Position numbers and translations under genes: made by a program. 64,000 nucleotides of DNA from Candidatus Saccharimonadia bacterium (GTDB lineage Bacteria > Patescibacteriota > Saccharimonadia > Saccharimonadales > JALRHH01): positions 492,020-556,019 of the forward strand of contig JALRHH010000001.1 of the NCBI GenBank assembly GCA_023253175.1, in the 5' to 3' direction. The notes under the pieces were generated by a model. That model saw only the letters and a program-made list of their open reading frames with translations, was not told the DNA's origin and did not search any database. This document shows, piece after piece, positions 1 to 64,000 of the stretch. How positions within the stretch are numbered: position 1 is the first letter of the stretch; the number at the start of each line of letters is the position of its first letter.

Positions 1-1649
1 CTATTTTGAAGTGCACTGTTTGCTAGGTTGCCAACAGCTACAGTTCCCGCTGCCGTCAGGCGACCCTGTGCGTCTACCGTAAAGGTTGGAATTGATGACT
101 GAGCGCCATAACTTCCCGCACTCACCGTTGTGTTGGCAAGATTAAGTGTCTGCGTGCCACCGGCGCCGAGTGTAAACGAGCCGCCACCTGAAAGTCCGGT
201 ACCGGCAGTAATACTAATCTGCGTATTGCCTTGTACGGCTGTATTTGCAGTAGATCCATAGAGCACACTGAGGCCAGGAGTACTACCCTCACCGCTGTTA
301 CCAGAAACAGATAATCCAACGAGACTACCAATCGCGGACACATAATCACCTGTTGTCTGGGCGCCGAGCGTAACTGCATTGTTTTCAATTTCTGAATTAC
401 CAATGGTTGTGCCGAGTGTTACCTGCAGTACGCCGCCGCTATTGGTCAGTCCTGTTCCAACCAGGCTTGTGAATGTCTGACCACCGAATGTGAAACTATC
501 GCCGTTTTCGATGGTGAGGCCACCGTTAAGTGTTGTTGCTCCAGCGACTGTTAGCGTACCAGTTAAGTTTGCGGTCGCATCAATGTCTTGGCCGTTGATA
601 AGTCCTGAGGTAATTGTGCCGCTGGTCGATAGATTACCGGCAGCATTGATCTGGAGCGCATCACCCGTGCCAACCGTAAAGAGCGCCGCTGGTGTCGTAT
701 CCCCAATACCGACATTTCCATTCGCGAGTACAGTCATCTTCTCGGTGCCGTTCGTGATAAACCGTAGCGCGTAGTTGTCGGTTGTGCCCAGCACTGCGTC
801 CTCTCCGAGCGTATTACCCTCATGAGTAAACGCAGTAGTACCGCCGGTAGCCGTCAATGAAACCCAGCTTGTGCCGTTGTATCCCTCAAAATCAGATCCA
901 TTCCAGCGCAGCGTACCCGCAGTCGTACTGGTCGAGCCGCCGAGCGTCAATCCACCCGACAGTGTAGCATTTCCAGTTTTGTCTACCGTGAACACCGTTA
1001 CGCCGTCACCCTGAAGCTGCACAAGACCACCGGCGCCCGTTTGGTTGAAGCGCAGTCCAGCGTTAGTGCTACTGACACTCTGAATTGTACCCGGTGCCTT
1101 CTGTAGCAGGTTATCACCGGTAATTGTGCCGCCGGTAATTGTGAGGCTATCAGCCTGTCCAGACCTCAGTGCGTATGGAACTGCCGTCAGCTTGATACGA
1201 GGCGTCATTTCGCCGTCGCCGTTGACGTTCATCGTCAGCCACTTCTCCTGGGACCAGTCGATACTACCGCTGAATGGCGTAACCACTCCGAGGTTGGCGC
1301 TGAAGTAACCGTTCTTGACCGTGACTGTCTGTGTTTCCGTCCATTCGTTTGTTCCGCCGCTAACAGCATCGTAAAGCTTGAACTGGATGCTGTACGTACC
1401 GTCGTTCACCAAGGCTCCGTTGCTGCTCATCAAGCGGGCCTGGAAGTTCAGGGTACTACTGCTAGCCGCATATACGCGCGCACTCTCGCCCGCGCGCGTA
1501 TATGTATATACAGCTCCTAACAGAGGTGACATGACCAAAACAAAAATAACCCCAAGAACCCATTTCTTGATGGTTCCAGGGGTGTTCGAATTGCGATTTC
1601 CGGATAACGCAAAACGAGACCAAAGCCGGTCAAAACGTTGTTTAATCAC
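1..1649 (-). CDS. Giant fibre/adhesin-like surface protein, N-terminal ~549 codons (3' end lies left of the window)
   Basis: Absent from the ORF track because it is open at the window edge. The minus frame (codon first bases at pos = 2 mod 3) reads without stops wherever I translated it, e.g. 1201-1380 gives KLYDAVSGGTNEWTETQTVTVKNGYFSANLGVVTPFSGSIDWSQEKWLTMNVNGDGEMTP, and 3-59 gives LTAAGTVAVGNLANSALQN. The N-terminus (KKWVLGVIFVLVMSPLLGAVY...STLNFQARLMSSNGALVNDGTYSIQFKLYD) parallels the 2768-aa protein (ATLNFQARLMTSSGNLVPDGNYNIEFKLYN). The possible starts are GTG at 1649, which keeps the TM helix, or ATG at 1533. Confidence 0.7.
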   Translation of the reverse strand, partial: MIKQRFDRLWSRFALSGNRNSNTPGTIKKWVLGVIFVLVMSPLLGAVYTYTRAGESARVYAASSSTLNFQARLMSSNGALVNDGTYSIQFKLYDAVSGGTNEWTETQTVTVKNGYFSANLGVVTPFSGSIDWSQEKWLTMNVNGDGEMTPRIKLTAVPYALRSGQADSLTITGGTITGDNLLQKAPGTIQSVSSTNAGLRFNQTGAGGLVQLQGDGVTVFTVDKTGNATLSGGLTLGGSTSTTAGTLRWNGSDFEGYNGTSWVSLTATGGTTAFTHEGNTLGEDAVLGTTDNYALRFITNGTEKMTVLANGNVGIGDTTPAALFTVGTGDALQINAAGNLSTSGTITSGLINGQDIDATANLTGTLTVAGATTLNGGLTIENGDSFTFGGQTFTSLVGTGLTNSGGVLQVTLGTTIGNSEIENNAVTLGAQTTGDYVSAIGSLVGLSVSGNSGEGSTPGLSVLYGSTANTAVQGNTQISITAGTGLSGGGSFTLGAGGTQTLNLANTTVSAGSYGAQSSIPTFTVDAQGRLTAAGTVAVGNLANSALQN

Positions 1650-1875
1650 GTCTATTTTTGTGTTTGGTTTTAGCTATAACTCGCCTTACCGCCAATAGCT
1701 CCCCGCCGGGATAGCATAAAGGTTAGTTATATCTTTTTGGTTTTGTTTTGAGCTAAGGGCTTATGCAGATTGTCCTATCAGTCACCGACTAGAACGATAT
1801 GCGTAAGTTCCTTTTACCTCTGCTAAGATCTGGCATTTTTGTTTTGTTGTTTTTATTTTTGTCAGATCTGTCCAC

Positions 1876-1904
1876 ATTTTACCCCTGTTCCGTATCTGAT
1901 GTAA
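1876..1904 (-). promoter_or_regulatory. Candidate sigma70-type promoter for the 1..1649 gene (TTACAT-N17-TAAAAT)
   Basis: Minus-sense TTACAT (1904..1899), a 17-nt spacer containing AACAGGGG, then TAAAAT (1881..1876). This implies a ~220-nt leader. Confidence 0.35.
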
Positions 1905-2029
1905 ATAGTAATGTTTACTATTCCTGTGCATAACTCCCACATCACCGTATCCCAACCGATCTTACAAAAGAAAGTAACCTGCTAAATAGTATTTTCATAC
2001 TAGCCGTATAATACTATTTACCTCTGTTA

Positions 2030-2803
2030 CTACTGCAAAGAGGTTATATATTCAGCCCAGTCATGGTCGTCGATTTTTTTCGCCGACTGAATGAACACCA
2101 GTAGATCTTTTTTGCTAAAGATGACGGTTTGCGGACCCTTTTCTGATGTACCGATATAGGCCGTAGGATTTGCCGTAGCTATCGTCTTTGTCGCGCTAAA
2201 CTCCTCTGCCATCTTCTTTACCTTTGCATCCGTATCTTGCTTAAATCCTTCAGGAAGTGGTTGCTGACTAATTGTGATTGCCACCCCGCCTATAGAATCC
2301 CTATAGTTAACAACTTTCCGCTGGGAATCAAACCTGACCGCACCTTCCAGTCCTTCGCTATTTCCCTTCGGCAAAGAATAGGCAAAATCGGCTTTTTGAT
2401 CCGTGTCAGCAAGCACCCCAGGCTTGTCAGAAGTCTTACCTGAATCTTTTGTGACGAGTAATGTCGTTACAGCACCCGAAACCAGAATAACTCCGACAAT
2501 GCCACTAATTGCCCACTTTTTGCGGGCTACGAGTGCCCGGGGAATACTAAACGAAGGCTTCTTAAACTTAATCCTTGGGATCGAGATATTAATCGATACT
2601 GTTGCGGAGTCCTTTTGGTCCTTCTTTTCAGTCGAAACCGCTAGTGGTTGCCCTGGACGCCTCACGACAGGCCTCGAGGCCTCCTGAACAGCCTTGGCAC
2701 GCATCTTGCCGCGAATAGACGCCGGCACAGGGTCATCAGCAAGCCAATCAACCCAATCCTGTTTGTCCTTATCGGACCTAAATCGCCCCAAATCAAACCC
2801 CAT
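2030..2803 (-). CDS. Hypothetical single-pass membrane protein (257 aa)
   Basis: ATG start at 2803 and TAG stop. One central hydrophobic helix (AISGIVGVILVSGAVTTLLV). It lies 36 nt downstream of the preceding ORF on the same strand, with a weak SD (AGGTG). No recognisable family. Confidence 0.55.
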   Translation of the reverse strand: MGFDLGRFRSDKDKQDWVDWLADDPVPASIRGKMRAKAVQEASRPVVRRPGQPLAVSTEKKDQKDSATVSINISIPRIKFKKPSFSIPRALVARKKWAISGIVGVILVSGAVTTLLVTKDSGKTSDKPGVLADTDQKADFAYSLPKGNSEGLEGAVRFDSQRKVVNYRDSIGGVAITISQQPLPEGFKQDTDAKVKKMAEEFSATKTIATANPTAYIGTSEKGPQTVIFSKKDLLVFIQSAKKIDDHDWAEYITSLQ

Positions 2804-2839
2804 AATTACACCTATTGTACCAGACGTAGTCTCTAGCGT

Positions 2840-3718
2840 TTAACTAGGACGACGAATCAGCGGCTCACCCGGTCTATCTGGGTATTTATATTCAAGCAGC
2901 GACCAATACGCAAGTAAGGTCGTATGACCTATAGCATCACGGGCAGTCCGATCAACCCAACTACCATTATCCTCTTGATCCGCTGTAATTCGCGTAATCC
3001 AATCTACATCAACTAAGTCATGTCTACCAGCAAGCATAAGAAAAGCAACTGACTCATACCACAGATCTCTTGGAGTGTTAACATCTTGCGCTAGTTCACG
3101 TACAGATTCAATCGCCCGGGCCTTTATATCCATAGCAATGGGCGGCATAGAACATTGATTATCTTTCATAAATTCAAACATTAGAATCACATGAGTGGCA
3201 TGGTACCCACCCATATTCACATTCTGTTGTACCTTCTGCCAAAAATCCTTAGGCAGTGACATGTGGTCGCAGTTAGCGCCATAAATATTGGTATAGTTAA
3301 TCTCGCTCACTTCTCCTGCGGGTAGTCGGTCAACCAGTTTATCGGGATAAGCAATTCGGGCCATCAAGTTAATCTCTTGAGGATAGCGAGGAGAATCTTC
3401 GGCAAGCCCAATTGGCAGACTTTCAACATTTAATTCTTTCGTCCTATCAAACTTACGCTGTAGATAAGATACGAACAGTCTTTCGGCAGGCTTTATAGTA
3501 CTGGCATTTGTGACTAGATATTGCTCTGCAAAGTTAATCGCCTTCTCCTCTGACGATAGTTTTGCCCGAGCCTCACTATAGGCTTGCTCCGCTCGACCTT
3601 TATCCCGGCTCTCCGTATAGGTAGCCAGCAGAAATGGAACAGTGGCCAACAGAACATACAAACCAAAAACAGCAACTATAAATAGTACTATTATCCTTTT
3701 AGTGAGTAAAAAATTCAT
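2840..3718 (-). CDS. Hypothetical N-terminally anchored protein (~292 aa), helical, with a DNGSW motif
   Basis: The ORF track starts at GTG 3733. ATG 3718 lies 2 nt after the TAA (3723..3721) of the Kelch gene, giving TAA-TT-ATG coupling. N-terminal TM (IIVLFIVAVFGLYVLLATVPFLL). The C-terminal part contains ADQEDNGSWVD, loosely like alpha/alpha-toroid (prenyltransferase/terpene-cyclase) repeats. Confidence 0.55.
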   Translation of the reverse strand: MNFLLTKRIIVLFIVAVFGLYVLLATVPFLLATYTESRDKGRAEQAYSEARAKLSSEEKAINFAEQYLVTNASTIKPAERLFVSYLQRKFDRTKELNVESLPIGLAEDSPRYPQEINLMARIAYPDKLVDRLPAGEVSEINYTNIYGANCDHMSLPKDFWQKVQQNVNMGGYHATHVILMFEFMKDNQCSMPPIAMDIKARAIESVRELAQDVNTPRDLWYESVAFLMLAGRHDLVDVDWITRITADQEDNGSWVDRTARDAIGHTTLLAYWSLLEYKYPDRPGEPLIRRPS

Positions 3719-3720
3719 AA

Positions 3721-6700
3721 TTACGGCAGACACCCTGATGCTGATGGATTACCGCTAACGAGTGGGTTACTCTGTCGACACTGCGTATCAAGTGGTTGCT
3801 GTTGGCCTTCTACGAACGCCTTTCCATGAAGCAAGCGCTGACCAGGGTTGCTCTGGAAGAACAGTGTAAAGTTATCTAGCGTTGGGCCGCGGCTAATGTC
3901 GTCAGGATAGCCGTATGTCCTGGATGCATCGATACTAATAGTACTAAAGAAGTATCTGGAACATCCAATGTCAGCACCGGACCCATCCCTCACCGTATAC
4001 TTACTAGGTGTGCCGAGTGTCACGTCACCAAAGGTTGTTAGTTGACCGTATGCAGTCATAGCCCCACCTGTACCACAGGTCGTAGCGGCCGTTGGGTCGT
4101 TCATACTCCTGTATGCATATTGCCAACGTGCACCAATTGAGTTGTCAATACCATTCATCAACCATGATGTTGGAAACACGTCTTTACCGGCATCAATAAG
4201 CCGAGAATAGCTTGCAACCTGCGGCTGCGAAAGTACTGACGTATACTGCACTCGCTTTGATCCGGTATACAGCAGTGTCGTATTGCCGTTAGCGATGATG
4301 GAAACATCCTCAAGCGCAAAACTGTCATTCGCACCAGAGCCGCTAAAGACATACCACCTAAAACCAGTAGCGCCTGCGGGCGCAGTCACTGAATAGTATC
4401 TCAATGGATCGTTTGAATTATATGTATATGATCCCAAAGCATTCCATACACCCCCACATGCACCGGTACAGTACTCGATTCTTATTACATCCGCAGCCGA
4501 AAGCAGCGCCGCGGCCTCTCCCCTATAACAGGTGCCCCCACCAGTGTTTATGTCGGCCAACGGCATGTAAAGCTTAAAGTTAACAGTTCCACCAGAAGGC
4601 ATAGAGACAAGCTTGGTCGTTGCCATTCCACCAGAGGATCCACCTACAGTACCACTAAGCGTGCGAGATGCAGATATTGACTGGCATCTATAGTCTGCAG
4701 CCATGTTAGAAATGGACGTCCATTCCGCTGCGTTATAATAAGGCGCACTTGCTCCATCAAAGTCGTCACGCATAACCACTCCTTCGCATGCTCCACCAAG
4801 TACATAGGACTTCCCGTCCGCATATGCCACCGCCGCACCGAATCTACCGGTATCGTATTTACGGTTTGTCTCATACCACTCGCCAACACCCGTTGGATTA
4901 TTTCCACTGACAATGGTAGTGTTTGCGCTTATTGGCGCAGCTAGTGTTCTTGGCGTACAATCTGCACCACTCGTCCTACCACCCACCAGGTACATATACC
5001 CATTAACCGCGAATCCATCGGCATCCGCAACTGAAACTGGCAAATTAGTCGTATAGTTCCACGAGCCTATTGTTCCATCGGTATTTATCTTGGCATATTG
5101 TACGTCGCTAAGGTATCTTGAACCAGTATAGCCTCCAAGAATATACAAGTTATTAGCATACGCTATAGCGGTTGCTCCCGCACGCCCTACGTTTAGCGCA
5201 GTAAGCGCGCTAGCATTCCAGGTGACAGGACTTGAGGCAGTCAGGGTATTGGACATATACACCTCCGTCCTGGCGACATTTGATCCGTCATATCCAGCGA
5301 GTATGTAAATTCGATCGTTCCACACGGCTGCAGAAAGGCGCTTCCTGCTTGCCGGCATGACCAAGTTGCCACTGCTTCCTGACAACGCGAACGTCGGATC
5401 TCCATTCACTATACTGGTCGTATAGTAAGTTCTATCCGAGGCTGCACCGAGATAATCTTGGCCACCTACCCAGTACAGCGTATTTTTAGCCGCAAGTAGT
5501 TTACCCCAAACTCTACCGGGATTTGCGCCTGAGGCAATTCCCGCGTTACTACTCGTTGTCCAAGTTCCAACCTCGCCATAAGCATTCAGAGGTGCGTAGG
5601 CAACGGTGTCTGTGGGCGTCGCCCCATCAGTGGTACCAGTTGATCCGGCGGCCATATACAAATACCCATTCAGTACTGCAGCGCTAGCCCCAAGTCTGTC
5701 AGTGCCAAAAAGATTAGCAGAAACATTGTATTTTGCCGGAACACCACTGTTATTGTTATACAACTGGAATGTCTGGACCGTACTGTCTAACGTATTACAG
5801 GTCGGACTCTGCCCCACCTTACACCCGCCTAGTACATATGCGTATGAGTTAGACACAATCATACCAAGACCCCAGCGCTGATTAATTGTTACAGCCGAAC
5901 GTTTAAACAAATACGTTCCTGGGCTACCCGGCTTGGCAGTACTACTCGTCAAACTACCATCGCTCACGTTAATTTTTACAAACTCAATACTATCAAGCGG
6001 CTGCTCAATCGTGGCTTCAAATCCACCGACTGCATAGAGGTATCCGTTGTAGCCGAATGCCGTGCCTCGTCGCCTACCATTATTCATCTCAACATTTGAC
6101 TGAGTCCAGGCACCGCCCGACACAGCCACGACGTTATTACTATTATCAAACTTCGCATACCGAACAGTCTTGAGGTCAGCCGTCGTTGCACCATCTGCAA
6201 CTCCTCCAATTAAATAGATGTAGTTCGCATAAACTGCACCCGCATGGATACCCAGTCCTGGGTTACTCGCATTAGGTATCGTCCCTATGGGAAGCTGTCC
6301 GGAGGTAGTGCAGCCATCAGTCGCGCCGGTGCCAAGAGCGCCGGTGGTAGAAATCTTACATTTATATACAGCCTGAGAATAATTATTACCCGAAGTACAG
6401 CCGGCGCCAGATGCCGGAGATGTACAACCACCAAACATATATAGGTTACCGGGATACGTCGCATCCGTTGGGTTAGCACGTGAATATGCGTAGGTGTACG
6501 ATAGTGAAACTGCATTTAAGTTAGTTCCTCCTGACAATTGCTGACCCTGCCAGCTGCCCGTCAAGCTGCCATCTGTATTTACCGTGTTCCTAAAGATTGC
6601 ATTTTTGGCAGCAGATCCGTTTTGGCCACCAACTAAATAAATCGTTCCATTAAACACAGTTGGCGAGGCAGCACCAATACCACCCGTACCAAGCCCAGCG

Positions 6701-9700
6701 GTAACAGCATCAGTACACCATGCACCCGACAGGGTGCCAGAACAGCTCGGAGGAGTCTTAAGCCGTCCCGTACTATCTATTGAAGTATAAGACGTATCTG
6801 TACTCATTGTTGTACAAGCAGCGGAGGTACAACCACCAATTACATACAAGAATCCGTTCAAAACTACCGTTGAAGCAAGAGCTTGCCCTCCACCCGAGGG
6901 GAGGTCACAGTCATACGGATCATCACCCTGGCAGCTACCACTACCAGAAGCTGTGGAGATACTCACAGTCGAGGCGTCTCCGTCCTGATTAATCGTCCCA
7001 TAATCACTCGTTATATGTGAAGCAACACAGTCACCACTTGACGTATCCTGCAGCGAACAGCCACCAAACCTATATAAATTATTCTGCCATGCAATAAACG
7101 AGTGTCCGAATCTCTGATTCCTTAGACCAAGCATAGTGCCCCATGCATCCAATGTACCATCTGCGTTTATACTTGCAAGCTGCACATCACTTGCAATCGA
7201 GCTACAGTATTGCTGCGCCGTAAACGCAGTACATCCACCCGACAAATAGATGTACCCACCCCATACGCCAGTCATGACACCGCCCCCGGAGGCGCGAGGG
7301 GTCGCGAAACCGGTCTGGCTACCATCGGCGGCGGCGTGGCGCCAAGCACCCAACGAACCATTTGCGTCAATTTTGCTGTAATATACGACCCCTGTTGAAT
7401 TGACTGAGTTAATAGCGCTGTTCGTATGCCCCCCGAGAATATATAGATAGCCATTATAAGCCTGCGCGGAAGCCCCCGACATCGCAGATGGCAGAGTTAC
7501 GCTAGAGCTCCAGGAACCAAGTGTTCCGTTGGGGATGATGTCAGCAATATGCGTCGTGTCCAAGGCACCACTGCTGTATGTCGTTGGAGTCGTATCACCA
7601 CCCATCAAATACATTTTCCCGTTGTATGCATATACCGAATGATACGCGCGAGCCGAAGGCAAAGTAGTCGTTGGATACCAATATACCCAGTTAGCCTGGG
7701 TGCTACTTGTGGGGTGCCACAAACTTGGCTCTCCGTTTACGCCAAGCTTTGCAACGTAAATAGTATCAGTTGTCGCCCCCGCAGTAGTTACGCCGCCGAT
7801 TGCATAAAGATATCCATTATATGCAATAAGTGAACCGCTGCGTGTACCTGCACCGGCTGGAAGATCATATGCAGAATTTGTGCACCAACCCGAACATGCG
7901 ACGCCGTCACTACCTGGTGCGGGGCTACTGATAGAACCGTCCACGGTATTAAACCTCGCCCACTCTAAGCTTGATCCAGCCGTCGTCGTACCAGCATTGC
8001 CGTAAATTGCAATTGTTGAAGCACCATAGGCACCACTAATATTTGCACTGGCCGGTATAGAAGCAGTACCAATTGGCGATCCCGAAGCTGGAGGCGAATC
8101 AAGTGCGCTCGCCACAAGTCCTACTCCACTTGTTCCGCCACTATATACGCCAGTCACGTCAGAATAACCTGCTGGTGAATACTGATTACCTGGAGGAATT
8201 GCATCATTTACTGCAGCGGATCTAAGAATAAGCGCGCCTACATTCGTAGGAGTTACGGACGGGTACGAAGGGATGCCTGAGGTAGCCGATGACTGCGCAC
8301 TAATTAGTTGAGGCAACCCCCCACTTACTGCAAAACCCTTAATTCTTAGTACAGTCCCGCTCCACTGAACAGCGTTACCTGCCTTAGTCCATACATACGA
8401 GGCACCCTCTGTCCCTCCGGCCGCGTTATATCTGTAATACGCAGAATATTCACGGGTAGAAACGTTCTGAATAAGTGTCCAGCCACCTGGCGCTGTTATC
8501 GTGTTCGTACCATTTACATCATTAGCTATTATGGCGATATACAGATCGCCCGTTGGACGCGTTGCAGGCATATTCACCGTAAAGCTATTTGAGGTTACTG
8601 GGGTAGTAGTGCCCGACGGTGGCGTACCAAGATTACTGGAAGTAGTGCTAACAATCCGGGGCATTGTCCTGCCATTAACAGAGCCGCCAGCCCGGTACAC
8701 ATACCCATTCGCCGCTGCCATAGACTGATTCCATGCAGAACTGCTCATATCCGTAGAGTTCGTCCATCGGTCAATACGAGCACCGGTCGTAGCGCCTTTC
8801 TTAAACTGTTCAGTGGCAACATCAAATTCAACATTCGTTTCGTTATTTCCGCGCATAAGTTGAACCGCACTCTCAACGTACACACTCGGGTCAATCGAAA
8901 GTGGATACTGCGCCTGACTCAAACCCTCCGCGATCAATGTCAGTTTGTTGCCATCCTTAAGTTCAAACCAGGAGTTAACCACAGAGCCCTCCTTACCAGA
9001 CTCAACCACCACGGGCTTTGGGATAACGAACATGAGCTTGTTCTTCTCCGCACTTTGACGTGCCTTTTGTAGCAGCTCAGCATCCTTTTCGGATGCAGTT
9101 GATACATTGCCGTTAATTGGCAGACTTGCCCCATAGACACCAATTGAGCCATTTTTCTCCAACCGCGCTTCCAGTCCATTAGCGAGATCAAGATCATATT
9201 CAAAACTCATCCGATCTTCTACAAACTTTTCGAGCACTATATCTTCCTTGATGGATGCCGTTTGTGCCGTATAGACCAAATAGCCAACACTCTTGCCAGT
9301 CAACGGATAGAACACTTGGTTCTGATCTTGCTTGCCTGCATTAACCTTAAATTTTGGCGTTAATTTAAAAGATACCTGACTCTGGGTATCTTCAATGCTT
9401 ACGCCCTTACTTGCTTCTTTGCCTATATCGGCCGTAATACGAGGCTCTCCCTGGCCAAGTTTTGATGATGCATCGTTACCTGGCCCCGTATAGCCATCGT
9501 TATATAAAAACTTGGACTCCTTGTCGTTGTACTTCAAGTACGCCCCAAGATGTGCCTTCGGTTCTGGCAAAACCGCCCTTACTGATTCAGTTACCCCGTA
9601 TAATTTGTCATTCAAAAATGGCTGAATAATTGCTGCCGCAGTAGAAAAAATAAACAAAGCCAGAATCAACAACACGTAGACGCGATTTCTGAGCCGACTA

Positions 9701-9906
9701 TTAGGCCACTTAGCGAATTTTGTCTTCTTGAACTTATTCCACAATGAGTCTTTGCGGTTCGATGCTACCTTTCCTATAGACCTAACAAGCCAGTATTTTT
9801 CACCCTGGTGACGAGACTTTGCATGATGGGCAGATTGACGGCCAGAAGAGGATCGATGATGCGATCCATTAGCGTAGTGCCCCCTACCCGATTTCATGTT
9901 GTCCAT
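3721..9906 (-). CDS. Giant Kelch-repeat beta-propeller surface protein (2061 aa)
   Basis: ATG at 9906. N-terminal TM (VYVLLILALFIFSTAAAIIQPFL). About 18 Kelch-like blades of the pattern aYNGYlYxxGG...W (AYNGYLYAIGG, AYNGKMYLMGG, AYNGYLYILGG, GYNGYLYAVGG and others). A C-terminal MAM/galactose-binding-like segment ends in FALEDVSI. The N-terminal module ends in YPLSIDPSVYV, shared with the 1588-aa paralogue. Confidence 0.85.
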   Translation of the reverse strand: MDNMKSGRGHYANGSHHRSSSGRQSAHHAKSRHQGEKYWLVRSIGKVASNRKDSLWNKFKKTKFAKWPNSRLRNRVYVLLILALFIFSTAAAIIQPFLNDKLYGVTESVRAVLPEPKAHLGAYLKYNDKESKFLYNDGYTGPGNDASSKLGQGEPRITADIGKEASKGVSIEDTQSQVSFKLTPKFKVNAGKQDQNQVFYPLTGKSVGYLVYTAQTASIKEDIVLEKFVEDRMSFEYDLDLANGLEARLEKNGSIGVYGASLPINGNVSTASEKDAELLQKARQSAEKNKLMFVIPKPVVVESGKEGSVVNSWFELKDGNKLTLIAEGLSQAQYPLSIDPSVYVESAVQLMRGNNETNVEFDVATEQFKKGATTGARIDRWTNSTDMSSSAWNQSMAAANGYVYRAGGSVNGRTMPRIVSTTSSNLGTPPSGTTTPVTSNSFTVNMPATRPTGDLYIAIIANDVNGTNTITAPGGWTLIQNVSTREYSAYYRYNAAGGTEGASYVWTKAGNAVQWSGTVLRIKGFAVSGGLPQLISAQSSATSGIPSYPSVTPTNVGALILRSAAVNDAIPPGNQYSPAGYSDVTGVYSGGTSGVGLVASALDSPPASGSPIGTASIPASANISGAYGASTIAIYGNAGTTTAGSSLEWARFNTVDGSISSPAPGSDGVACSGWCTNSAYDLPAGAGTRSGSLIAYNGYLYAIGGVTTAGATTDTIYVAKLGVNGEPSLWHPTSSTQANWVYWYPTTTLPSARAYHSVYAYNGKMYLMGGDTTPTTYSSGALDTTHIADIIPNGTLGSWSSSVTLPSAMSGASAQAYNGYLYILGGHTNSAINSVNSTGVVYYSKIDANGSLGAWRHAAADGSQTGFATPRASGGGVMTGVWGGYIYLSGGCTAFTAQQYCSSIASDVQLASINADGTLDAWGTMLGLRNQRFGHSFIAWQNNLYRFGGCSLQDTSSGDCVASHITSDYGTINQDGDASTVSISTASGSGSCQGDDPYDCDLPSGGGQALASTVVLNGFLYVIGGCTSAACTTMSTDTSYTSIDSTGRLKTPPSCSGTLSGAWCTDAVTAGLGTGGIGAASPTVFNGTIYLVGGQNGSAAKNAIFRNTVNTDGSLTGSWQGQQLSGGTNLNAVSLSYTYAYSRANPTDATYPGNLYMFGGCTSPASGAGCTSGNNYSQAVYKCKISTTGALGTGATDGCTTSGQLPIGTIPNASNPGLGIHAGAVYANYIYLIGGVADGATTADLKTVRYAKFDNSNNVVAVSGGAWTQSNVEMNNGRRRGTAFGYNGYLYAVGGFEATIEQPLDSIEFVKINVSDGSLTSSTAKPGSPGTYLFKRSAVTINQRWGLGMIVSNSYAYVLGGCKVGQSPTCNTLDSTVQTFQLYNNNSGVPAKYNVSANLFGTDRLGASAAVLNGYLYMAAGSTGTTDGATPTDTVAYAPLNAYGEVGTWTTSSNAGIASGANPGRVWGKLLAAKNTLYWVGGQDYLGAASDRTYYTTSIVNGDPTFALSGSSGNLVMPASRKRLSAAVWNDRIYILAGYDGSNVARTEVYMSNTLTASSPVTWNASALTALNVGRAGATAIAYANNLYILGGYTGSRYLSDVQYAKINTDGTIGSWNYTTNLPVSVADADGFAVNGYMYLVGGRTSGADCTPRTLAAPISANTTIVSGNNPTGVGEWYETNRKYDTGRFGAAVAYADGKSYVLGGACEGVVMRDDFDGASAPYYNAAEWTSISNMAADYRCQSISASRTLSGTVGGSSGGMATTKLVSMPSGGTVNFKLYMPLADINTGGGTCYRGEAAALLSAADVIRIEYCTGACGGVWNALGSYTYNSNDPLRYYSVTAPAGATGFRWYVFSGSGANDSFALEDVSIIANGNTTLLYTGSKRVQYTSVLSQPQVASYSRLIDAGKDVFPTSWLMNGIDNSIGARWQYAYRSMNDPTAATTCGTGGAMTAYGQLTTFGDVTLGTPSKYTVRDGSGADIGCSRYFFSTISIDASRTYGYPDDISRGPTLDNFTLFFQSNPGQRLLHGKAFVEGQQQPLDTQCRQSNPLVSGNPSASGCLP

Positions 9907-9963
9907 ATATGTTTGTATCTACCCTCGAAACCCCACGCTCACCGAAGAATTTCTTATGCTTTA

Positions 9964-9992
9964 ATTCTACACTTATCCGCCCCTGTTTACAA
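9964..9992 (-). promoter_or_regulatory. Candidate promoter of the 2061-aa Kelch gene (TTGTAA-N17-TAGAAT)
   Basis: Minus-sense TTGTAA (9992..9987), a 17-nt spacer ACAGGGGCGGATAAGTG, then TAGAAT (9969..9964). It lies ~55 nt upstream of ATG 9906 and downstream of the terminator at 10051..10083. Confidence 0.4.
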
Positions 9993-10050
9993 AGCATTTT
10001 AATGCCTTACTTACTGAAGCTGTGGATCGGCTGAAGCCTAGGCTTGAATA

Positions 10051-10083
10051 CAAAAACAAAAGCGAGGTGGGATAGTCCTCGCT
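10051..10083 (-). terminator. Rho-independent terminator after the 2768-aa gene
   Basis: Minus-sense AGCGAGG-ACTATCCCA-CCTCGCT followed by TTTGTTTTTG. Perfect 7-bp GC-rich stem (10061..10067 / 10077..10083). Confidence 0.6.
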
Positions 10084-10357
10084 TTTGTTAACTCAGCGTG
10101 CATAAAGTTTTGTAGTTTTTGTTTTTGGATTACGAGAGTGTCAAGAACTCGTAATCGTTTATTCTCACAGTGACAAAGGACAAAGATGTCAGAGAACTAC
10201 GTCATTTGTGCACGCATTCGTATCTGTTATATGGCTGGTTTTTGGTTTTATGGTCCTGTCATAATATTCCGTTTATTTTTAATTACAAATCAGTCAATTG
10301 TTCATTCTAGTTTCGGTATTTTTTGGTGTTTCATTAAATTATTCATGGTCTCTTTTC

Positions 10358-13300
10358 CTAATCGTTTAAGTACGTAAAGTCTATGTTTTCAATGTAAATA
10401 TTCTTCGCCTGTGACGAGTGGACCGTAATCTTGAAGATTATGTAGTCACCACCTTCAAAACCACATGCTGTTTCATCACCGCTAAATGTCTTTTGCTGCC
10501 ATTGATCAAGACTGTCATTAAGCGTCGTATGGGCGCCACAAGATGTAACTCCCCCGGCTGATGCCTTGCGGTATACCTGCAAATCAGCACGAGCAAGTGT
10601 TAGGTGATCGGATCTAGAAGTGATCTTCATAGTATTGGCATCTGCAAATGATTTGAAGGTACTCGGAAGCTTGTAGTTAACATAAATACTGTAGGTCTGA
10701 TCAGAGCTCTGAGGAGAGGTCCATCGATAATAGTTTCGAGCTTCAGATGCGCCACAGAACGTAGCCTCTACATTTAGGACACCACCGCCACAGAAGTCTG
10801 CGGTCATAACACCAACGCCGTTACCATTCAGTACCGCACCTGTATATTCAGGTGTTAGCGTAATAATGTTGTCTGGAGGAGAACCACACGCACCCCATCC
10901 ATCGGCTTCGTAACACTGGATACGACCAGTAGTTGTGTCGTAGTACATTGACCCATAGTAAGTTGTGTTGCCATCTTCTACCGGAGGACTAGAAGAACGA
11001 TCAAGTGTAAATAGCGTGACTTGTCCACCATTTATACCACCACCGATTTGCACGTTTGAAGGCACATCGGTTGCGTTAGCTCGTGTAACGCTAAGGTTAT
11101 CAATATATATGGTTCGAGCCACGCCAGCTGCGCCCACTTGATAAATCAAAATGTCAGGATTAGAGACGGCGCCAGCAGCTACTACTTCACAAGTAATCTT
11201 AGTCCACTCTGTTGTAGACAGTGATCGTCCTGAGGTACACTGTGCTCCCGTTGATGCACCAGATGGAGTGTAGTCTACTCGCAAGTCACTAATTGCAGAA
11301 CCTGAACCCAACTTTGCTGTGAATGAAATCTGCAAAATATCACCTGGTGTTGGGTTGGTCGCAAGATTGTTACGCACACCGTTACCAGCAGCAGTACCGA
11401 ACGCAGAGCTCACACCAGCCTGGCCAGTTACATACTGCCCTGCAGTGGTTGTCCGTGCAGGAGCACCGGCAGTACCTATAGCAGTCCAGTTCGTACCAAA
11501 GGTACTGCTTGTCTCTGCACCGCCGTTAGCAGCCCATTCAGTAGCCGCACTGTTAACACTGAAAAGATTTGTGCCGATTGAACTCTGGACTTCAAGCAAA
11601 CCGCCAACGATAGGTGTGGTTGAATTGTTTCGAATTGTAAATCCGTCCGCCGCACCACCAGTTGGGTTAAGAATGATCTCGGCACCACCAGCAGACGTCA
11701 ATGTGTTGTTATATGCAGACTGAAGGTCAGTTGAGCTTGATGCACCAGCAGCGGTCCAGTCAGTACCGTTCCAGATAAGTGTAGCCGTACTGTTTGCCTT
11801 CATTGCAATATCAATAGGCGTGCGACTTGCATTAAGGCGAAGCGTAAAGTCACTCGAGCCGCTTCGAGCTGCCACGTAAACAATACGTCCGATCGCAGTC
11901 TGTGCTGGATCAGGAACACTGACGATAACACCAGTAACGCTAGCTGTGACCGGAATCGTACTGAAGTTATTAATGATGCTGTTATCTGGATTGTTGAATC
12001 CTGATACTCCCGCAGAACCATATGTCTGGATCAATGACGTACTAAAGGCTGTTGTAGATAGGTTTACAAGTCCCTGAGTGCCCGTACCAACGCCCGCACC
12101 ACCAGAGATCGTTACTGCGCCGCCATTTGCGTTGCCCGTACCCGCGCCGCCACCCTGTAGTGTCAATATGCCACCTGCAACGTTTGCACCCGTCGCAGCG
12201 CCAGGCTTGATCGTAATACCATTGCCTGCTTGTGAAGTAATGTCAGTTGTCTGGTTACCGGCAAGCGTCACAACACCATTTGTAGCAACGTCAAAGTTCG
12301 TGCCATCGAGCTGCAAGGTGCCACCGTTCTGACCAACGCGGATGGTCTGGCCAGACGCCTTACCAATCAAGATGCTGTTTGCATTTGTAGTACCGATTTG
12401 GATTTCTGCGGCACCACCCGTGTCGAGGCCAAGCACTGTCGCGCCGCCGCTACGGATTGCTAAAGCACCGTTTGCACTGAGTGAAGTGCTGGTACCAAGT
12501 GAAACATTACCATCACCGCCCTGAAGTGTCAGTGTGCCAGCTGCAGTACTCCAGGTTGCTGCCGTAGCCGATGTCAATGTCAGCGCGCCTGCACTCGTCG
12601 TGAGGCTTGAAGCAGCATTACCGGTAAGTGACACCACACCACCAGATGCAGTAATGCCAGCGTTTGCCTGCAGGTTACCCGTAAAGGTCTTGGCACCCGC
12701 AAATGTCTGTGTACCGGTGCTGACCATACCTGGGTTTGATCCGTCAGCGGCACCAAATGTCAGGACATTACCAGAGATATTTGCTCCATTAGCGTATGAG
12801 GTAGCGCCATTGAAGGTACCGATCGTATCGATGCTATTGCCTGTTACTGCACCAATAACGCGCCATAGTGATGAATCACTATCATATGCCAAGCTGACTG
12901 ATGCGCCAGCAGGAAGACGTAGGTCTGCACCAGTACCAGTACTAATTTGGTTTGCCGCGGTGCTGCTACCGTTCATGTTACGAAGCGTTGCTACGTTTGC
13001 CCCAGCGTTGATAAGAGTGATCATACGTCCGTCAGCGCCGCCCGCAATACCGGTGATGGTCTGAGCTGATGCGCCGTTTAATCGGAAGAGTGCGCCAGTA
13101 CCGAAGTTAACATTGTTTGCGCTACCGACGGTTGTGTAATCAGCGGTTGCACCATTCTGGAAGGCAACGTTTCCAGCATTCGTAACGGTGAGTCCCTCGG
13201 CAACACTGAGTGAACCAGAAATTGTTGTCGCAACACCCGTTCGCGAAATCGTAACAGCCGTAGAATTAGCGTCAGTGCCGATTGACAATGTACCTGAGGT

Positions 13301-16300
13301 TGCACGGCCAACAAGTGGTGTCAGGACACTCGTATCAGTGTAGAGCGTACGCCAGTTGTTAGAGCTATCGCCAAGATCAAGACCAGATGTACCAGGAGTA
13401 AGCGAAGCGTTAACCGCAACAGTTCCGCTGAGGTTACTGAGCTGCTGGTTTGCGCCGCCGCCCGCCGTTGCAGTACCACCGATAACACGCCACCTAGAAT
13501 CAGCGCTATCGTACGCGAGCTGCACCGTTGATCCGGCAGGTACTACAAGATTGTTGCCTGTACCAGTAATGATTCGGTTAGCTGCTGTACCGCCGCTGTT
13601 ATTCTGAAGTGTTACATTATTAGCACTCGCGTTAGCAAGTGTGATAATACGTCCGTCAGCACCACCTGCAACACTCGTAATAGTAAGTGCAGATGCGGAA
13701 GTGATGCGGAATAATACACCTGTTCCGAAATCAACATCGTTCTGGGTGCCAGTTGCGCTGTAGTTGGTAGTATTACGCTGGAACGCTACGTTACCAGCAT
13801 TCGTAACAGTGAAATTGCCGCCGACCTGAACGGTATCGTTCAGGTTGATGATACCGGTGCCGTTGGCGACTACCGTAAGGTCCTCGTTGGTACCGGTTGT
13901 AATGTCAGTAGCGACGTTACTCATCGTCAAAGTACCACCAACTGTTACGCTATCGTTTAGGTTAATGATGCCAGTGCCGTTGGCAACGATTGTAAGGTCT
14001 TCGTTAGTACCCGTCGTGATGTCCGTAGCTACACCGCTGAACGTCATAGTGCCTGCTGCGGTAATGGTATCGTTAAGTACGATCGTACCCGTACCATTTG
14101 CCTGCAGTGTTAGGTTCTGATTGGTTTGAGTCGTGATATCCGCAGTCTGGCCACCAGCGAGTGTCATTACACCATTGGTTGCGAGATCAAAGTTTGTGCC
14201 ATCAACTGCAAACGTGCCGGCGTTGTGGCCGATGGTGATGTTTGTTGCGTTCGTGGTACCAATACCGAGAGCTGCGGCAGTCGCAGTATCGACAAGTGGA
14301 GTTAATACGCTCGTATCAGCGTAGAGCGTGCGCCAGCTAAAGCTTGAGGAACCAAGGTCAAGCGTATTGTCGGCATTAGTAGTAAGAGACGCATTGACCG
14401 CAATTGTACCCGTCAGGTTTGAAAGCTGCCTATTAGCACCGCCGCCACCACTGATTGCAGTACCACCGATAACACGCCAAACGCTGCTCGAGCTATCATA
14501 AGCAAGCTGCACAGACGCGCCAGCAGGAACGATCATTGCTGAGCCAGTACCCGTTACAACGTGGTTTGCGGCAGTACCACTGGCGTTATTTCCGAGTGTT
14601 ACATCATTCGCACTTGCGTTAGCAAGCGTAATGATACGTCCGTCAGCACCACCTGCAATTCCATTGATTGTTACTGCGCTTGCAGAGGTAATACGGAATA
14701 ATACACCTGTTCCGAAGTTCACGTTGTCCTGCACACCTGTTGCAGTGTAGTTAGTGGTGTTACGCTGGAATGCAACATTACCAGCGTTGGTAACGGTGAA
14801 GTTGCCACCGACCGTTACCGCATCGTTGAGGTTGATGATACCTGTACCATTCGCAACAACCGTAAGGTCTTCGTTGGTTGCAGTTGTAATGTCAGTAGCC
14901 GCACCACTCAGTGTCAAGGTGCCTGTCAGGGTCACGTTGTCATTGAGGTTAATGATACCGGTGCCGTTAGCAGTAACTGTCAAGTTCTGGTTTGCCTGAG
15001 TCGTAATGTCTGCAGTCTGGCCACCAGCGAGTGTCATTACACCATTGGTTGCGAGATCAAAGTTTGTGCCATCAACTGCAAACGTGCCGGCGTTGTGGCC
15101 GATGGTGATGTTTGTTGCGTTCGTGGTACCAATACCGAGAGCTGCGGCAGCTGCCGTATCGACAGCTGGCGTCAGTACACTTGTGCCAAAGTAACCAGTC
15201 CTCCAAGCAAGACTACTTGTACCAAGATCATATGTATTAGTAGTCGTTGGCGACAGGTTACCTGTAACATTAGTATTCTTCATGAGCTCGATCGTGCCGG
15301 CTGGCTGGATCAAGTAATTACCAGATGCATTTACCTGTCCAGCAAGCACTGTGCCGGTACCAGCATTGTTAATGCCCGCTGTCGCATCACCATCAGTATC
15401 AGTAATATAATTATCGGCAATATAGTTCGCATCACTCGCTGCATCAATTATATTAATGCCGTAACACGTTGATGTGCCGGTACCACAGCTCGTATCAGCC
15501 ACACCGTTAGCCGTAATCGAATTGTAATCACCGGAAGTTATATATATACCGTTGTTATTGGTTGTGCCACCGTTATCGGACACCTGGTTACCACTAATTG
15601 TATTGTAGTTACTTGATACATAGATACCTGCCGATGTGTTTTGATTCACTACGTTGGCGGTGATGACATTGCCGCTTCCACCAGCCAACGCAATACCAAT
15701 AGCATTGTTTCGGGCTACGTTGCCACTAACTGTCACGCCGGTATTATTTGCTAAGTAAATTCCTGAGAGCCCCGCATTATTAACGAATGAGCCACTAATA
15801 ACACTATTTGCAAGTGCATTGGCGCCGATACCGTATGCGGTTACGTTCTGGACAGTGACACCGATAATCCGCGCACCATTCCTCGCCGCTGCAATGCTAC
15901 CAAGATTCAAGGCGCCGATACCATTCTGAGTACCCGTAACATTAGCCGAGTTACCATCAATCACAAGATTGGATATACCAATGTTTGTACCAGTGACGCC
16001 ATCGTAGTTAGAAATCATACTGATCGTCGCTGTCGTACCGTTTGCGAGCTTAATAACAGTACCCGTGCCTGAACCAACCAGGTTTACATTGTTTGGAATC
16101 GTAACAGTATTATCAATAATATAGGTACCCTCCATAAGGTAAACCGTACCACCAGATGCCGGTAGAGAAAGAAGTGCGTTATTTATGACAGTCTGCGCAC
16201 TTGTAGCACTCGTGTTAAGGTAGTCGGCACCGTCGTAGTTCATGCTTGCGACCGCACCACTTGCCCCGCCGCTTGCGCTGGTAGCCACAATACGTGAAGC

Positions 16301-18664
16301 AGTAGAGCGGTCAGACTGCCACTTGCCGTTTGCATATATAAGCAGACGCTTCGTATCAGTGTCGTAGTAGAGCGTGCCTTCACTTGGTGATGCAGGACGC
16401 TGTGCGGTTGTGCCGCCGACAAGTCGAAGCGTCTTCTGGGCTGCAATTGTAACGTCACCGTTAAATGTTGCTGCCTCTGCAACCGTAAGTGCTCCGTTAA
16501 CGTTCGTAGTTACACCTGTTCGGGAGATATTAACTGCGTTAGCGTTTGTAGTGCCGATGTTTACTGCAGCCGCACCGCCCGCATCGAGGCTCAGTGCGTT
16601 TGCGCCACCAGAGGTAATACCAAGCTGACCAGTTGCGGTTAATGCAGTAGTCGTGCCAAGTGTAACCGTACCACTGCCAGCCTGAATCGTCAGGTTGCCT
16701 GAGGTCGTAGACCAGATAGCCGCAGCTGCAGACGTAATCGTCAAAGCACCTGATGATGTCGTAAAGCTTGATGCAGCGTTGCCAGTCAATGAAACAGCAC
16801 CGCCGGTAACCGTTGCCCCTGCGTTCGCACTCAGTGCTCCGTCAACCGTCAGGGCACCTGCGTTTGTGGTTGTAACACCACTCTTGCCAATCGTAATTGC
16901 AGTAGCATTTGTTGTTCCTATAGTAAGCGTACCCGCATTTACACGATCAACAGAAGGAGTCAGTACACTTGTGTCTGCATATAGTGAACGCCAGCTATTT
17001 GCTGAGCTGCCGAGATCATATGCATTATCAGTGTCTGGGTTCAGTGACGTATTAATAGCAGTGGTACCAAGATTGCTCAATTGCTGGTTTGCGCCGCCGC
17101 CGCTCGTAGCGGTGCTACCGACAACTCGCCAGCGCTGTGCCGATGAGTCATATATAAGACTGACTGAAGAACCCGATGGTATTGATAGGTTACCGCCGGT
17201 ACCAGTAATAATGCGGTTTGTAGCCGTACCGCCACTATTGTTCTGTAGTGTTGCTGCATTCGCACCGGCATTAATCAGTGTAATCATACGGCCATCGACA
17301 CCACCTACGATACTCGTGATTGTCTGAGCAGACGCACCGTTAAGTCGGAATAACGCACCGGTTCCGAAATCAACATCGTTCTGAGTACCGGTCGTGGTGT
17401 AGTCGTTGGTGTTGCGCTGGAATGCGACATTTCCTGACTGAGCAACAATAAGATCACCATTTGAAGTAATACCGCCATCAAAGGTTGATAGACCCGTAAC
17501 ATCAAGCGTACCGCCAAAGTTAACCTCACCAGTACCAACCGTTAAGTCAACACCATTAGCGAGTGTAACATCGGCGTTGAACGTGGAAGCCTGCGTTACT
17601 GTTAGCGCGCCATTGATCGTAGTCGTAACGCCTGTGTCGCCAATTGAAACAGCAGTTGCATTCGCTCCACCAATACTGAGAGTTGTTCCAGTGTAGGTGT
17701 CAACGCTTGATGCTACTTGGAGATTGCCCGTAGCGGTTACCGCGCCAAGAACCGTGCCGTTACTCGCCTTGAACTGGACGAGATCAGCAGTCTGACCAGC
17801 AGCAGCACCCTGGAATGCGCCCACGACCGTGCCATTTACGCCATTGTCCCTACCCTGGATGTTGAAGTTGGTCTGCGTCTGCACAACCGTATCGTTCTGG
17901 ATGTAGAACGCAGATCCGCTTGCAGCTGGACAGTTACTTGCCGCACCATTGTACACACAAATTGTTCCAGGACTTGCTGTTGTTGCAAGTGATGTGTCCG
18001 GGAACAAGTAGCGGCGGTCCGCGGTCAGAGTCGCAAAATCAACTGTGCCCGTGAAGGAACCAGTATTTTTGTTCAGCGTCTCAGAGCTCTTGGCCTGGAA
18101 TGCATACGGCACGCTGGTCATGCGGATTCGTGGAGTCATTTCCCCATCCCACGTTGGTGAACCGATGCCGCCAATGTTCATCGTCAACCAGAGCTGCTGA
18201 TCCCAGATGTTGCCTGGAAGTGCCGTTATGTCACCAAGGTAGGCGCTCAGGTAGCCGTTCTTGACCTGAACTTGGCTGCCACCAGTTCGAGTCTCTGTCC
18301 ACAAACAGTTAGCGTCACCGGTACAAGCACCCTGGGATGAACCGGTACTTGTGCTTGCGTTGTACAGCTTGAACTCGATGTTGTAGTTACCGTCTGGAAC
18401 AAGATTGCCACTGCTGGTCATCAAGCGGGCCTGGAAGTTGAGCGTAGCTGGCGTAGCAGCCTGCGCGTGCTGCACGTTCCCGCGCGTAATAGAATATACA
18501 GAGGTCAGAATCGTCAAAACTGCAAACACGAAAAACACCCTCTTGGCAGCAGCCATGAGGGTACTAGTAAACAGTACTGGTGTTATTTTCAGTTTTGACA
18601 CTTTTGTTTGATGAGGTTGTTTGTCTTGGACTTTCGAAACGTTTGTTTTGCTTGCTGCAAGCAT
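10358..18664 (-). CDS. Giant fibre-like surface protein (2768 aa) with one pectate-lyase/tailspike-like beta-helix module and a 4x repeated ~100-aa domain
   Basis: ATG at 18664; an alternative is the internal M37 just before the TM helix (RVFFVFAVLTILTSVYSI). It has tail-fibre-type motifs (LDLGSS..SWR.LYAD, GGGANQQLSNL) and a beta-helix module. The C-terminal ~130 aa (NYYRWTSPQSSDQTYSIYVNYKLPSTF...IENIDFTYLND) is homologous to the C-terminus of the 3574-aa protein. Confidence 0.85.
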   Translation of the reverse strand: MLAASKTNVSKVQDKQPHQTKVSKLKITPVLFTSTLMAAAKRVFFVFAVLTILTSVYSITRGNVQHAQAATPATLNFQARLMTSSGNLVPDGNYNIEFKLYNASTSTGSSQGACTGDANCLWTETRTGGSQVQVKNGYLSAYLGDITALPGNIWDQQLWLTMNIGGIGSPTWDGEMTPRIRMTSVPYAFQAKSSETLNKNTGSFTGTVDFATLTADRRYLFPDTSLATTASPGTICVYNGAASNCPAASGSAFYIQNDTVVQTQTNFNIQGRDNGVNGTVVGAFQGAAAGQTADLVQFKASNGTVLGAVTATGNLQVASSVDTYTGTTLSIGGANATAVSIGDTGVTTTINGALTVTQASTFNADVTLANGVDLTVGTGEVNFGGTLDVTGLSTFDGGITSNGDLIVAQSGNVAFQRNTNDYTTTGTQNDVDFGTGALFRLNGASAQTITSIVGGVDGRMITLINAGANAATLQNNSGGTATNRIITGTGGNLSIPSGSSVSLIYDSSAQRWRVVGSTATSGGGANQQLSNLGTTAINTSLNPDTDNAYDLGSSANSWRSLYADTSVLTPSVDRVNAGTLTIGTTNATAITIGKSGVTTTNAGALTVDGALSANAGATVTGGAVSLTGNAASSFTTSSGALTITSAAAAIWSTTSGNLTIQAGSGTVTLGTTTALTATGQLGITSGGANALSLDAGGAAAVNIGTTNANAVNISRTGVTTNVNGALTVAEAATFNGDVTIAAQKTLRLVGGTTAQRPASPSEGTLYYDTDTKRLLIYANGKWQSDRSTASRIVATSASGGASGAVASMNYDGADYLNTSATSAQTVINNALLSLPASGGTVYLMEGTYIIDNTVTIPNNVNLVGSGTGTVIKLANGTTATISMISNYDGVTGTNIGISNLVIDGNSANVTGTQNGIGALNLGSIAAARNGARIIGVTVQNVTAYGIGANALANSVISGSFVNNAGLSGIYLANNTGVTVSGNVARNNAIGIALAGGSGNVITANVVNQNTSAGIYVSSNYNTISGNQVSDNGGTTNNNGIYITSGDYNSITANGVADTSCGTGTSTCYGINIIDAASDANYIADNYITDTDGDATAGINNAGTGTVLAGQVNASGNYLIQPAGTIELMKNTNVTGNLSPTTTNTYDLGTSSLAWRTGYFGTSVLTPAVDTAAAAALGIGTTNATNITIGHNAGTFAVDGTNFDLATNGVMTLAGGQTADITTQANQNLTVTANGTGIINLNDNVTLTGTLTLSGAATDITTATNEDLTVVANGTGIINLNDAVTVGGNFTVTNAGNVAFQRNTTNYTATGVQDNVNFGTGVLFRITSASAVTINGIAGGADGRIITLANASANDVTLGNNASGTAANHVVTGTGSAMIVPAGASVQLAYDSSSSVWRVIGGTAISGGGGANRQLSNLTGTIAVNASLTTNADNTLDLGSSSFSWRTLYADTSVLTPLVDTATAAALGIGTTNATNITIGHNAGTFAVDGTNFDLATNGVMTLAGGQTADITTQTNQNLTLQANGTGTIVLNDTITAAGTMTFSGVATDITTGTNEDLTIVANGTGIINLNDSVTVGGTLTMSNVATDITTGTNEDLTVVANGTGIINLNDTVQVGGNFTVTNAGNVAFQRNTTNYSATGTQNDVDFGTGVLFRITSASALTITSVAGGADGRIITLANASANNVTLQNNSGGTAANRIITGTGNNLVVPAGSTVQLAYDSADSRWRVIGGTATAGGGANQQLSNLSGTVAVNASLTPGTSGLDLGDSSNNWRTLYTDTSVLTPLVGRATSGTLSIGTDANSTAVTISRTGVATTISGSLSVAEGLTVTNAGNVAFQNGATADYTTVGSANNVNFGTGALFRLNGASAQTITGIAGGADGRMITLINAGANVATLRNMNGSSTAANQISTGTGADLRLPAGASVSLAYDSDSSLWRVIGAVTGNSIDTIGTFNGATSYANGANISGNVLTFGAADGSNPGMVSTGTQTFAGAKTFTGNLQANAGITASGGVVSLTGNAASSLTTSAGALTLTSATAATWSTAAGTLTLQGGDGNVSLGTSTSLSANGALAIRSGGATVLGLDTGGAAEIQIGTTNANSILIGKASGQTIRVGQNGGTLQLDGTNFDVATNGVVTLAGNQTTDITSQAGNGITIKPGAATGANVAGGILTLQGGGAGTGNANGGAVTISGGAGVGTGTQGLVNLSTTAFSTSLIQTYGSAGVSGFNNPDNSIINNFSTIPVTASVTGVIVSVPDPAQTAIGRIVYVAARSGSSDFTLRLNASRTPIDIAMKANSTATLIWNGTDWTAAGASSSTDLQSAYNNTLTSAGGAEIILNPTGGAADGFTIRNNSTTPIVGGLLEVQSSIGTNLFSVNSAATEWAANGGAETSSTFGTNWTAIGTAGAPARTTTAGQYVTGQAGVSSAFGTAAGNGVRNNLATNPTPGDILQISFTAKLGSGSAISDLRVDYTPSGASTGAQCTSGRSLSTTEWTKITCEVVAAGAVSNPDILIYQVGAAGVARTIYIDNLSVTRANATDVPSNVQIGGGINGGQVTLFTLDRSSSPPVEDGNTTYYGSMYYDTTTGRIQCYEADGWGACGSPPDNIITLTPEYTGAVLNGNGVGVMTADFCGGGVLNVEATFCGASEARNYYRWTSPQSSDQTYSIYVNYKLPSTFKSFADANTMKITSRSDHLTLARADLQVYRKASAGGVTSCGAHTTLNDSLDQWQQKTFSGDETACGFEGGDYIIFKITVHSSQAKNIYIENIDFTYLND
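14142..14280. repeat. Intragenic direct repeat, copy A (139 bp, 100% identical to 15012..15150)
   Basis: Base-by-base comparison at an 870-bp offset. Encodes AALGIGTTNATNITIGHNAGTFAVDGTNFDLATNGVMTLAGGQTAD in both copies. Confidence 0.95.
15012..15150. repeat. Intragenic direct repeat, copy B (139 bp, identical to 14142..14280)
   Basis: See copy A. Identity breaks at 14141/15011 and at 14281/15151. Confidence 0.95.
15262..16436 (-). other. Right-handed parallel beta-helix (Pectate_lyase_3/tailspike-like) module inside the 2768-aa protein
   Basis: Starts at RPASPSEGTLYYDTDTKRLLIYANGKWQSDRS. Continues with TSAQTVINNALLSLPASGGTVYLMEGTYIIDNTVTIPNNVNLVGSG and PbH1-like turns (NNAGLSGIYLANNTGVTVSGNVARNNAIGIALAGGSGNVITANVVNQNTSAGIYVSSNYNTISGNQV). 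Ends at GNYLIQPAGTIELMKNTNVTG. Confidence 0.6.
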
Positions 18665-18828
18665 CCCTACTTGCGGCTAACGATGTTTGTGTTGATTTTG
18701 CGTATCCCTAGGCAGAATCATTGTGGTTGGGCAGACCGGTTTTTAGCCTGCCCTTTTGGGTTTCGTTTTTTGCCAATTGATTTTTTGTCCTTAGGGTCAC
18801 CTGTGAGGAGAAATGAACCTATGCGTCT

Positions 18829-18857
18829 ATTATCCGCGAATACCAAAAGCGTAACAA
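18829..18857 (-). promoter_or_regulatory. Candidate promoter of the 2768-aa gene (TTGTTA-N17-GATAAT)
   Basis: Minus-sense TTGTTA (18857..18852), a 17-nt spacer, then GATAAT (18834..18829). It lies ~165 nt upstream of ATG 18664. Confidence 0.35.
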
Positions 18858-19061
18858 GAATCAAATATCATTTTTGTGATCATTCTTTTAACACCACTAA
18901 GTATTATCTTTTATAAAATATTAGATGTTAAAATTATAACGTTACACATGGTTTAATCTGTTAAAAGATCTACCTATTATATTCACCAACATTAATAATT
19001 ATTTATAGTAATGTAGTTAATATATCTACGTTATATATATGATTGATAACTGGTTTTGTAA

Positions 19062-19070
19062 TTATCCACA
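19062..19070 (+). promoter_or_regulatory. Perfect TTATCCACA 9-mer (DnaA-box consensus; function here unknown)
   Basis: Read directly: attatccacagg. Intergenic, in an AT-rich spacer. The minus-sense reading is CCTGTGGATAAT. Confidence 0.3.
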
Positions 19071-19236
19071 GGCATTTTGATATTTATGTGTCGAAATTCA
19101 CATAAACTTATACAACAAACCTTACTAAAACTCAGCAGCATAATTAATCAATTATCGTATAAATCTGAACACAATTATATGGGTGACGATCACTTACTCA
19201 CATGAAGCCGAAGCACCGAAAGGTACTGTATAAGCA

Positions 19237-22200
19237 CTACTGCTTACAGGTATCTAGGGGTCGCGGTTGCTCGTTGTAAAACCACTTACCACCTGTCATA
19301 CGGAGGTTAGGCGGCGGCGTAGCGCTCAATCTATAGTAGACCGTAAAATCTGTTACGTTCCCTGCTGTTGACTCTGGGAAGGTTGCGGTTGTGCTGTCAT
19401 CTATTGTTGCCATGAGTTGTACGTAATAGATATCGCCAAGGCCACACATTGGGGTCGGCTCACTACCCGTTCCTTGCACAGCAGAGGTAATAGCCCCGAA
19501 TGCACCAGAGCTGGGAGCAACCTTATATATGACAGAGGATCCAAATGGCAATGTACCATTGTAATATACGCCCGCTACATCCGTCGTAGGACTGATGCTT
19601 AATAGTTTTGAATACTTACCAACCCTGGATTGTACGGTCACAGGCGCGATCCTACTCTGAGTTACAAAGGTGTTGGTAGCTTCGTTACCGCCTGTAATGA
19701 CAAGATAGCCCTTTGCCATCACAGCTCCCTGCCCAAAGCGTCCTGGCGAAGCAAAGTCTGACACTGAACGGTCCCAGGCGCCAAGGCTACCACTTGATAG
19801 CACTGGCGCTGCCTGGATCTCACCAAGATTACCTGTACAGTTACCACCAGAACTTGCAGTACAGCCCCCTACCATATACAAATACCCATTGTAACCTATA
19901 GCGCTACTACCGTAGCGGGCAGTCGGTAGTGCACGGTCCGTAGCCCATGAGCCGGTCAACGTACCGTTGGCAGCAATTGATATGACACTCACATCAGCTT
20001 GAATGGCAGTACAGTTACCAGAAGCCATAGCACTGCATCCACCAAGAATATATAGCCTGCCGCCGTATGCTACTGCGCTTTGCTTGAATCGGCTACTTGG
20101 AGCGCTCAATCCACCGGCGCTACTGAACGTACCTGTGCCGAGCGCATTACTTCCAACCGTACCATTACTGTTAATCGCTGCATATTGTACATCGCTCTGG
20201 AACGTCGTACAGTTTTGGGTGCCAGACATATCGCTACAGCCATTCATGACATACATGTAGCCGTTATATATAACTGCAGAATGGCCAAATCGTCCGGTTG
20301 TAAACGTACCGGCTTGACTCCAGTTGCCAATCTTACCAATATTCCCCGCCCCAGCAGTACACCCATTTGTATTAAGCACACCATCACAGATAGGCGCATA
20401 GAGCACGTTATTTGAATAAGATGTACAGGCGTTAGTTCCCGACGCCAAACAGCCACCAATTGCGTAAATATAGCCATTGTATGTCAATGATACGAGCCCG
20501 CCCCTATCCGCCGGCAATGCTGTCCCAGCAGTCCAAGCACCAATGGTGCCATCACTTGCGATACTCGCATAACGAGTGTCTGGCGTAATGCCACTACAGG
20601 CATGTGCAGTACTAATACCTTTTGATGTACAGCCGCCCACAACGTATAGATATCCATTATATTCGGTTGCGCCATGATCAGCACGCCCAGCACCAGATGT
20701 CGTCTGGGCAGTCCAAGAACCAGTTGTGCCGCTCCCACCGTTATTAATGCGGGTGTACTGATAGTCATTAAGTATTTGTCCGGGAGAATTACAGTCGATG
20801 GTACCTAGGATATTCGCCTGAGAACAACCCCCTATGATATACAGAAATCCATTTACTACCAAAGCACCCGTACCATAGCGAATTCCGGAATAAGCGGCCG
20901 TAGTAGACCAGGATCCTAAGCTGCCATTGGCGTTGATCACCGCACGGTACACTACCGTTTGGGCTATACCAGAACTATTTAGCCCACTTGCAACATACAC
21001 CTGCCCATTACTGACTGTAGCAGTATGTGAGTCCAGATTGCCAGCTGCCAGGAAGCTACTACCACTACCACCATTAATAGCTGCATTGGCATCTTTCCAG
21101 CCCGTCACGTTATCTAGGGCGCCACTCGCATTGATTGGAATAAACTGCGCATCATTAGGTTCATTACCGATTTTAGAGCTCCAGCCACCACCATTACCGC
21201 CACCCATAATATACAATTTGTTACTTGCTACAAATGCTTTGACTCCCTTGCGACCGGCCCCTGATGGCAAGCCGGTAGTAGCAAGACTAAAGTTTCCAGC
21301 ACCACCCGTCGTCGTAAGAGTTGATTGATAGATTTGACTATATAAAGTTGTGCCGCCAGCGTTTGCACCACCAATGATATACATCACACCGTTGTATATG
21401 ACCATCGCAGAATGTCCACGCCCGTTTGTACTCGTATACGTCATAGAGTTGTTCGTATAGTCAGCAAAAATTGTCGTCCAGTTGCGTAAATCTCCAGGAC
21501 CGACACAACCGACAACCGGAACATTAGCAGCTGTACAAATCACTGCCGATTGAACATCGCTCCAGTCAGTTGTAGCACCTCCACTGCTGTTACCACCTGC
21601 AATATAGAGATAACCGTTATAGGCAGCGGCAGCCAATCCGATTCTGCCGGGACAGCTACCAGCACCCGCACAGCCATGGGACCCTCCGCTCAGATTATTA
21701 AAATTACTGCTCGTTGTATTCCACGTCAACGAGCCATCTGCAGCCATTTGCGCATATCTTGTAGTTCCAACACCACCACCACCGGTTGTATTTGCATTAC
21801 CGCCAATCACATAAATATAGTTGCCGTATGTTGCCGTAGCAAAAGCAGTACGCGGTGTCGTTGCATCGTAATTAGCCGCAGCGCTATAAGAGCTTGTGAC
21901 ACCCGCGGTATCAACCTTGGCTTTTCTGGTATCCGTTAGATAGTTATTACCGCTATTACATCCAGCCGCATTACTGTCGCAGCCCCCTGTAATGTAAAGG
22001 TAACCGCTGTATTGAGTCATTACATGATCGAATCGCCCGCCAGTATTAAATGTAGTAGTGGAAAGCCACGTTCCGAGTGTGCCATTAGCGTTGATCGGAG
22101 CATACTGGACATCATTATAAGTAGCATTACCACCAGAGATATAAATATAGCCATTGTATACGGTTGCACTAAATTGGTATCTCGCCGTTGTAAAGGTAGT

Positions 22201-24003
22201 AGCTGAAGTAGCCCAAGCTCCAAGTGTACCAGTACTGTTAATGGCAGCATATTGAGTAGCATTTGTAAGTGTGCTGCAATTACCCAAGCCGTCGACTGCC
22301 GTACAGCCCCCCATGACATATATATAGCCATTGTAAGTAACTGCCGCAAAACCATAGCGGGCAGTAAAAGCGGCGCCCGTATTAGCACTCGTCCAAGTGC
22401 CTACCGTGCCATTGGCATTGACTGCAGCATACTGCACGTCACTACCGATTGTCTGGCAGGTCTTAAGTCCACTATTAGTATCCGTACAGCCCCCCATGAC
22501 ATATAGGTAACCGTTGTATATCTGTACGTTATGTGAGTACCGGGCACTTGTAAATCCGTTTACAAAGCTCCCGCTGCTAGCAGAGTTGTAGGTATATCGC
22601 CAGGTACCAAGTTTACCCTTATTTCCTGCCCCCGCACTACACCCTCCAGTATTTAGATCACCATCACAGATTGGGGCGTACTGAACGTCGTTATAGAGTA
22701 CTGACGTGCCAGAAGAGGTACCTCCTAATATATACATATAACCGTTGTATGCTACCGCTTGTAGGTTGGCTCGGGCATTAGTAAAGGAGCTTGTCGGTTG
22801 CCATGTGCCGACATTACCGTTACCATCGATAGCAGCATACTGGACGTCGCTGAGTCTAGTACCACCACTTGTTTGACCACCTAATACATACAAGTAACCG
22901 TTGTATGCCACACTACCCTGGGATGAACGCTTAGTCGTAAACGCAGTGCCGCCCGCGTTATCCCAAACACCAGTAGTACCCCCGGTTATACCTCCTCGAC
23001 TAATCTGCCCGCTTGTATCATAAGCAGCCATGCCTTCGTTATTACTGTTATTAGTAAACTCACTTGAACTGGTTACGGTTACGCTTGGGTCAACAGTGAG
23101 GGGGTATGCAAGATTTCTGAGTTGATCCGCAACGACTGTTAAGCGGTTGCCATTTAGAAGGTACTTAGTGTGCCCCGCATTACCGTTCTGATCCTTAATG
23201 AACGGAGCCGGAATGGTAAACATCAGGTAATCTTTGGTGCCGTTTTTACGGGCATCCATGATACGAGTTTTGTCTTGGTCGTTGCTCAGATTAATATTTC
23301 CATATAGTGCTGGGCTAGCCGAGTAGATACCAATAGAACCATCACTCAGTAATTTTGCGGCTAGAGTATCTGGTAGTTTCAAGTCGTAGCTATAACGCAG
23401 CGTATCACCAATGTATTTAGACAGTACAATATCTTCTTTAAGCCCGTTAGCCTTGGCTGTATAAATAATCTGCCCGCCATCTACGAATGGATATACCACG
23501 CGGTCCTGTACTAATTTGCCATCCCGCATTGGAAAATCAGGCACCATACTAAATGACAGACGATTAACGTTATCGTAATACGTAATTCCTTGTTTTGCCT
23601 TGGTCGGCAAATCAACCGAATACAGACTGGTGTCGTCTTTACCACCACCGCCAACCTGCTGTGCCGTTAATTGACTCAGCGCTCCGGCGACTCCCTCTGA
23701 GTCACCACCCTTTTGTTGTTTGGCTATATTTGCCGCAAGTAACGCGACGCCATTTTTGTTGAACTGCCATTTATTGCCCTGCTGGTCGTAGCTAAATTTA
23801 CTACTGAGGTTTTTGTTGGCCGTGCCAATCACTTTCTCTGTCTTTGGACTGATAGCGTACGCCTTCATGCCATCAATCCAGCTGAACGCCGGGATAGCCA
23901 AACTGCTGAGCAAGACTAACGCCACCAAGGCACGCGCCCACCTCGCATACCCAACATGCTTCACGTGTTTCTTAAGTGTTTGTTTTGCCCGCCTCATATA
24001 CAT
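19237..24003 (-). CDS. Giant Kelch-repeat beta-propeller surface protein (1588 aa), paralogue of 3721..9906
   Basis: ATG at 24003, 8 nt after the stop of the upstream 3574-aa gene. Signal/anchor sequence (ARALVALVLLSSLAIPAFS). About 18 blades (AYNGYLYVLGG, AYNGYMYILGG, TYNGYIYVMGG, EYNGYLYVVGG and others). The N-terminal module ends in YPLTVDPSVTV, and the C-terminus ...NEQPRPLDTCKQ aligns with ...GQQQPLDTQC of the 2061-aa protein. Confidence 0.85.
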   Translation of the reverse strand: MYMRRAKQTLKKHVKHVGYARWARALVALVLLSSLAIPAFSWIDGMKAYAISPKTEKVIGTANKNLSSKFSYDQQGNKWQFNKNGVALLAANIAKQQKGGDSEGVAGALSQLTAQQVGGGGKDDTSLYSVDLPTKAKQGITYYDNVNRLSFSMVPDFPMRDGKLVQDRVVYPFVDGGQIIYTAKANGLKEDIVLSKYIGDTLRYSYDLKLPDTLAAKLLSDGSIGIYSASPALYGNINLSNDQDKTRIMDARKNGTKDYLMFTIPAPFIKDQNGNAGHTKYLLNGNRLTVVADQLRNLAYPLTVDPSVTVTSSSEFTNNSNNEGMAAYDTSGQISRGGITGGTTGVWDNAGGTAFTTKRSSQGSVAYNGYLYVLGGQTSGGTRLSDVQYAAIDGNGNVGTWQPTSSFTNARANLQAVAYNGYMYILGGTSSGTSVLYNDVQYAPICDGDLNTGGCSAGAGNKGKLGTWRYTYNSASSGSFVNGFTSARYSHNVQIYNGYLYVMGGCTDTNSGLKTCQTIGSDVQYAAVNANGTVGTWTSANTGAAFTARYGFAAVTYNGYIYVMGGCTAVDGLGNCSTLTNATQYAAINSTGTLGAWATSATTFTTARYQFSATVYNGYIYISGGNATYNDVQYAPINANGTLGTWLSTTTFNTGGRFDHVMTQYSGYLYITGGCDSNAAGCNSGNNYLTDTRKAKVDTAGVTSSYSAAANYDATTPRTAFATATYGNYIYVIGGNANTTGGGGVGTTRYAQMAADGSLTWNTTSSNFNNLSGGSHGCAGAGSCPGRIGLAAAAYNGYLYIAGGNSSGGATTDWSDVQSAVICTAANVPVVGCVGPGDLRNWTTIFADYTNNSMTYTSTNGRGHSAMVIYNGVMYIIGGANAGGTTLYSQIYQSTLTTTGGAGNFSLATTGLPSGAGRKGVKAFVASNKLYIMGGGNGGGWSSKIGNEPNDAQFIPINASGALDNVTGWKDANAAINGGSGSSFLAAGNLDSHTATVSNGQVYVASGLNSSGIAQTVVYRAVINANGSLGSWSTTAAYSGIRYGTGALVVNGFLYIIGGCSQANILGTIDCNSPGQILNDYQYTRINNGGSGTTGSWTAQTTSGAGRADHGATEYNGYLYVVGGCTSKGISTAHACSGITPDTRYASIASDGTIGAWTAGTALPADRGGLVSLTYNGYIYAIGGCLASGTNACTSYSNNVLYAPICDGVLNTNGCTAGAGNIGKIGNWSQAGTFTTGRFGHSAVIYNGYMYVMNGCSDMSGTQNCTTFQSDVQYAAINSNGTVGSNALGTGTFSSAGGLSAPSSRFKQSAVAYGGRLYILGGCSAMASGNCTAIQADVSVISIAANGTLTGSWATDRALPTARYGSSAIGYNGYLYMVGGCTASSGGNCTGNLGEIQAAPVLSSGSLGAWDRSVSDFASPGRFGQGAVMAKGYLVITGGNEATNTFVTQSRIAPVTVQSRVGKYSKLLSISPTTDVAGVYYNGTLPFGSSVIYKVAPSSGAFGAITSAVQGTGSEPTPMCGLGDIYYVQLMATIDDSTTATFPESTAGNVTDFTVYYRLSATPPPNLRMTGGKWFYNEQPRPLDTCKQ

Positions 24004-24011
24004 TAATACTA

Positions 24012-27000
24012 TTAGAACTTACTCTTATAATCTAGATATATGTTACCGACCCTGGTGTCTCCACCATTTGGAGACTGTAGCTTGATGCGGAATGTCATGT
24101 AAGCACCCGGTGTATATGTACCACTACTGAGTGCACAAGCGGTACTTGGTGCTCGCCACAGACCCGCGTTGTAGCCGGCTGTAGGGGTGACCGAAATGTT
24201 GTTACAAATCGTTGTGCCAGCAGTATCTATTGCCGTTATACTGATCGTACCGTTTGTGGCATCAGTTGTGTACGCCGAGACTGTTACTAGATTACTGTTT
24301 GCCCAACTTGCAAAGTCGCTTGGTACTGGAACTTGCACAACGATATCGTAGTCCTGGTTAGTACCCTGGGTGGTGGTCCACTTGTAATAATTCATGCGAC
24401 TGGCACTGTCATAACCACTCGTCATGGTACCAGTATTATTCGTAAGATCTGGGTCCAATACCACGCTTGGGTATTCTGCGATTAGATTAATCCGCTTTGT
24501 GTTCTGAGCGTTGCCACTCAAGGTAAACGCACCGCCATTAACAGCACTACTCAGTGAGATTCCGTTCGTCGCAGTACCGAGCTGAATATCACCATTGCCC
24601 GCGATACTAAACAGTGCTGTTCCGCCATTATTCTGAACCAGGAAGTTACCGGTAGCACCAGTACCACAAGCAGTACAGTTAAGCTTCATGATGATGCTTG
24701 GATCTGTTGCGGTATCAGCTGCGGTAAACTGAAGATTCTTGTTATCAGCCAGCAAGATAGTTGCTGGTGAAGATGCGTCGTAAGCACCTTGAAGCGTAGT
24801 AGCAGTACAGCTTGTCCAAGATGGCGCACCGCCAGTTGTGGCAATCAAACACTGACCAGTTGTGCCAGCACCAGTAGATACCAGTGACGTACCATTACTG
24901 TATACAATACCGTTTGTCGTGTAGCTCGTGTTGTTGGTTCCACCGTAGAGAAGACCAATCGTACCAGCTTGCCATGTACCACTCGTTACAACACCGGTGT
25001 TACTAATCACAAATTGGTTAGCATTACCGACAGTGAGAGAGCCGTTTGTATCTACGTCACTTGTGATATTGAGCGTACCAGTGACGTTGGTGTTCTTCAT
25101 GAGTTCGATGGTGCCGGCAGGTTGAACAACATAGTTCGTGGAACTATTGACCTGACCTCCGTAGATATTGGTGCTACTAGCATCATTTATAGATCCACCC
25201 CCCAGTGTATTGCCTGCAATATAGTTACTGCTCGATGAAACGCCCAGGTTAATAGCATAATTATTGGTAGTTGCGGAAGTATCATTAATTGAGTTTCCTA
25301 CGATACTGTTACTAGAAGAGTTCGGAATATAGATAGCATTGTTGGTCGTATTACCTCCGTTAGAGTGGAATTTATTAGAAGATACTATGTTAGCACTACC
25401 CCCGTTAATCTCAATACCATACACAGAGTTACTGACTATATTATTGCCAGATATTAAGTTCTGGCTAGCATTGCCAGTCGTATGTATACCTTCATTGTTA
25501 GACTGGATCGTATTGCCAGTAATATTGTTATTTGATGCAGTGGCAGTCTCGAGGAAAAAGCCATCACCGTTCACATTACGAACCGTGTTACCGGTAAAGT
25601 TATTGTACCCAGAGCTAACATAGATTCCTTTATTGTTAGTCGAATCAACGATGTTCGATGTAAAGGTGTTATTACTAGAAGTAGAAGTAACAATATATAT
25701 ACCATGAGTTCCGCCTAGGATCTCGTTGTCGGTAAAGGTGTTATTTATTGAAGTGCCGTCAATCATAAGGCTCACTACACTGCCACTAACAGCATTCTTC
25801 ATACTTATGTCTGATACATAGCTATTGGCAGTCGAATTCAGTGACATATTGCTCGTGCGCCAGTTGTTCACCCAGAGGTCTGTAAGTTTCGCACCCTGCA
25901 CCGCCGTGCCGGTATTGCCGGAACCAACCCCATTCAAGTAAATACCCCGCATTGTGCCACTCGACTGATTAGTCGTATTACCATCCAGACGCAAGTTCTG
26001 AATCACAATACCCGTACCGTTACCGCCTGTAGTAGTATTAGTAATAGCATCAATGCTCGTATTAAAGGTATTCTGAATAGTTATAAGTGTATTACTGCCC
26101 ACGCCAGTAAGTGTCGTATTGTTTGGCACAGATATTGATGCGTCAATAGTATAGGTGCCAGCAAGTAGTACGACCTTCTTACCAGATGCCGCAGTTAATG
26201 CCTGGTTGATCTCTACCTGATCACCATCAGCTGCTGCTCCGGTATTACCATTTGCAACATAGTCAGCTGCGTCTTTATCAGTTTGTGAGCTATCACTTGC
26301 AGCTACAATTACCGCCTCGGTACGATCGGCCTGCCACTTGCCGTTTGCATAGACAAGCAGCTGTTTTGTTGTAGTGTCGAAATACAGCATGCCCTCTGTT
26401 GGTGATACTGGACGAGATGCCGTATTGCCGCCAGTAATGGTCAAGGATTGACTTGCCGCAACAACAACATTCTTGTTTAGGTTGATCTGAGTCGCGTTAG
26501 TTGTACCAATGTTGAGAGCAACTGCAGTTGCAGTATCTAGAAGCGGTGTTGTAAATGACGTGTCCGCGCGGCCAGTACCGGAAATCCAGAAGTTAGCAGT
26601 CGTTTGCTGGCTTGCGTTCTGGTTCTGGATGTAGTTACCAGATCCGCTGCCTGCCGCAAAAGCAGCACATGTAATCGAATCTCCTAGCTGCGTCACAGCC
26701 TGGCCCGCTGGACATGCCGCTGGATAGTTACTGAGCGCTTGCCAATCAACAGTGCCCGCGCTACTAATTGTTAATGTGTCAGATACATACGCATCAATAA
26801 GCGCCGTACCGTTCCATGTACCACTCGTAACAACTCCAGTGTTACTGATGACGAACTGGTTGGCGTTGCCTACGGTAAGGGAACCGTTAGTATCTACGTC
26901 ACTTGTGATATTGAGCGTACCAGTGACGTTGGTGTTCTTCATGAGTTCGATGGTGCCGCTACCAGCTGGCTGGATCATGAAGTTACCGGAGGCGTTTGCT

Positions 27001-30000
27001 TGGCCACCGTAAGTATTAGATGTAGGGGTGTTGTCACTGATAGAACCACCCCCCAGCGAGTTATCGGCAAGATAGTTCGCAGTACTTACAGCGGTCAAGA
27101 CAATGGCGCTGTTTGTCCCTGTTGCAGATGTGTCGGTAATAAGGTTCGAGCTGATAGTATTGCCACCAGAACCTATCAGTAAAATAGCCTGATTCAAGCT
27201 TACGCCGCCGCTATCGTGCACGCTGTTGCCTGAAATAAGGTTACTGGTAGCGGTATTTAGTGATATACCTGCACTAGTGCTTCCTTGGACAACGTTACCT
27301 GTAATATTATTGTTAGCAGGTACAGAGTCAGTATAGATATAAATACCTGTTGCGCCGCCACTAATATTATTGCCACTTACAGTATTTCTGCCACTGATAG
27401 TCGGATCAACTCCTGTCATATATATACCGTAAGATACGTTATTTTGCAGTAGGTTGTCCGTAAGGATGTTGTCTGAACTACCAGACAAAGATATACCCAT
27501 AGATCCATTACCCTGCGCAATGCTATTAGTAACAGTGTTGCCATTCGCTGTAGCGAATAGGAATCCAGCGTTACGCCAGTTATTTGAGGCAACATTTGTT
27601 GCCTTTGTGCCCGTAGATGCGTTTAAGTAGACACCGTACATAGTACCGCTCGTTTGGTTACTCAGATTACCATCAAGCTGCATATCGCGAACCGTGACAT
27701 TATTGCCAAGACTAAGTGCATTAATATTCGTATTGAAACTATTTGGAATCGTAATGATAGTTCCCTGTCCAACACCTGAGATTACGGTGTTGTTTGGTAC
27801 GGATACAGCTGCGTCAATAGTGTATGTACCAGCAAGCAATACAACCTTCTTACCAGATGCCGCAGTTAATGCCTGGTTGATCTCTACCTGATCTCCGTCT
27901 GCCGCCGCACCCGTGTTGCCATTAGCAACATAGTCAGCCGCGTCTTTGTCAGATTGTGATGAGTTACTTGCAGCAACGAGGATCGCGTCAGATCGATCTG
28001 CCTGCCACTTGCCATTGCTGTATACAAGAAGCTTCTTGGTGGTTGTGTCGAAGTAGATCATACCTTCTGAACCTGCTGGACGAGAACCAGTATTACCACC
28101 GGTGATGGTTAAGGTCATAGAAGAAGCAATAGTTACCTCGCCATTAAACACAGAACCTACTCCACTACTGCCAAAGGTAATGCCTGCTGCATTATCGCCT
28201 ATTTTTAATCCAATGCCAGATGTCAAAACATCGATCTCATCAGTATAGAGTACTCCGCCCGCACTGAAGTCACCGTTCACGCGACCGCTGCCATTGATCC
28301 AGAAGCTAGCAGCCTGAGCAGAGGCATTTTGATTCTGAATATAGTTACCAGATCCGCTGCCTGCTGCAAATACAGCACAAGTGATGGTGTCACCAAGCTG
28401 GGTAATTGCCTGGCCGGCAGGACACGCAGCTGGGTAGTTATTCAGCGCCTGCCAATCAACTGTGCCCGCATTACTGATCGTCAGCGTGTCAGATACATAT
28501 GCATCAGTCAGAACAGAGCCATTCCATGTGCCACTCGTTACAACACCCGTATTACTGATGACGAATTGGTTGGCGTTGCCTACGGTGAGGGAACCATTTG
28601 TATCAAGATTACTACTTACGTTGAGTGTTCCCGTGACGTTGGTGTTCTTCATGAGTTCGATAGTGCCACTACCAGCAGGCTGGATCATGAAGTTACCGGA
28701 GGCATTTGTTTGGCCACCGTAGGTTGTGTTAGTGCCGAGGTCGTTAATGCCGAGACCACCTAGATTGTTATCAGCTATGTAAGCACCGTCAGTTGTAGCA
28801 TTGATGTTTATTGCGTAGCCAGATGTACCAGCGCCGTCAACAATCGTGTTACCGATGATCCGTACGCTATCAGCATCTACAAGGTTTATCGCATCAAGTG
28901 ATGCATTTGAAGTTATGATTGTGTTGCCAGATACTGTCATTGGCACACCGAGGGTGGTCGGGCTGGTTATGTATAGTTCGCTCGTCGTATTATCAGCGAA
29001 CTGGACGATAGCACTACTATTCAGTGTAACCCTGCCGTTAATATAGTTACCATCGAATCCAATGATACCTGAATTGTTTGAAAGAGAAACGTCACCGTTA
29101 ACAATGTTGTTATTAAAGCTATCTATTTGAGAGCCATTGAGCGACATAGAGCCCGCAGTAGTGTTACTGAACTTAGAAACTATTGCACCATTAATAAGGA
29201 CTACTGCGCCTGAAGTCGTACTGCTTACTATAGAGTTAAGCTGTATACCATCTAGATACACCGTACTACCAGTCCAACCACTAATTCCAATATTAGAAAG
29301 ATCGTTATTAGGGTTAGCACTGCTACTTACAAGGTGTATGGCATGCTGAACACCAGTTGTGAATACCCCGCTCAGTGTCATGTTGCGCAAAGAGACACCC
29401 TGGGCTGATGACGTATTACTGTTCTCAATAAGGTTATCAACAGTAGCACCGACGCTTAATCTAATAACTGTACTATTTTTACCAGCACCCTCGAGAGTTG
29501 TGTCATTCGGGACCAAAATTGTACCGGCAGTAGTATATGTACCTTCTGTTAGGTACACCTTTCCGCCCGTTGCTGCGGTTAGTGCTGCATTGATAACCGC
29601 TTCATCAGTACTTCCGTTCGCAACATAATCTGCAGCATCTTTTACAGACTGCGGCGCATTACTTGCAGCTACGATCTTAGTCGCAGTAGAGCGATCAGCT
29701 TGCCATTTACCATTTGCATATACCAATAGCTGCTTGGTTGTTGTGTCAAAGTACAGCATACCCTCAGTTGGCGATGCTGGGCGAGATGCCGTGTTACCGC
29801 CAGTGATCGTGAGACTCTGGCTTGCAGCAAGGACGACAGAACCGTTAAACGTCTTGTTGCCTGCAAATGTTTGGTTACCTGTAGATACAAGGCCAGGGTT
29901 AGATGCATCAGCAGTCTGAAGATATAGATTGACCCCAGAGATAACTGCACCGTTTGCAGACTTAGTTTGTGAATCAATTGCACCAATAGTTGTCACGCCA

Positions 30001-33000
30001 CCGTCACCACCTGTTGCAAATGCCTGACAGGTAATCGTGTCACCTAGCTGCGTGATTGCCGAGCCGGCAGGACAGGCAGCTGGGTAGTTGCTGAGCGCTG
30101 TCCAGTCTACCGTACCAGCACTGCTAATCGTAACGTTGTCCTGGATGTATGCATCAGAAATTGCAGTACCGTTCCAAGTACCAACCGTAACCGTGCCAAC
30201 CCCTGTAATGCCAGTGTAGCTACCACTTATACGTGCAGAGGCAACCGTTCCAGAAGTCAACTGACTTGCGTTGAGGCTCGTAAGACTTGCCCCACTACCG
30301 CTAAAGTCGGTTGCAGTAACGGTGCCACTGAATGTTCCGGCACCGGTAACGTTCAGATCGCCACTACTGAGCGTGAGGTTACCAGCTGTGAGTACAAAGT
30401 TATTACCGGTATCGAGTGTTAGCGTACCGGCAGATTGTAGTAGCGTGCTTGATGTGAGCGTCTTAGTACCATTGAACATTGCAATTCTGTTGTTAGTACC
30501 GCTGCCGCTAATGTCACCAACGCCGCCGACACCCGCACAGTTACCAGCAGTCGTACAAACATCATTACCACCTTGCTGTAAGCTAGCGGTAAAGTTGGCG
30601 TTGGCGTTGAGCCGGGCAACGGTTGCATCAACAGCAACATCATTAGCGTTCACTGTAATACCGCTGCCTGCACCGATGTTAAGCGTGTTTGTACCGCCAA
30701 GTGCTGTTGTGCCACCACCCGTCAGGCCATTGCCTGCGCTTATCGTGATACTGTCATTAACGAGCTTAGTGTTAGTAATACTTGCATCTGCAATTCGTGC
30801 AATATTGAGTGTGCCAGTTGCATTACCAAGATCAAGGTAGTATGCGCCATTCTGTCCCTGTAACAGAGCAGCATCAACGTTAGTCAAGTTTGATCCATCT
30901 AGAACGGGCAATGCGCCAGTGTTATTCAGCTGGACCAGCTGGTCAGAGCCATTAAATACGTTACCCTGTAGCGTGACGTCAGCGCCCAATGCCAGAGTAA
31001 TTGTATTAGATCCGTTGTCGTTAACAGTAATTTGGCCAGTTGTACCCTGTAGAGTTAGTGCACCCGAGAGACTGTTCAGCGATGCAACACCACTTCCACC
31101 ACCGCCAGTAGCGGCGTTTAGCTGAGCCAGGGTAACAAACTCGTCATTTTGGGTTGCGTCAGCACCACTGACAGTACCAGTAAACGTACCCGCGCCAGTA
31201 ACATTTATGTCGCCGCCAGCAAGCACAAAATCGACACCATTATCGAGTGTCAATGTGCCGGCGGATTGCAATAGATATGAATTAACAATATTCTTAGCAC
31301 CGTTAAAGAGTGCAATTCTATTAGCCGTACCACTGCCGCTAATATCGCCTGTGCCGCCAACACCAGCACAGTTACCAGTCGTTCGACAAACAGTGTTATC
31401 AACCGCAATGTCGTCTGCATTGACCGTGATACCATCACCCTGACCAATATTGAGTGTTGCGCTACCACCAAGCGCAATGCTACCACCGTTAATCAAACCA
31501 CCGCCAGCAGTCACTGTTAGTGAACTGTTCTGCAGCTTTGCATTAGTCAATGAGCCGTCTGCAATACGTGCCACGCTAAGCGTGCCGCTGGAAATATTAC
31601 TTGCGTTCAAGCTAGTAAGACCACTGCCGTTACCACTAAAGCTTGTTGCGGTTATAGATCCAGATGCATTTACATTACCAATTAGCTCCACGCCGTTAAA
31701 CGCATCCAATATGATCTGGCCAGTGCTATTGTGGATCTCTATGTCTGCACCGATTGATGTTTCGCTAATTATCTCTGTTTGAATATTAGGTGATAGGAGG
31801 CTGACACCGACAGATGCACTACCATTAATTATTCCATCTCCATTAATCCAGAAATTTGCTGCCTGTGCACTCGCATTCTGGTTTTGGATATAGTTACCAG
31901 AACCGCTACCCGCGGCAAAAGTTGTACAAGTAATAGTGTCGCCAAGCTGAGTAATAGCCTGGCCGGCAGGACACGCAGCTGGGTAGTTGTTAAGCGCAGT
32001 CCAATCAACGGTACCGCTACTACTTATCGTAATATTATCTTGAATGTAAGCATCAGCAATAGCATTTCCGTTCCAGGTACCAGTAGTGACTGTGCCAAGT
32101 CCTGTGATGCCAGTGTAACTACCCGATAGGCGGCCACTAGGAACAGTTCCGCTCGCAAGGTTTGAAGCGTTAAGATTTGTAAGGTTAGATCCGTCGAGAA
32201 CTGGTAATTCACCACTTGCCCCAAGCCTTACAAGCTGGTTTACTCCGTTGAAGGTATTACCTTGTAGCGTAACCGCACTATTAAGACTTAGTGTCAGTGT
32301 GTCTGTACCGTTACTTGAAATTGTAATCTGGCCAGCTGTTCCCTGGAGACTCAGGTCACCCGCCAAGGTGTTAAGTGAATCAACGCCGCCGCCTACACCA
32401 CCGATTGCAGCGTTAAGCTGTGAAAGTGTTACGAATTCATCATTTTGGGTTGCGTCGGCACCACTTACCGTACCACTGAAGTTGCCGCCGCCCGTTACAT
32501 CGACGTTGCCATTGCTTAATACCAGATTGCCGCTGGTGAGCACAAAATTGTTTCCACTATCTAAAGTAAGAGCGCCTGCTGATTGCAATAATGTACTCGA
32601 TGTCAGCGTCTTGGCACCGTTAAATAGTGCGATACGTCCGTTACCGCCCGTGCCACTAATATCACCATTGCCGCCAACACCAGCACAGTTACCAGTCGTT
32701 CGACAAACAGTGTTATCAACCGCAATGTCGTCTGCATTGACCGTGATACCATCACCCTGACCAATATTGAGTGTTAGCGAACTTCCAAGTGAAACGGAAC
32801 CACCGTTTATAAGCCCTGCCCCTGAAGTAACCGTAAGACTGCTGTTCTGAAGTTTTACGTTTGTAATGTTACCGTCGGCAACTTTAGCCGTTGTAACATT
32901 TCCATCCGCGATCTTACTGGTAGTAATCGCATTATTTGCAATAGTCACTACCCCTAGTCCAGAGATTGTTGCATCACCACTGACTGAAGTATTTTCCCAT

Positions 33001-34736
33001 CGTGTATTTGCACTGTTATAGATGAGGATCTGACCGTTACTGGATCCCGTAATGTTTAGATTCGCACCCTGTAAGCGAGCAATCGTTGGGTTCGGATATG
33101 ACCCCGTTAAGTCGCCGCCTGCAGTGCCAGCTGCAGCACAGTTGCCAGTACTCACACAAACTGTTCCCGTCAATGCCGGGAATGTGATTGTGCTTGAACC
33201 AGAAGGAGCTGCAAAAGCTAGTGTTGTAATGTTTGCACCACTGCCTGCCGAAATACTACTGTTAGAAGCACCTTGTAGCGTGAATTGCTGCGATGGAGCG
33301 CCAACCGTTAGTGCCGCAGATGGAGTAATCGTGTTGAGTGCGGTCGTGCTTGTGATATCACCGTTTGCACCACTCGCTGCAGCGCCAAGATTACCACGCG
33401 CGCCACCGGCTGTATTTGATCCTGTACCACCATTCGCGATTGGCAACGTACCTGCTACATCAGTAGTAAGATCAATTGCAGTCACAACTCCCAGTGTTCC
33501 ACCAGTTGATCGAACAAACCCATTGCCAAGTCCACTTATAGTCAAAGAACCACCAACAGTGGTATTGCCATTATTGCTAATCGTGAACCTATCGACGCCA
33601 CCTGACTGCATGTGAATCAAGTTACCGCCGCCCGTATCGTTAATAAATATAGAGCTGTCTGCCGTGCCATCAACCTGTGCAGTTCCAGGAGAAAGAATAA
33701 CTGCAGTTCCGCTACCTGTTGCACAGGTAGCACCAGTAGTACATATAGTCTGCACTGCCCCACCAGTTGCTGGCAGAGAGAACACACGGCCACCGGCCAC
33801 AAATGTAATAGAATCGTTACCTGCGTTAATACTGACGCTATTGCCGGCAGCAGTTTGTACTAATGTGTTCGCCCTAATCTGCCCACTCGGAGAAAGTGAT
33901 AGGCTGCCAAATTGTACATTTGCATTTGCATCTAGGTCCTGAGGAGTCGTGATCGTAACAACACCATTGGTTGTTGCTACATTAATCCTATTAACTGAAC
34001 CCTGGAGGCTGACCGAACCAGTCTGGCCGTTCAGCTCGGTAACACCTGCAGGTGGAATCGTTACCTGACCAAGGGACTGTACGAGTGCATTCAGGTCATT
34101 AACCTGAGATTGGAGTGAGTCTGACTGTCCCTGTAGGGCATCAGCTGTGTCCTGGCTCGCGTAGCCACAATTATTAGTATCAAGACAAATTGTCCCGCTT
34201 GTACCTGGTAATGTAACCGTCTGGTTCGCCGTAGGATTCTGTACGCGTATCACCGTCATAAAACCACCATCCGATATCTTGAGACTGCCCCTTGTAATAA
34301 TATCCCCACTTACGAGCAATGACTGCTGGGCACCCTGGAGTTCATTAGGAATCTTAGAGTCGTTTGAGTCTTCGATCTTAACGTCTTGCTGAACCGCAGT
34401 CTGTGAACTCTTGTCATCACTAGGGCCCTTGCGAACCAAGAATGCCATCGCACCGATCGTGATCATCAGTACAAGCGCAGTAATGAGCGTAGATACAATC
34501 ATAGCCTTGCGGCGAGAGAAGAAAGTACTAAACCTCAGATGCTTTTTCGGCTGAGGATGCCCAGACTGAACGGGCTGTTGCTCGGTGTGAACTTCTAGCG
34601 CATTCTCAAGAGATTCAAGCCGATAATCGGATACACCACTCGCATAGCTCTGAACCGTCTGCGAATCATCAACAGTTCGACCACCCTGTGAGGGCAGGTT
34701 ATAGTCATTCGACTCGTTAGGGTTTTGTGGGTTCAT
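24012..34736 (-). CDS. Giant fibre-like surface protein (3574 aa) with three tandem beta-helix (tailspike/depolymerase-like) modules
   Basis: ATG at 34736 and a TM helix (MIVSTLITALVLMITIGAMAFLV). The N-terminal half has three ~440-aa fibre repeats, each ending NYPAACPAG.AITQLGDTITC...GNYIQNQNASAQAANFWINGDG. Three beta-helix modules follow. The C-terminal domain (MNYYKWTTTQGTNQDYDIVVQVPVPSDF...IYLDYKSKF) is homologous to that of the 2768-aa protein. Confidence 0.9.
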   Translation of the reverse strand: MNPQNPNESNDYNLPSQGGRTVDDSQTVQSYASGVSDYRLESLENALEVHTEQQPVQSGHPQPKKHLRFSTFFSRRKAMIVSTLITALVLMITIGAMAFLVRKGPSDDKSSQTAVQQDVKIEDSNDSKIPNELQGAQQSLLVSGDIITRGSLKISDGGFMTVIRVQNPTANQTVTLPGTSGTICLDTNNCGYASQDTADALQGQSDSLQSQVNDLNALVQSLGQVTIPPAGVTELNGQTGSVSLQGSVNRINVATTNGVVTITTPQDLDANANVQFGSLSLSPSGQIRANTLVQTAAGNSVSINAGNDSITFVAGGRVFSLPATGGAVQTICTTGATCATGSGTAVILSPGTAQVDGTADSSIFINDTGGGNLIHMQSGGVDRFTISNNGNTTVGGSLTISGLGNGFVRSTGGTLGVVTAIDLTTDVAGTLPIANGGTGSNTAGGARGNLGAAASGANGDITSTTALNTITPSAALTVGAPSQQFTLQGASNSSISAGSGANITTLAFAAPSGSSTITFPALTGTVCVSTGNCAAAGTAGGDLTGSYPNPTIARLQGANLNITGSSNGQILIYNSANTRWENTSVSGDATISGLGVVTIANNAITTSKIADGNVTTAKVADGNITNVKLQNSSLTVTSGAGLINGGSVSLGSSLTLNIGQGDGITVNADDIAVDNTVCRTTGNCAGVGGNGDISGTGGNGRIALFNGAKTLTSSTLLQSAGALTLDSGNNFVLTSGNLVLSNGNVDVTGGGNFSGTVSGADATQNDEFVTLSQLNAAIGGVGGGVDSLNTLAGDLSLQGTAGQITISSNGTDTLTLSLNSAVTLQGNTFNGVNQLVRLGASGELPVLDGSNLTNLNASNLASGTVPSGRLSGSYTGITGLGTVTTGTWNGNAIADAYIQDNITISSSGTVDWTALNNYPAACPAGQAITQLGDTITCTTFAAGSGSGNYIQNQNASAQAANFWINGDGIINGSASVGVSLLSPNIQTEIISETSIGADIEIHNSTGQIILDAFNGVELIGNVNASGSITATSFSGNGSGLTSLNASNISSGTLSVARIADGSLTNAKLQNSSLTVTAGGGLINGGSIALGGSATLNIGQGDGITVNADDIAVDNTVCRTTGNCAGVGGTGDISGSGTANRIALFNGAKNIVNSYLLQSAGTLTLDNGVDFVLAGGDINVTGAGTFTGTVSGADATQNDEFVTLAQLNAATGGGGSGVASLNSLSGALTLQGTTGQITVNDNGSNTITLALGADVTLQGNVFNGSDQLVQLNNTGALPVLDGSNLTNVDAALLQGQNGAYYLDLGNATGTLNIARIADASITNTKLVNDSITISAGNGLTGGGTTALGGTNTLNIGAGSGITVNANDVAVDATVARLNANANFTASLQQGGNDVCTTAGNCAGVGGVGDISGSGTNNRIAMFNGTKTLTSSTLLQSAGTLTLDTGNNFVLTAGNLTLSSGDLNVTGAGTFSGTVTATDFSGSGASLTSLNASQLTSGTVASARISGSYTGITGVGTVTVGTWNGTAISDAYIQDNVTISSAGTVDWTALSNYPAACPAGSAITQLGDTITCQAFATGGDGGVTTIGAIDSQTKSANGAVISGVNLYLQTADASNPGLVSTGNQTFAGNKTFNGSVVLAASQSLTITGGNTASRPASPTEGMLYFDTTTKQLLVYANGKWQADRSTATKIVAASNAPQSVKDAADYVANGSTDEAVINAALTAATGGKVYLTEGTYTTAGTILVPNDTTLEGAGKNSTVIRLSVGATVDNLIENSNTSSAQGVSLRNMTLSGVFTTGVQHAIHLVSSSANPNNDLSNIGISGWTGSTVYLDGIQLNSIVSSTTSGAVVLINGAIVSKFSNTTAGSMSLNGSQIDSFNNNIVNGDVSLSNNSGIIGFDGNYINGRVTLNSSAIVQFADNTTSELYITSPTTLGVPMTVSGNTIITSNASLDAINLVDADSVRIIGNTIVDGAGTSGYAININATTDGAYIADNNLGGLGINDLGTNTTYGGQTNASGNFMIQPAGSGTIELMKNTNVTGTLNVSSNLDTNGSLTVGNANQFVISNTGVVTSGTWNGSVLTDAYVSDTLTISNAGTVDWQALNNYPAACPAGQAITQLGDTITCAVFAAGSGSGNYIQNQNASAQAASFWINGSGRVNGDFSAGGVLYTDEIDVLTSGIGLKIGDNAAGITFGSSGVGSVFNGEVTIASSMTLTITGGNTGSRPAGSEGMIYFDTTTKKLLVYSNGKWQADRSDAILVAASNSSQSDKDAADYVANGNTGAAADGDQVEINQALTAASGKKVVLLAGTYTIDAAVSVPNNTVISGVGQGTIITIPNSFNTNINALSLGNNVTVRDMQLDGNLSNQTSGTMYGVYLNASTGTKATNVASNNWRNAGFLFATANGNTVTNSIAQGNGSMGISLSGSSDNILTDNLLQNNVSYGIYMTGVDPTISGRNTVSGNNISGGATGIYIYTDSVPANNNITGNVVQGSTSAGISLNTATSNLISGNSVHDSGGVSLNQAILLIGSGGNTISSNLITDTSATGTNSAIVLTAVSTANYLADNSLGGGSISDNTPTSNTYGGQANASGNFMIQPAGSGTIELMKNTNVTGTLNITSDVDTNGSLTVGNANQFVISNTGVVTSGTWNGTALIDAYVSDTLTISSAGTVDWQALSNYPAACPAGQAVTQLGDSITCAAFAAGSGSGNYIQNQNASQQTTANFWISGTGRADTSFTTPLLDTATAVALNIGTTNATQINLNKNVVVAASQSLTITGGNTASRPVSPTEGMLYFDTTTKQLLVYANGKWQADRTEAVIVAASDSSQTDKDAADYVANGNTGAAADGDQVEINQALTAASGKKVVLLAGTYTIDASISVPNNTTLTGVGSNTLITIQNTFNTSIDAITNTTTGGNGTGIVIQNLRLDGNTTNQSSGTMRGIYLNGVGSGNTGTAVQGAKLTDLWVNNWRTSNMSLNSTANSYVSDISMKNAVSGSVVSLMIDGTSINNTFTDNEILGGTHGIYIVTSTSSNNTFTSNIVDSTNNKGIYVSSGYNNFTGNTVRNVNGDGFFLETATASNNNITGNTIQSNNEGIHTTGNASQNLISGNNIVSNSVYGIEINGGSANIVSSNKFHSNGGNTTNNAIYIPNSSSNSIVGNSINDTSATTNNYAINLGVSSSSNYIAGNTLGGGSINDASSTNIYGGQVNSSTNYVVQPAGTIELMKNTNVTGTLNITSDVDTNGSLTVGNANQFVISNTGVVTSGTWQAGTIGLLYGGTNNTSYTTNGIVYSNGTSLVSTGAGTTGQCLIATTGGAPSWTSCTATTLQGAYDASSPATILLADNKNLQFTAADTATDPSIIMKLNCTACGTGATGNFLVQNNGGTALFSIAGNGDIQLGTATNGISLSSAVNGGAFTLSGNAQNTKRINLIAEYPSVVLDPDLTNNTGTMTSGYDSASRMNYYKWTTTQGTNQDYDIVVQVPVPSDFASWANSNLVTVSAYTTDATNGTISITAIDTAGTTICNNISVTPTAGYNAGLWRAPSTACALSSGTYTPGAYMTFRIKLQSPNGGDTRVGNIYLDYKSKF
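25076..26452 (-). repeat. Beta-helix module 3 of the 3574-aa protein
   Basis: QSLTITGGNTASRPVSPTEGMLYFDTTTKQLLVYANGKWQADRT ... GKKVVLLAGTYTIDASISVPNNTTLTGVG ... PbH1-like turns (NTFTSNIVDSTNKGIYVSSGYNNFTGNTVRNVNGDGFFLE...) ... TNYVVQPAGTIELMKNTNVTG. Confidence 0.6.
26926..28118 (-). repeat. Beta-helix module 2 of the 3574-aa protein
   Basis: MTLTITGGNTGSRPAGSEGMIYFDTTTKKLLVYSNGKWQADRS ... GKKVVLLAGTYTIDAAVSVPNNTVISGVG ... NNVSYGIYMTGVDPTISGRNTVSGNNISGGATGIYIY ... GNFMIQPAGSGTIELMKNTNVTG. Confidence 0.6.
28631..29822 (-). repeat. Beta-helix module 1 of the 3574-aa protein
   Basis: QSLTITGGNTASRPASPTEGMLYFDTTTKQLLVYANGKWQADRS ... TGGKVYLTEGTYTTAGTILVPNDTTLEGAG ... GNFMIQPAGSGTIELMKNTNVTG. Confidence 0.6.
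31352..31458. repeat. Intragenic direct repeat, copy A (107 bp, 100% identical to 32669..32775)
   Basis: Base-by-base comparison at a 1317-bp offset. Encodes NIGQGDGITVNADDIAVDNTVCRTTGNCAGVGG in both copies. Confidence 0.95.
32669..32775. repeat. Intragenic direct repeat, copy B (107 bp, identical to 31352..31458)
   Basis: See copy A. Confidence 0.95.
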
Positions 34737-34789
34737 GTATTTTTAACTTTTTTGTTTTGCTCTTTTGCGAGCTGTATTCACTAACAAAA

Positions 34790-34797
34790 ATTATACA
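34790..34797 (-). promoter_or_regulatory. Candidate extended -10 (TGTATAAT) for the 3574-aa/1588-aa operon
   Basis: Minus-sense ...GTTATTTTGTATAATTTTTG..., ~50 nt upstream of ATG 34736. No convincing -35. Confidence 0.35.
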
Positions 34798-35031
34798 AAA
34801 TAACACCGGTCACAAACAACGGTCAAGTAATAATTTTTTTATGCATTTTTAAGCCTGTAAATATACTTAAATACTGCAATAAGGTATCTAAAAAGGTTGA
34901 TTTTTATACAACTTACTCAAATATAACTCTTATGCTTTAGAGTGTCTTATGGAAGAATCTTGTGTAGATCTATTGTATTAATGTAGAAACTATCACAACA
35001 ATAATAATTGAACTAAAGGATACTTTAGGTT

Positions 35032-35040
35032 TTATCCACA
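35032..35040 (+). promoter_or_regulatory. Perfect TTATCCACA 9-mer (function unknown)
   Basis: Read directly: tttatccacagg. It lies 5 nt beyond the TAG stop (35047..35045) of the 35045.. gene. The minus-sense reading is CCTGTGGATAAA. Confidence 0.3.
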
Positions 35041-35044
35041 GGAC

Positions 35045-35878
35045 CTAATACCAAAGAATACCGTAAACTGCCGCAAGACCGACAGCGAGTACGCCAATTG
35101 CTACAAGAATGATACGGAACATTTCCCGGCGAATCATTTTTCGGGCCAATGGGTTCCTCCCCAGTGCCGTAACTGCACTTGTAACGGCGCCATAGATAAT
35201 GCCTCCCTCAGCGATCAAAACGAGTATAAAAATTATCAAAGCGGCCAGAACCCGTATATCACTCACCTGCTTACCGGTCACAGATTCGCCAATTTTTGAC
35301 AAAGGAGAAGGTTCAATAGTCCTTCCGGCATTCGCCCCTTGCTTATTAAGGTTTATCTTGAGCTTAACTATTCTTGTAGATTTGCTGGCACTATCTTCTA
35401 TATAGGTATATCGGATCGCATCCTTTTCCTCTACATCCGCGCTATCTTGTGCGGCAACTCCTACAATGGTGCCGCTTGCGGTTTCACTGCCCTTCATGAG
35501 CACGCCCTTAAATGCAGATAGCATAAGGAGATCACCCTTCTTCACAGCTCCCGCAACATCACTAACATAGGCAGTAACATCGCCTTCACTCTCTACAAGG
35601 ACCTTAGAGCTCTCGGAAGCCACCGTAACTGATGAGTCATCTACAGTAGTCACTACACCGACGATGCGCTTACCACTTGTTTGATCAGCCCGCTCGACCT
35701 CAGAATCACCTGATTCACTTAATGCAGCGACCATTCCGACAGTCAGACTGGTATCACTCGTAGCGTAACCCCGGGCTATAGCATAAATATAACTAACTGA
35801 GCCAAAGAAAAAAACGCCCACGACTGACAATGCGAGCACAGCTGCAATATATCTGTTTTTCTTTACTACAGTAAGCAT
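35045..35878 (-). CDS. Hypothetical membrane protein (~277 aa): N-terminal anchor, soluble middle, C-terminal two-helix hairpin
   Basis: The ORF track starts at 35914; I prefer ATG 35878 (MLTVVKKNRYIAAVLALSVVGVFFFG). The C-terminus is LAALIIFILVLIAEGGIIYGAVTSAVTALGRNPLARKMIRREMFRIILVAIGVLAVGLAAVYGILWY. Confidence 0.55.
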   Translation of the reverse strand: MLTVVKKNRYIAAVLALSVVGVFFFGSVSYIYAIARGYATSDTSLTVGMVAALSESGDSEVERADQTSGKRIVGVVTTVDDSSVTVASESSKVLVESEGDVTAYVSDVAGAVKKGDLLMLSAFKGVLMKGSETASGTIVGVAAQDSADVEEKDAIRYTYIEDSASKSTRIVKLKINLNKQGANAGRTIEPSPLSKIGESVTGKQVSDIRVLAALIIFILVLIAEGGIIYGAVTSAVTALGRNPLARKMIRREMFRIILVAIGVLAVGLAAVYGILWY

Positions 35879-36061
35879 TAACGTTACCTTGCTAGCTAGT
35901 ATACAAGTAAGCACGAAAAGTAGCGAGCACTACATAGGCATAAATCTAAAAACCGGTAGCCATGAGAACCTGCCCAAAAGCAAGACTACATATACTGGCC
36001 AGCAAAGCCATGTAACGCGCAAGGCCTTATCCAAAATAATTATCGCAATCCAAATGTAGGC

Positions 36062-36095
36062 AATTAAAAAAGCAGGGATTGCGAGTTTCCCTGCT
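36062..36095 (-). terminator. Rho-independent terminator
   Basis: Minus-sense AGCAGGGA-AACTCGCAA-TCCCTGCT followed by TTTTTAATTG. Perfect 8-bp stem (36071..36078 / 36088..36095). It lies ~190 nt downstream of the stop at 36288. Confidence 0.7.
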
Positions 36096-36260
36096 TTTAA
36101 ATATATCGTTTTTGTTTTTGTTTGGTTTGGAGTTTTTCGGTTTAAAGTTTTGGTCCTTAAACCGCTACTCAAAACCTGGTTATGATTATGCTTTATGCTG
36201 AACTTATATGCAAGTACTTTTGAACAAAAAAGTGGTTCACTTTCCACAGGCCTGCACACA

Positions 36261-36269
36261 TTATCCACA
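36261..36269 (+). promoter_or_regulatory. Perfect TTATCCACA 9-mer, with a 1-mismatch copy (TTTCCACAGG, 36241..36250) 21 bp away
   Basis: Read directly: cactttccacaggcctgcacacattatccacagtg. Confidence 0.3.
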
Positions 36270-36287
36270 GTGCAATATTCACCCCTG

Positions 36288-37268
36288 TTAGTTGTCTATT
36301 TTAGAAACGTAGTTATACACAATTTCTGAAAGCCGGCCGATTTCCTTACTAGCCTGCGGGTCCTTACCATCAACCATTATGCAGAGCACATAGTTACGTT
36401 TTGGCACGTATACAATGCCGCAGTCACTTTGGGTTTGCTCATTAAAAACACCAATTTTATGTGCAACCGGTGCGTGCGTAGTTGGCATATATAGCTCGAG
36501 CCTTTCGTGCGATTCGGAGTTTGCGAGATACTTCAAAGTTTCCTGCGAATGATCCTTATTGAGAAAACAGGAGAAATACAGACACTTCAATATCGATGAG
36601 TAAGATCTACTGTCGATGAGAACCTCATGCGTATTCGACTCTTTATAGTTAGCATCAATAAAGCCAAGTAAATTAGGCCGATCTGTACCCTGAGCCTTCG
36701 CCACAATATCAAACAGCATGAGAGCAGACGTATTATCAGACTTACTCAGTGCATATGACAGCGCCTCACGAACAGATAGGCGATAGCCCTCTCCTCGCTT
36801 ATACAGATCGCCATATCCGTTATTGAGCCACTCCTTCTTAAGGGGGTACGTATCATCAAGTCTTACCTTACCCTGTTCTACCGCTTTAAAAACAGCTATC
36901 GACAGGGGAAGTTTTAAGAGCGAGGCCCCGACCTGCACCTTATCTTCATTAAGACCGATGCTGGAACCAGTTGGCAGGTACTCGAAGTAAAGACTAGCGC
37001 TATTAAGGAGGCTATTCTGTGCAATATATGTCTCTAGACTTGTCTGGAGCACCCTAAAGTCAATGGCAATTTCGCTTGGATTATCAATAAGAATACGGCG
37101 GGCCAATAGATCATACTGACCGTTACGCTCAACAAGATGTTTCTCCTCACGGAGCTGCTGCCTCTGTTGGTACAGATTACCGGCCAAAAAGCTCAGTACA
37201 AAGATCACCAAGACCACTGAAATCTTGAGAATCTGAATATAACCACCACTGATTTTGGGTACACCCAT
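36288..37268 (-). CDS. Serine hydrolase, class A beta-lactamase/PBP-like, N-terminally anchored
   Basis: SxxK (GASLLKLP), SDN (LSKSDNTSA) and a KTG-like triad (HKIGVF) occur in the expected order. TM near the N-terminus (ISVVLVIFVLSFLAG). The ORF track starts at TTG 37280; ATG 37268 is preferred. Confidence 0.7.
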   Translation of the reverse strand: MGVPKISGGYIQILKISVVLVIFVLSFLAGNLYQQRQQLREEKHLVERNGQYDLLARRILIDNPSEIAIDFRVLQTSLETYIAQNSLLNSASLYFEYLPTGSSIGLNEDKVQVGASLLKLPLSIAVFKAVEQGKVRLDDTYPLKKEWLNNGYGDLYKRGEGYRLSVREALSYALSKSDNTSALMLFDIVAKAQGTDRPNLLGFIDANYKESNTHEVLIDSRSYSSILKCLYFSCFLNKDHSQETLKYLANSESHERLELYMPTTHAPVAHKIGVFNEQTQSDCGIVYVPKRNYVLCIMVDGKDPQASKEIGRLSEIVYNYVSKIDN

Positions 37269-37317
37269 AATTAAGAGCAATTATATTCCTCTATCGGTGT
37301 AGTGAATAGACTACAAA

Positions 37318-37349
37318 TTAAAAAACACCTGTGTGTTTTGCACAGGTGT
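37318..37349 (-). terminator. Rho-independent terminator after rplU
   Basis: Minus-sense ACACCTGTG-CAAAACA-CACAGGTGT followed by TTTTTAATTT. Perfect 9-bp stem. Confidence 0.75.
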
Positions 37350-37368
37350 TTTCTGAATCCAGTTTAGC

Positions 37369-37677
37369 TTACGCAATCTTAGTGATCTTGAGCTGAGTCT
37401 GGTGCTGGCGGTGGCCACGTACTGTGTGCACGCGCTTCTTAGCCTTGTAGCGGAGTGAAGTGACCTTGTCGGCCTGCACATCTGCTGCAACGATTTCTGC
37501 CGTAACTTTTGCACCCTTTACTTCAGGGGTGCCGACGGTTGTTTTATCGCCATCGATAACAAGAAGAGCGGCAAATTCTGCAGTTTTGCCTTCCTGCTTC
37601 AATAGTTCTACGCTAAGGGTTTCCCCTTCTGCAACGAGGTACTGCTTCCCACCTGTTGCAATGACTGCTTTTTTCAT
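37369..37677 (-). CDS. rplU: 50S ribosomal protein L21
   Basis: MKKAVIATGGKQYLVAEGETLSVELL...KVTSLRYKAKKRVHTVRGHRQHQTQLKITKI is a typical L21 sequence and length (102 aa). Confidence 0.95.
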   Translation of the reverse strand: MKKAVIATGGKQYLVAEGETLSVELLKQEGKTAEFAALLVIDGDKTTVGTPEVKGAKVTAEIVAADVQADKVTSLRYKAKKRVHTVRGHRQHQTQLKITKIA

Positions 37678-37746
37678 GAACTTCTCTTATAGATTAAATT
37701 TGATACCAATAGATATTAACAGATTGAGACGGATCTGTAAAGAGAG

Positions 37747-40590
37747 CTATACCTTACTTAGACTAATTTTAATGATAGATCCCTCTACCTTTGCCTCAGT
37801 AGTGAATGAACCGCCCTCTTCCATTACATCCGCCAATGTCTCTCGTTTAATCTCATCCTCAAACTCTGCAATTGCTGTGCCGAGCTCAGCATCATCAGTT
37901 TCGAGAGATAGCTTAATTCGATCATCAACATTGAGGCCAGCCTCTTTTCGGGCGTTCTGAATGTAGCGAACTACCTCTCGCATCAGACCCTCTCTTTTGA
38001 GTGCTGGCGTGACTTCCGTATCAAGAGCCAACTCTTTACCTAAAATAACTGACTTAACATTCAGTTCCTCTGTTAGGATATCTTCAAAGTCAACAAACTC
38101 ACCAAGCGCAGGAACCGTTATGCTCGCAAGTGGCTGACGCACCTTCAACTTGTTGACCGAACGTAGAGACAAGCCCTGGTTCACATACTCACGAACTGTT
38201 CCCATGTCCTTCACCACGAGCTCGTTGACGTGACCTGCCGCCGGCCAATCCTCCAAATGAACGCTCTCACCACCGGTGAGCTTCTGGTACAGCTCCTCCG
38301 CCAAGAATGGCGTAAACGGTGCCAGGACATAACTGAGACGTACTAAGACATAGTGTAGTGTCTTGTAGGCCATCAACTTGTCACCATCATCTTCGCTCTT
38401 CCAGAAACGACGGCGAGAACGGCGCACGTACCAGTTAGAGGCATCATCGATAAACGGCAAGATCGGCTTTACGGCATTTGGAATGTCGTAGTGCTCCATG
38501 TGAGTCTCAACTTCTGAGGCAAGTTGATGCACACGACTGATAATCCACTGATCGAGGGCATTCGTAGCCTCTTCGGAAGGATCCACGAGCTGTCCATCCC
38601 ACTCCCAGTTGTCAACTTCTGCATACATCGTAAAGAAGTCGTACATGTTCCAGACCATGCTGAGTTTACGGGCAACATCACCGACCTCTTTATCCTGCAA
38701 TGCGAAGTCTTCACCGTTTAAGAGCGGGCTCTGAAGCAGCAAGAACCTCAGTGAATCAGCAGAAAACTTATCCATGAGTTCATTCGGGTCAGTATAGTTC
38801 CCGTAGCTCTTACTCATTTTGCGACCATCATTTCCGGCGACGTTACCAGTTACGATAACGTTCTTAAATGAATTTTCGCCGAATAGCGCAATGCTCATAG
38901 CGTGCATGTAATAGAACCACGCACGCACCTGGCCGATATATTCGACAATAAAGTCACCTGGGAAGTTAGCTTCGAACTTCTCCTTGTTCTCGAACGGGTA
39001 ATGGAACTGTGCAAACGGCATAGAACCAGCCTCGAACCAGCTGTCCATCACCTTATCGATACGAGTATACTTCTCACCATCGATCTCAAAGGTAATCTCA
39101 TCAACCCAAGGACGGTGGTAATCTTCTAACTCTACCCCGGATAATTCCTTGAGTTCCGCATAGCTGCCAACGACCTTTGTCTTGCCACTCTCTGTCTTCC
39201 AGACGGGCATAGCAGTTGCCCAAAAGCGATCACGGCTAATATTCCAATCAGGCGCCTGTAGAACGGTTTTCTCAAAGCGACCATGCTTCACATGGGCCGG
39301 GAACCAATTAATTGGCTCATTCTTTTCAAGCATCTTCTCGCGCTGACCATCAATATTCATAAACCAACTTGGATGCGCACGGTACATGAGCCGCGTACCA
39401 CAGCGGTGACAGTGTGGGTAGCTGTGCCGGTAGTAGTCAATCTTCCAGACGGTGCCGCGCTCCTTAAGTTCTTTAGCGATCGGCTTGTTGACCTCCCAGA
39501 CGTTCTGCCCCTGCCAGTCGCCTTCGGTATAGAACCCGTTCTGATCAATCACATGAACAACTGGCACCTTGTGACTCTTGCCGAGCTCAAAGTCCTCCTC
39601 ACCGTATGCTGGAGCCAAGTGAACAATACCAGTACCAGCCTCAGCCTCGACATAGTCAGCGTGCCAAACCTTATGAGCATTTTCTCCCCTGTTAACACCC
39701 AAAAGAGGCTCGTAAGATTTACCGACCAAGTCCTTACCCTTTAGTTCACGGACAATCTCGTACTCCAAGGGCTGGTGCTTTTCATCCTGCAGTACTTTTT
39801 GTAGGAGTTCCTTTGCAAGAATGAACTGTTCATCCCCTACTTTCACCTCAACATATTCAAACGCCTTATTCACAGCCAGTGCGGTGTTTGCCGGAAGCGT
39901 CCAAGGGGTTGTGGTCCATGCCAATAGCGTTGAGCCATCATCAAGCTTAAACTTCACATACACGCTCGGATCAGTTACGTCCTGATATGCGCCAGTGTCC
40001 ATCGTCACTTCAGCCTTAGAGAGGGGCGTACCATCAAGCGTACAGTACATAAGTACCTTCTCGCCCTCATAGATGCTTCCCTTTTCGTATAAGGTCTTAA
40101 ACGCCCACCAAATGGACTCCATGTAATCCTTGTCCATGGTCTTGTAGGCACCCTTAAACTCAACCCAGCGGCCAATACGATCAATCGTGTCTTCCCATTC
40201 ACTACTGGTCTGGACCATATTTTCACGGGTAGCGGTGATATACTTTTCAATTCCATATTCAATCACCTCTTGCCGAGAGTGGATACCAAGTTTTTTCTCC
40301 GTGAAACGCTCTGCTGGAAGGCCATGACAGTCCCAGCCCCACACACGCTCTACACGCTTGCCTTTCATTGTCTGATACCGGGGCACGACATCTTTGACAA
40401 TAGAACTGAGGAGCGTCCCGTGGTGCGGCACACCAGAGATAAATGGTGGACCGTCGTAGAACACATAGCTATTATCTTTTGAGCGCTGTTCTACAGACTT
40501 CTCGAAAGTCTTGTTTTGCTTCCACTGCTGCACCAAGTCTTTCTCGTACTCAAGTGCTCGCCTGCGTGATCCTGATTTATACTTCATCAT
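37747..40590 (-). CDS. ileS: Isoleucyl-tRNA synthetase
   Basis: Class I aaRS with a HIGH-like motif (PFISGVPHHGT), KMSKS (GRKMSKSYGN) and a CP1 editing-domain region (WTTTPWTLPAN). The ORF track starts at TTG 40602; ATG-ATG at 40590 is preceded by GAAAGGAAAA. Preceded by a T-box leader with an Ile (AUC) specifier candidate. Confidence 0.95.
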   Translation of the reverse strand: MMKYKSGSRRRALEYEKDLVQQWKQNKTFEKSVEQRSKDNSYVFYDGPPFISGVPHHGTLLSSIVKDVVPRYQTMKGKRVERVWGWDCHGLPAERFTEKKLGIHSRQEVIEYGIEKYITATRENMVQTSSEWEDTIDRIGRWVEFKGAYKTMDKDYMESIWWAFKTLYEKGSIYEGEKVLMYCTLDGTPLSKAEVTMDTGAYQDVTDPSVYVKFKLDDGSTLLAWTTTPWTLPANTALAVNKAFEYVEVKVGDEQFILAKELLQKVLQDEKHQPLEYEIVRELKGKDLVGKSYEPLLGVNRGENAHKVWHADYVEAEAGTGIVHLAPAYGEEDFELGKSHKVPVVHVIDQNGFYTEGDWQGQNVWEVNKPIAKELKERGTVWKIDYYRHSYPHCHRCGTRLMYRAHPSWFMNIDGQREKMLEKNEPINWFPAHVKHGRFEKTVLQAPDWNISRDRFWATAMPVWKTESGKTKVVGSYAELKELSGVELEDYHRPWVDEITFEIDGEKYTRIDKVMDSWFEAGSMPFAQFHYPFENKEKFEANFPGDFIVEYIGQVRAWFYYMHAMSIALFGENSFKNVIVTGNVAGNDGRKMSKSYGNYTDPNELMDKFSADSLRFLLLQSPLLNGEDFALQDKEVGDVARKLSMVWNMYDFFTMYAEVDNWEWDGQLVDPSEEATNALDQWIISRVHQLASEVETHMEHYDIPNAVKPILPFIDDASNWYVRRSRRRFWKSEDDGDKLMAYKTLHYVLVRLSYVLAPFTPFLAEELYQKLTGGESVHLEDWPAAGHVNELVVKDMGTVREYVNQGLSLRSVNKLKVRQPLASITVPALGEFVDFEDILTEELNVKSVILGKELALDTEVTPALKREGLMREVVRYIQNARKEAGLNVDDRIKLSLETDDAELGTAIAEFEDEIKRETLADVMEEGGSFTTEAKVEGSIIKISLSKV

Positions 40591-40753
40591 TTTTCCTTTC
40601 AAAATAGCCTATCAGCCCTTCAAGACCTACCCTATCAAAGCCTTGAAAATGCTCCTGAATATCCCCTAATGTTTCAATGTCAGCCTCTGAGTCACTAGGC
40701 TGATCAAGCATACCTATCAATTCTCTTAGATCTAATGGCGGGAGACTGAGCAT
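40577..40753 (-). CDS. 58-codon acidic upstream ORF overlapping the ileS start
   Basis: ATG 40753 is preceded by AGGAAAGGA plus 4 nt. It encodes MLSLPPLDLRELIGMLDQPSDSEADIETLGDIQEHFQGFDRVGLEGLIGYFERKNDEV. Its last codons (...AGG AAA AAT GAT GAA GTA TAA) contain the ileS SD and ATG, a 14-nt overlap. The ORF-track GTG start (40795) lies inside the T-box helix and is rejected. Confidence 0.4.
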   Translation of the reverse strand: MLSLPPLDLRELIGMLDQPSDSEADIETLGDIQEHFQGFDRVGLEGLIGYFERKNDEV

Positions 40754-40981
40754 ATCATCCTTTCCTGTGAAAATAAAAAATCCCTTTTTAGTCACTGGAA
40801 TCCGCGTACTGCGGACGGTACCATCCAGTTTCTAAAAAGAGATTCTTTTTAGCACTTACTTGCCAGTTCTTACGCGCTGGTTTGCGGTGAGTTCTACTGA
40901 GCGTTCGCTGTTCTTCTCACTCCTCGTGGGTGATAACCACTTCTTGAATATACTCGCAATCTGATATTCAAACGGATTCTG
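40754..40981 (-). promoter_or_regulatory. T-box riboswitch leader (tRNA-Ile sensing), probably the translational (SD-sequestering) type
   Basis: Minus-sense 40828..40795 is CUGGA-UGGUACC-GUCCGC-AGUAC-GCGGAU-UCCAG. This gives helix A1 (5 bp), the canonical 7-nt bulge UGGUACC, helix A2 (6 bp) and a 5-nt loop. UUCCAGUGA (40800..40792) can alternatively pair with UCACAGGAA (40770..40762), which overlaps the SD. Upstream there is a hairpin GUGG-UUAUCAC-CCAC with AUC-A in the loop (40940..40926), an S-turn-like AGUAGAA, a CCAG...CUGG pseudoknot-like element, and the hairpin AAAAAGA-AUC-UCUUUUU. Confidence 0.75.
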
Positions 40982-40987
40982 GTAACT

Positions 40988-41016
40988 ATTGTAGACCAAT
41001 TTGCAACGTTATGCAA
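40988..41016 (-). promoter_or_regulatory. Candidate promoter of the T-box/ileS transcript (TTGCAT-N17-TACAAT)
   Basis: Minus-sense TTGCAT (41016..41011), a 17-nt spacer, then TACAAT (40993..40988). This predicts a ~228-nt leader, typical for T-boxes. Confidence 0.5.
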
Positions 41017-41280
41017 CTAGCCTCTCGCAAACGCTGCTACCTCTTGTATGAGTGGTAATTTATCATTTGCCCAGTACTGTACAAGCTGGCCATCATCACG
41101 GAGCACGAGAATAGCTGGATGAGGCATAACATCATATAGGCGCATCATATCCATGGCCCGAGGAGTGTCCACATCAATAAGTTCGAACGTTATATTCTCT
41201 TGGTGTTCCATGTCGCGCACAAACGTTTCTACTGATCGTGCCTGCTCTGACTCCGGCCTATAAATGACTACTGATCTCAT
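41017..41280 (-). CDS. Small hypothetical protein (87 aa), possibly thioredoxin-fold-like but without Cys
   Basis: ATG at 41280. MRSVVIYRPESEQARSVETFVRDMEHQENITFELIDVDTPRAMDMMRLYDVMPHPAILVLRDDGQLVQYW. The beta-alpha-beta pattern resembles glutaredoxin/NrdH-like proteins, but there is no CxxC. Confidence 0.45.
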   Translation of the reverse strand: MRSVVIYRPESEQARSVETFVRDMEHQENITFELIDVDTPRAMDMMRLYDVMPHPAILVLRDDGQLVQYWANDKLPLIQEVAAFARG

Positions 41281-41325
41281 ACTACAAGTCTAACATAAGC
41301 GTTTATGGCACTTAACCTTTTATCA

Positions 41326-41353
41326 ACTAAAAAGCGGGGAGTAACTCCCCGCT
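41326..41353 (-). terminator. Rho-independent terminator after nrdJ
   Basis: Minus-sense AGCGGGGAG-TTA-CTCCCCGCT followed by TTTTAGTTG. Perfect 9-bp GC-rich stem (41333..41341 / 41345..41353). Confidence 0.75.
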
Positions 41354-41375
41354 TTTATTTCCCGAGTGGACAATC

Positions 41376-44147
41376 CTAGCTACAGCCGGTTGTAGATCCA
41401 CATGAGGTACAGACGTAGCAGCTACCTGCTTTCTGCGTCTGGTTGCCACAGTTGTAGCAAAGTGGCGCAGTCGTGTCAGACTTCACAGCCTTAGGCTTTG
41501 CAGCGGCCGCAGGAGCAGGCTTTGGAGCCTCTATAGGAGCTGGAGCGGGTGCGATAGTAGCATCCACCTTGGCCTCTGCTGGCTGGTCTGCAAGTAGGCT
41601 TGTCTGCTCTTCTGGCATATCGTCGATTGACGCAAGGCCAAGCTCGAGACGATCATCAAATGAGAGATAGTTCAGCGCAAGACGCTTCGCCACATAGTCC
41701 ATCAGTGATGAAGCCGTACGGATTTCTGGATCATCAGTGATACCAGATGGTGCGAATGACATGCTGAGGAATGACTTGACGTAGTCCTTAAGCGGCACAC
41801 CGTGCTGCAGACCGTGGCTGATTGAAATCGCAAGTGCGTCCATGAATCCAGCCAAAGTAGAACCCTGCTTAGCAAGACGGATGAATACCTCACCAGGAGT
41901 GCCATCTTCGTATTCACCAACTGTTAGGTAGCCGTGGCTGCCTGCAACGGTGAATGAGAAGGTCTTTGAACTACGAGCCTTTGGAAGTTCGCGGCGGATT
42001 GCACCCTTCACGATGAACTTGTCGTTCAGGACATCAACTGGAGTTTCTTCTTTCTTGTCATCACCGTCTTTCTTAGCCATTGAGAGTGGCTGTGCAACCT
42101 TACAGTTGTCACGGTAGATAGCGACCGCCTTAAGGCCAAGCTTCCATGAATCGATGTGAAGCTGTTCTACATCTTCTACGGTAGCTGACTCTGGCATGTT
42201 TACGGTCTTACTGATCGCACCAGAGATAAATGGCTGTACCGCTGCCATCATCTTGACGTGACCGAGGTAGTGAATAGCGTTATCACCCATTGAACAAGCG
42301 AATACATTTTCGTGTTCTTTCTTGAGGTGAGGGGCACCTAATATTGTCTTTTCAACATCAATGTAGTTAACAATATCGTCGATTTCATCACTTGCGTAAC
42401 CAAGAGCCTTGAGTGCACGAGGCACGGTCTGGTTGACGATACTCATTGTACCACCACCAACAAGCTTCTTGACCTTCACGAGACCGAGGTCTGGTTCGAT
42501 ACCGGTTGTGTCGCAGTCCATCATCAGACCGATTGTTCCAGTTGGAGCAAGCACAGATGCCTGTGAGTTACGAACACCGTACTGGGAGCCAAGTTCTACG
42601 GCTTCGTCCCAGGCAGTTGCAGCTGCGCTGAGAAGCTCTTCTGATACAAGACCAGCGTCGATGTCATTAACTGCTGCACGGTGCTGCTTGAGCACGTTGA
42701 TCATGCCTTCCTTATCCTTGTGGAAACCAGCGAATGGTCCGACGCGGTTAGCAATCTTCGCACTTGTAGCGTATGCGTGACCAGTCATCAGGGCAGTAAT
42801 AGCCGCAGCCTGTGCGCGGCCTTCTTCTGAGTCATATGGGAGACCCTGAGCCATCAGAAGTGCACCAAGGTTTGCGTAACCGATACCGAGCTCACGGTAG
42901 GCACGAGCGTTCTTAGTAATGTCTTCTGTTGGGTACTCACTGTAGCCAACAAGGATTTCCTGAGCCGTAAAGATAAGCTCTACAGTGTGACGGAATGCTT
43001 CGATGTCAAAGCTAAAGTCATCCTTGAGGTACTTAAGGAGGTTGATTGAAGCAAGGTTACACGCTGAGTTATCAAGGTGCATGTATTCCGAACAAGGGTT
43101 AGAACCGTTGATACGACCAGCGTTTGGCGTGGTGTGCCAGTGATTAATGGTAGTGTCGAACTGCATACCTGGGTCCGCGCACTCCCATGCTGCTTCCGCA
43201 AACTGGCGGAAGAGGTCACGAGCACGAACAGTCTTCACGGTCTTACCGTTCGTAACAGCCTTAAGATCCCAGTTGTCGTCGTTTTCGACAGCTTTCATGA
43301 AGTCATCACTCACACGAACAGAGTTGTTTGCGTTCTGATATTGCACCGAGAAGTTATCCTTGCCATCGAGGCTCATGTCAAAGCCGTTCTCCTGGAGAAC
43401 ACGAGCTTTACGCTCCTCGATTGCCTTACACCAGATGAACTCTTCGACATCTGGGTGATCGGCGTTCAAGATAACCATTTTAGCAGCACGACGAGTCTTA
43501 CCACCGCTCTTAATAGCACCAGCAGACGCATCAGCACCACGCATGAAGCTGAGAGGACCTGATGCAGTACCACCGCTGTTACCAAGCTTTTCAGCAGATG
43601 AACGGATTGCACTGATGTTTAGACCAGCACCAGAGCCGCCCTTAAAGACCATTCCTTCTTCTTTGTACCAGTTGAGAATAGAAGGCATTGTGTCTTCTAC
43701 CTTAAGGATGAAACATGCGCTCGCCTGCTGAGAACGGTCCTTGAGACCGATGTTAAACCATACCGGTGAGTTGAATGCTGCACGCTGCGTTGCAAGAATG
43801 TACTTAAGCTCTTCGCGGAAGTCTTCTGCTTCTGCATCAGATGCAAAGTAAGACTCCTGAAGACCCTGACGAGTCACCGTATCAACCACACGGTCGATGA
43901 GGTGCTTCAGGCTACTCTCACGCTCTGGAGTGCCAGGAGTACCACCAAAGTACTTCTGTGCAACAATGTTAATTGCATTTAATGAAAAGTTCTCCGGAAA
44001 CTCAACGCCGAGCTGTTCAAATACAGCCTTGCCGGTCATTGGATTCGTTAAAACTGAATCACGCTTGACCCACTTGAGTTCGTCATATGCTTTGCTTTTA
44101 GGGGCAGTAAACAGACGCCTGTGCCCCAGGATAGTATTTTGTCCCAT
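41376..44147 (-). CDS. nrdJ: Ribonucleotide reductase, class II (adenosylcobalamin-dependent) type
   Basis: Active-site segment GSNPCSEYMHLDNSACNLASINL and a C-terminal Cys-rich tail CYNCGNQTQKAGSCYVCTSCGSTTGC typical of NrdJ. No adjacent beta subunit, and nrdR lies directly upstream. The ORF-track GTG 44213 is replaced by ATG 44147 (GAGGG SD; MGQNTILGHRRLF...). Confidence 0.85.
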   Translation of the reverse strand: MGQNTILGHRRLFTAPKSKAYDELKWVKRDSVLTNPMTGKAVFEQLGVEFPENFSLNAINIVAQKYFGGTPGTPERESSLKHLIDRVVDTVTRQGLQESYFASDAEAEDFREELKYILATQRAAFNSPVWFNIGLKDRSQQASACFILKVEDTMPSILNWYKEEGMVFKGGSGAGLNISAIRSSAEKLGNSGGTASGPLSFMRGADASAGAIKSGGKTRRAAKMVILNADHPDVEEFIWCKAIEERKARVLQENGFDMSLDGKDNFSVQYQNANNSVRVSDDFMKAVENDDNWDLKAVTNGKTVKTVRARDLFRQFAEAAWECADPGMQFDTTINHWHTTPNAGRINGSNPCSEYMHLDNSACNLASINLLKYLKDDFSFDIEAFRHTVELIFTAQEILVGYSEYPTEDITKNARAYRELGIGYANLGALLMAQGLPYDSEEGRAQAAAITALMTGHAYATSAKIANRVGPFAGFHKDKEGMINVLKQHRAAVNDIDAGLVSEELLSAAATAWDEAVELGSQYGVRNSQASVLAPTGTIGLMMDCDTTGIEPDLGLVKVKKLVGGGTMSIVNQTVPRALKALGYASDEIDDIVNYIDVEKTILGAPHLKKEHENVFACSMGDNAIHYLGHVKMMAAVQPFISGAISKTVNMPESATVEDVEQLHIDSWKLGLKAVAIYRDNCKVAQPLSMAKKDGDDKKEETPVDVLNDKFIVKGAIRRELPKARSSKTFSFTVAGSHGYLTVGEYEDGTPGEVFIRLAKQGSTLAGFMDALAISISHGLQHGVPLKDYVKSFLSMSFAPSGITDDPEIRTASSLMDYVAKRLALNYLSFDDRLELGLASIDDMPEEQTSLLADQPAEAKVDATIAPAPAPIEAPKPAPAAAAKPKAVKSDTTAPLCYNCGNQTQKAGSCYVCTSCGSTTGCS

Positions 44148-44273
44148 AGTACCCTCACTTATAGGTTTAATGATTAATTTTGTTGTTTGTTTAGAGTTCG
44201 CGGGTCTCTCCACCGCTCAGCTCTCCGCGAGCCTGGTAACAACCAGAATCGGGGAGAGCCGTTAAAACCCTTC

Positions 44274-44747
44274 CTAGGTCTTAACACTCCCTGTTTTTCT
44301 TTCGCGAATTTGGATCAGTTCGCGTTCGAAGCCAGCGATATCCTTGAATCTACGATATACACTCGCAAATCTTACATATGCCACTTCATTTAGTAATGCA
44401 AGTCGCTCCATAACTAACTCACCCAGTTTATTACTTGCCACTTCCGGATCACCGCACGCATGGATATGGTGCTCGATATCAGAAACAAGTCGTTCTAACT
44501 GGAGATTGGTTACTGGAGTTTTCTCAGCTGCACGATATAATCCAGCTAATAGTTTCTCTCTGCTGAATAGCTCACGGTTGCCATTATTCTTTACAACGAT
44601 AATTTGCGGTCGTTCAATTCGCTCATATGTCGTAAATCGGTTCTGGCAGTGTTCGCATGATCGGCGTCTACGTATCGCTTCGCCGTCATTTACATCACGA
44701 GATTCTATTACCTTGGTATCGGCGTGCTGACATTGACTACACTTCAT
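44274..44747 (-). CDS. nrdR: Transcriptional repressor NrdR
   Basis: MKCSQCQHADTKVIESR...RRRRSCEHCQNRFTTYE (zinc ribbon) followed by an ATP-cone (PQIIVVKNNGNRELFSREKLLAGL). ATG 44747 is preceded by GGAAGGAGG; the ORF-track start 44777 is over-extended. Confidence 0.9.
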   Translation of the reverse strand: MKCSQCQHADTKVIESRDVNDGEAIRRRRSCEHCQNRFTTYERIERPQIIVVKNNGNRELFSREKLLAGLYRAAEKTPVTNLQLERLVSDIEHHIHACGDPEVASNKLGELVMERLALLNEVAYVRFASVYRRFKDIAGFERELIQIRERKTGSVKT

Positions 44748-44872
44748 GCACACCTCCTTCCATACATACCCAGCCAAAACTGACCAAAGAATGTATAGTT
44801 AGATAAATTATGTATTCGTTTTGAACGTACCAGAACTATATTCGATCCCCATATATAGCGCTTGTAGTTATT

Positions 44873-44901
44873 ATGATAGCCCCACCAGTAGCGTTTTGCA
44901 A
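44873..44901 (-). promoter_or_regulatory. Candidate nrdR-nrdJ promoter (TTGCAA-N17-TATCAT)
   Basis: Minus-sense TTGCAA (44901..44896), a 17-nt spacer, then TATCAT (44878..44873). It lies between the ftsZ stop and nrdR. Confidence 0.4.
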
Positions 44902-44920
44902 CTAAATAACGGTGTATTAT

Positions 44921-46264
44921 TTACGCAGCTTTATCTTCGGTAGAATCGTCTTTTTTGGTTTCTTCGTCAGAGTGACCGCGAAGCTTCTTGAGACGACGGA
45001 GGAATGAAGGCTTTTCAAGCTCATCTTCATCATCATCGAAACTTGAACTGACAATTGGTTCAAGCTTCGGTGATTCCTTAACCTCGTCTTTCTCATCCTT
45101 GTGATCATCCATGGACCAAATGTTTGGCATTGGGGTATCTGATTTGAAGTTGTCGACGTCAGATTCAGCCGGAAGGTCCACCTCCATATCTTGCATCAAA
45201 CTTTCATCTAGCTTTGTCTCTGCTGCGGGAGAAGCCACAGGAGAGGTCGGCGTCGTTGAAGTTGCACCAAAGGCCTGCGCCGGCTGCTGAGTACGCTCAC
45301 CAAAATATGAGGCATCAAAACCAGTCGCTACAACGGTAATAATAATCTCTCCCTCGAGATCAGGATTAATCGTTGCACCAAAGATAATGTTCGCATCTGG
45401 ATCAGCGGCGGCAGTGATTGTTTCTGCGGCAGCGTTGATCTCGTGCATAGACATGTCATTGCCACCAATCACATTAAAGAGTACGCCGCGTGCCCCATCG
45501 ATTGAGACTTCAAGCAGTGGTGATTCTACAGCCTGCTGAGCAGCCTTAACAGCACGATCGTCACCAGACGCGCGTCCGATACCCATTAGCGCAGAGCCAG
45601 CGCTGCTCATCACAGCCTTAACATCAGCAAAGTCGAGGTTAATAAGACCATGTACGGTAATAAGATCTGAGATACCTTGAACACCTTGACGGAGTACATC
45701 GTCTGCGACCTTAAATGCCTCGAGTAACGGCGTCTGGCGATCAATCGTTTGCAGTAATCGATCGTTAGGAATAACAATCAATGTATCTACGGCACTGCGG
45801 AGATTAGCTATTGCGCTGTCTGCGTTACGGCGACGCTTTTCACCTTCAAACGCAAATGGCTTCGTAGCAAAACCAACAACGAGAGCGCCGCTATCTTTTG
45901 CTACCTCAGCAACAACGTGACCAGCACCACTACCAGTACCACCACCGGCACCAATTGTAATAAATACCATGTCACTGCCTGCAACAGCTTTCTTAATCTC
46001 CTCAATGGATTCTCTTGCAGCTGTTTCACCCACAGAAGGGTCTGCTCCAGCGCCAAGACCTCTCGTAGTATCACTACCGATGTGAATTTTTGTCTGCGCC
46101 TGGGAATAGTGCAGTGCCTGCGCGTCAGTATTCACAGCGATGAACTCGACGTTCTCAACGCCGGCCTCAACCATACGGTTGACCGCTGCGCCGCCGGCAC
46201 CTCCAACACCTATAACCTTAATTCGAGCAAATGTTTCGATAGCTGGTGCAACCTGTTGTGCCAT
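44921..46264 (-). CDS. ftsZ: Cell division GTPase FtsZ
   Basis: [24 protein letters not shown] and the tubulin signature [16 protein letters not shown], followed by an acidic disordered C-terminal tail. The start is trimmed to ATG 46264 ([10 protein letters not shown]...). Confidence 0.95.
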
Positions 46265-46388
46265 ACTGTAATTCCCTTCTTTACAGACATTGTATAAGCT
46301 CATGTGCTGTAGCAGCACAAGACGCCATAAACATAGTTATAGATGGAGTATACCCGATGCGGGCGCTCCATTCAAATCTTGACCCTTG

Positions 46389-47618
46389 TTATCGCTTAAA
46401 TTTCTTAAATAACCCGTCCACAAAACCAAAAACGTTGCCATTTGGCTGACCACTAACCGGTGCATCACCAGGCATCAGCAGCATATCAAGCATCATGAGC
46501 CCAACCGCACTGGCGTATCCTGGATCCTGGACGGTATCAATGAGCCCTCCCATCGGCTGCAATTTACCGACCCTAGATGCGAGCTGCAACTTGTCTTTCG
46601 CAAAAGATGCGAGACCTGGCAGATTTGCCGTACCACCCACAAACACAACACCGCCAGGTAATTTCCGTGAACGATGTATTTTCTTGAGTTCCTTATCAAC
46701 GAGCTCAAGTAGTTCTTCGATGCGGGCTTCAGTGATCATGTGGACATCATCAGCTTCGAAGAAGTGCTTCCGCCCATCATGCTCTACATTAATGCGGCCC
46801 TTCGGACGATCATCCTGCAGTGAAGCATGCGTAATTTTAACTTTCTCAGCGATATCAAGATCAGTCTTGAGACCAATCGCAAGATCATTCGTAATATTCG
46901 TGCCGCCAACGGGGATGACAGCGACGTGCTGGACCTCACCATCTTCTACAACAACCATATTTGTTGTACCGGCACCAATATCAAGTAGTAACGTACCCGA
47001 TTCCTTTTGCTGTCGATTTAACACCGCCTCAGCAGAGGCAAGACTTGAAACGGTACGATGAACTGGAACCACACGTGCCTTATCCAGGACACTGTCCAGA
47101 TTACGCAAACTCGGTGTTGAGGCAGTTACAATATGGGTGTCGACCTCCAGCCTAATACCATGCATTCCAACTGGGTCCTTGATATTGTCCTGACCGTCAA
47201 CGCTATAATTTTTAGCAAAGACCTGAATAATCTCCCTGTTAGGGGGTAATTGTACGATTGTTGCAGCTTCCTCAACACGAAGACGATCGTTATCATCAAT
47301 CTCACGATTTGCTGCACTGATTGCGATAACGCCCTTTGAGTTAATACCGCTTACGTGGGCACCATTTACGTTTACGGTGGCGCTTTGAATATGTACACCA
47401 GAAACCCGCTCTGCCTCAGTAATAGCCTTGACGATAGCGTCTACAACATCATCAAGATGCACGATGCTGCCTTTTCGCATACCTAAATTAGGACTACTGC
47501 CGTGTCCTATGACAGATAGCCTCGAATCGTCAGAAGCTTCAAGCATACCGACCACACAGCGAACCATGCTCGTACCGATATCAAGACCAAAATAATGTTG
47601 CGATTCTTTATCGCGCAT
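46389..47618 (-). CDS. ftsA: Cell division protein FtsA
   Basis: Actin-like ATPase motifs: FGLDIGTSMVRCVVG, LLLDIGAGTTNMVV, VFVGGTANLPGL. It sits immediately upstream of ftsZ. ATG 47618 is preferred over TTG 47654. Confidence 0.9.
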   Translation of the reverse strand: MRDKESQHYFGLDIGTSMVRCVVGMLEASDDSRLSVIGHGSSPNLGMRKGSIVHLDDVVDAIVKAITEAERVSGVHIQSATVNVNGAHVSGINSKGVIAISAANREIDDNDRLRVEEAATIVQLPPNREIIQVFAKNYSVDGQDNIKDPVGMHGIRLEVDTHIVTASTPSLRNLDSVLDKARVVPVHRTVSSLASAEAVLNRQQKESGTLLLDIGAGTTNMVVVEDGEVQHVAVIPVGGTNITNDLAIGLKTDLDIAEKVKITHASLQDDRPKGRINVEHDGRKHFFEADDVHMITEARIEELLELVDKELKKIHRSRKLPGGVVFVGGTANLPGLASFAKDKLQLASRVGKLQPMGGLIDTVQDPGYASAVGLMMLDMLLMPGDAPVSGQPNGNVFGFVDGLFKKFKR

Positions 47619-47662
47619 GCGAGTAGTATACCGCTTAAGGATAGCGAGTGGCAACTAAATCG

Positions 47663-48412
47663 TTACAGCTTTGTCAGTATTTCGTAGCCACCTTCGGTGA
47701 TCAGGACCGTATGCTCGAAATGAGCCGCCAACGAACCATCCGCCGTACAGATCGTCCATTGATCGTCCGTAACGACAATGCGCTCGCTGCCAAGCGTAGC
47801 CATAGGCTCAATTGCAACCGTATCACCGGGCTGCAACAACACCCCGCTGCCCTTTCGGCCGTAGTTGGGAATATCAGGTGCTTCATGCATGCTATGGCCA
47901 ATACCGTGGCCAACGAGTTCCCTGACGATACCGAGCTTGTTTGCATTAAGCACGGTCTCGATCGCCGCAGCGATATCACCAGTCTTTACTGGACCAGTAA
48001 TGGCATCTATACCAGCATACAGACTTCTCTCTGTTGCTGATACGAGCCGCTGCGCCGCAGTATCTGTCGTACCGTCAACGATCATCGTAAAGGCACTGTC
48101 CGTCTTCATACCTTTGTACGCAATAACAAGATCAAATCCGACGACATCACCGCTCTTCAGTATGTAGTCAGTAGGGACGCTATGTACGACCTGATCGTTC
48201 GTTGAAATACAGATTGTACCCGGGAAGTTAACTTCTGACGTGCGGTAGGTTGCCTCGGCGCCGTAAGCTGCTATCTCTTTGGCGACCCACTCATCAAGCA
48301 TCTTCTCACTTATGCCAGGGACAACCTGCTTCTTAAGCCCCTCAAAGATAGTGGCAAGTATTTTGCCACATTCACGCATTGCCTTTAGCTCATCGGGTGT
48401 TTTAGTACGCAT
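47663..48412 (-). CDS. map: Methionine aminopeptidase, type I
   Basis: Pita-bread fold metal ligands in context: GDVVGFDLVIAYKGMKTDSA, LVGHGIGHSMHE, TVAIEPM, FEHTVLIT. Confidence 0.95.
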   Translation of the reverse strand: MRTKTPDELKAMRECGKILATIFEGLKKQVVPGISEKMLDEWVAKEIAAYGAEATYRTSEVNFPGTICISTNDQVVHSVPTDYILKSGDVVGFDLVIAYKGMKTDSAFTMIVDGTTDTAAQRLVSATERSLYAGIDAITGPVKTGDIAAAIETVLNANKLGIVRELVGHGIGHSMHEAPDIPNYGRKGSGVLLQPGDTVAIEPMATLGSERIVVTDDQWTICTADGSLAAHFEHTVLITEGGYEILTKL

Positions 48413-48414
48413 GC

Positions 48415-48951
48415 TTATACTGATGCAATCGCACCTACAATAGATTCGTGGATATCCTCAATCGCCCCAACACCGTTAATCTCAAAGACCGGTACACCAT
48501 TTTGCTTGAAGTCATCAATGATTGGCTGTGTTGCAGTTTCGTATTCGCGGAATCGCTCACGAATTGACTCCGCCTGATCATCCTGGCGGCCACGCTGTAA
48601 TAAACGGTCCAGCACCACTTCTTCAGATGCTTGCAGGTGAATTACTGCGGTAATGTCTAGCTGGCCGTGCCGACGCTGGGATAGCAGCCAGTCAGCCTGA
48701 GCAACCGTACGAGGAAATCCATCAAGTACAAATTCATGCTCAGTATCAACAATCCTAAAAATCTTCTGCACCAGAGAGATTATTTCTGAATCATCAAGTA
48801 GCTTACCCTCAAGCATCTCACGGCGACGCTCACCAGACACGAGCATACGAAGGAACTCACCTGTTGAGAGCCAAGGGTAGCCCAACCTATCAGCCAGCAA
48901 ACGCCCCTGCGCACTTTTACCTGAACCAGCAACACCCATGAATATAATCAC
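48415..48951 (-). CDS. adk: Adenylate kinase-family nucleoside monophosphate kinase (short, lid-less)
   Basis: GTG start and a P-loop at the N-terminus (MIIFMGVAGSGKSAQ). Contains STGEFLR and LDGFPRTVAQA. It has the conserved adk-map adjacency. Confidence 0.75.
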   Translation of the reverse strand: MIIFMGVAGSGKSAQGRLLADRLGYPWLSTGEFLRMLVSGERRREMLEGKLLDDSEIISLVQKIFRIVDTEHEFVLDGFPRTVAQADWLLSQRRHGQLDITAVIHLQASEEVVLDRLLQRGRQDDQAESIRERFREYETATQPIIDDFKQNGVPVFEINGVGAIEDIHESIVGAIASV

Positions 48952-48963
48952 TCGTAATCCCCT

Positions 48964-49419
48964 TTAACTAATACGTTCTTTTATGGCTGCAGCGATACGG
49001 CCACCATCAGCCGACGCTCCTACTCGAGCTTTTACGGCACCAATTGCCCTACCCATTGTCTCTTTTGAAATCTGTCCAAGTTCAGCCGCAACTTCATCGA
49101 CAATAGCCTGAAGCTCATCATCCGTTAACTGCTGAGGCAGATACTGTTCAATAACACGCTTCTCAAGTAACTCAGCATCTGCCTTTTCTTGGTTCGCGCC
49201 CTGCACATACAAATCTGCGCTTTCTTGGCGCTTCTTTGCTTCTTTGCTAAACAGTTCAATAATCTCTGGGTCAGAAAGTCCCGTATCACGAATACCCTTG
49301 GCAATCTCTACATTTAGAATTGCACCCTTAAGACCCCTAAGTGTTGTCGCAAGTGTTTTGTCTCCAGAAAGCATTGCTGCCTTAAGGTCGCTATTAAGCT
49401 GATCTTTAATCTTATTCAT
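48964..49419 (-). CDS. GatB/YqeY domain-containing protein
   Basis: MNKIKDQLNSDLKAAMLSGDKTLATTLRGLKGAILNVEIAKG...YLPQQLTDDELQAIVDEV...MGRAIGAVKARVGASADGGRIAAAIKE. The ORF-track start (49569) runs through the rpsU terminator and rpsU itself; ATG 49419 is used. Confidence 0.85.
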   Translation of the reverse strand: MNKIKDQLNSDLKAAMLSGDKTLATTLRGLKGAILNVEIAKGIRDTGLSDPEIIELFSKEAKKRQESADLYVQGANQEKADAELLEKRVIEQYLPQQLTDDELQAIVDEVAAELGQISKETMGRAIGAVKARVGASADGGRIAAAIKERIS

Positions 49420-49450
49420 CACCAGTAGTGTATCAGAGAAACAACACCTC

Positions 49451-49481
49451 TCAAAACAAAAGGGCCCGGATATCCGGGCCC
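49451..49481 (-). terminator. Rho-independent terminator after rpsU
   Basis: Minus-sense GGGCCCGGA-TA-TCCGGGCCC followed by TTTTGTTTTGA. Perfect 9-bp GC stem (49462..49481). Confidence 0.75.
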
Positions 49482-49489
49482 TTTTGTTT

Positions 49490-49705
49490 CTATTTACCGC
49501 CGAGTTTGATCTTCTTGATCTTGAGGTTTTTACGCTCGCGACGGATGATTGCCTTCTCGCGGCGATCACGCTTGCTCATTGGCTTTTCAAAGTACTGTGA
49601 CTGTTTTGCCGCAGTAATCACACCAGCCTGCTGAACCTTGCGCGTAAAACGACGGATAAGGTTTTCTGTTGATTCCTTAGAATCTTTACGTGTTACTTGT
49701 ATCAT
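49490..49705 (-). CDS. rpsU: 30S ribosomal protein S21
   Basis: MIQVTRKDSKESTENLIRRFTRKVQQAGVITAAKQSQYFEKPMSKRDRREKAIIRRERK. Typical S21 sequence and length. Confidence 0.95.
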   Translation of the reverse strand: MIQVTRKDSKESTENLIRRFTRKVQQAGVITAAKQSQYFEKPMSKRDRREKAIIRRERKNLKIKKIKLGGK

Positions 49706-49744
49706 GGTGATTATTCTATACTAACAGATGAAACAATGCAAATA

Positions 49745-50038
49745 TTAGTTTGGTGTCTGCTTGCTCTTTTGCGTAATACGTTGTGATTTCAACACTATAC
49801 TCTGCAGCTCTTTGAAGATTGCAAAGTGCTTATTAGTTGAGTAGATCTTGGTATTACCTTGACGCTCTGAAACGAGGAAGCCTATCTTTTCAAGGCGTTT
49901 GAGTTCTCGCTGAATATTACCGGCATCTTCTTTAATGAGCTTCGCGAGTCCACGAACGTGCGTCTTAAAGTCGGGGTACTTTGCGTACACCACGATAATC
50001 TTGCGCCTCACTCTGGAAGTAATAAATACGTCTAACAT
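49745..50038 (-). CDS. Small winged-helix (ArsR/PadR-like) transcriptional regulator
   Basis: 97 aa with HVRGLAKLIKEDAGNIQRELKRLEKIGFLVSERQGNTKIYSTN, a helix-turn-helix plus wing pattern. Divergent from priA. Confidence 0.6.
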   Translation of the reverse strand: MLDVFITSRVRRKIIVVYAKYPDFKTHVRGLAKLIKEDAGNIQRELKRLEKIGFLVSERQGNTKIYSTNKHFAIFKELQSIVLKSQRITQKSKQTPN

Positions 50039-50132
50039 AAGCTTCTCTATTGTTATTAGGACAACGTCAAGTATACGTCAGCCTGAAACGTATTTCAACA
50101 TAATATTGGACAAAACATCTATACTATAGGGT

Positions 50133-52064
50133 ATGTACTTCTATGAGGTGTTTGTCAGTAGCCAGCGCTACCACGGAGACGCAGCCCTAACTTACAGCTC
50201 TGCAACAGAGCTTTCTGAAGGGTTTATTGTTCGCGTACCGCTTGGCAACCAGGCGGTGACCGGATTCGTAGCCAGAAAAGTAGCAAAGCCTTCTTTTGCC
50301 ACGAAAGAAATCCTGACAGTCCTATCCCAAACACCCATGCCTCTTGCACTTACTGCACTTCACACCTGGCTTAAGGATTATTATCCGGGACCTTCAGGTA
50401 TTATTACCCAGCTATTTCTACCAACCGGCCTTGAAACAAAATCAAGACGCAAACCAAAGCTACCGACCGATGCCCCAGCGACCTCCTTGCCGCCGCTCAC
50501 GGAAGAGCAATTAGCTGCCGTCACGACGATTCATGCTAGTTCTGACACATCTTTCTTGCTTCACGGCGAGACAGGAAGCGGCAAAACAAGGGTGTATCTT
50601 GAACTTGCCAAAGCGGTCATAGAGGCAGGCAAATCAGCTATTATCCTCACGCCCGAAATTGGGCTCACGACACAGCTCTCTGCCCGCTTCACAGAAGCTT
50701 TTCCTGGCATCGTCACTATACTGCACTCAAACCAAACAATGGCCGAAAGACGTGATAACTGGCAAGCTATCATAGGCCGTGAAATCCCCCAGATCGTTAT
50801 TGGCCCGCGCTCAGCCCTGTTCGCGCCACTTAAAGAAGTGGGACTTATCGTATTAGACGAATGTCACGATGCAGCCTACAAACAAGATCAAATGCCCTAC
50901 TATCAGACCTCTCGGGTGGCGGCAAAGCTTGCTCAAATCCATACAGCAAAGCTTATCTTGGGATCAGCCACACCCTCTGTCAGTGATTATTTTGCGTTCA
51001 GCCAAAAATCACTACCAATTATTCGGATGAAAGAGCTCGCCAAAGGCAAGAGCGACCTCACCATCAGCGTAGTAGACCTAAAAGACAGACAAAAATTCAG
51101 CAAATCACCTTGGCTATCAGATGGCCTCATCAAAGATATTGAATCGGCCATACAGGACGGATATCAGAGTCTGATATTCCTAAACAGGAGAGGTACTGCG
51201 AGAGTTGTGATGTGCGGCCACTGTGGATGGCAAGCCATGTGCCCTCGGTGTGATCTTCCACTAACATACCACGGCGATAAACATAAGCTGCAGTGCCACA
51301 CCTGTGGTTTTAGCGAAAGAACACCGCTTTCCTGCCCAGAATGCAAAAAACCAGAAATCCAATATAAGAGCATCGGAACTAAGACGCTGCACCAGGAAGT
51401 AGAGCGGCTCTTTCCTGAGGCAGCTATTGCTCGCTTCGATAGTGACAATACCAAAGCAGAGGCTATGGATACTCTGTTTGAGTCAGTCGTATCAGGCAAT
51501 ATTGATATCCTTGTCGGAACCCAGGTACTCAGCAAAGGTCTCGATCTTCCACTTCTTAAAGCTGTCGGTGTGGTACTGGCAGACACCGGCTTATATTTCC
51601 CTGATTACAGCGCTGAAGAACGAACATTCCAGATGCTTCATCAGGTGATTGGGCGCGTCGGACGCGGTCACACTACTGGGAGCGTTACCCTGCAAAGCTA
51701 CAATCCTGACAGTGTACCGTTAAAATCCGCAGTTAACAGAGATTATGCATCATTTTATGACTCACAAATTAAGGAAAGAAATCTTTACCGATTTCCGCCG
51801 TACTATTTTGTACTCAAAATATCAGTCGAAAGAGCTCAACAACTGACCGCGAGGAAGGCCGCCCATGACCTATCGCAAGACCTCCTGTCCGCAAGGTTAG
51901 CCATTGAGCTAACGGGGCCCTCGCCCGCATTTATCGAAAAATCAAATAACAAGTACAAGTGGCAAATACTTGTTAAGGCAAAGCAGCGCGGAGAGCTTGT
52001 TAAGGCTATAAAACTGCTCCCAAAAAACTGCTCTTACGATATAGATCCAACAAATTTGTTGTAA
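50133..52064 (+). CDS. priA: Primosomal protein N' (replication restart helicase PriA)
   Basis: Walker A (GETGSGKT), a DEAH-like box (LDECHD) and the Cys-rich zinc-binding insert CGHCGWQAMCPRCDLPLTYHGDKHKLQCHTCGFSERTPLSCPEC. Confidence 0.9.
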   Translation: MYFYEVFVSSQRYHGDAALTYSSATELSEGFIVRVPLGNQAVTGFVARKVAKPSFATKEILTVLSQTPMPLALTALHTWLKDYYPGPSGIITQLFLPTGLETKSRRKPKLPTDAPATSLPPLTEEQLAAVTTIHASSDTSFLLHGETGSGKTRVYLELAKAVIEAGKSAIILTPEIGLTTQLSARFTEAFPGIVTILHSNQTMAERRDNWQAIIGREIPQIVIGPRSALFAPLKEVGLIVLDECHDAAYKQDQMPYYQTSRVAAKLAQIHTAKLILGSATPSVSDYFAFSQKSLPIIRMKELAKGKSDLTISVVDLKDRQKFSKSPWLSDGLIKDIESAIQDGYQSLIFLNRRGTARVVMCGHCGWQAMCPRCDLPLTYHGDKHKLQCHTCGFSERTPLSCPECKKPEIQYKSIGTKTLHQEVERLFPEAAIARFDSDNTKAEAMDTLFESVVSGNIDILVGTQVLSKGLDLPLLKAVGVVLADTGLYFPDYSAEERTFQMLHQVIGRVGRGHTTGSVTLQSYNPDSVPLKSAVNRDYASFYDSQIKERNLYRFPPYYFVLKISVERAQQLTARKAAHDLSQDLLSARLAIELTGPSPAFIEKSNNKYKWQILVKAKQRGELVKAIKLLPKNCSYDIDPTNLL

Positions 52065-52117
52065 GCATAACCACAAGCATTTTCGATAAGAGGTATTTCA
52101 GGTATACTCTATAGCTA

Positions 52118-52693
52118 ATGAATAAAGAAAATATTATCACCCTACCCCACGCAAGCCTCCGCCAACGCTCAAAGAAAGTTGGCCTTGTTAGTGAAGAAAT
52201 CAAAAAACTTATAACGGATATGGAAGCCGCCACACTCGATTGGGAGGACAGTCGTGCTCACGAAGTCGGTGTTGCTTTAGCGGCAGTCCAAATCGACAGC
52301 TTGCTGCGAGTTGTAGTTGTACGTAATAATTTTGACAACAAAAAAGATAGAACATTCCAAGTGTTCATCAACCCAGAAATCACAAAGTACGAAGGTAAGC
52401 TCGTTGAAGATTACGAAGGCTGTCTGAGTATCAAAGATATTTACGGAAGTGTGAAGCGATACGAGAAGGTCCGAGTTAAAGCCATCGATGAAAACGGTCA
52501 ACCCGTTCGCTTGACGGCCGAGGGATTCCTAGCACGAGTGTTCCAGCATGAAATAGACCATACAAATGGCATCGTATTTATAGACCACATCAAAGAAGAC
52601 AGCAGTGCTTTCTTCAGACTTGATGAAAAAGGTCACCTAGAGCCTCTAGACTACGAGTCTGATATCAAAAATAACGCAGACCTCTGGGGCTAG
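52118..52693 (+). CDS. def: Peptide deformylase
   Basis: All three motifs are present: GVALAAVQI, EGCLS, HEIDH. Confidence 0.95.
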   Translation: MNKENIITLPHASLRQRSKKVGLVSEEIKKLITDMEAATLDWEDSRAHEVGVALAAVQIDSLLRVVVVRNNFDNKKDRTFQVFINPEITKYEGKLVEDYEGCLSIKDIYGSVKRYEKVRVKAIDENGQPVRLTAEGFLARVFQHEIDHTNGIVFIDHIKEDSSAFFRLDEKGHLEPLDYESDIKNNADLWG

Positions 52694-52696
52694 AAT

Positions 52697-53596
52697 ATGA
52701 ATAACCCCTCTCCCATCGTGTTCTTCGGGAGTGGTCCTGTGGCAGCCGCTTCCCTTGAACTGCTTCGGCAGCACCAAGAGGTAGTTGCCGTAGTCACCAA
52801 GCCCACCACTCAGCACGAAATGGAATTAGCATCTGGGGGTGCAAAGGTTTACTCTGTCAGCACAAAAAAAGAACTTGATGAGCTGATCTCATCTGGTATC
52901 TTTGCGAACATACGCCTCGCAGTCCTCATAGACTTTGGAATTATTGTATCGAGCCTCGTTATTAGCAGTTTTGAGCTCGGCATCATTAATAGTCACTTCT
53001 CCGTATTACCACAGCTTCGCGGCGCCGACCCCATTAGCTTTGCTATACTAAGCGGCCAAGAATCTACAGGAGTCAGCCTGATGATGATTGAGGAGGGCAT
53101 GGATACTGGGAAAGTCCTCACAACCAGAAGCCTTAAGATCGACGTCCAAGACACAACCCCAAGTCTCACAAATAAGTTAATACAACTCAGTGACGAACTC
53201 CTCAAAGAGAAGATTCCTCTCTATACTGCCGGAGCAATACAGCCTCGGAATCAATCACATCCAGATAGAGCCACGTATTCCAGGAAGCTTGCAAAAGAAG
53301 ATGGCATCATAGACTGGGAAAAGCCAGCCAGCGTCATTGAACGAGAGATACGAGCCTTCATCGAATGGCCAAAGAGTCGAACCATGATTGCAGATAAAGA
53401 TGTCGTCATCACAAAGGCTCACGCTTCTGATGATGACACCATTGGCAAACCCGGGGATATTGTTATTTTCGGAAAAGAAGCAATTGGGGTAACCACTGCA
53501 TCTGGAATACTTTGGATTGATGAGCTGAAGCCCGCAGGCAAAAAAGAAATGCCAGCGAAGGCATTCCTCGCTGGCTATCGACAATTACTCGGGTAA
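52697..53596 (+). CDS. fmt: Methionyl-tRNA formyltransferase
   Basis: IVFFGSGPVAAASL, INSHFSVLPQLRGADPI and a C-terminal Formyl_trans_C-like region. It has the def-fmt adjacency. Confidence 0.95.
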   Translation: MNNPSPIVFFGSGPVAAASLELLRQHQEVVAVVTKPTTQHEMELASGGAKVYSVSTKKELDELISSGIFANIRLAVLIDFGIIVSSLVISSFELGIINSHFSVLPQLRGADPISFAILSGQESTGVSLMMIEEGMDTGKVLTTRSLKIDVQDTTPSLTNKLIQLSDELLKEKIPLYTAGAIQPRNQSHPDRATYSRKLAKEDGIIDWEKPASVIEREIRAFIEWPKSRTMIADKDVVITKAHASDDDTIGKPGDIVIFGKEAIGVTTASGILWIDELKPAGKKEMPAKAFLAGYRQLLG

Positions 53597-53920
53597 TTAT
53601 TGAGCTGGCTGCTGCGAAGCTGCAACAATTTGCGGCGCCTGAGCCTTAATCTCTGCTTTAAGTTTCTCGAGTTCATCAGCAACGACCTGCTTGTAGTTCG
53701 GAAAGTTTGTTTCGAGCCACTTTAGTGCTCCGGCCTCGTCATTGCTATCAATGAATGCCTCGAATTCATCAAGCTGCTCGTTAGTCATCTGCTGAGCTAA
53801 TGTCATGCCAACACGCATTTCGAGCGTCTCATAGATGTGACCCAGCATGGCTCGCTTATCCTCGGCAGGAAGTGCGCCAAGTCCTAGTTCATTCAGAAGA
53901 TTATCATCAAGTTTAAACAT
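53597..53920 (-). CDS. Small acidic helical protein, DUF5663-like
   Basis: MFKLDDNLLNELGLGALPAEDKRAMLGHIYETLEMRVGMTLAQQMTNEQLDEFEAFIDSNDEAGALKWLETNFPNYKQVV. This is from memory of the family pattern, not a search. Its stop abuts the fmt stop with a 0-nt gap (convergent genes). Confidence 0.5.
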   Translation of the reverse strand: MFKLDDNLLNELGLGALPAEDKRAMLGHIYETLEMRVGMTLAQQMTNEQLDEFEAFIDSNDEAGALKWLETNFPNYKQVVADELEKLKAEIKAQAPQIVAASQQPAQ

Positions 53921-53941
53921 CGTATCATTAACCCTTTCTAT

Positions 53942-55264
53942 TTAGTATTTTACCACCAGATAGGCGATAGTACCCAGTACGATCAAACAAATCGCAGCCC
54001 AAAAGCCGCGCGCTGCCGCCCTTCTATAGAATTCACGCGCTGCCTCGTCAGATACAAACGGCAAATCTTTGGCATTGTCAGATCCTGCCACCTTTGATGA
54101 AGCCGCCATGCCTGCTGCAGTGCTTGCGGCAACTACAGACCCAACTGACGCAGCACCAGCAGCCGCCACAGGGTGAGACTTATCATCTTTTACTTCGTGG
54201 CTTCGTTCAAAGGCACGCTCAACAGGCACGTCATGCTCTGCAGCCTCAGCCACCTGCTCTGCGATGTTATTAGGCCGTACCACTTCAGAAGATTGTGCAA
54301 CTTTATCGCTTGTCTCCTGCGGAGATGTCCGCTCTGGAGCCCCTCTGACTTCTTGCCTTGGCGACTCCTTTCTTTCAGAAGGAGTAGTGCGAGATTCTAA
54401 AGCAGGAATTCGACCCCTGTCTGAGACTTGAGATTCCATAGTAGAACGTGCCTTTTTCAGCTGCTCAATCTGCTGCTTGTTTTCAGAAACTACCTTTTCT
54501 AGCTCTTTCTGCAAGGCACTACCGTGATCCTGCTCCTTCTTAAACGCATCAATCTTTTTATTGGTTCGCGCTTCGAGTTTTTTGTCTGCACGTTTACGGC
54601 CTACGTACTCGGCACCCACAAGGGCAATTGGTAGCAGATTACTGCCCCGCCGCTCAATTACAGTTTCTGTAGGAACTTTTTTTTCAGTTGGCAGAGAGTC
54701 CACGGTTGGCTGACGGTCCTGCTGGCCAAAATCAATCGTGACCTCCCCATTATCAAGCGGTAAAGAGGGCGCATCAGGTACCGTCTCTTCGGCAATGGGC
54801 GCAGCATCCATAATACGCTCTGACGTATGGTGAGCAGGGTTAGTATCGCTAGCTGCAGGCTGGGTCGGTGCCGCTACCAGAGAAGGTGTAGGCCGAGTAG
54901 AGACGTTCACATTCTCGTCATCATCATCTTGCTGCTCGCCAACACCCTGCTGGCCCTGTTCAATTCTGGATGCAAAGCGAGTAATATTTGCCCACACATC
55001 GTGATTAAATTCGTGCTGCTGCTCGGGCATATCAGTGCTTAGATGGGCTGGCTTTTCTACAATACCAGGGAACAAACGCGCAAATAATCGCTGCATACGC
55101 TTCGGTTTTTCAGCCTCTTGCCCTTCTCCGGCAGTATGTGATGAGGCTTCTCTACCCCGTAGGCTCGATAAGTAGTTCGAAAGCTTACTACCACGCTTTT
55201 TCTTCGTGTTAGTCGATTCTGTATTTTCGTCCTGTTCTTCTGGACCGAGTGGACGGTTTTCCAT
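53942..55264 (-). CDS. Hypothetical low-complexity/coiled-coil protein with a C-terminal TM anchor (440 aa)
   Basis: ATG at 55264. Charged, Glu/Gln/Pro-rich, with a coiled-coil segment (KKIDAFKKEQDHGSALQKELEKVVSENKQQIEQLKKA). C-terminal helix GFWAAICLIVLGTIAYLVV. Confidence 0.55.
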   Translation of the reverse strand: MENRPLGPEEQDENTESTNTKKKRGSKLSNYLSSLRGREASSHTAGEGQEAEKPKRMQRLFARLFPGIVEKPAHLSTDMPEQQHEFNHDVWANITRFASRIEQGQQGVGEQQDDDDENVNVSTRPTPSLVAAPTQPAASDTNPAHHTSERIMDAAPIAEETVPDAPSLPLDNGEVTIDFGQQDRQPTVDSLPTEKKVPTETVIERRGSNLLPIALVGAEYVGRKRADKKLEARTNKKIDAFKKEQDHGSALQKELEKVVSENKQQIEQLKKARSTMESQVSDRGRIPALESRTTPSERKESPRQEVRGAPERTSPQETSDKVAQSSEVVRPNNIAEQVAEAAEHDVPVERAFERSHEVKDDKSHPVAAAGAASVGSVVAASTAAGMAASSKVAGSDNAKDLPFVSDEAAREFYRRAAARGFWAAICLIVLGTIAYLVVKY

Positions 55265-55282
55265 CCCTATATTATACCACGT

Positions 55283-57037
55283 TTAAAGGGTTCTAGCAAT
55301 GACTTCTCGAGTAAAGAGCTCAATATGATCACCCTCTTGGAGATCAACTTTTGAGGTGGTAGCGATGCTCATACCACACATCTCACCCTCAAATATCTCT
55401 TTGGCGTCAGCGGGACCACGCTGGAGCTTTGTAACTTCAACATCAGCGAGAACTTCACCATCCCGCTTTACACGTGCCAGTGCAGGTACAATAAGCTTGC
55501 CCTTTGTCACCTCGCCACCACAGATAACCTCTGTTTTCGTTGTCTTAAATACACCTTTAACAACAAGTCGTCCGAGGTCGGTTTCGACAATTTCTGGTGG
55601 AAGTAATTTAGTGAGCTCTTCCTTCACATCATCAATGAGCTCGTAGATAACCCTGTACGAACGAAGCGCAATCTTATCACGAGACGCAAGCTGCTTAATA
55701 TTTGACGGTGCGTTCACGTTAAAGCCATAGATAATGGCGTTACTACTACGGGCCATATGCAGATCGTTCTCGCTGATTGAACCTACGCCAGAGCCAACAA
55801 TTCGAACAGCGACTTCTTCGGTATCAAGTGTTTTCAGGTTGTCAATTACAGAGGTGAGCGATCCCTGTACGTCAGCCTTCACGATAATGGTCAGTTCATT
55901 AACATCGTTACTTCGGTTGATAATACGAATCAGCTCATTACTGTTGATCTCGAGACGTCCGCCCGCCTGGCTTCGGCCAGCGTAGCTTGCGGCTTCTGTT
56001 CGAGCAATCTTTTCATTTGCCACAAAGGTAAACTCATCACCAAACTCAGGCAATTCCTTAAATCCGGTAATTCTAACAGGAGTAGATGGCAAAGCCTCTT
56101 TGATTGCCTGTCCAGTTGTTGTCTCAAGATTTCGAACACGTGCGTACGTGCCACCAGCGACGATAAAATCACCTGGCCTTAGACGCCCTGCCTCAACAAG
56201 CGCCTCTGCCACAGCTCCTCTTCCCTGTTCCATATGCGCCTCAATAATGAGTCCAGCCGCCGGAACATCAACATCAGCGCGGAGGTCTTCTACGTCAGCC
56301 ACGAGGAGTACCATGTCGAGTAGTCCACTGAGGTTCTGGCCAGTCTTAGCTGATACCTCAACTACCACCGTATCACCACCCCATTCTTCGACGAGTAAGT
56401 TCTGCTCGGCGAGCTGCTGCTTGATTCGGTTAGGGTCTGCACCTTCTTTATCAATCTTGTTGATCGCGACAATAATCTTAACATTCGCTTTACGTGCAAA
56501 ACGAATCGCCTCAAGCGTCTGAGGTTTAATACCATCATCAGCAGCCACCACGATTACGACAAGATCAGTCAAACGAGCACCGTGTTCACGGATAGCAGCG
56601 AAAGCCTCGTGACCAGGAGTGTCAAGGAAGGTAATCTTGCGGTCGTTATGTGCAATCTGGTAGGCAGAGATGTGCTGGGTGATACCACCGGCCTCTCCCT
56701 TGGCGACCTGAGCACCGCGAATCGCATCAAGGAGACTTGTCTTACCGTGGTCAACATGGCCCATCACCGCAACTACTGGTGGACGTGAATCAGCCGCCTC
56801 ACTCGCGACACGCTTTTCGCGCGGCGCGGCTTCTTCTACTTCTTTACGCTTGAGCTCGATATCAAGGTCAAGCTCGCCAACGATAATCTGAGCAGTATCA
56901 AAGTCGATACGCTCGTTAACGGTAGCCATAACTCCGTTCTTAAATAGCTCGGTTATAAGCTTAGTCACCGGCAGCATGAGCTTCTCGGCGAGGTCGCCTA
57001 CGGTGGTCATATCTTCGATTTCAATTTGAGTCGCCAC
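55283..57037 (-). CDS. infB: Translation initiation factor IF-2 (short N-terminus)
   Basis: G-domain motifs VVAVMGHVDHGKTSLLD, DTPGHEAF and NKID, plus IF2 C-terminal domains. GTG start at 57037; the alternative is ATG nine codons downstream. Confidence 0.95.
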   Translation of the reverse strand: MATQIEIEDMTTVGDLAEKLMLPVTKLITELFKNGVMATVNERIDFDTAQIIVGELDLDIELKRKEVEEAAPREKRVASEAADSRPPVVAVMGHVDHGKTSLLDAIRGAQVAKGEAGGITQHISAYQIAHNDRKITFLDTPGHEAFAAIREHGARLTDLVVIVVAADDGIKPQTLEAIRFARKANVKIIVAINKIDKEGADPNRIKQQLAEQNLLVEEWGGDTVVVEVSAKTGQNLSGLLDMVLLVADVEDLRADVDVPAAGLIIEAHMEQGRGAVAEALVEAGRLRPGDFIVAGGTYARVRNLETTTGQAIKEALPSTPVRITGFKELPEFGDEFTFVANEKIARTEAASYAGRSQAGGRLEINSNELIRIINRSNDVNELTIIVKADVQGSLTSVIDNLKTLDTEEVAVRIVGSGVGSISENDLHMARSSNAIIYGFNVNAPSNIKQLASRDKIALRSYRVIYELIDDVKEELTKLLPPEIVETDLGRLVVKGVFKTTKTEVICGGEVTKGKLIVPALARVKRDGEVLADVEVTKLQRGPADAKEIFEGEMCGMSIATTSKVDLQEGDHIELFTREVIARTL

Positions 57038-57094
57038 TTAGTCGTCCTCGTCCTTTCTTGGCATGCTGCCGATTAAAAACCTACATATACGCTA

Positions 57095-58162
57095 TTATTT
57101 CGCGTCTTTTAGGCTGAGGGCAATCTTGCGTCCCTCGGTGTCGATGTCGAGCACCTTGAAGCTCTTCTTTTCGTTGAGTTGGAAGATCTTCTCCGGATCA
57201 GCACCTTCGTCGTCAGACATTTCTGAGACGTGTACAAGTGCTTCAACAGATGGGCTGAGCTGCACGAATGCACCAAATGGCGTAATACGTGTAACCTTAC
57301 CTTCTACGACGTCACCCTTGCTGAAAGCCTTAACTTCGCTGAGCCATGGGTCCTCTTGCATTTGCTTGAGGCTGAGGCTTAGGCGGTCCTTGTCGATAGC
57401 GATGATCTTCGCTTCGACAACTTGGCCGTTCTTCACGTAGTTACGTGGGTCTTCGACACGCTCCCATGAGATTTCAGAGATGTGGATCAGACCTTCGATA
57501 CCGTCTACGTTTACGAATGCACCAAAGTCGATAACACCGGTCACAACGCCCTCTACGACGTCACCAACCTTGAGCTTAGCAAAACGCTGAGCCATGTCAT
57601 CCTTAACAGCTTCCTTCTCAGAGAAGATAAGCTTGTTATCCTTACGACTGACATCAAGAATGCGAACGCGAAGAGATTTCTTCGTCAAAGCGTTAAGCTT
57701 CTGAAGAATTTCATCCTTGTCAGCACCTGACACACGTGGATAGTGACCAGCTGCAAGCTGTGACACCGGAAGGAATCCGCGGATACCTTCAAGTTCTACA
57801 AGTAGACCACCACGGTTTGCATCGTAAGGTGTGATATCGATGATCTGCTGATCTTCGAAGACCTTCTGAAGTTCGTCCCAACCACGGTCCTTAGCCGCAC
57901 GGCGCATGCTAAGCAGCGCGTGACCCTCATCAAGCTCAGGGTCAACAACAGATACAACGACCTGCTGACCTTCCTCTAAGCTCTGACCGTGACCGATCTC
58001 GCGGCGCATTACGACACCAACACCGCTAGCACCAAGGTCAATCCAGACCTCGTTCTTGCGAACTGATGTAATAACGCCTTCTACGACGTCACCTGTTTTA
58101 AGTTGTTGAATATCACTTCCGGCGAGTAGCTCGTCCATGGTGATAGTAGTTGATTTTGACAT
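57095..58162 (-). CDS. rpsA: S1 RNA-binding domain protein (4 S1 repeats; ribosomal protein S1-like)
   Basis: Four repeats of the G.VV.G.V...........V.L..G..G..H.SE pattern (GDVVEGVITSV, GDVVEGVVTGV, GQVVEAKIIAI, GDVVEGKVTRI). AAGGAGG lies upstream; the start is at ATG 58162 or 58171, and the ORF-track 58228 is over-extended. Confidence 0.75.
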   Translation of the reverse strand: MSKSTTITMDELLAGSDIQQLKTGDVVEGVITSVRKNEVWIDLGASGVGVVMRREIGHGQSLEEGQQVVVSVVDPELDEGHALLSMRRAAKDRGWDELQKVFEDQQIIDITPYDANRGGLLVELEGIRGFLPVSQLAAGHYPRVSGADKDEILQKLNALTKKSLRVRILDVSRKDNKLIFSEKEAVKDDMAQRFAKLKVGDVVEGVVTGVIDFGAFVNVDGIEGLIHISEISWERVEDPRNYVKNGQVVEAKIIAIDKDRLSLSLKQMQEDPWLSEVKAFSKGDVVEGKVTRITPFGAFVQLSPSVEALVHVSEMSDDEGADPEKIFQLNEKKSFKVLDIDTEGRKIALSLKDAK

Positions 58163-58343
58163 GTGTACCATGTCCTCCTTGTAATGTATTTCCGCCGAAA
58201 ACATCAGAGGAGTCTTTCGACCCCTCAAATTATTTCGGACAGTTACCAGAAATTGTATCAGATATACGGAGGTAAATCAAAGGTGTTGCATTATATAAAA
58301 AGCCCAGGTGACAACCAGTTCGTTTCACAGTACACTTTAATGC

Positions 58344-59168
58344 ATGTACACAGCTGTTGATATCGGGGGAACAAAGACACTTATCATCGTATTTGATGAA
58401 TCAAATACCCCTCTCGAGCAAGTAAAATTCCCCACTCCGGCTGATTATGATGATTTTTTGGCAGTTCTGGCAGAAAGCGTTGCCAATTTGTCAACGCATG
58501 ATTTTAAGGCCGTTGGCGTTGCTGCGCCCGGAAAAATAGACCACAAACAGGGGCGAATCATTGCGGCTGGTAATCTTACTTGGCGTAATGAGCCGCTCCA
58601 ACGCGACATCGAAAAGCTATTTCATGCGCCAGTCATACTCGAAAACGATGCTAAGGCTGCAGCGGTTGCTGAAGCGCGTTATGCAGGTCAAAGCTATGAA
58701 ACCGTTGTATACATAACAATTAGTACAGGGGTGGGAGTTGGCGTTTGTGAAAATGGAAAGCTTGTCCCGGCGCTCGATAATGCAGAAATAGGTTGGATGA
58801 ATGTTGAGCATGAAGGCAAACTCGTACCATGGGAGAAAATTGCTTCCGGCAGCGCAATCGTAGCTAAATATGGCAAAAGAGCCAGCGAGCTTGATGATGA
58901 CACTGCCTGGGATAGCATTTCCCGGAACATTGCCAAAGGCCTTATCGCGGTTATCGCCGTAGTCCAGCCAGATCTTATCGTATTCGGTGGTGGAGTTGGT
59001 AATCACCTAGAGAAATTCGAAAAACCGCTCCTAAAATACCTCAAAGGCTACGAGAACCCTATGGTCACCATACCACATATTAAGAAATCATCACATCCTG
59101 AGGAGGCGGTAGCTTATGGCTGTCTTGAACTCGCCAAAGACTTCGTACAATCCCGAAACGCTGCTTAA
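58344..59168 (+). CDS. ROK-family sugar kinase (glucokinase-like)
   Basis: MYTAVDIGGTKT (the phosphate-1 motif), ENDAKAAAVAE and ITISTGVGVG. Typical ROK/ASKHA signatures. Confidence 0.8.
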   Translation: MYTAVDIGGTKTLIIVFDESNTPLEQVKFPTPADYDDFLAVLAESVANLSTHDFKAVGVAAPGKIDHKQGRIIAAGNLTWRNEPLQRDIEKLFHAPVILENDAKAAAVAEARYAGQSYETVVYITISTGVGVGVCENGKLVPALDNAEIGWMNVEHEGKLVPWEKIASGSAIVAKYGKRASELDDDTAWDSISRNIAKGLIAVIAVVQPDLIVFGGGVGNHLEKFEKPLLKYLKGYENPMVTIPHIKKSSHPEEAVAYGCLELAKDFVQSRNAA

Positions 59169-59664
59169 GAAGCTCGCCGCAGAATATCCGGACGTAATCT
59201 TAAAGCCGGGCAAAGTATTCCTCTGGTCCCCCAAACAACACGTAGTTTCATACATACCTGATCAACTCACCTCAGATAAGGGCAGCTGGTCTCTCCTTCA
59301 CGAGGTGTCGCATGCAATCCTAGGGCACCGAGACTATCGGAATGATTTCGAGCTACTGCAGCTCGAGGTTGCAGCCTGGGAAGAAGCACTGGCAGTCGGA
59401 GAGAGGTTAAGTATAAAGATTGACCAAAACTTCATCGAAGATTGTCTTGATACGTACCGCGATTGGCTCCATCAGAGAAGCACTTGTCCGACTTGTGGCA
59501 GCAGCGGGCTTCAACACGACCCCAAAACGTACAGATGCCACAACTGCCTCACGATATGGCACGTCAGTCAGTCACGCTTCTGCAGGCCATACCGGAAGAA
59601 ACTACACACTTCAGTGACAAAAGAAAAATCGCCTGACCAAAATGACCAGACGATTTTTAATTAG
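59116..59664 (+). CDS. HExxH metallopeptidase-like protein with a C-terminal zinc ribbon (ImmA/IrrE-like?)
   Basis: AGGAGG lies 9 nt upstream of ATG 59116. Contains LLHEVSHAILGH (HExxH) and CPTCGSSGLQHDPKTYRCHNC (CxxC...CxxC). It overlaps the ROK gene 3' end by 53 nt in another frame. Confidence 0.6.
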   Translation: MAVLNSPKTSYNPETLLKKLAAEYPDVILKPGKVFLWSPKQHVVSYIPDQLTSDKGSWSLLHEVSHAILGHRDYRNDFELLQLEVAAWEEALAVGERLSIKIDQNFIEDCLDTYRDWLHQRSTCPTCGSSGLQHDPKTYRCHNCLTIWHVSQSRFCRPYRKKLHTSVTKEKSPDQNDQTIFN

Positions 59665-59676
59665 AGTAGGTTAGAT

Positions 59677-59874
59677 TTACTCTGCGCTCTTAGTACGGCG
59701 GCTAATACGACCACCCTTAGCACCAGCAAGACGTGCAAGCTCGCGGTTTGCAAAGAAACCACCGGTCTTACCCTTCTTACCACCCTGTGCACCGATCTTT
59801 GCGTAAAAATCAGCACCGTACTTTGACTTGTTAGTTGCAGCAGCAGCCTTGCCGCCAGCCTTAGTTCCAGCCAT
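59677..59874 (-). CDS. KGG-repeat general stress protein (GsiB/YciG-like)
   Basis: MAGTKAGGKAAAATNKSKYGADFYAKIGAQGGKKGKTGGFFANRELARLAGAKGGRISRR. AAAGGAG lies 7 nt upstream of ATG 59874; the ORF-track 59916 is over-extended. Confidence 0.8.
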   Translation of the reverse strand: MAGTKAGGKAAAATNKSKYGADFYAKIGAQGGKKGKTGGFFANRELARLAGAKGGRISRRTKSAE

Positions 59875-60034
59875 TCCAAAACTCCTTTGGATTAGTTTGT
59901 GAGGCTCTTCCACCATGAAGAAACTAAAAAGAGGACATCCGCGGTTGGTTATACGGGATCGCCCTCTTCTTTTTTGTTTCTTCTTTCGAAGATAGCTCTA
60001 TATTAGCATAAGTCGTTTAAAATGTCAATAGGCT

Positions 60035-60529
60035 TTAGCGAGTTGAGGTGTTATTAGTGGTTGTACCAGATGGCTGAGCCTCTGAAAGATTCAATGCCGA
60101 TACCTCGACTAACTTCTTAGTTGATGGCCGATACAGGACTGCCTTGCTTGATTTTGCGTACAGTAACACCTTGTCACCATTCTGGGCCTTGGCAAAGAAT
60201 GGCTTGTCCTGAACCTTACTTGCATCTGTGACGGTCGCAATGGTTGGAACCTCATCTGATGGTAGATCAATAAGCTTGCCAACTTCTGACGCAAGCTGCT
60301 TAGCTTCGTCCTCAGGAGAAGCCTGCTGCTCCTGCGACTGAGAAAGCTTATCTACTTCTTTTGTAAGCTTTGATCGGTCATACACCATATATCCGCAGAC
60401 AACCACAAGCGCGACTACGACGAACCCTATAAACAGATTTTTACTTGGCTTCTTCGATGTTCGTGGCTTTACCTCGGCAGCCGCATCCTTATCGTTATCT
60501 TCCCTGCTATCGACTGATATATTTCCCAT
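60035..60529 (-). CDS. Hypothetical single-pass membrane protein (164 aa)
   Basis: ATG at 60529 and a TM helix (LFIGFVVVALVVVCGYMVY). It lies 53 nt downstream of the tail-fibre-like gene on the same strand. Confidence 0.55.
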   Translation of the reverse strand: MGNISVDSREDNDKDAAAEVKPRTSKKPSKNLFIGFVVVALVVVCGYMVYDRSKLTKEVDKLSQSQEQQASPEDEAKQLASEVGKLIDLPSDEVPTIATVTDASKVQDKPFFAKAQNGDKVLLYAKSSKAVLYRPSTKKLVEVSALNLSEAQPSGTTTNNTSTR

Positions 60530-60582
60530 TGCTTCCCCTTTACGCTTATTGTACCGACTGAAGGTCCAGCAAACAAGACCGG

Positions 60583-63500
60583 CTAGTTAGAGGCAGTACG
60601 TACGTCATGTACGCTTGTTGCCGTCCATGAGAACTTAAGTTCCTGCGTTGCCGGATTCTCGAGCACGATATCAAATCCGTTAGCCGTCACATTATCGTAA
60701 CTGTAACTCGCGAACTTACCGCCGCCCAGACTAATTGTAATTACAGGAGGCTGTGCGTACGGTTTCGTAAACTCTACATGGACCACTTGATTACCACTAC
60801 TGATGACCGCATAACCAGCAGTATCATTATTAAAGGTTGCTGTGCCGCCAAATGAGACATTGCCGCCAAAGGTGACGAGCTGATCGAACAGCGCATTTCC
60901 AGCAAAGTGAGCATTACCCATGACTGTCAGGCCGCTATTTGCCAAGAGGTTGAGATCTACGGTCAGAGCGCCCACAGTAAGATTGCTTAAATCAATGTTG
61001 GTTCCACCGCCAAGGCCCTCAAGCGCAGCGACACGGCCCTCCAGGCTCTCAATGCGCTGCGCATAATCGAGACCCTCGATATTAGCTACACGAATGGTAT
61101 CAGCCTCGATAACTCCGTCAACAACCATGCTATTAAAGTGAGTATTTCGGTCAGAGCTAATCATCTTAGCGAGCTCAGTGACGGCACGCATGTTATAAAT
61201 CGATAGCTGATCATACTTTACTCGGTAGAAACCATCTTCTTGATAGACAAGCTCTGGGAAAATCTGTGCCAGCTCCTGAGCAATCACACCTGACTGATGC
61301 TCTGGATCACAGTACATATTGAAGTCATTGAAGTAGCTATTGGTACAGTCAAAGTCAAAACTCACAGCTCTTACATCACGTAGTCCATCAAGCACAGAGT
61401 TACTAATTTCCGTAATGTTGGTCTTGAGGCGCTCATCAGATAAACCAATACCGGCACAGGCTGCATTACCAGTGATAATACCACCGCTTACAACCATGTT
61501 CGGAAGATAGTTATTGCCTGTACAGGTCACTGTAACGCCAGATACACCGTTACGCTGGTACACACCAGCAGTCGTGTTGAAATTACCACTTGCAGTAACA
61601 CTTGTAGAATTAATGACACCAGCATTTGATATTCCACCGTTGTTATTGTTAATTCCTCCGCTGATTGATGCACCACCGCTTGCAACGGTTAGACCAGTCA
61701 ATCCAGTCAGTGTGCCAGTGATAGTTGAGTTCCCGGTAACAGTGATGCCACCCGTGGTGACCGCTAAGTTACCACCAAAGCTTGCACCGGCCTCAACAGC
61801 TAAACTGGCCGTACCAGTGATATTACTGTTCGTGATTGTGAGCGTTCGGTTACTGAGACTCGCAAGGTCAATAGTCCAGTTGTTAGCGTTTTGGATATTG
61901 CCGTTCTCAAGAATACGGAACCTCTCACTGCCAGCAGTATTAAATATGATATCGTCCGCGCCGATAGTTGCAGTTGTGCCGACGGTCATAGCACCAGCAT
62001 TCTGGACAAGTGGAGTTGTTACACTGGTAGAGAATGTCACAGCGTTATTTGTACTAATGGCGCCACAAGTACCGCCAGACCCAAGGGTGATGGTGTTACC
62101 ACCTCCCGTCAAGTTGCCGCTACCACTTGCACACGTAATTTGTACATTACCCTGGACTGCGGTGTTAGCGATTGAACCGTATAGAACGGCCAGAGTTGGG
62201 GTTGAGCCTTCACCGGTATTACCTGATGTTGAAAGACCAGTCAGCGTACCAAAGTTTGCGACATAATCACCTGTTGTCTGGGCTCCGAGTGTAACTGCAT
62301 TATTTTCAATCTCACTATTTGAGATTGAAGTTCCAAGTGTCGCTTGGAGCGCGTTTCCGCTAATCGTTATGCCCGTTCCAGTAATATCGGTAACCGTATC
62401 ACCATTAATACCAAGAGATGTAATATTCTGTAGTGCGCCACCATTTGTAAGGCGGGTGGTGCCGCCCGTCTGTAATGCACCGTCGGCAAGGTTAAGATCA
62501 GCTGCTGTTACCGCACTACTGTTTGCGAGCGTCAATGTCGTGCCGCCAAGCAGGTCATATAGATCAATTGTCGTAGCTCCTGCAGCAGAACGACGAATTG
62601 TTGGGTCAGCCAAGTTAAGTACGTCCCCTGCACTGTCCAAAGTAATATTGCCGGTGCCGCCAGAAGTAATAGTTAAGCCACTCGCAGAACCGATAGCCGC
62701 ACTTCCACTGAGTGATATACCACTAATATTCTGGAGTGCACCACTACTAGTGAGGCGAGTCGTGCCACCAGTACTAATATTGTTTAGCGATGCATTGCCG
62801 TTTGCACTAATCATATTAGCGAGTTCAGCTACACCACGCATCGTGTAGAATTGGAGTTCCTGGAAATTAACCTCGTAATAACCCTGGCCGTTCTGGGTCA
62901 CTACACCCGGAAACAGGCTTGCGATCTCTTGGGATATGATACCGGTGTGATTGGCACAGTCAAGACGAAGGCTACTGAGCAGCCCGTTCAGACAATCAAA
63001 AGTATAATTAACGACTCGAACATTCGCGAGGCTGTCGAGGACCGATCCCACATTCGTCACGCTAGTCTTAAGACGTGAGTCAGATAGACCAGTACTGTCA
63101 GCAGCACAAGCCCACGCCGTACCGTTCCACTTGAGTATCTGACCATTAGTACAGCCGCCCAGCAACTTAAGGCCCGATGCATCTGTCTCCAGACCAGAGT
63201 TTGCAGAGGTAGTAGCCGTCGTACCAGTTGTTGCAACATCCAGCGACAGTGCGGCAGTTGCATTCTCTACCCCAACACCGCTCACAACCAAGCCATTACC
63301 GGTCGTAACTGTTGCAACATAATTACCGGTGGTGTCGGTCGCAAGTGCTACCGAGTTAGCCTGTATCGCTGTGACACCTGTGGCGGAGACCGTAACATCA
63401 CCAGATAAGCTCGTGAAAGTCGGTACGCCGGAACCATTAGCGAGCAGTATCTGACCACCCGTGCCGGCAGTTGTTACCTGAAGTGCTCCCGTGCCATTAC

Positions 63501-64000
63501 CGAATAGGACCCCGTTTGTGGCAAATGTAGCTGCGCCCGTTCCACCACGGTTCACACCAAGCGTTCCGCTCGTAAGAATAGCTACATCAGCCGTTACATT
63601 CTGCAGTGCACCGGCATTCGTAAGACGAACCGTACCTGCCGTCTGCAGGTCACCCTCAACTATATTAAGACTCGTAACCCCTGCACCACTGTTAGTAATA
63701 GCGAGGACCCTACCACTTGCCGAAGACAAATCAATCGTCTGGTTCGTAGTAGTCAGTAGTGTTGAGGCATTGAGGTTAACAATTCCTGATCCAGAAGTTA
63801 GGGTCAGATCATTCACGCCAGTCGTCGAGACCGTCATCGCTCCGGCATTCGTTAAGAGCGGCGTACGAACAGCAGTCGTAAACGATACATCGCTACCCGT
63901 TGAGATGGCGTTACATGTGCCGCCACTACCAAGCGTGATTGCATTACCGCCGCCGGAGAGGTTACCGGTACCAGATGCACAAGTGATTTGGGTGTTACCC
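60583..64000 (-). CDS. Tail-fibre-like giant protein, C-terminal >=1138 codons (5' end lies right of the window), with two peptidase-S74 chaperone domains
   Basis: The ORF-track Met (63837) is internal. The same frame stays open to 63999 (GNTQITCASGTGNLSGGGNAITLGSGGTCNAISTGSDVSFTTAVRTPLLTNAGAMTVSTT...). Fibre motifs are present (GVNRGGTGAATFATNGVLFGNGTGAL, GQILKWNGTAWACA). TAG stop at 60583. Confidence 0.85.
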   Translation of the reverse strand, partial: GNTQITCASGTGNLSGGGNAITLGSGGTCNAISTGSDVSFTTAVRTPLLTNAGAMTVSTTGVNDLTLTSGSGIVNLNASTLLTTTNQTIDLSSASGRVLAITNSGAGVTSLNIVEGDLQTAGTVRLTNAGALQNVTADVAILTSGTLGVNRGGTGAATFATNGVLFGNGTGALQVTTAGTGGQILLANGSGVPTFTSLSGDVTVSATGVTAIQANSVALATDTTGNYVATVTTGNGLVVSGVGVENATAALSLDVATTGTTATTSANSGLETDASGLKLLGGCTNGQILKWNGTAWACAADSTGLSDSRLKTSVTNVGSVLDSLANVRVVNYTFDCLNGLLSSLRLDCANHTGIISQEIASLFPGVVTQNGQGYYEVNFQELQFYTMRGVAELANMISANGNASLNNISTGGTTRLTSSGALQNISGISLSGSAAIGSASGLTITSGGTGNITLDSAGDVLNLADPTIRRSAAGATTIDLYDLLGGTTLTLANSSAVTAADLNLADGALQTGGTTRLTNGGALQNITSLGINGDTVTDITGTGITISGNALQATLGTSISNSEIENNAVTLGAQTTGDYVANFGTLTGLSTSGNTGEGSTPTLAVLYGSIANTAVQGNVQITCASGSGNLTGGGNTITLGSGGTCGAISTNNAVTFSTSVTTPLVQNAGAMTVGTTATIGADDIIFNTAGSERFRILENGNIQNANNWTIDLASLSNRTLTITNSNITGTASLAVEAGASFGGNLAVTTGGITVTGNSTITGTLTGLTGLTVASGGASISGGINNNNGGISNAGVINSTSVTASGNFNTTAGVYQRNGVSGVTVTCTGNNYLPNMVVSGGIITGNAACAGIGLSDERLKTNITEISNSVLDGLRDVRAVSFDFDCTNSYFNDFNMYCDPEHQSGVIAQELAQIFPELVYQEDGFYRVKYDQLSIYNMRAVTELAKMISSDRNTHFNSMVVDGVIEADTIRVANIEGLDYAQRIESLEGRVAALEGLGGGTNIDLSNLTVGALTVDLNLLANSGLTVMGNAHFAGNALFDQLVTFGGNVSFGGTATFNNDTAGYAVISSGNQVVHVEFTKPYAQPPVITISLGGGKFASYSYDNVTANGFDIVLENPATQELKFSWTATSVHDVRTASN
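61159..61446 (-). other. Peptidase S74 / intramolecular chaperone auto-processing domain, copy 2
   Basis: GLSDERLKTNITEISNSVLDGLRDVRAVSFDFDC...QSGVIAQELAQIFPELVYQEDGFYRVKYDQLSIYNMRAVTELAKMI. It is followed by ~190 further residues (coiled coil IESLEGRVAALEGL plus a beta-rich end domain). Confidence 0.7.
62809..63087 (-). other. Peptidase S74 / intramolecular chaperone auto-processing domain, copy 1 (internal)
   Basis: GLSDSRLKTSVTNVGSVLDSLANVRVVNYTFDC...HTGIISQEIASLFPGVVTQNGQGYYEVNFQELQFYTMRGVAELANMI. The S-D-x-R-L-K motif has the Ser...Lys(+5) dyad spacing of endosialidase/tailspike C-terminal chaperones. Confidence 0.7.

What the first reader, a model, noticed from the sequence alone, without database searches (positions are those of the whole stretch)
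40754..40981. Canonical T-box element upstream of ileS that appears to act by SD sequestration
The minus-sense RNA 40828..40795 folds exactly like a T-box antiterminator. It has CUGGA/UCCAG (helix A1), the 7-nt bulge UGGUACC, GUCCGC/GCGGAU (helix A2) and the loop AGUAC. The UGGU matches a tRNA ending ACCA with an A discriminator base, as in tRNA-Ile.

The 3' strand of A1 plus its flank (UUCCAGUGA) is 8/9 complementary to UCACAGGAA, which overlaps the AGGAAAGGA Shine-Dalgarno sequence 25 nt downstream. That suggests an anti-sequestrator/sequestrator switch like the actinobacterial ileS T-boxes.

A weak terminator reading is also possible (GGAUUCC/GGGAUUU followed by a U-run).

An AUC-A is displayed in a 7-nt hairpin loop (GUGG-UUAUCAC-CCAC). 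A second AUC-A lies in an upstream hairpin (40965..40963). An S-turn-like AGUAGAA and a pseudoknot-like CCAG..GCGCG..CUGG follow, which is consistent with a short Stem I plus a Stem II/IIA-B architecture.

I am not aware of T-boxes being well documented in CPR-like genomes.
Basis: partly seen in the sequence, partly recalled or inferred. Interest (0 to 1): 0.66.

Follow-up and report, generated by a model that had tools for sequence, protein, structure and literature searches.

The report
Saccharibacterial isoleucine T-box with rewired terminator
This is a genuine tRNA-sensing T-box leader RNA in front of the isoleucyl-tRNA synthetase operon of a Saccharibacterium (candidate phyla radiation), but it most likely stops transcription rather than hiding the ribosome-binding site, and its terminator is wired in a way not described for T-boxes.

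Summary
The element is a real T-box. It scores below Rfam's cut-off (RF00230: 31.5 bits against 93), but the same leader precedes ileS in 77 of 78 related Saccharimonadales species, and every helix shows compensatory changes.

It has an ultrashort Stem I: a 4-bp hairpin with a 7-nt loop carrying an invariant AUC-A. It also has Stem II with an S-turn, the IIA/B pseudoknot, the AAGYG–Stem III–AA discriminator motif, and an A1 / UGGUACC bulge / A2 antiterminator.

SD sequestration is not supported. Pairing between the antiterminator 3' half and the SD region is at chance level across 70 leaders. In the window it is weaker than the structure it would need to displace.

What is conserved is an 11–17 bp helix between the Stem III loop plus 3' strand and the segment just after A1, always followed by a U-tract. 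A1/A2 stay nested inside this hairpin. So the terminator competes with Stem III, not with the antiterminator.

I infer tRNA-Ile-controlled transcription attenuation by exchange of Stem III's pairing partner. This is a new variant of a known kind, in a phylum where I found no report of T-boxes. In the window, a 58-aa ORF lies between the leader and ileS.

The parts
40988..41016 (-). Putative promoter: TTGCAT (41016-41011), 17-nt spacer, TACAAT (40993-40988). The inferred transcription start is about 40981.
   Evidence: Read by eye. It falls below the consensus scanner's threshold. Relatives carry TATAAT/TACAAT 8-12 nt before the conserved 5' box. Inferred, not shown.
40968..40978 (-). Conserved 5' box AAUCCGUUUGA (GACGUUUGA in other lineages). 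Part of it forms a short base helix with the 3' flank of Stem I.
   Evidence: Seen in the printed leaders. Not tested formally.
40944..40971 (-).
   Evidence: The hairpin is absent or has a different sequence at this position in relatives. It is not part of the conserved core.
40926..40940 (-). Ultrashort Stem I: GUGG / UUAUCAC / CCAC. The specifier AUC is at 40934-40932, followed by A40931.
   Evidence: A 4-bp stem with a 7-nt loop N-Y-AUC-A-N occurs in 76 of 78 leaders, and AUC is invariant. The stem is 100% paired, with 4/4 pairs showing compensatory change.
40887..40922 (-). Stem II (GAGUGAG...CUCAC), with the GAAGAA / AGUAGAA S-turn motif and an upper helix AGCG/CGCU.
   Evidence: RNAalifold on a MAFFT alignment predicts both helices. 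The lower helix is 95.8% paired, with 5/5 compensatory pairs. GGAAGAA and AGUAGA are nearly invariant.
40863..40886 (-). Stem IIA (CGC 40886-40884 / GCG 40875-40873) and pseudoknot IIB (CCAG 40880-40877 with CUGG 40866-40863). An F-box-like GUAA follows IIA.
   Evidence: IIA is 96.7% paired. IIB complementarity of at least 4 bp occurs in 46/71 leaders, with many different sequences.
40853..40857 (-). Linker purine motif AAGUG (RRRxG), 5' of Stem III.
   Evidence: A, A, G and G are invariant or nearly invariant in 50 leaders. The motif is defined in PMC7583486.
40832..40852 (-). Stem III: CUAAAAAGA / AUC / UCUUUUUAG. This is the ON-state partner of the shared strand 40844-40832.
   Evidence: 96.6% paired, with 9/9 compensatory pairs, on a CM-fitted alignment. 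Single-sequence folding gives a mean z of -3.25. It forms in the MFE of the truncated RNA.
40794..40831 (-). AA(A) linker and T-box antiterminator: A1 (A)CUGGA/UCCAG(U), bulge UGGUACC 40823-40817, A2 GUCCGC/GCGGAU, loop AGUAC.
   Evidence: A1 is 99.7% paired and A2 96%, with compensatory changes, on a sequence-only alignment. GAUGGUACC is nearly invariant.
40781..40791 (-). Strand D, CUAAAAAGGGA. It pairs with the Stem III loop plus 3' strand (UCUCUUUUUAG, 40842-40832) to form helix P0. P0 extends to 17 bp with A40848-A40843 and U40780-40775.
   Evidence: RNAalifold predicts P0 unprompted. 10/10 pairs are compensatory, and register-slide controls fall to 35-55% paired. RNAduplex gives -15.2 kcal/mol, z -5.1. 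It is part of the MFE structure.
40770..40780 (-). U-tract UUUUUUAUUUU, immediately 3' of P0. This is the inferred termination site.
   Evidence: There are 6-8 U in the first 9 nt after D in 74/74 leaders.
40577..40766 (-). SD AGGAAAGGA (40766-40758) and a 58-aa ORF (ATG 40753, stop 40579-40577). The ORF's 3' end overlaps the ileS SD and start.
   Evidence: No Pfam hit. There is only a weak match, in L044. Whether the ORF is expressed is not known.
37747..40590 (-). ileS (type 2 isoleucyl-tRNA synthetase). The start is probably ATG 40587 (MKYKSG...).
   Evidence: Pfam tRNA-synt_1, Anticodon_1 and DUF5915. The best PDB matches are 8c8u and 1ile; the type 1 enzyme 1ffy matches far more weakly.

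Best explanation
The RNA transcribed from about 40981 to 40770 (minus strand) is a T-box riboswitch that senses uncharged tRNA-Ile and controls the sORF-ileS operon by transcription attenuation.

Decoding. The AUC in the apical loop of an ultrashort Stem I pairs with the GAU anticodon. Stem II's S-turn and the IIA/B pseudoknot support this, as in actinobacterial ileS T-boxes.

Sensing. [quoted passage not shown] The AAGUG linker and Stem III dock under A1.

Switching (inferred). The loop and 3' strand of Stem III (40844-40832) have two alternative partners: its own 5' strand (ON state), or strand D (40791-40781), which emerges right after A1.
- Without a docked, uncharged tRNA, D displaces the Stem III 5' strand from the base of the stem. 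The result is one long hairpin, P0 + A1 + A2, that abuts the U-tract, and RNA polymerase terminates.
- With uncharged tRNA, the docked linker and Stem III resist invasion, and the polymerase reads through into the sORF and ileS.

The antiterminator helices are therefore not what is exchanged. Stem III is the anti-terminator.
For: Shown:
1. Family membership and architecture. The leader is found in 77/78 Saccharimonadales ileS loci with upstream sequence, one copy each. AUC is invariant. All helices covary.
2. P0. RNAalifold on a sequence-only alignment returns P0 + A1 + A2. That structure is 92.8% paired, 20/23 pairs have double changes, and register-slide controls give 35-55%.
3. Where D pairs. 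In 74 single sequences, D pairs best with the stretch ending 3-8 nt 5' of GAUGG in 71 of 74. Mean energy is -15.8 kcal/mol, against -5.2 for the canonical partner.
4. MFE folds. With D and the U-run included, A1 is fully kept in 72/74 and P0 has at least 8 bp in 73/74. The mean gain over the Stem III state is -14.5 kcal/mol.
5. Stem III is independently supported, so the shared strand has two conserved partners.
6. A U-tract directly follows D in 74/74 leaders.
7. The start codon lies 17-47 nt after the start of the U-run in 67 of 70 leaders (up to 84), and its SD a few nt upstream of it but still beyond the U-run, so the SD is not part of any conserved helix.
8. The same genome has A-tract/stem/U-tract terminators at gene ends.

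From the literature. [quoted passage not shown] In the Mtb ileS T-box, charged tRNA still pairs through NCCA, but the linker undocks and Stem III moves away (PMC12647780). Those are exactly the elements this terminator competes with.
Against: - There is no experimental evidence for termination, readthrough or tRNA binding.
- The hairpin carries a 45-nt structured insert, which is unusual for an intrinsic terminator.
- Reviews state that transcriptional T-boxes generally need a long Stem I for fast tRNA capture, and this one has none.
- The A2 base pair that serves as steric sensor in canonical T-boxes is G.U in only 31/67 leaders.
- The tRNA-Ile of this lineage could not be examined: no tRNA gene occurs in the window or in the 60 loci scanned.
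- Covariation counts for Stem III come from a model-fitted alignment.
- A Stem-III-less subgroup (L018, L062, L063 and others) can form a canonical terminator, so the wiring is not uniform.
Confidence: 0.68

Rival explanations
1. One reading: a translational T-box. The 3' strand of A1 plus its flank (UUCCAGUGA) pairs with UCACAGGAA and sequesters the SD unless uncharged tRNA-Ile stabilises the antisequestrator, as in actinobacterial ileS leaders.
For: 8/9 complementarity exists in the window. The Stem I type is the one associated with translational T-boxes. In a few close relatives, GGAA of the SD can pair with UUCC.
Against: - The pairing is not conserved: mean z is -0.34 over 70 leaders, only 6/70 fall below -2, and the window scores z -1.5.
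- In the window the helix is worth -5.6 kcal/mol. The whole sequestrator state (-19.9) is weaker than the state it must replace (-22.7).
- It leaves unexplained the invariant U-tract and the covarying P0 helix.
- The SD lies at a variable distance beyond the U-tract.
Confidence: 0.06
2. Canonical attenuation. The 3' strands of A2/A1 pair with D (for example GGAUUCC/GGGAUUU) to form an ordinary terminator that is mutually exclusive with the antiterminator.
For: This is the mechanism of all characterised transcriptional T-boxes. The same U-tract would serve. In the Stem-III-less subgroup this pairing reaches -8 to -13 kcal/mol.
Against: In the main group it averages -5.2 kcal/mol, against -15.8 for P0. 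In the window the state is worth -10.8, against -35.4. MFE folds keep A1 in 72/74 leaders. RNAalifold does not predict it.
Confidence: 0.08
3. P0 and the U-tract act at another level, such as mRNA stability or processing, or accessibility of a U-rich standby or enhancer site. Alternatively, P0 is a constitutive closing helix and regulation lies elsewhere.
For: Part of the U-tract pairs with the A-tract of the Stem III 5' strand in the long form of P0. No experiment ties the site to termination.
Against: A stem directly abutting 6-8 U in every member is the signature of intrinsic termination, and the genome uses such terminators. A constitutive P0 would eliminate Stem III, which covaries and which known T-boxes need for tRNA 3' end binding.
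Confidence: 0.1

Closest known systems
Actinobacterial ileS T-box riboswitches (M. tuberculosis, M. smegmatis, N. farcinica; Sherwood et al. 2015; Battaglia et al. 2019; 'class II' in TBDB)
   Same: - Same regulated gene, a type 2 IleRS.
- Ile AUC specifier.
- Truncated Stem I without the distal tRNA-elbow platform. In the ultrashort form the specifier sits in an apical loop.
- Stem II S-turn plus the IIA/B pseudoknot carry the decoding.
- The discriminator has the same purine linker, Stem III, A1, UGGN bulge and A2.
   Different: - Those leaders sequester the SD, and the OFF state needs a large rearrangement that breaks the antisequestrator.
- Here there is no conserved SD pairing. A U-tract terminator is present in every member. 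The A1/A2 hairpin persists in the OFF fold, and what is exchanged is the partner of the Stem III 3' strand.
Canonical transcriptional T-box leaders (B. subtilis tyrS and glyQS; Rfam RF00230)
   Same: Regulation by an intrinsic terminator with a U-tract. The T-box bulge, A1/A2, Stem III and its purine motif, the Stem II S-turn and the IIA/B pseudoknot (the last two as in tyrS) are shared.
   Different: - Long Stem I with a K-turn, a specifier bulge and the distal platform. Here that is replaced by a 15-nt hairpin: the RF00230 alignment replaces 78 model positions of Stem I with 7 nt, and the score is 31.5 against 93.
- The canonical terminator uses the 3' strands of A1 and A2 as its 5' strand. 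Here the terminator encloses A1/A2 and uses Stem III's 3' strand.

Membership tests
T-box riboswitch (general) | 7-nt bulge with UGGN at its 5' edge, directly adjacent to helix A1 and followed by helix A2 | tested here: met
   CUGGA-UGGUACC-GUCCGC...GCGGAU-UCCAG at 40828-40795. A1 is 99.7% paired and A2 96%, with compensatory changes in 50 leaders.
T-box riboswitch (general) | Specifier codon for the amino acid of the regulated gene, followed by a purine | tested here: met
   AUC-A lies in the Stem I loop upstream of ileS. AUC is invariant in 78 leaders.
T-box riboswitch (general) | Discriminator motif RRRxG - Stem III - AA | tested here: met
   AAGUG - Stem III - AAA at 40857-40829. The purines are invariant or nearly so. 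Stem III covaries. The motif is defined.
T-box riboswitch (general) | Stem II with an S-turn, and a Stem IIA/B pseudoknot (optional module) | tested here: met
T-box riboswitch (general) | Binds cognate uncharged tRNA, and the tRNA discriminator base matches N of UGGN | not testable with these tools
   No tRNA gene occurs in the window or in the 60 loci scanned. A73 for bacterial tRNA-Ile is taken from general knowledge only.
Rfam RF00230 / class I transcriptional T-box | Score at or above the RF00230 gathering threshold | tested here: not met
   31.5 bits against 93 (E = 4.6e-5 on 901 nt). There are no hits at gathering in the window or in 16 relatives.
Rfam RF00230 / class I transcriptional T-box | Long Stem I with a distal tRNA-elbow platform | tested here: not met
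   Stem I is a 4-bp hairpin, and 78 model positions are replaced by 7 nt.
Rfam RF00230 / class I transcriptional T-box | Terminator whose 5' strand is the 3' strands of A1/A2, mutually exclusive with the antiterminator | tested here: not met
   Mean -5.2 kcal/mol for that pairing, against -15.8 for Stem III 3' strand:D. A1 is kept in the OFF MFE in 72/74 leaders. The exception is the Stem-III-less subgroup.
Actinobacterial translational ileS T-box (class II) | Truncated or ultrashort Stem I with the specifier in an apical loop, upstream of ileS | tested here: met
.
Actinobacterial translational ileS T-box (class II) | Sequestrator helix that pairs the SD with an anti-SD in the antisequestrator 3' half, and no terminator | tested here: not met
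   Mean z -0.34 and 6/70 significant. A U-tract terminator is present in 74/74.

The most novel reading that the evidence does not exclude
This is a T-box class, apparently general in Saccharibacteria, in which the genetic decision is made by exchanging the pairing partner of Stem III's 3' strand, while the tRNA-binding A1/bulge/A2 hairpin stays folded in both states. If so, docking of Stem III and the linker, rather than antiterminator stability, would be the variable that reports aminoacylation. It would also show that a transcriptional T-box can work with an ultrashort Stem I.
Probability: 0.5. Interest if true: 0.72.

Novelty: new variant of a known kind. Interest (0 to 1): 0.62.

Why it matters
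1. It extends T-box regulation to the candidate phyla radiation. These leaders are invisible to Rfam's threshold. The TBDB class II search was confined to Actinobacteria, and I found no paper linking T-boxes to Saccharibacteria, Patescibacteria or CPR.

2. It contradicts the working rule that ultrashort Stem I goes with translational control and that transcriptional control needs a long Stem I.

3. Its terminator competes with Stem III and not with A1/A2. That makes it a natural test case for the current debate on how aminoacylation is sensed: rigid steric rejection, or undocking of the linker and Stem III. Here the output should depend only on whether Stem III is held in place.

4. ileS is essential and these organisms have tiny genomes with few known regulators, so this may be one of their few identifiable amino-acid-responsive switches.

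Tried and rejected
- **SD sequestration.** Tested by RNAduplex of the SD region against both halves of the antiterminator in 70 leaders. The result is at chance level. Window energies are unfavourable.
7 bp with 3 G.U pairs. The state is worth -10.8 kcal/mol and is not conserved.
- **The second AUC (40965-40963) as specifier.** It lies in a variable inserted hairpin.
- **Rfam at gathering threshold.** Nothing in the window or in 16 relatives.
- **The consensus terminator scanner.** It finds nothing here, because it requires a loop of 3-8 nt.
- **tRNA-Ile of the lineage.** No tRNA gene in the window or in the 60 loci scanned.
- **A second T-box in the 64-kb window.** None with either covariance model.
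- **Other specificities.** A metagenome scan with a discriminator pattern gave 14 T-boxes among 80 loci. Twelve or thirteen belong to this Ile family and one is an ordinary pheS T-box.
- **Homologues of the 58-aa ORF among the loci.** One weak match only.
- **Papers not held in the library.** Sherwood 2015, Vitreschak 2008, Battaglia 2019 and Kreuzer & Henkin 2018. The claim that this wiring is undescribed therefore rests on reviews and later papers, not on those primary sources.

Full report
**Observation**

- A1: CUGGA/UCCAG, 40828-40824 and 40799-40795.
- Bulge: UGGUACC, 40823-40817.
- A2: GUCCGC/GCGGAU with loop AGUAC.
- Specifier hairpin: GUGG-UUAUCAC-CCAC, 40940-40926.
- AGUAGAA at 40898-40892.
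- Pseudoknot: CCAG/CUGG.
- The 8/9 complementarity of UUCCAGUGA (40800-40792) to UCACAGGAA (40770-40762), which overlaps AGGAAAGGA.
- The U-run at 40780-40770.

Rfam at its gathering thresholds reports nothing in the whole window. In E-value mode, RF00230 matches 40793..40953(-) at 31.5 bits (gathering 93; E = 4.6e-5 for 901 nt). The alignment replaces 78 Stem I model positions with 7 nt.

**Context**

The downstream 951-aa ORF is an isoleucyl-tRNA synthetase of type 2: the best solved relatives are 8c8u and 1ile, and the type 1 enzyme 1ffy matches far more weakly. Its closest relatives in one-genome-per-species GTDB contigs are all Saccharibacteria/Saccharimonadales MAGs at 63-85% identity.

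A 58-aa ORF (40753..40577) lies between the leader and ileS. It has no Pfam hit, and its end overlaps the ileS SD and start at 40590/40587.

**It is a conserved RNA family**

- GAUGGNACC occurs within 1 kb upstream of ileS in about 73 of 80 loci.
- A covariance model of the 3' domain finds one hit per locus in 77 of the 78 loci that have upstream sequence, including four that the regular expression missed. It finds one hit in the window, at 40770..40866, 94.4 bits.
- A model of the 5' domain finds 71 loci and the window at 40829..40944, 92.9 bits.
- None of 16 diverse relatives reaches the RF00230 gathering score.

**Architecture**

- *Stem I.* A 4-bp hairpin with a 7-nt loop N-Y-AUC-A-N occurs in 76 of 78 leaders (L020 has C instead of A after AUC, L023 an 8-nt loop), and AUC never varies. 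The stem is 100% paired, with compensatory changes.
- *Stem II.* RNAalifold on a sequence-only MAFFT alignment recovers Stem II lower and upper, as well as Stem I and IIA. On the model-fitted alignment, the lower helix is 95.8% paired.
- *IIA and IIB.* IIA is 96.7% paired. The IIB pseudoknot has at least 4 bp in 46/71 leaders, with many different sequences.
- *Discriminator.* It matches the published definition RRRxG-Stem III-AA: here AAGUG, Stem III, AAA. Stem III is 96.6% paired, with 9/9 compensatory pairs. A1 and A2 covary even on the MAFFT alignment.

**Expression platform**

Three readings were tested.

1. *SD sequestration.* Over 70 leaders, the best duplex between the SD region and the antiterminator 3' half averages -5.9 kcal/mol, with a mean z of -0.34 against shuffles. 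Only 6 are below z = -2, and the window is at -8.6 kcal/mol, z -1.5. The best state containing it (-19.9) is less stable than Stem III + A1 + A2 (-22.7). A sequestrator that is weaker than the antisequestrator cannot be the default OFF state.

2. *Canonical terminator.* D paired with the A2/A1 3' strands averages -5.2 kcal/mol. In the window this state is worth -10.8.

3. *A helix I call P0.* The segment D, immediately 3' of A1 (window CUAAAAAGGGA, 40791-40781), is complementary to the loop and 3' strand of Stem III (UCUCUUUUUAG, 40842-40832).
   - In 74 single sequences, D's best partner ends 3-8 nt before GAUGG in 71 of 74 (4-6 nt in 64). The mean is -15.8 kcal/mol with mean z -3.6; the window gives -15.2, z -5.1.
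   - RNAalifold on the MAFFT alignment returns P0 + A1 + A2 without prompting.
   - Counted on that alignment, the structure is 92.8% paired. All 10 core P0 pairs have double changes, for example UUAG/CUAA, UUCG/CGAA, UUGG/CCAA and AGAGG/CCUC. Sliding the register drops pairing to 35-55%.
   - On the fitted alignment of 67 leaders, it is 96.3% paired, with 21/23 compensatory pairs.
   - Single-sequence MFE folds that include D and the U-run keep A1 in 72/74 and form at least 8 bp of P0 in 73/74. They gain 14.5 kcal/mol on average over the Stem III state; the window goes from -20.4 to -34.7.
   - D is followed at once by 6-8 U within 9 nt in 74/74 leaders.
   - The start codon lies 17-47 nt after the start of the U-run in 67 of 70 leaders (up to 84), with the SD between the U-run and the start codon.
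   - The genome has A-tract/stem/U-tract terminators at gene ends, for example 37354..37320 after the ileS operon.

**Mechanism (inferred)**

The Stem III 3' strand has two conserved, mutually exclusive partners, and P0 abuts a U-tract. Published work shows that Stem III with its flanking purines is indispensable for capturing the tRNA 3' end. It also shows that in the M. tuberculosis ileS T-box a charged-tRNA mimic still pairs through NCCA, while the linker undocks and Stem III moves away from the A1 helix it stacks on.

I therefore propose the following.
- With uncharged tRNA-Ile, the docked linker and Stem III resist invasion, and the polymerase passes the U-tract.
- Otherwise, D is positioned at the base of Stem III by the closed A1 helix. 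It displaces the Stem III 5' strand, gains extra pairs with the former loop, and completes a long hairpin P0-A1-A2 that terminates transcription.

Shown: the two alternative helices, the U-tract, and the absence of conserved SD pairing. Inferred: that termination occurs, that it responds to tRNA, and the order of events.

**Comparison with known systems**

The decoding half works like, and probably belongs with, the actinobacterial ileS T-boxes: short or ultrashort Stem I, specifier in an apical loop, dependence on Stem II and IIA/B. Those leaders sequester the SD through a rearrangement that breaks the antisequestrator. This family does not.

Like class I T-boxes, it carries a terminator. But the class I terminator takes the 3' strands of A1/A2 as its 5' strand, and class I needs the long Stem I.

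I therefore file it as a T-box, since the core defining features are met, but as a member of neither described class. It is a new variant.

A Stem-III-less subgroup exists (L018, L038, L058, L059, L062, L063). There the AAGYCCC linker box pairs directly with D, and a canonical terminator is also possible. This suggests the platform evolves readily.

**Novelty and caveats**

Searches of the held library found no paper combining T-box with Saccharibacteria, Patescibacteria or candidate phyla radiation. TBDB searched its short-Stem-I model only in Actinobacteria. Several primary papers were not available to me, so an earlier mention cannot be excluded.

A metagenome scan with a discriminator pattern returned 12-13 further members of the same Ile family and one ordinary pheS T-box. 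It returned no member with another specifier.

No experiment exists, the cognate tRNA was not examined, and the Stem III counts come from a fitted alignment, though single-sequence folds agree.

Noticed in passing
window 40577..40753 (-); loci L006, L013, L019-L023, L025, L029, L032, L044, L046, L054, L056, L061, L067, L070 between the T-box U-tract and ileS: In about 20 of 78 species a gene has been inserted between the T-box terminator and ileS, and it differs between lineages: GNAT acetyltransferase, cupin-like, CAP-domain, an unknown 177-aa protein, and small acidic ORFs of 46-90 aa with no Pfam hit. The window's 58-aa ORF is one of the small ORFs. It has only a weak match, in L044 (DIQEHFQGF / DIQEHMGQF). 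The leader seems to be a preferred landing site for genes that then come under Ile-starvation control.
   Followed up: partly
alignment A3, first pair of helix A2 (window G40816-U40800): The G.U wobble at the base of A2 is described as the main steric sensor of the 3'-aminoacyl group in canonical T-boxes. It is G.U in only 31 of 67 leaders; the rest have U-A (15), A-U (11) or G-C (8).
   Followed up: no
loci L003, L040, L005, L015, L032, L049, L069, L058 (T-box bulge): The bulge varies: UGGUAAC or UGGUAUC instead of UGGUACC, and UGGA or UGGC instead of UGGU. The last two imply a different tRNA discriminator base or a tolerated mismatch. The tRNAs were not available to check.
   Followed up: no
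loci L018, L038, L058, L059, L062, L063 (and partly L036, L069, L072): This subgroup has no Stem III hairpin. The AAGYCCC linker box sits directly before A1, and the downstream GGGGCUU strand complements both that box and the A2/A1 3' strand, so both nested and canonical terminators are possible.
   Followed up: partly
loci L013, L017, L037, L048, L054, L056, L057, L064, L067 (Stem III); L041, L067, L068 (A2 loop): There are large extra hairpins inserted in the Stem III loop or the A2 loop. The review notes that such discriminator insertions are frequent in translational T-boxes.
   Followed up: no
window 40968..40978 (-) and the 5' ends of related leaders: There is a conserved 5' box (AAUCCGUUUGA, GACGUUUGA or AUGCGUUC). 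A short base helix encloses Stem I (for example L008 AACAUU...AAUGUU), with GA/GA flanks on the stem that resemble a reduced K-turn region. In the window, GAAUCCG is also complementary to CGGAUUC of the A2/A1 3' strands.
   Followed up: no
window 37320..37354 (-), 59624..59658 (-), 53551..53575 (-): There are clear intrinsic terminators with an A-tract, a 10-16 bp stem and a U-tract. The first closes the ileS operon after a 102-aa ORF (37369..37677).
   Followed up: no
window 41017..44213 (-): Upstream of the leader lie a class II (B12-dependent) ribonucleotide reductase with a TSCPD domain and an 87-aa ORF without a Pfam hit. The stop codon of that ORF abuts the putative ileS-leader promoter.
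   Followed up: no

Follow-up and report, generated by a model that had tools for sequence, protein, structure and literature searches.

The window (the whole stretch of DNA that was analysed, 64,000 nt in length) ends on its right side inside a large gene. Positions 60583..64000 on the minus strand encode the C-terminal 1,138 codons and the stop of a protein of 3,448 aa. The stop codon occupies 60583-60585, and the frame is open up to base 63999, i.e., to the window edge. The public contig k141_834652 (ENA assembly ERZ27267699) is 100% identical to the window over 60035-64000, and the gene call on this contig gives a 3,448-aa product. This contig was located by way of the neighbouring 164-aa protein, exact-match scans of genome and metagenome contigs for the window edge having returned no match. 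Thus the window holds only the C-terminal 1,138 aa, and the gene runs approximately 6.9 kb past the right edge, to a called start near virtual coordinate 70,930. A start at 63837, which gives an ORF of 1,084 aa, has to be corrected. A search for homologous proteins returned only matches shorter than 2,000 aa, the 3,448-aa product not being among them. A search with the C-terminal 294 aa alone returned three matches.

The neighbouring genes are housekeeping ones: S1, IF-2, ROK kinase, PriA, Def, Fmt, FtsA/Z, NrdR, RNR, and IleRS. At the locus of an ortholog, rRNA operon genes (23S, 5S) lie upstream of the fibre gene. Neither capsid nor portal, terminase or baseplate genes were found within the 64 kb window, and scanning it for Rfam families and tRNAs gave no match. 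These data agree with the cellular, non-prophage setting that was proposed for the gene at the outset. The gene could still be taken for an ordinary phage or prophage tail-fibre gene in a bacterial contig, as its two regions related to Peptidase_S74 (hereinafter S74-1 and S74-2) match PHROGs of phage tail fibres as well as a small number of individual phage fibres. However, the similarity to phage proteins is confined to the S74 domains, amounts to 27-32% identity and involves only four phage records; in addition, the protein carries its own membrane anchor. With the cellular neighbours, the rRNA genes of the ortholog and the absence of phage structural genes from the 64 kb also counted against it, we rejected this reading as highly improbable.

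The domain order of the whole protein was derived from sequence and HMMs. The N-terminal part contains tandem MerR/HTH_17 domains, a single transmembrane helix (approximately residues 183-201; N-in, C-out) and a collagen-like stretch of ten G-X-Y triplets. A repetitive region resembling phage fibres comes next (approximately 2,300 aa), and then S74-1 and S74-2, separated by a fibre stretch of 432 aa. From S74-2 the chain passes through a short helix and a spacer of beta strands to an H-type lectin domain, which closes the protein. The tandem HTH domains come from precomputed Pfam matches on the full 3,448-aa product and from direct matches in the 83%-identical ortholog P0143; the description of the first 134 residues is based on the same two sources. 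No HTH domain was found within the 3,314 aa of the fibre scanned with Pfam. The transmembrane helix sits between the HTH domains and both S74 domains, and the predicted HTH domains, ahead of the anchor, lie in the cytoplasm. With moderate confidence, we take the region seen in the window for the distal third of a giant surface fibre that is anchored in the membrane and belongs to a bacterium of the Saccharibacteria type (candidate phyla radiation). The fibre is probably trimeric, judging from collagen-like, S74 and H-lectin precedents.

The visible part of the protein begins with the end of a direct-repeat block R (GNTQITCASG...NAGAMTV; 63829..63999, minus strand), which itself begins approximately 280 nt past the window. 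This copy is approximately 75% identical at the amino acid level to a second copy of R at 61963-62427. The translation then shows fibre segment A (63154..63828, minus strand), composed of Gly/Thr/Ser/Asn-rich repeats that lead to S74-1. A regex map places the motif CTNGQILKWNGTAWAC (63106..63153, minus strand) immediately N-terminal to S74-1; three further copies are present upstream in the protein, none of them with an S74 domain behind. Fibre segment 2 (61465..62760, minus strand; 432 aa) lies between the two S74 domains and includes the second copy of R. Self-alignment of the visible protein matches aa 1-430 to aa 617-977 with 35% identity (E 5e-60), in line with the earlier observation that a second fibre segment follows the first S74 copy and repeats blocks found upstream. 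Pfam and PHROG scans of the visible fibre gave no match outside the S74 regions.

The S74-1 unit is a cassette flanked by direct repeats of approximately 150 aa. Some orthologs carry this cassette and others lack it; in particular, it is missing from P0143. This absence, and the ease with which repetitive genes such as those of fibres are misassembled, might suggest that an assembly error or a frameshift has joined two adjacent fibre genes, each with a terminal S74 domain. However, an identical ORF is present in three assemblies (ENA ERZ27267699, ENA ERZ27267698, and a separate Logan assembly of run SRR14560442), the S74-fibre-S74 order is shared with diverged relatives of 50-60% identity, and behind S74 the fibre goes on in frame with a conserved 'GNA-LN-ISTGG' motif. 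An artefact was therefore rejected; we assign it a next to negligible probability.

S74-1 (62761..63117, minus strand) was identified by Pfam PF13884, a family profile and an AF2 model, and S74-2 (61111..61464, minus strand) by PF13884 and profile alignment to PDB S74 chains. In the 1,084-aa ORF, Peptidase_S74 (PF13884) scores 74.7 bits (E 7e-21) over two stretches; S74-2 alone, in the 294-aa fragment, reaches 50.1 bits, where the cutoff is 22. Both copies, as had been expected, exceed the gathering score, and with the family profile each reaches at least 150 bits. They align with each other over approximately 110 aa at 44% identity, so the existence of two mutually alignable copies is confirmed. 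The motifs GLSDSRLK and GLSDERLK begin at 63090 and 61446, within 3 nt of the positions given initially (63087 and 61443). The predicted catalytic residues are Ser2616 (codon 63082-63084) and Lys2621 (63067-63069) in S74-1 and Ser3164 (61438-61440) and Lys3169 (61423-61425) in S74-2. NCBIfam gave no match, and a phmmer search of the whole visible protein against PDB returned only a chance-level match to the T4 short fibre. The two copies fall into two old subtypes; with this separation and only 44% identity, a recent internal duplication was rejected.

In S74 domains the dyad Ser and Lys are five residues apart, for example S911/K916 in endoNF and S587/K592 in MyRF. The family profile matched the solved S74 chains 8jov, 7dc3, 6f45, and 3gud. 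In 8jov, 6f45 and 3gud the SDxRLK of the profile falls on the dyad, and in 7dc3 on the D-x-x-x-K; thus SDSRLK and SDERLK occupy the place of the Ser/Lys dyad, as the initial annotation had assumed. The released chain of 3gud begins at the dyad Ser in this alignment. In MyRF, Y615/Y617 form an aromatic pair by the scissile bond, and I637/Q639 lie in the GxIAQE strand (PMC8326128). Alignment shows that equivalents of the aromatic pair (Y/F-x-F) are kept in VNYTFDC and VSFDFDC, and those of the GVIAQE strand in TGIISQE and SGVIAQE. The AF2 model of S74-1 has a pLDDT of 86.8, and its best PDB matches are the MyRF ICA 7dc3 (E 8e-5, TM 0.53-0.55), GA-1 3gud and endoNF 3gw6. The S74-2 region, modelled as a monomer in the 294-aa C-terminal piece, is of low confidence (pLDDT 52 except for the lectin part).

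S74-1 is followed by 723 residues and S74-2 by 175, so neither domain is at the extreme C-terminus. The same is true of all 84 close relatives, in which at least 99 residues (median 296) stand behind the last S74 domain; 14 of the 84 carry the domain two or three times. The layout with two copies is retained in relatives P0001, P0002, P0005, P0006, and P0012. In a set of 36 S74 copies, each one has the Ser, the Asp and the Lys, and so do all 100 copies from the 84 close relatives. The motif was lost in eight of 146 copies from distant multi-S74 proteins (e.g., ADERLK), which shows that the dyad Ser is free to drift when it is unneeded. The layout of the fibre is that of a large protein family of Patescibacteria in which S74 is always internal.

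Among the best 150 S74 matches from 1.84 billion representative proteins, approximately 80 have multiple copies. Internal or repeated S74 domains are thus frequent in metagenomic proteins and not, as had been supposed before this survey, exceptional. When the distant double-S74 protein P0176 was compared with cultured phages by tblastn, both of its domains matched the same single phage S74. Literature searches on S74, intramolecular chaperones or tail fibers in Saccharibacteria, Patescibacteria and the candidate phyla radiation found nothing relevant, and a search on tandem Peptidase_S74 found no description of multi-copy proteins. The S74-fibre-S74-lectin layout is common in metagenomes, and we could not find it described.

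The part behind S74-2 consists of a spacer and the lectin domain. The spacer (60820..61110, minus strand) opens with a short helix by prediction, LDYAQRIESLEGRVAALEGL, which may form a coiled coil, and continues with short, evenly spaced beta strands; this secondary structure is taken from a low-confidence AF2 model, and the spacer is conserved in relatives. The H-type lectin domain (60616..60819, minus strand; approximately 70 residues) was identified by Pfam PF09458 and Foldseek. On the 294-aa fragment PF09458 reaches 25.1 bits, the cutoff being 24; on the 1,084-aa ORF it stays just under, with 23.1 bits. Of 14 relatives, 12 match this profile, with a best E of 2e-7. The lectin part of the AF2 model has pLDDT 84-90 and matches Helix pomatia agglutinin (2ce6/2ccv), 4q56, SLL-2 (3wmp) and discoidin II (2vme) with E from 5e-4 to 7e-3 and target TM 0.5-0.54. 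Of the earlier description (approximately 190 residues with a coiled coil and an end resembling an H-type lectin), the lectin stands, the measured length is 175 residues, and the coiled coil is only possible. Seven relatives without any S74 have the same lectin end, which suggests that it has a function of its own.

Reasoning from characterised S74 domains (endosialidase, GA-1, T5 pb1, and MyRF), we give somewhat better than even chances to an N-anchored trimeric fibre in which the S74 domains would register folding and then cut the chain into three products. After export, each S74 domain would trimerise and set the folding register of the fibre segment on its own N-terminal side; the Ser/Lys dyad would then cut the chain just before the Ser. 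We infer this cleavage because the catalytic residues are strictly conserved. If both sites fired, the products would be a membrane-anchored mature fibre (residues 1-2615), S74-1 with fibre segment 2 (2616-3163), and S74-2 with the spacer and the lectin (3164-3448).

Because the fibre is anchored at its N-terminus, cleavage would shed its distal parts: a cut at S74-1 would release everything distal to it, and a cut at S74-2 would release the lectin. Should the lectin be the tip that adheres, such losses look wasteful, which counts against cleavage. It is possible, if rather doubtful, that in the same architecture the S74 domains serve mainly as permanent or regulated nodes of trimerisation and registration, with no constitutive cutting or with cutting by S74-2 only, and that the protein remains one chain with the lectin as a distal host-binding tip. 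The N-terminal anchor does put the lectin at the far tip, the lectin end also occurs without S74, and at least 99 residues behind the last S74 domain is the rule in the close relatives. The S74 domain of MyRF, too, cleaves in a way that hinges on the trimer context and is open to modulation (PMC8326128). On the other hand, we know of no structural reason for which Ser and Lys would be retained in 100 of 100 copies without cleavage, degenerate S74 copies elsewhere do lose the Ser, and every characterised S74 domain cleaves.

The reading with cleavage can be extended to a contact-sensing polyprotein, which we consider improbable. In that case the single transmembrane helix would physically link the lectin-tipped fibre with tandem MerR-type DNA-binding domains in the cytoplasm. 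Extracellular autoproteolysis of S74 would shed two trimeric pieces, a fibre segment and an S74-lectin unit; as released endoNF chaperones form hexamers, the latter could, by analogy, act as a bivalent agglutinin. The HTH domains would receive a signal from the shedding or from the binding of a host. Such a protein would be a topologically inverted prokaryotic counterpart of MyRF, with which an episymbiont would find or mark its host.

Host recognition and attachment by Saccharibacteria and other Patescibacteria are largely an open question, and the published work that we found centres on type IV pili. The gene studied here is a member of a large family of giant fibres, anchored at the N-terminus and assembled from parts of phage fibres; we found no description of this family in the literature. 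Its members carry swappable distal cassettes (S74 with a lectin or with other end domains), a modular, quickly exchangeable receptor-binding apparatus of the kind that phages use. The find also makes the usual textbook view of S74 (a single copy, at the extreme C-terminus, in a phage or MyRF) too narrow; internal and repeated S74 domains that retain the dyad are common among proteins from metagenomes. With active cleavage, the members of the family would be surface polyproteins that process themselves; without it, S74 would have taken on another role, that of a permanent trimerisation node.

The S74 domains of phage tail spikes and fibres (K1F/endoNF 3gw6, GA-1 neck appendage 3gud, T5 pb1 4uw8, and S16 gp37 6f45) are the same domain by HMM, PDB profile alignment and predicted fold. 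Phage S74 (PF13884, MEROPS S74) and the present fibre share the SDxxxK dyad, and in both the domain comes after a repetitive fibre that attaches by its N-terminal end. Unlike in phages, the fibre gene belongs to a cellular genome, its product brings a membrane anchor of its own, and S74 is never C-terminal but is present twice and followed by more fibre or by a lectin. The domains here also have three conserved Cys, which were not seen in the aligned phage domains. To our knowledge, all characterised phage S74 domains are at the extreme C-terminus, and an internal position is known only from MyRF.

The MyRF ICA 7dc3 is also the best structural match of S74-1 (TM ~0.53). As in MyRF, S74 is internal in a membrane protein that also bears a DNA-binding-type domain, and whatever lies downstream is predicted to remain joined to S74 once it has cleaved. 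MyRF has its DNA-binding domain and S74 on one side of the membrane, so cleavage frees a transcription factor. In the present protein, the transmembrane helix separates the HTH domains from both S74 domains; cleavage therefore cannot release the HTH, and in this the protein differs from a membrane-tethered transcription factor of the MyRF type.

The multi-S74 "tail fiber domain-containing proteins" of metagenome-assembled genomes resemble the fibre in that a single polypeptide contains two or more S74 domains whose dyad is intact. An example is MHB8261017.1 from Bacteroidia (488 aa, two S74 domains). These proteins are far shorter than the fibre, often have the last S74 at the extreme C-terminus, and are unrelated to the fibre outside S74. 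The C-terminal domain here shares with the H-type lectins (2ce6/2ccv, 3wmp, and 2vme) a beta-sandwich of approximately 70 aa; the HMM score lies only slightly over the cutoff, and the fold matches as well. Its identity to them is only 14-24%, too low for reliable residue mapping, and sugar binding is putative. Known H-type lectins are trimeric, which fits a trimeric fibre, and the placement of the lectin behind a domain of a self-cleaving type is unusual.

The fibre gene is encoded by the minus strand, its stop codon being 60583-60585; the ORF listing gave it as 60583-63837 (1,084 aa). The region 63838-63999, translated in frame, contains no stop codon and reads GNTQITCASGTGNLSGGGNAITLGSGGTC... 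Thus the ATG at 63837 encodes an internal Met, and the gene exceeds the window. An exact-identity lookup of the neighbouring 164-aa protein (60035-60529) retrieved ENA ERZ27267699 k141_834652 (644 kb) and two other assemblies. The locus taken from this contig, hereafter L001, matches the window at 100% identity across 60035-64000. The gene call in L001 is 3,448 aa long, and its C-terminal 3,314 aa are readable there ("partial" residue numbers refer to these 3,314 aa; adding 134 gives the full-length position). All three assemblies carry the fibre ORF in identical form, and we therefore rejected an assembly artefact as its source. The initial observation is real, but the description was incomplete because the true gene is three times longer than assumed.

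The readable part begins with one hydrophobic helix (partial residues 49-67, approximately 183-201 of the full protein), which is followed by ten G-X-Y triplets and then by a long repetitive fibre rich in Gly, Thr, Ser and Asn. The GNxQITCASG block occurs in four copies and two variants. Another motif, C-x2-G-Q/N-I-L-K-W/Y-N-x3-W-x-C, is present in four copies, at partial residues 259, 523 and 792 of L001 and at window positions 63106-63153; an S74 domain follows only the last copy. The precomputed Pfam matches of the full 3,448-aa product include MerR and HTH_17. Neither was found by Pfam within the 3,314 aa scanned, so they must lie within the first 134 residues. The ortholog P0143 (3,015 aa, encoded on contig L004) is 83% identical to the fibre across 2,085 aa and carries two MerR/HTH_17 domains, at residues 42-77 and 91-138 (L004:1815-2105), followed by the same transmembrane helix. 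This start is shared by the giant Patescibacteria fibres P0024, P0043, P0045, P0067 and P0096; in other family members a plain signal-anchor takes its place. Judged from sequence, the topology is N-in, C-out with an N-terminal anchor, which places both S74 domains and the lectin end outside the cell. The two helix-turn-helix domains lie on the cytoplasmic side of the single transmembrane helix (L001:1-400 and upstream).

A Pfam scan of the fibre identified Peptidase_S74 (PF13884) twice (E 7e-21) and H_lectin (PF09458) at the C-terminus. The first S74 domain (S74-1) occupies 62761-63117 on the minus strand, with the catalytic Ser codon at 63082-63084, and the second (S74-2) occupies 61111-61464 on the same strand, with the Ser codon at 61438-61440. 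They are 44% identical over about 110 aligned aa. A profile built from 25 S74 domains of the family matches the solved chains 8jov, MyRF 7dc3, S16 gp37 6f45 and GA-1 3gud. In the profile alignment the family motif S-D-x-R-L-K falls on the Ser/Lys dyad of these chains, and the released GA-1 chaperone chain starts exactly at the aligned dyad Ser. The AF2 model of S74-1 (51-sequence alignment, pLDDT 86.8) is closest to the MyRF ICA among PDB structures (E 8e-5, TM 0.53-0.55), with 3gud and 3gw6 next. In MyRF, S587 and K592 are indispensable, a double mutation of Y615 and Y617 abolishes normal-site cleavage, and I637 and Q639 are near the cleavage site (PMC8326128). The equivalent residues are kept in both S74-1 and S74-2, as Y/F-x-F ahead of a conserved Cys and as GI/VIS/AQE. 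All 36 S74 domains of the first match set retain Ser, Asp and Lys, as do all 100 S74 domains of 84 close relatives (best S74 domain of at least 100 bits). Three Cys positions are shared by at least 90% of the family's S74 domains, one just before the catalytic Ser and two within the domain; at the latter two, the solved chains aligned to the profile lack Cys. These Cys could form disulfides outside the cell. Residues 1-430 of the visible fibre align with 617-977 (E 5e-60). Thus the second "fibre plus S74" module, which had been noticed as a segment repeating upstream blocks, is real.

The rarity of repeated or internal S74 had been overstated. The S74 profile gave 82,386 matches at E <= 1e-3 among 1.84 billion representative proteins. 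Re-scoring of 257 retrieved proteins revealed at least two near-full S74 domains in 82 of them, although this list favours multi-copy proteins, because domain scores add up, and such counts are not frequencies. P0123 and P0127 have three domains each; P0130 (5,473 aa) has four by the near-full criterion and five stretches according to HMMER. None of the 84 close relatives ends in S74: the chain continues for at least 99 residues (median 296) beyond its final copy. Fourteen of these proteins carry two or three. Two copies are also common among the more distant proteins of this score-biased list, where the motif is lost in 8 of 146 S74 copies (e.g., ADERLK); one distant multi-S74 protein, from a Bacteroidia MAG, is named "tail fiber domain-containing protein" by NCBI. 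These data show that the multi-S74 arrangement is not singular. The literature searched describes single C-terminal copies or MyRF, and nothing on S74 in Saccharibacteria or CPR.

The suggested cellular, non-prophage context was confirmed. To the left of the fibre gene are genes of ROK kinase, ribosomal protein S1, IF-2, DUF5663, Fmt, Def, PriA, YqeY, adenylate kinase, Map, FtsA, FtsZ, NrdR, class II RNR, IleRS and L21. In L004 the 3' end of the 23S rRNA gene and the 5S rRNA gene (L004:1-531) are located about 1.1 kb upstream of the orthologous fibre gene, with no called gene between the latter and 5S. No phage structural genes were seen in the window. Relatives with a name are assigned to Candidatus Saccharimonadales, Saccharibacteria, Moraniibacteriota or Patescibacteria. 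A search of 50,697 phage records gave only four weak matches, limited to S74; PHROG matches, too, fall only within the S74 regions, which pair with the C-terminal ends of phage-fibre profiles. A 289-aa multi-TM protein (35045-35914, minus) has a sub-threshold match to the phage minor capsid family PF23982 (18.8 bits), probably by chance.

The window also encodes four further giant ORFs on the minus strand, each with one N-terminal transmembrane helix: 3721-9906 (2,061 aa), 10358-18664 (2,768 aa), 19237-24003 (1,588 aa) and 24012-34736 (3,574 aa). Kelch repeats characterise two of them and NosD/beta-helix repeats another. The ORF 24012-34736 has short repeat blocks in common with the S74 fibre. 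The ORF 10358-18664, itself without S74, starts with the "TLNFQARLM" N-domain found on the S74-bearing fibres P0003-P0006 and P0030. A counterpart of the 164-aa protein (minus strand, 53 nt downstream of the fibre gene, one transmembrane helix) is conserved at the equivalent place on the ortholog contig (L004:10793-11284). No family match is convincing for this small protein (DUF515 scores 19 bits, below the cutoff), which may work together with the fibre. Between IF-2 and DUF5663, 53942-55264 (minus) encodes a 440-aa protein that has no family match and whose transmembrane helix is C-terminal. No tRNA genes or Rfam families above the gathering score were found in the whole 64 kb, including the 774-nt gap between the IleRS and class II (B12-type) ribonucleotide reductase genes (40603-41375).

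The H-type-lectin-like end, initially recognized by eye, is supported by the Pfam H_lectin match of the 294-aa C-terminal fragment (25.1 bits vs the cutoff of 24), and 12 of 14 relatives match this model. The AF2 model of the fragment is confident (pLDDT 84-90) only in the last ~70 residues, which in structure comparison match Helix pomatia agglutinin, Helix aspersa agglutinin, SLL-2 and discoidin II.

The domain order, membrane topology and strongly conserved catalytic hallmarks of the fibre are established. The earlier interpretation holds in part: it was right about the domains and the cellular context, and cleavage is a prediction by analogy with the characterised S74 family. Each S74 domain would trimerise, registering and folding the fibre on its N-terminal side, and the Ser/Lys dyad would then cut before Ser2616 and Ser3164. 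If both sites are cut, as the three-product proposal assumed, the predicted products are 2,615, 548 and 285 aa. Since the anchor is N-terminal, cutting would shed the distal segment and the lectin. The main rival, which we regard as less likely, is that the lectin serves as the working tip and that cleavage is slow or regulated or does not occur. The same lectin end occurs in seven relatives without S74, which suggests a function of its own. Under the cleavage that we prefer, the shed pieces could be assembly aids only, or could serve in trans as soluble lectin trimers or hexamers.

The individual domains of the fibre are not new. What is novel is that an episymbiont lineage combines an HTH at the N-terminus with a membrane anchor, a giant fibre, S74 domains that are both internal and repeated, and a lectin end. 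S74-1 and S74-2 represent two old subtypes: the first copies of P0001 and P0002 share 73-74% identity with S74-1, but any second copy shares only 44%. P0143 lacks partial residues 2086-2741, exactly a 656-aa cassette carrying S74-1. The cassette is flanked by direct repeats of about 150 aa (~75% aa and ~64% nt identity) at 61963-62427 and 63829-64000 on the minus strand, the latter continuing to ~64280 in L001 terms. These repeats and the absence of the cassette from P0143 suggest that "fibre plus S74" units are gained or lost by recombination. The distal fibre is therefore modular. Such cassettes come and go between close relatives, much as the tips of phage fibres are exchanged.
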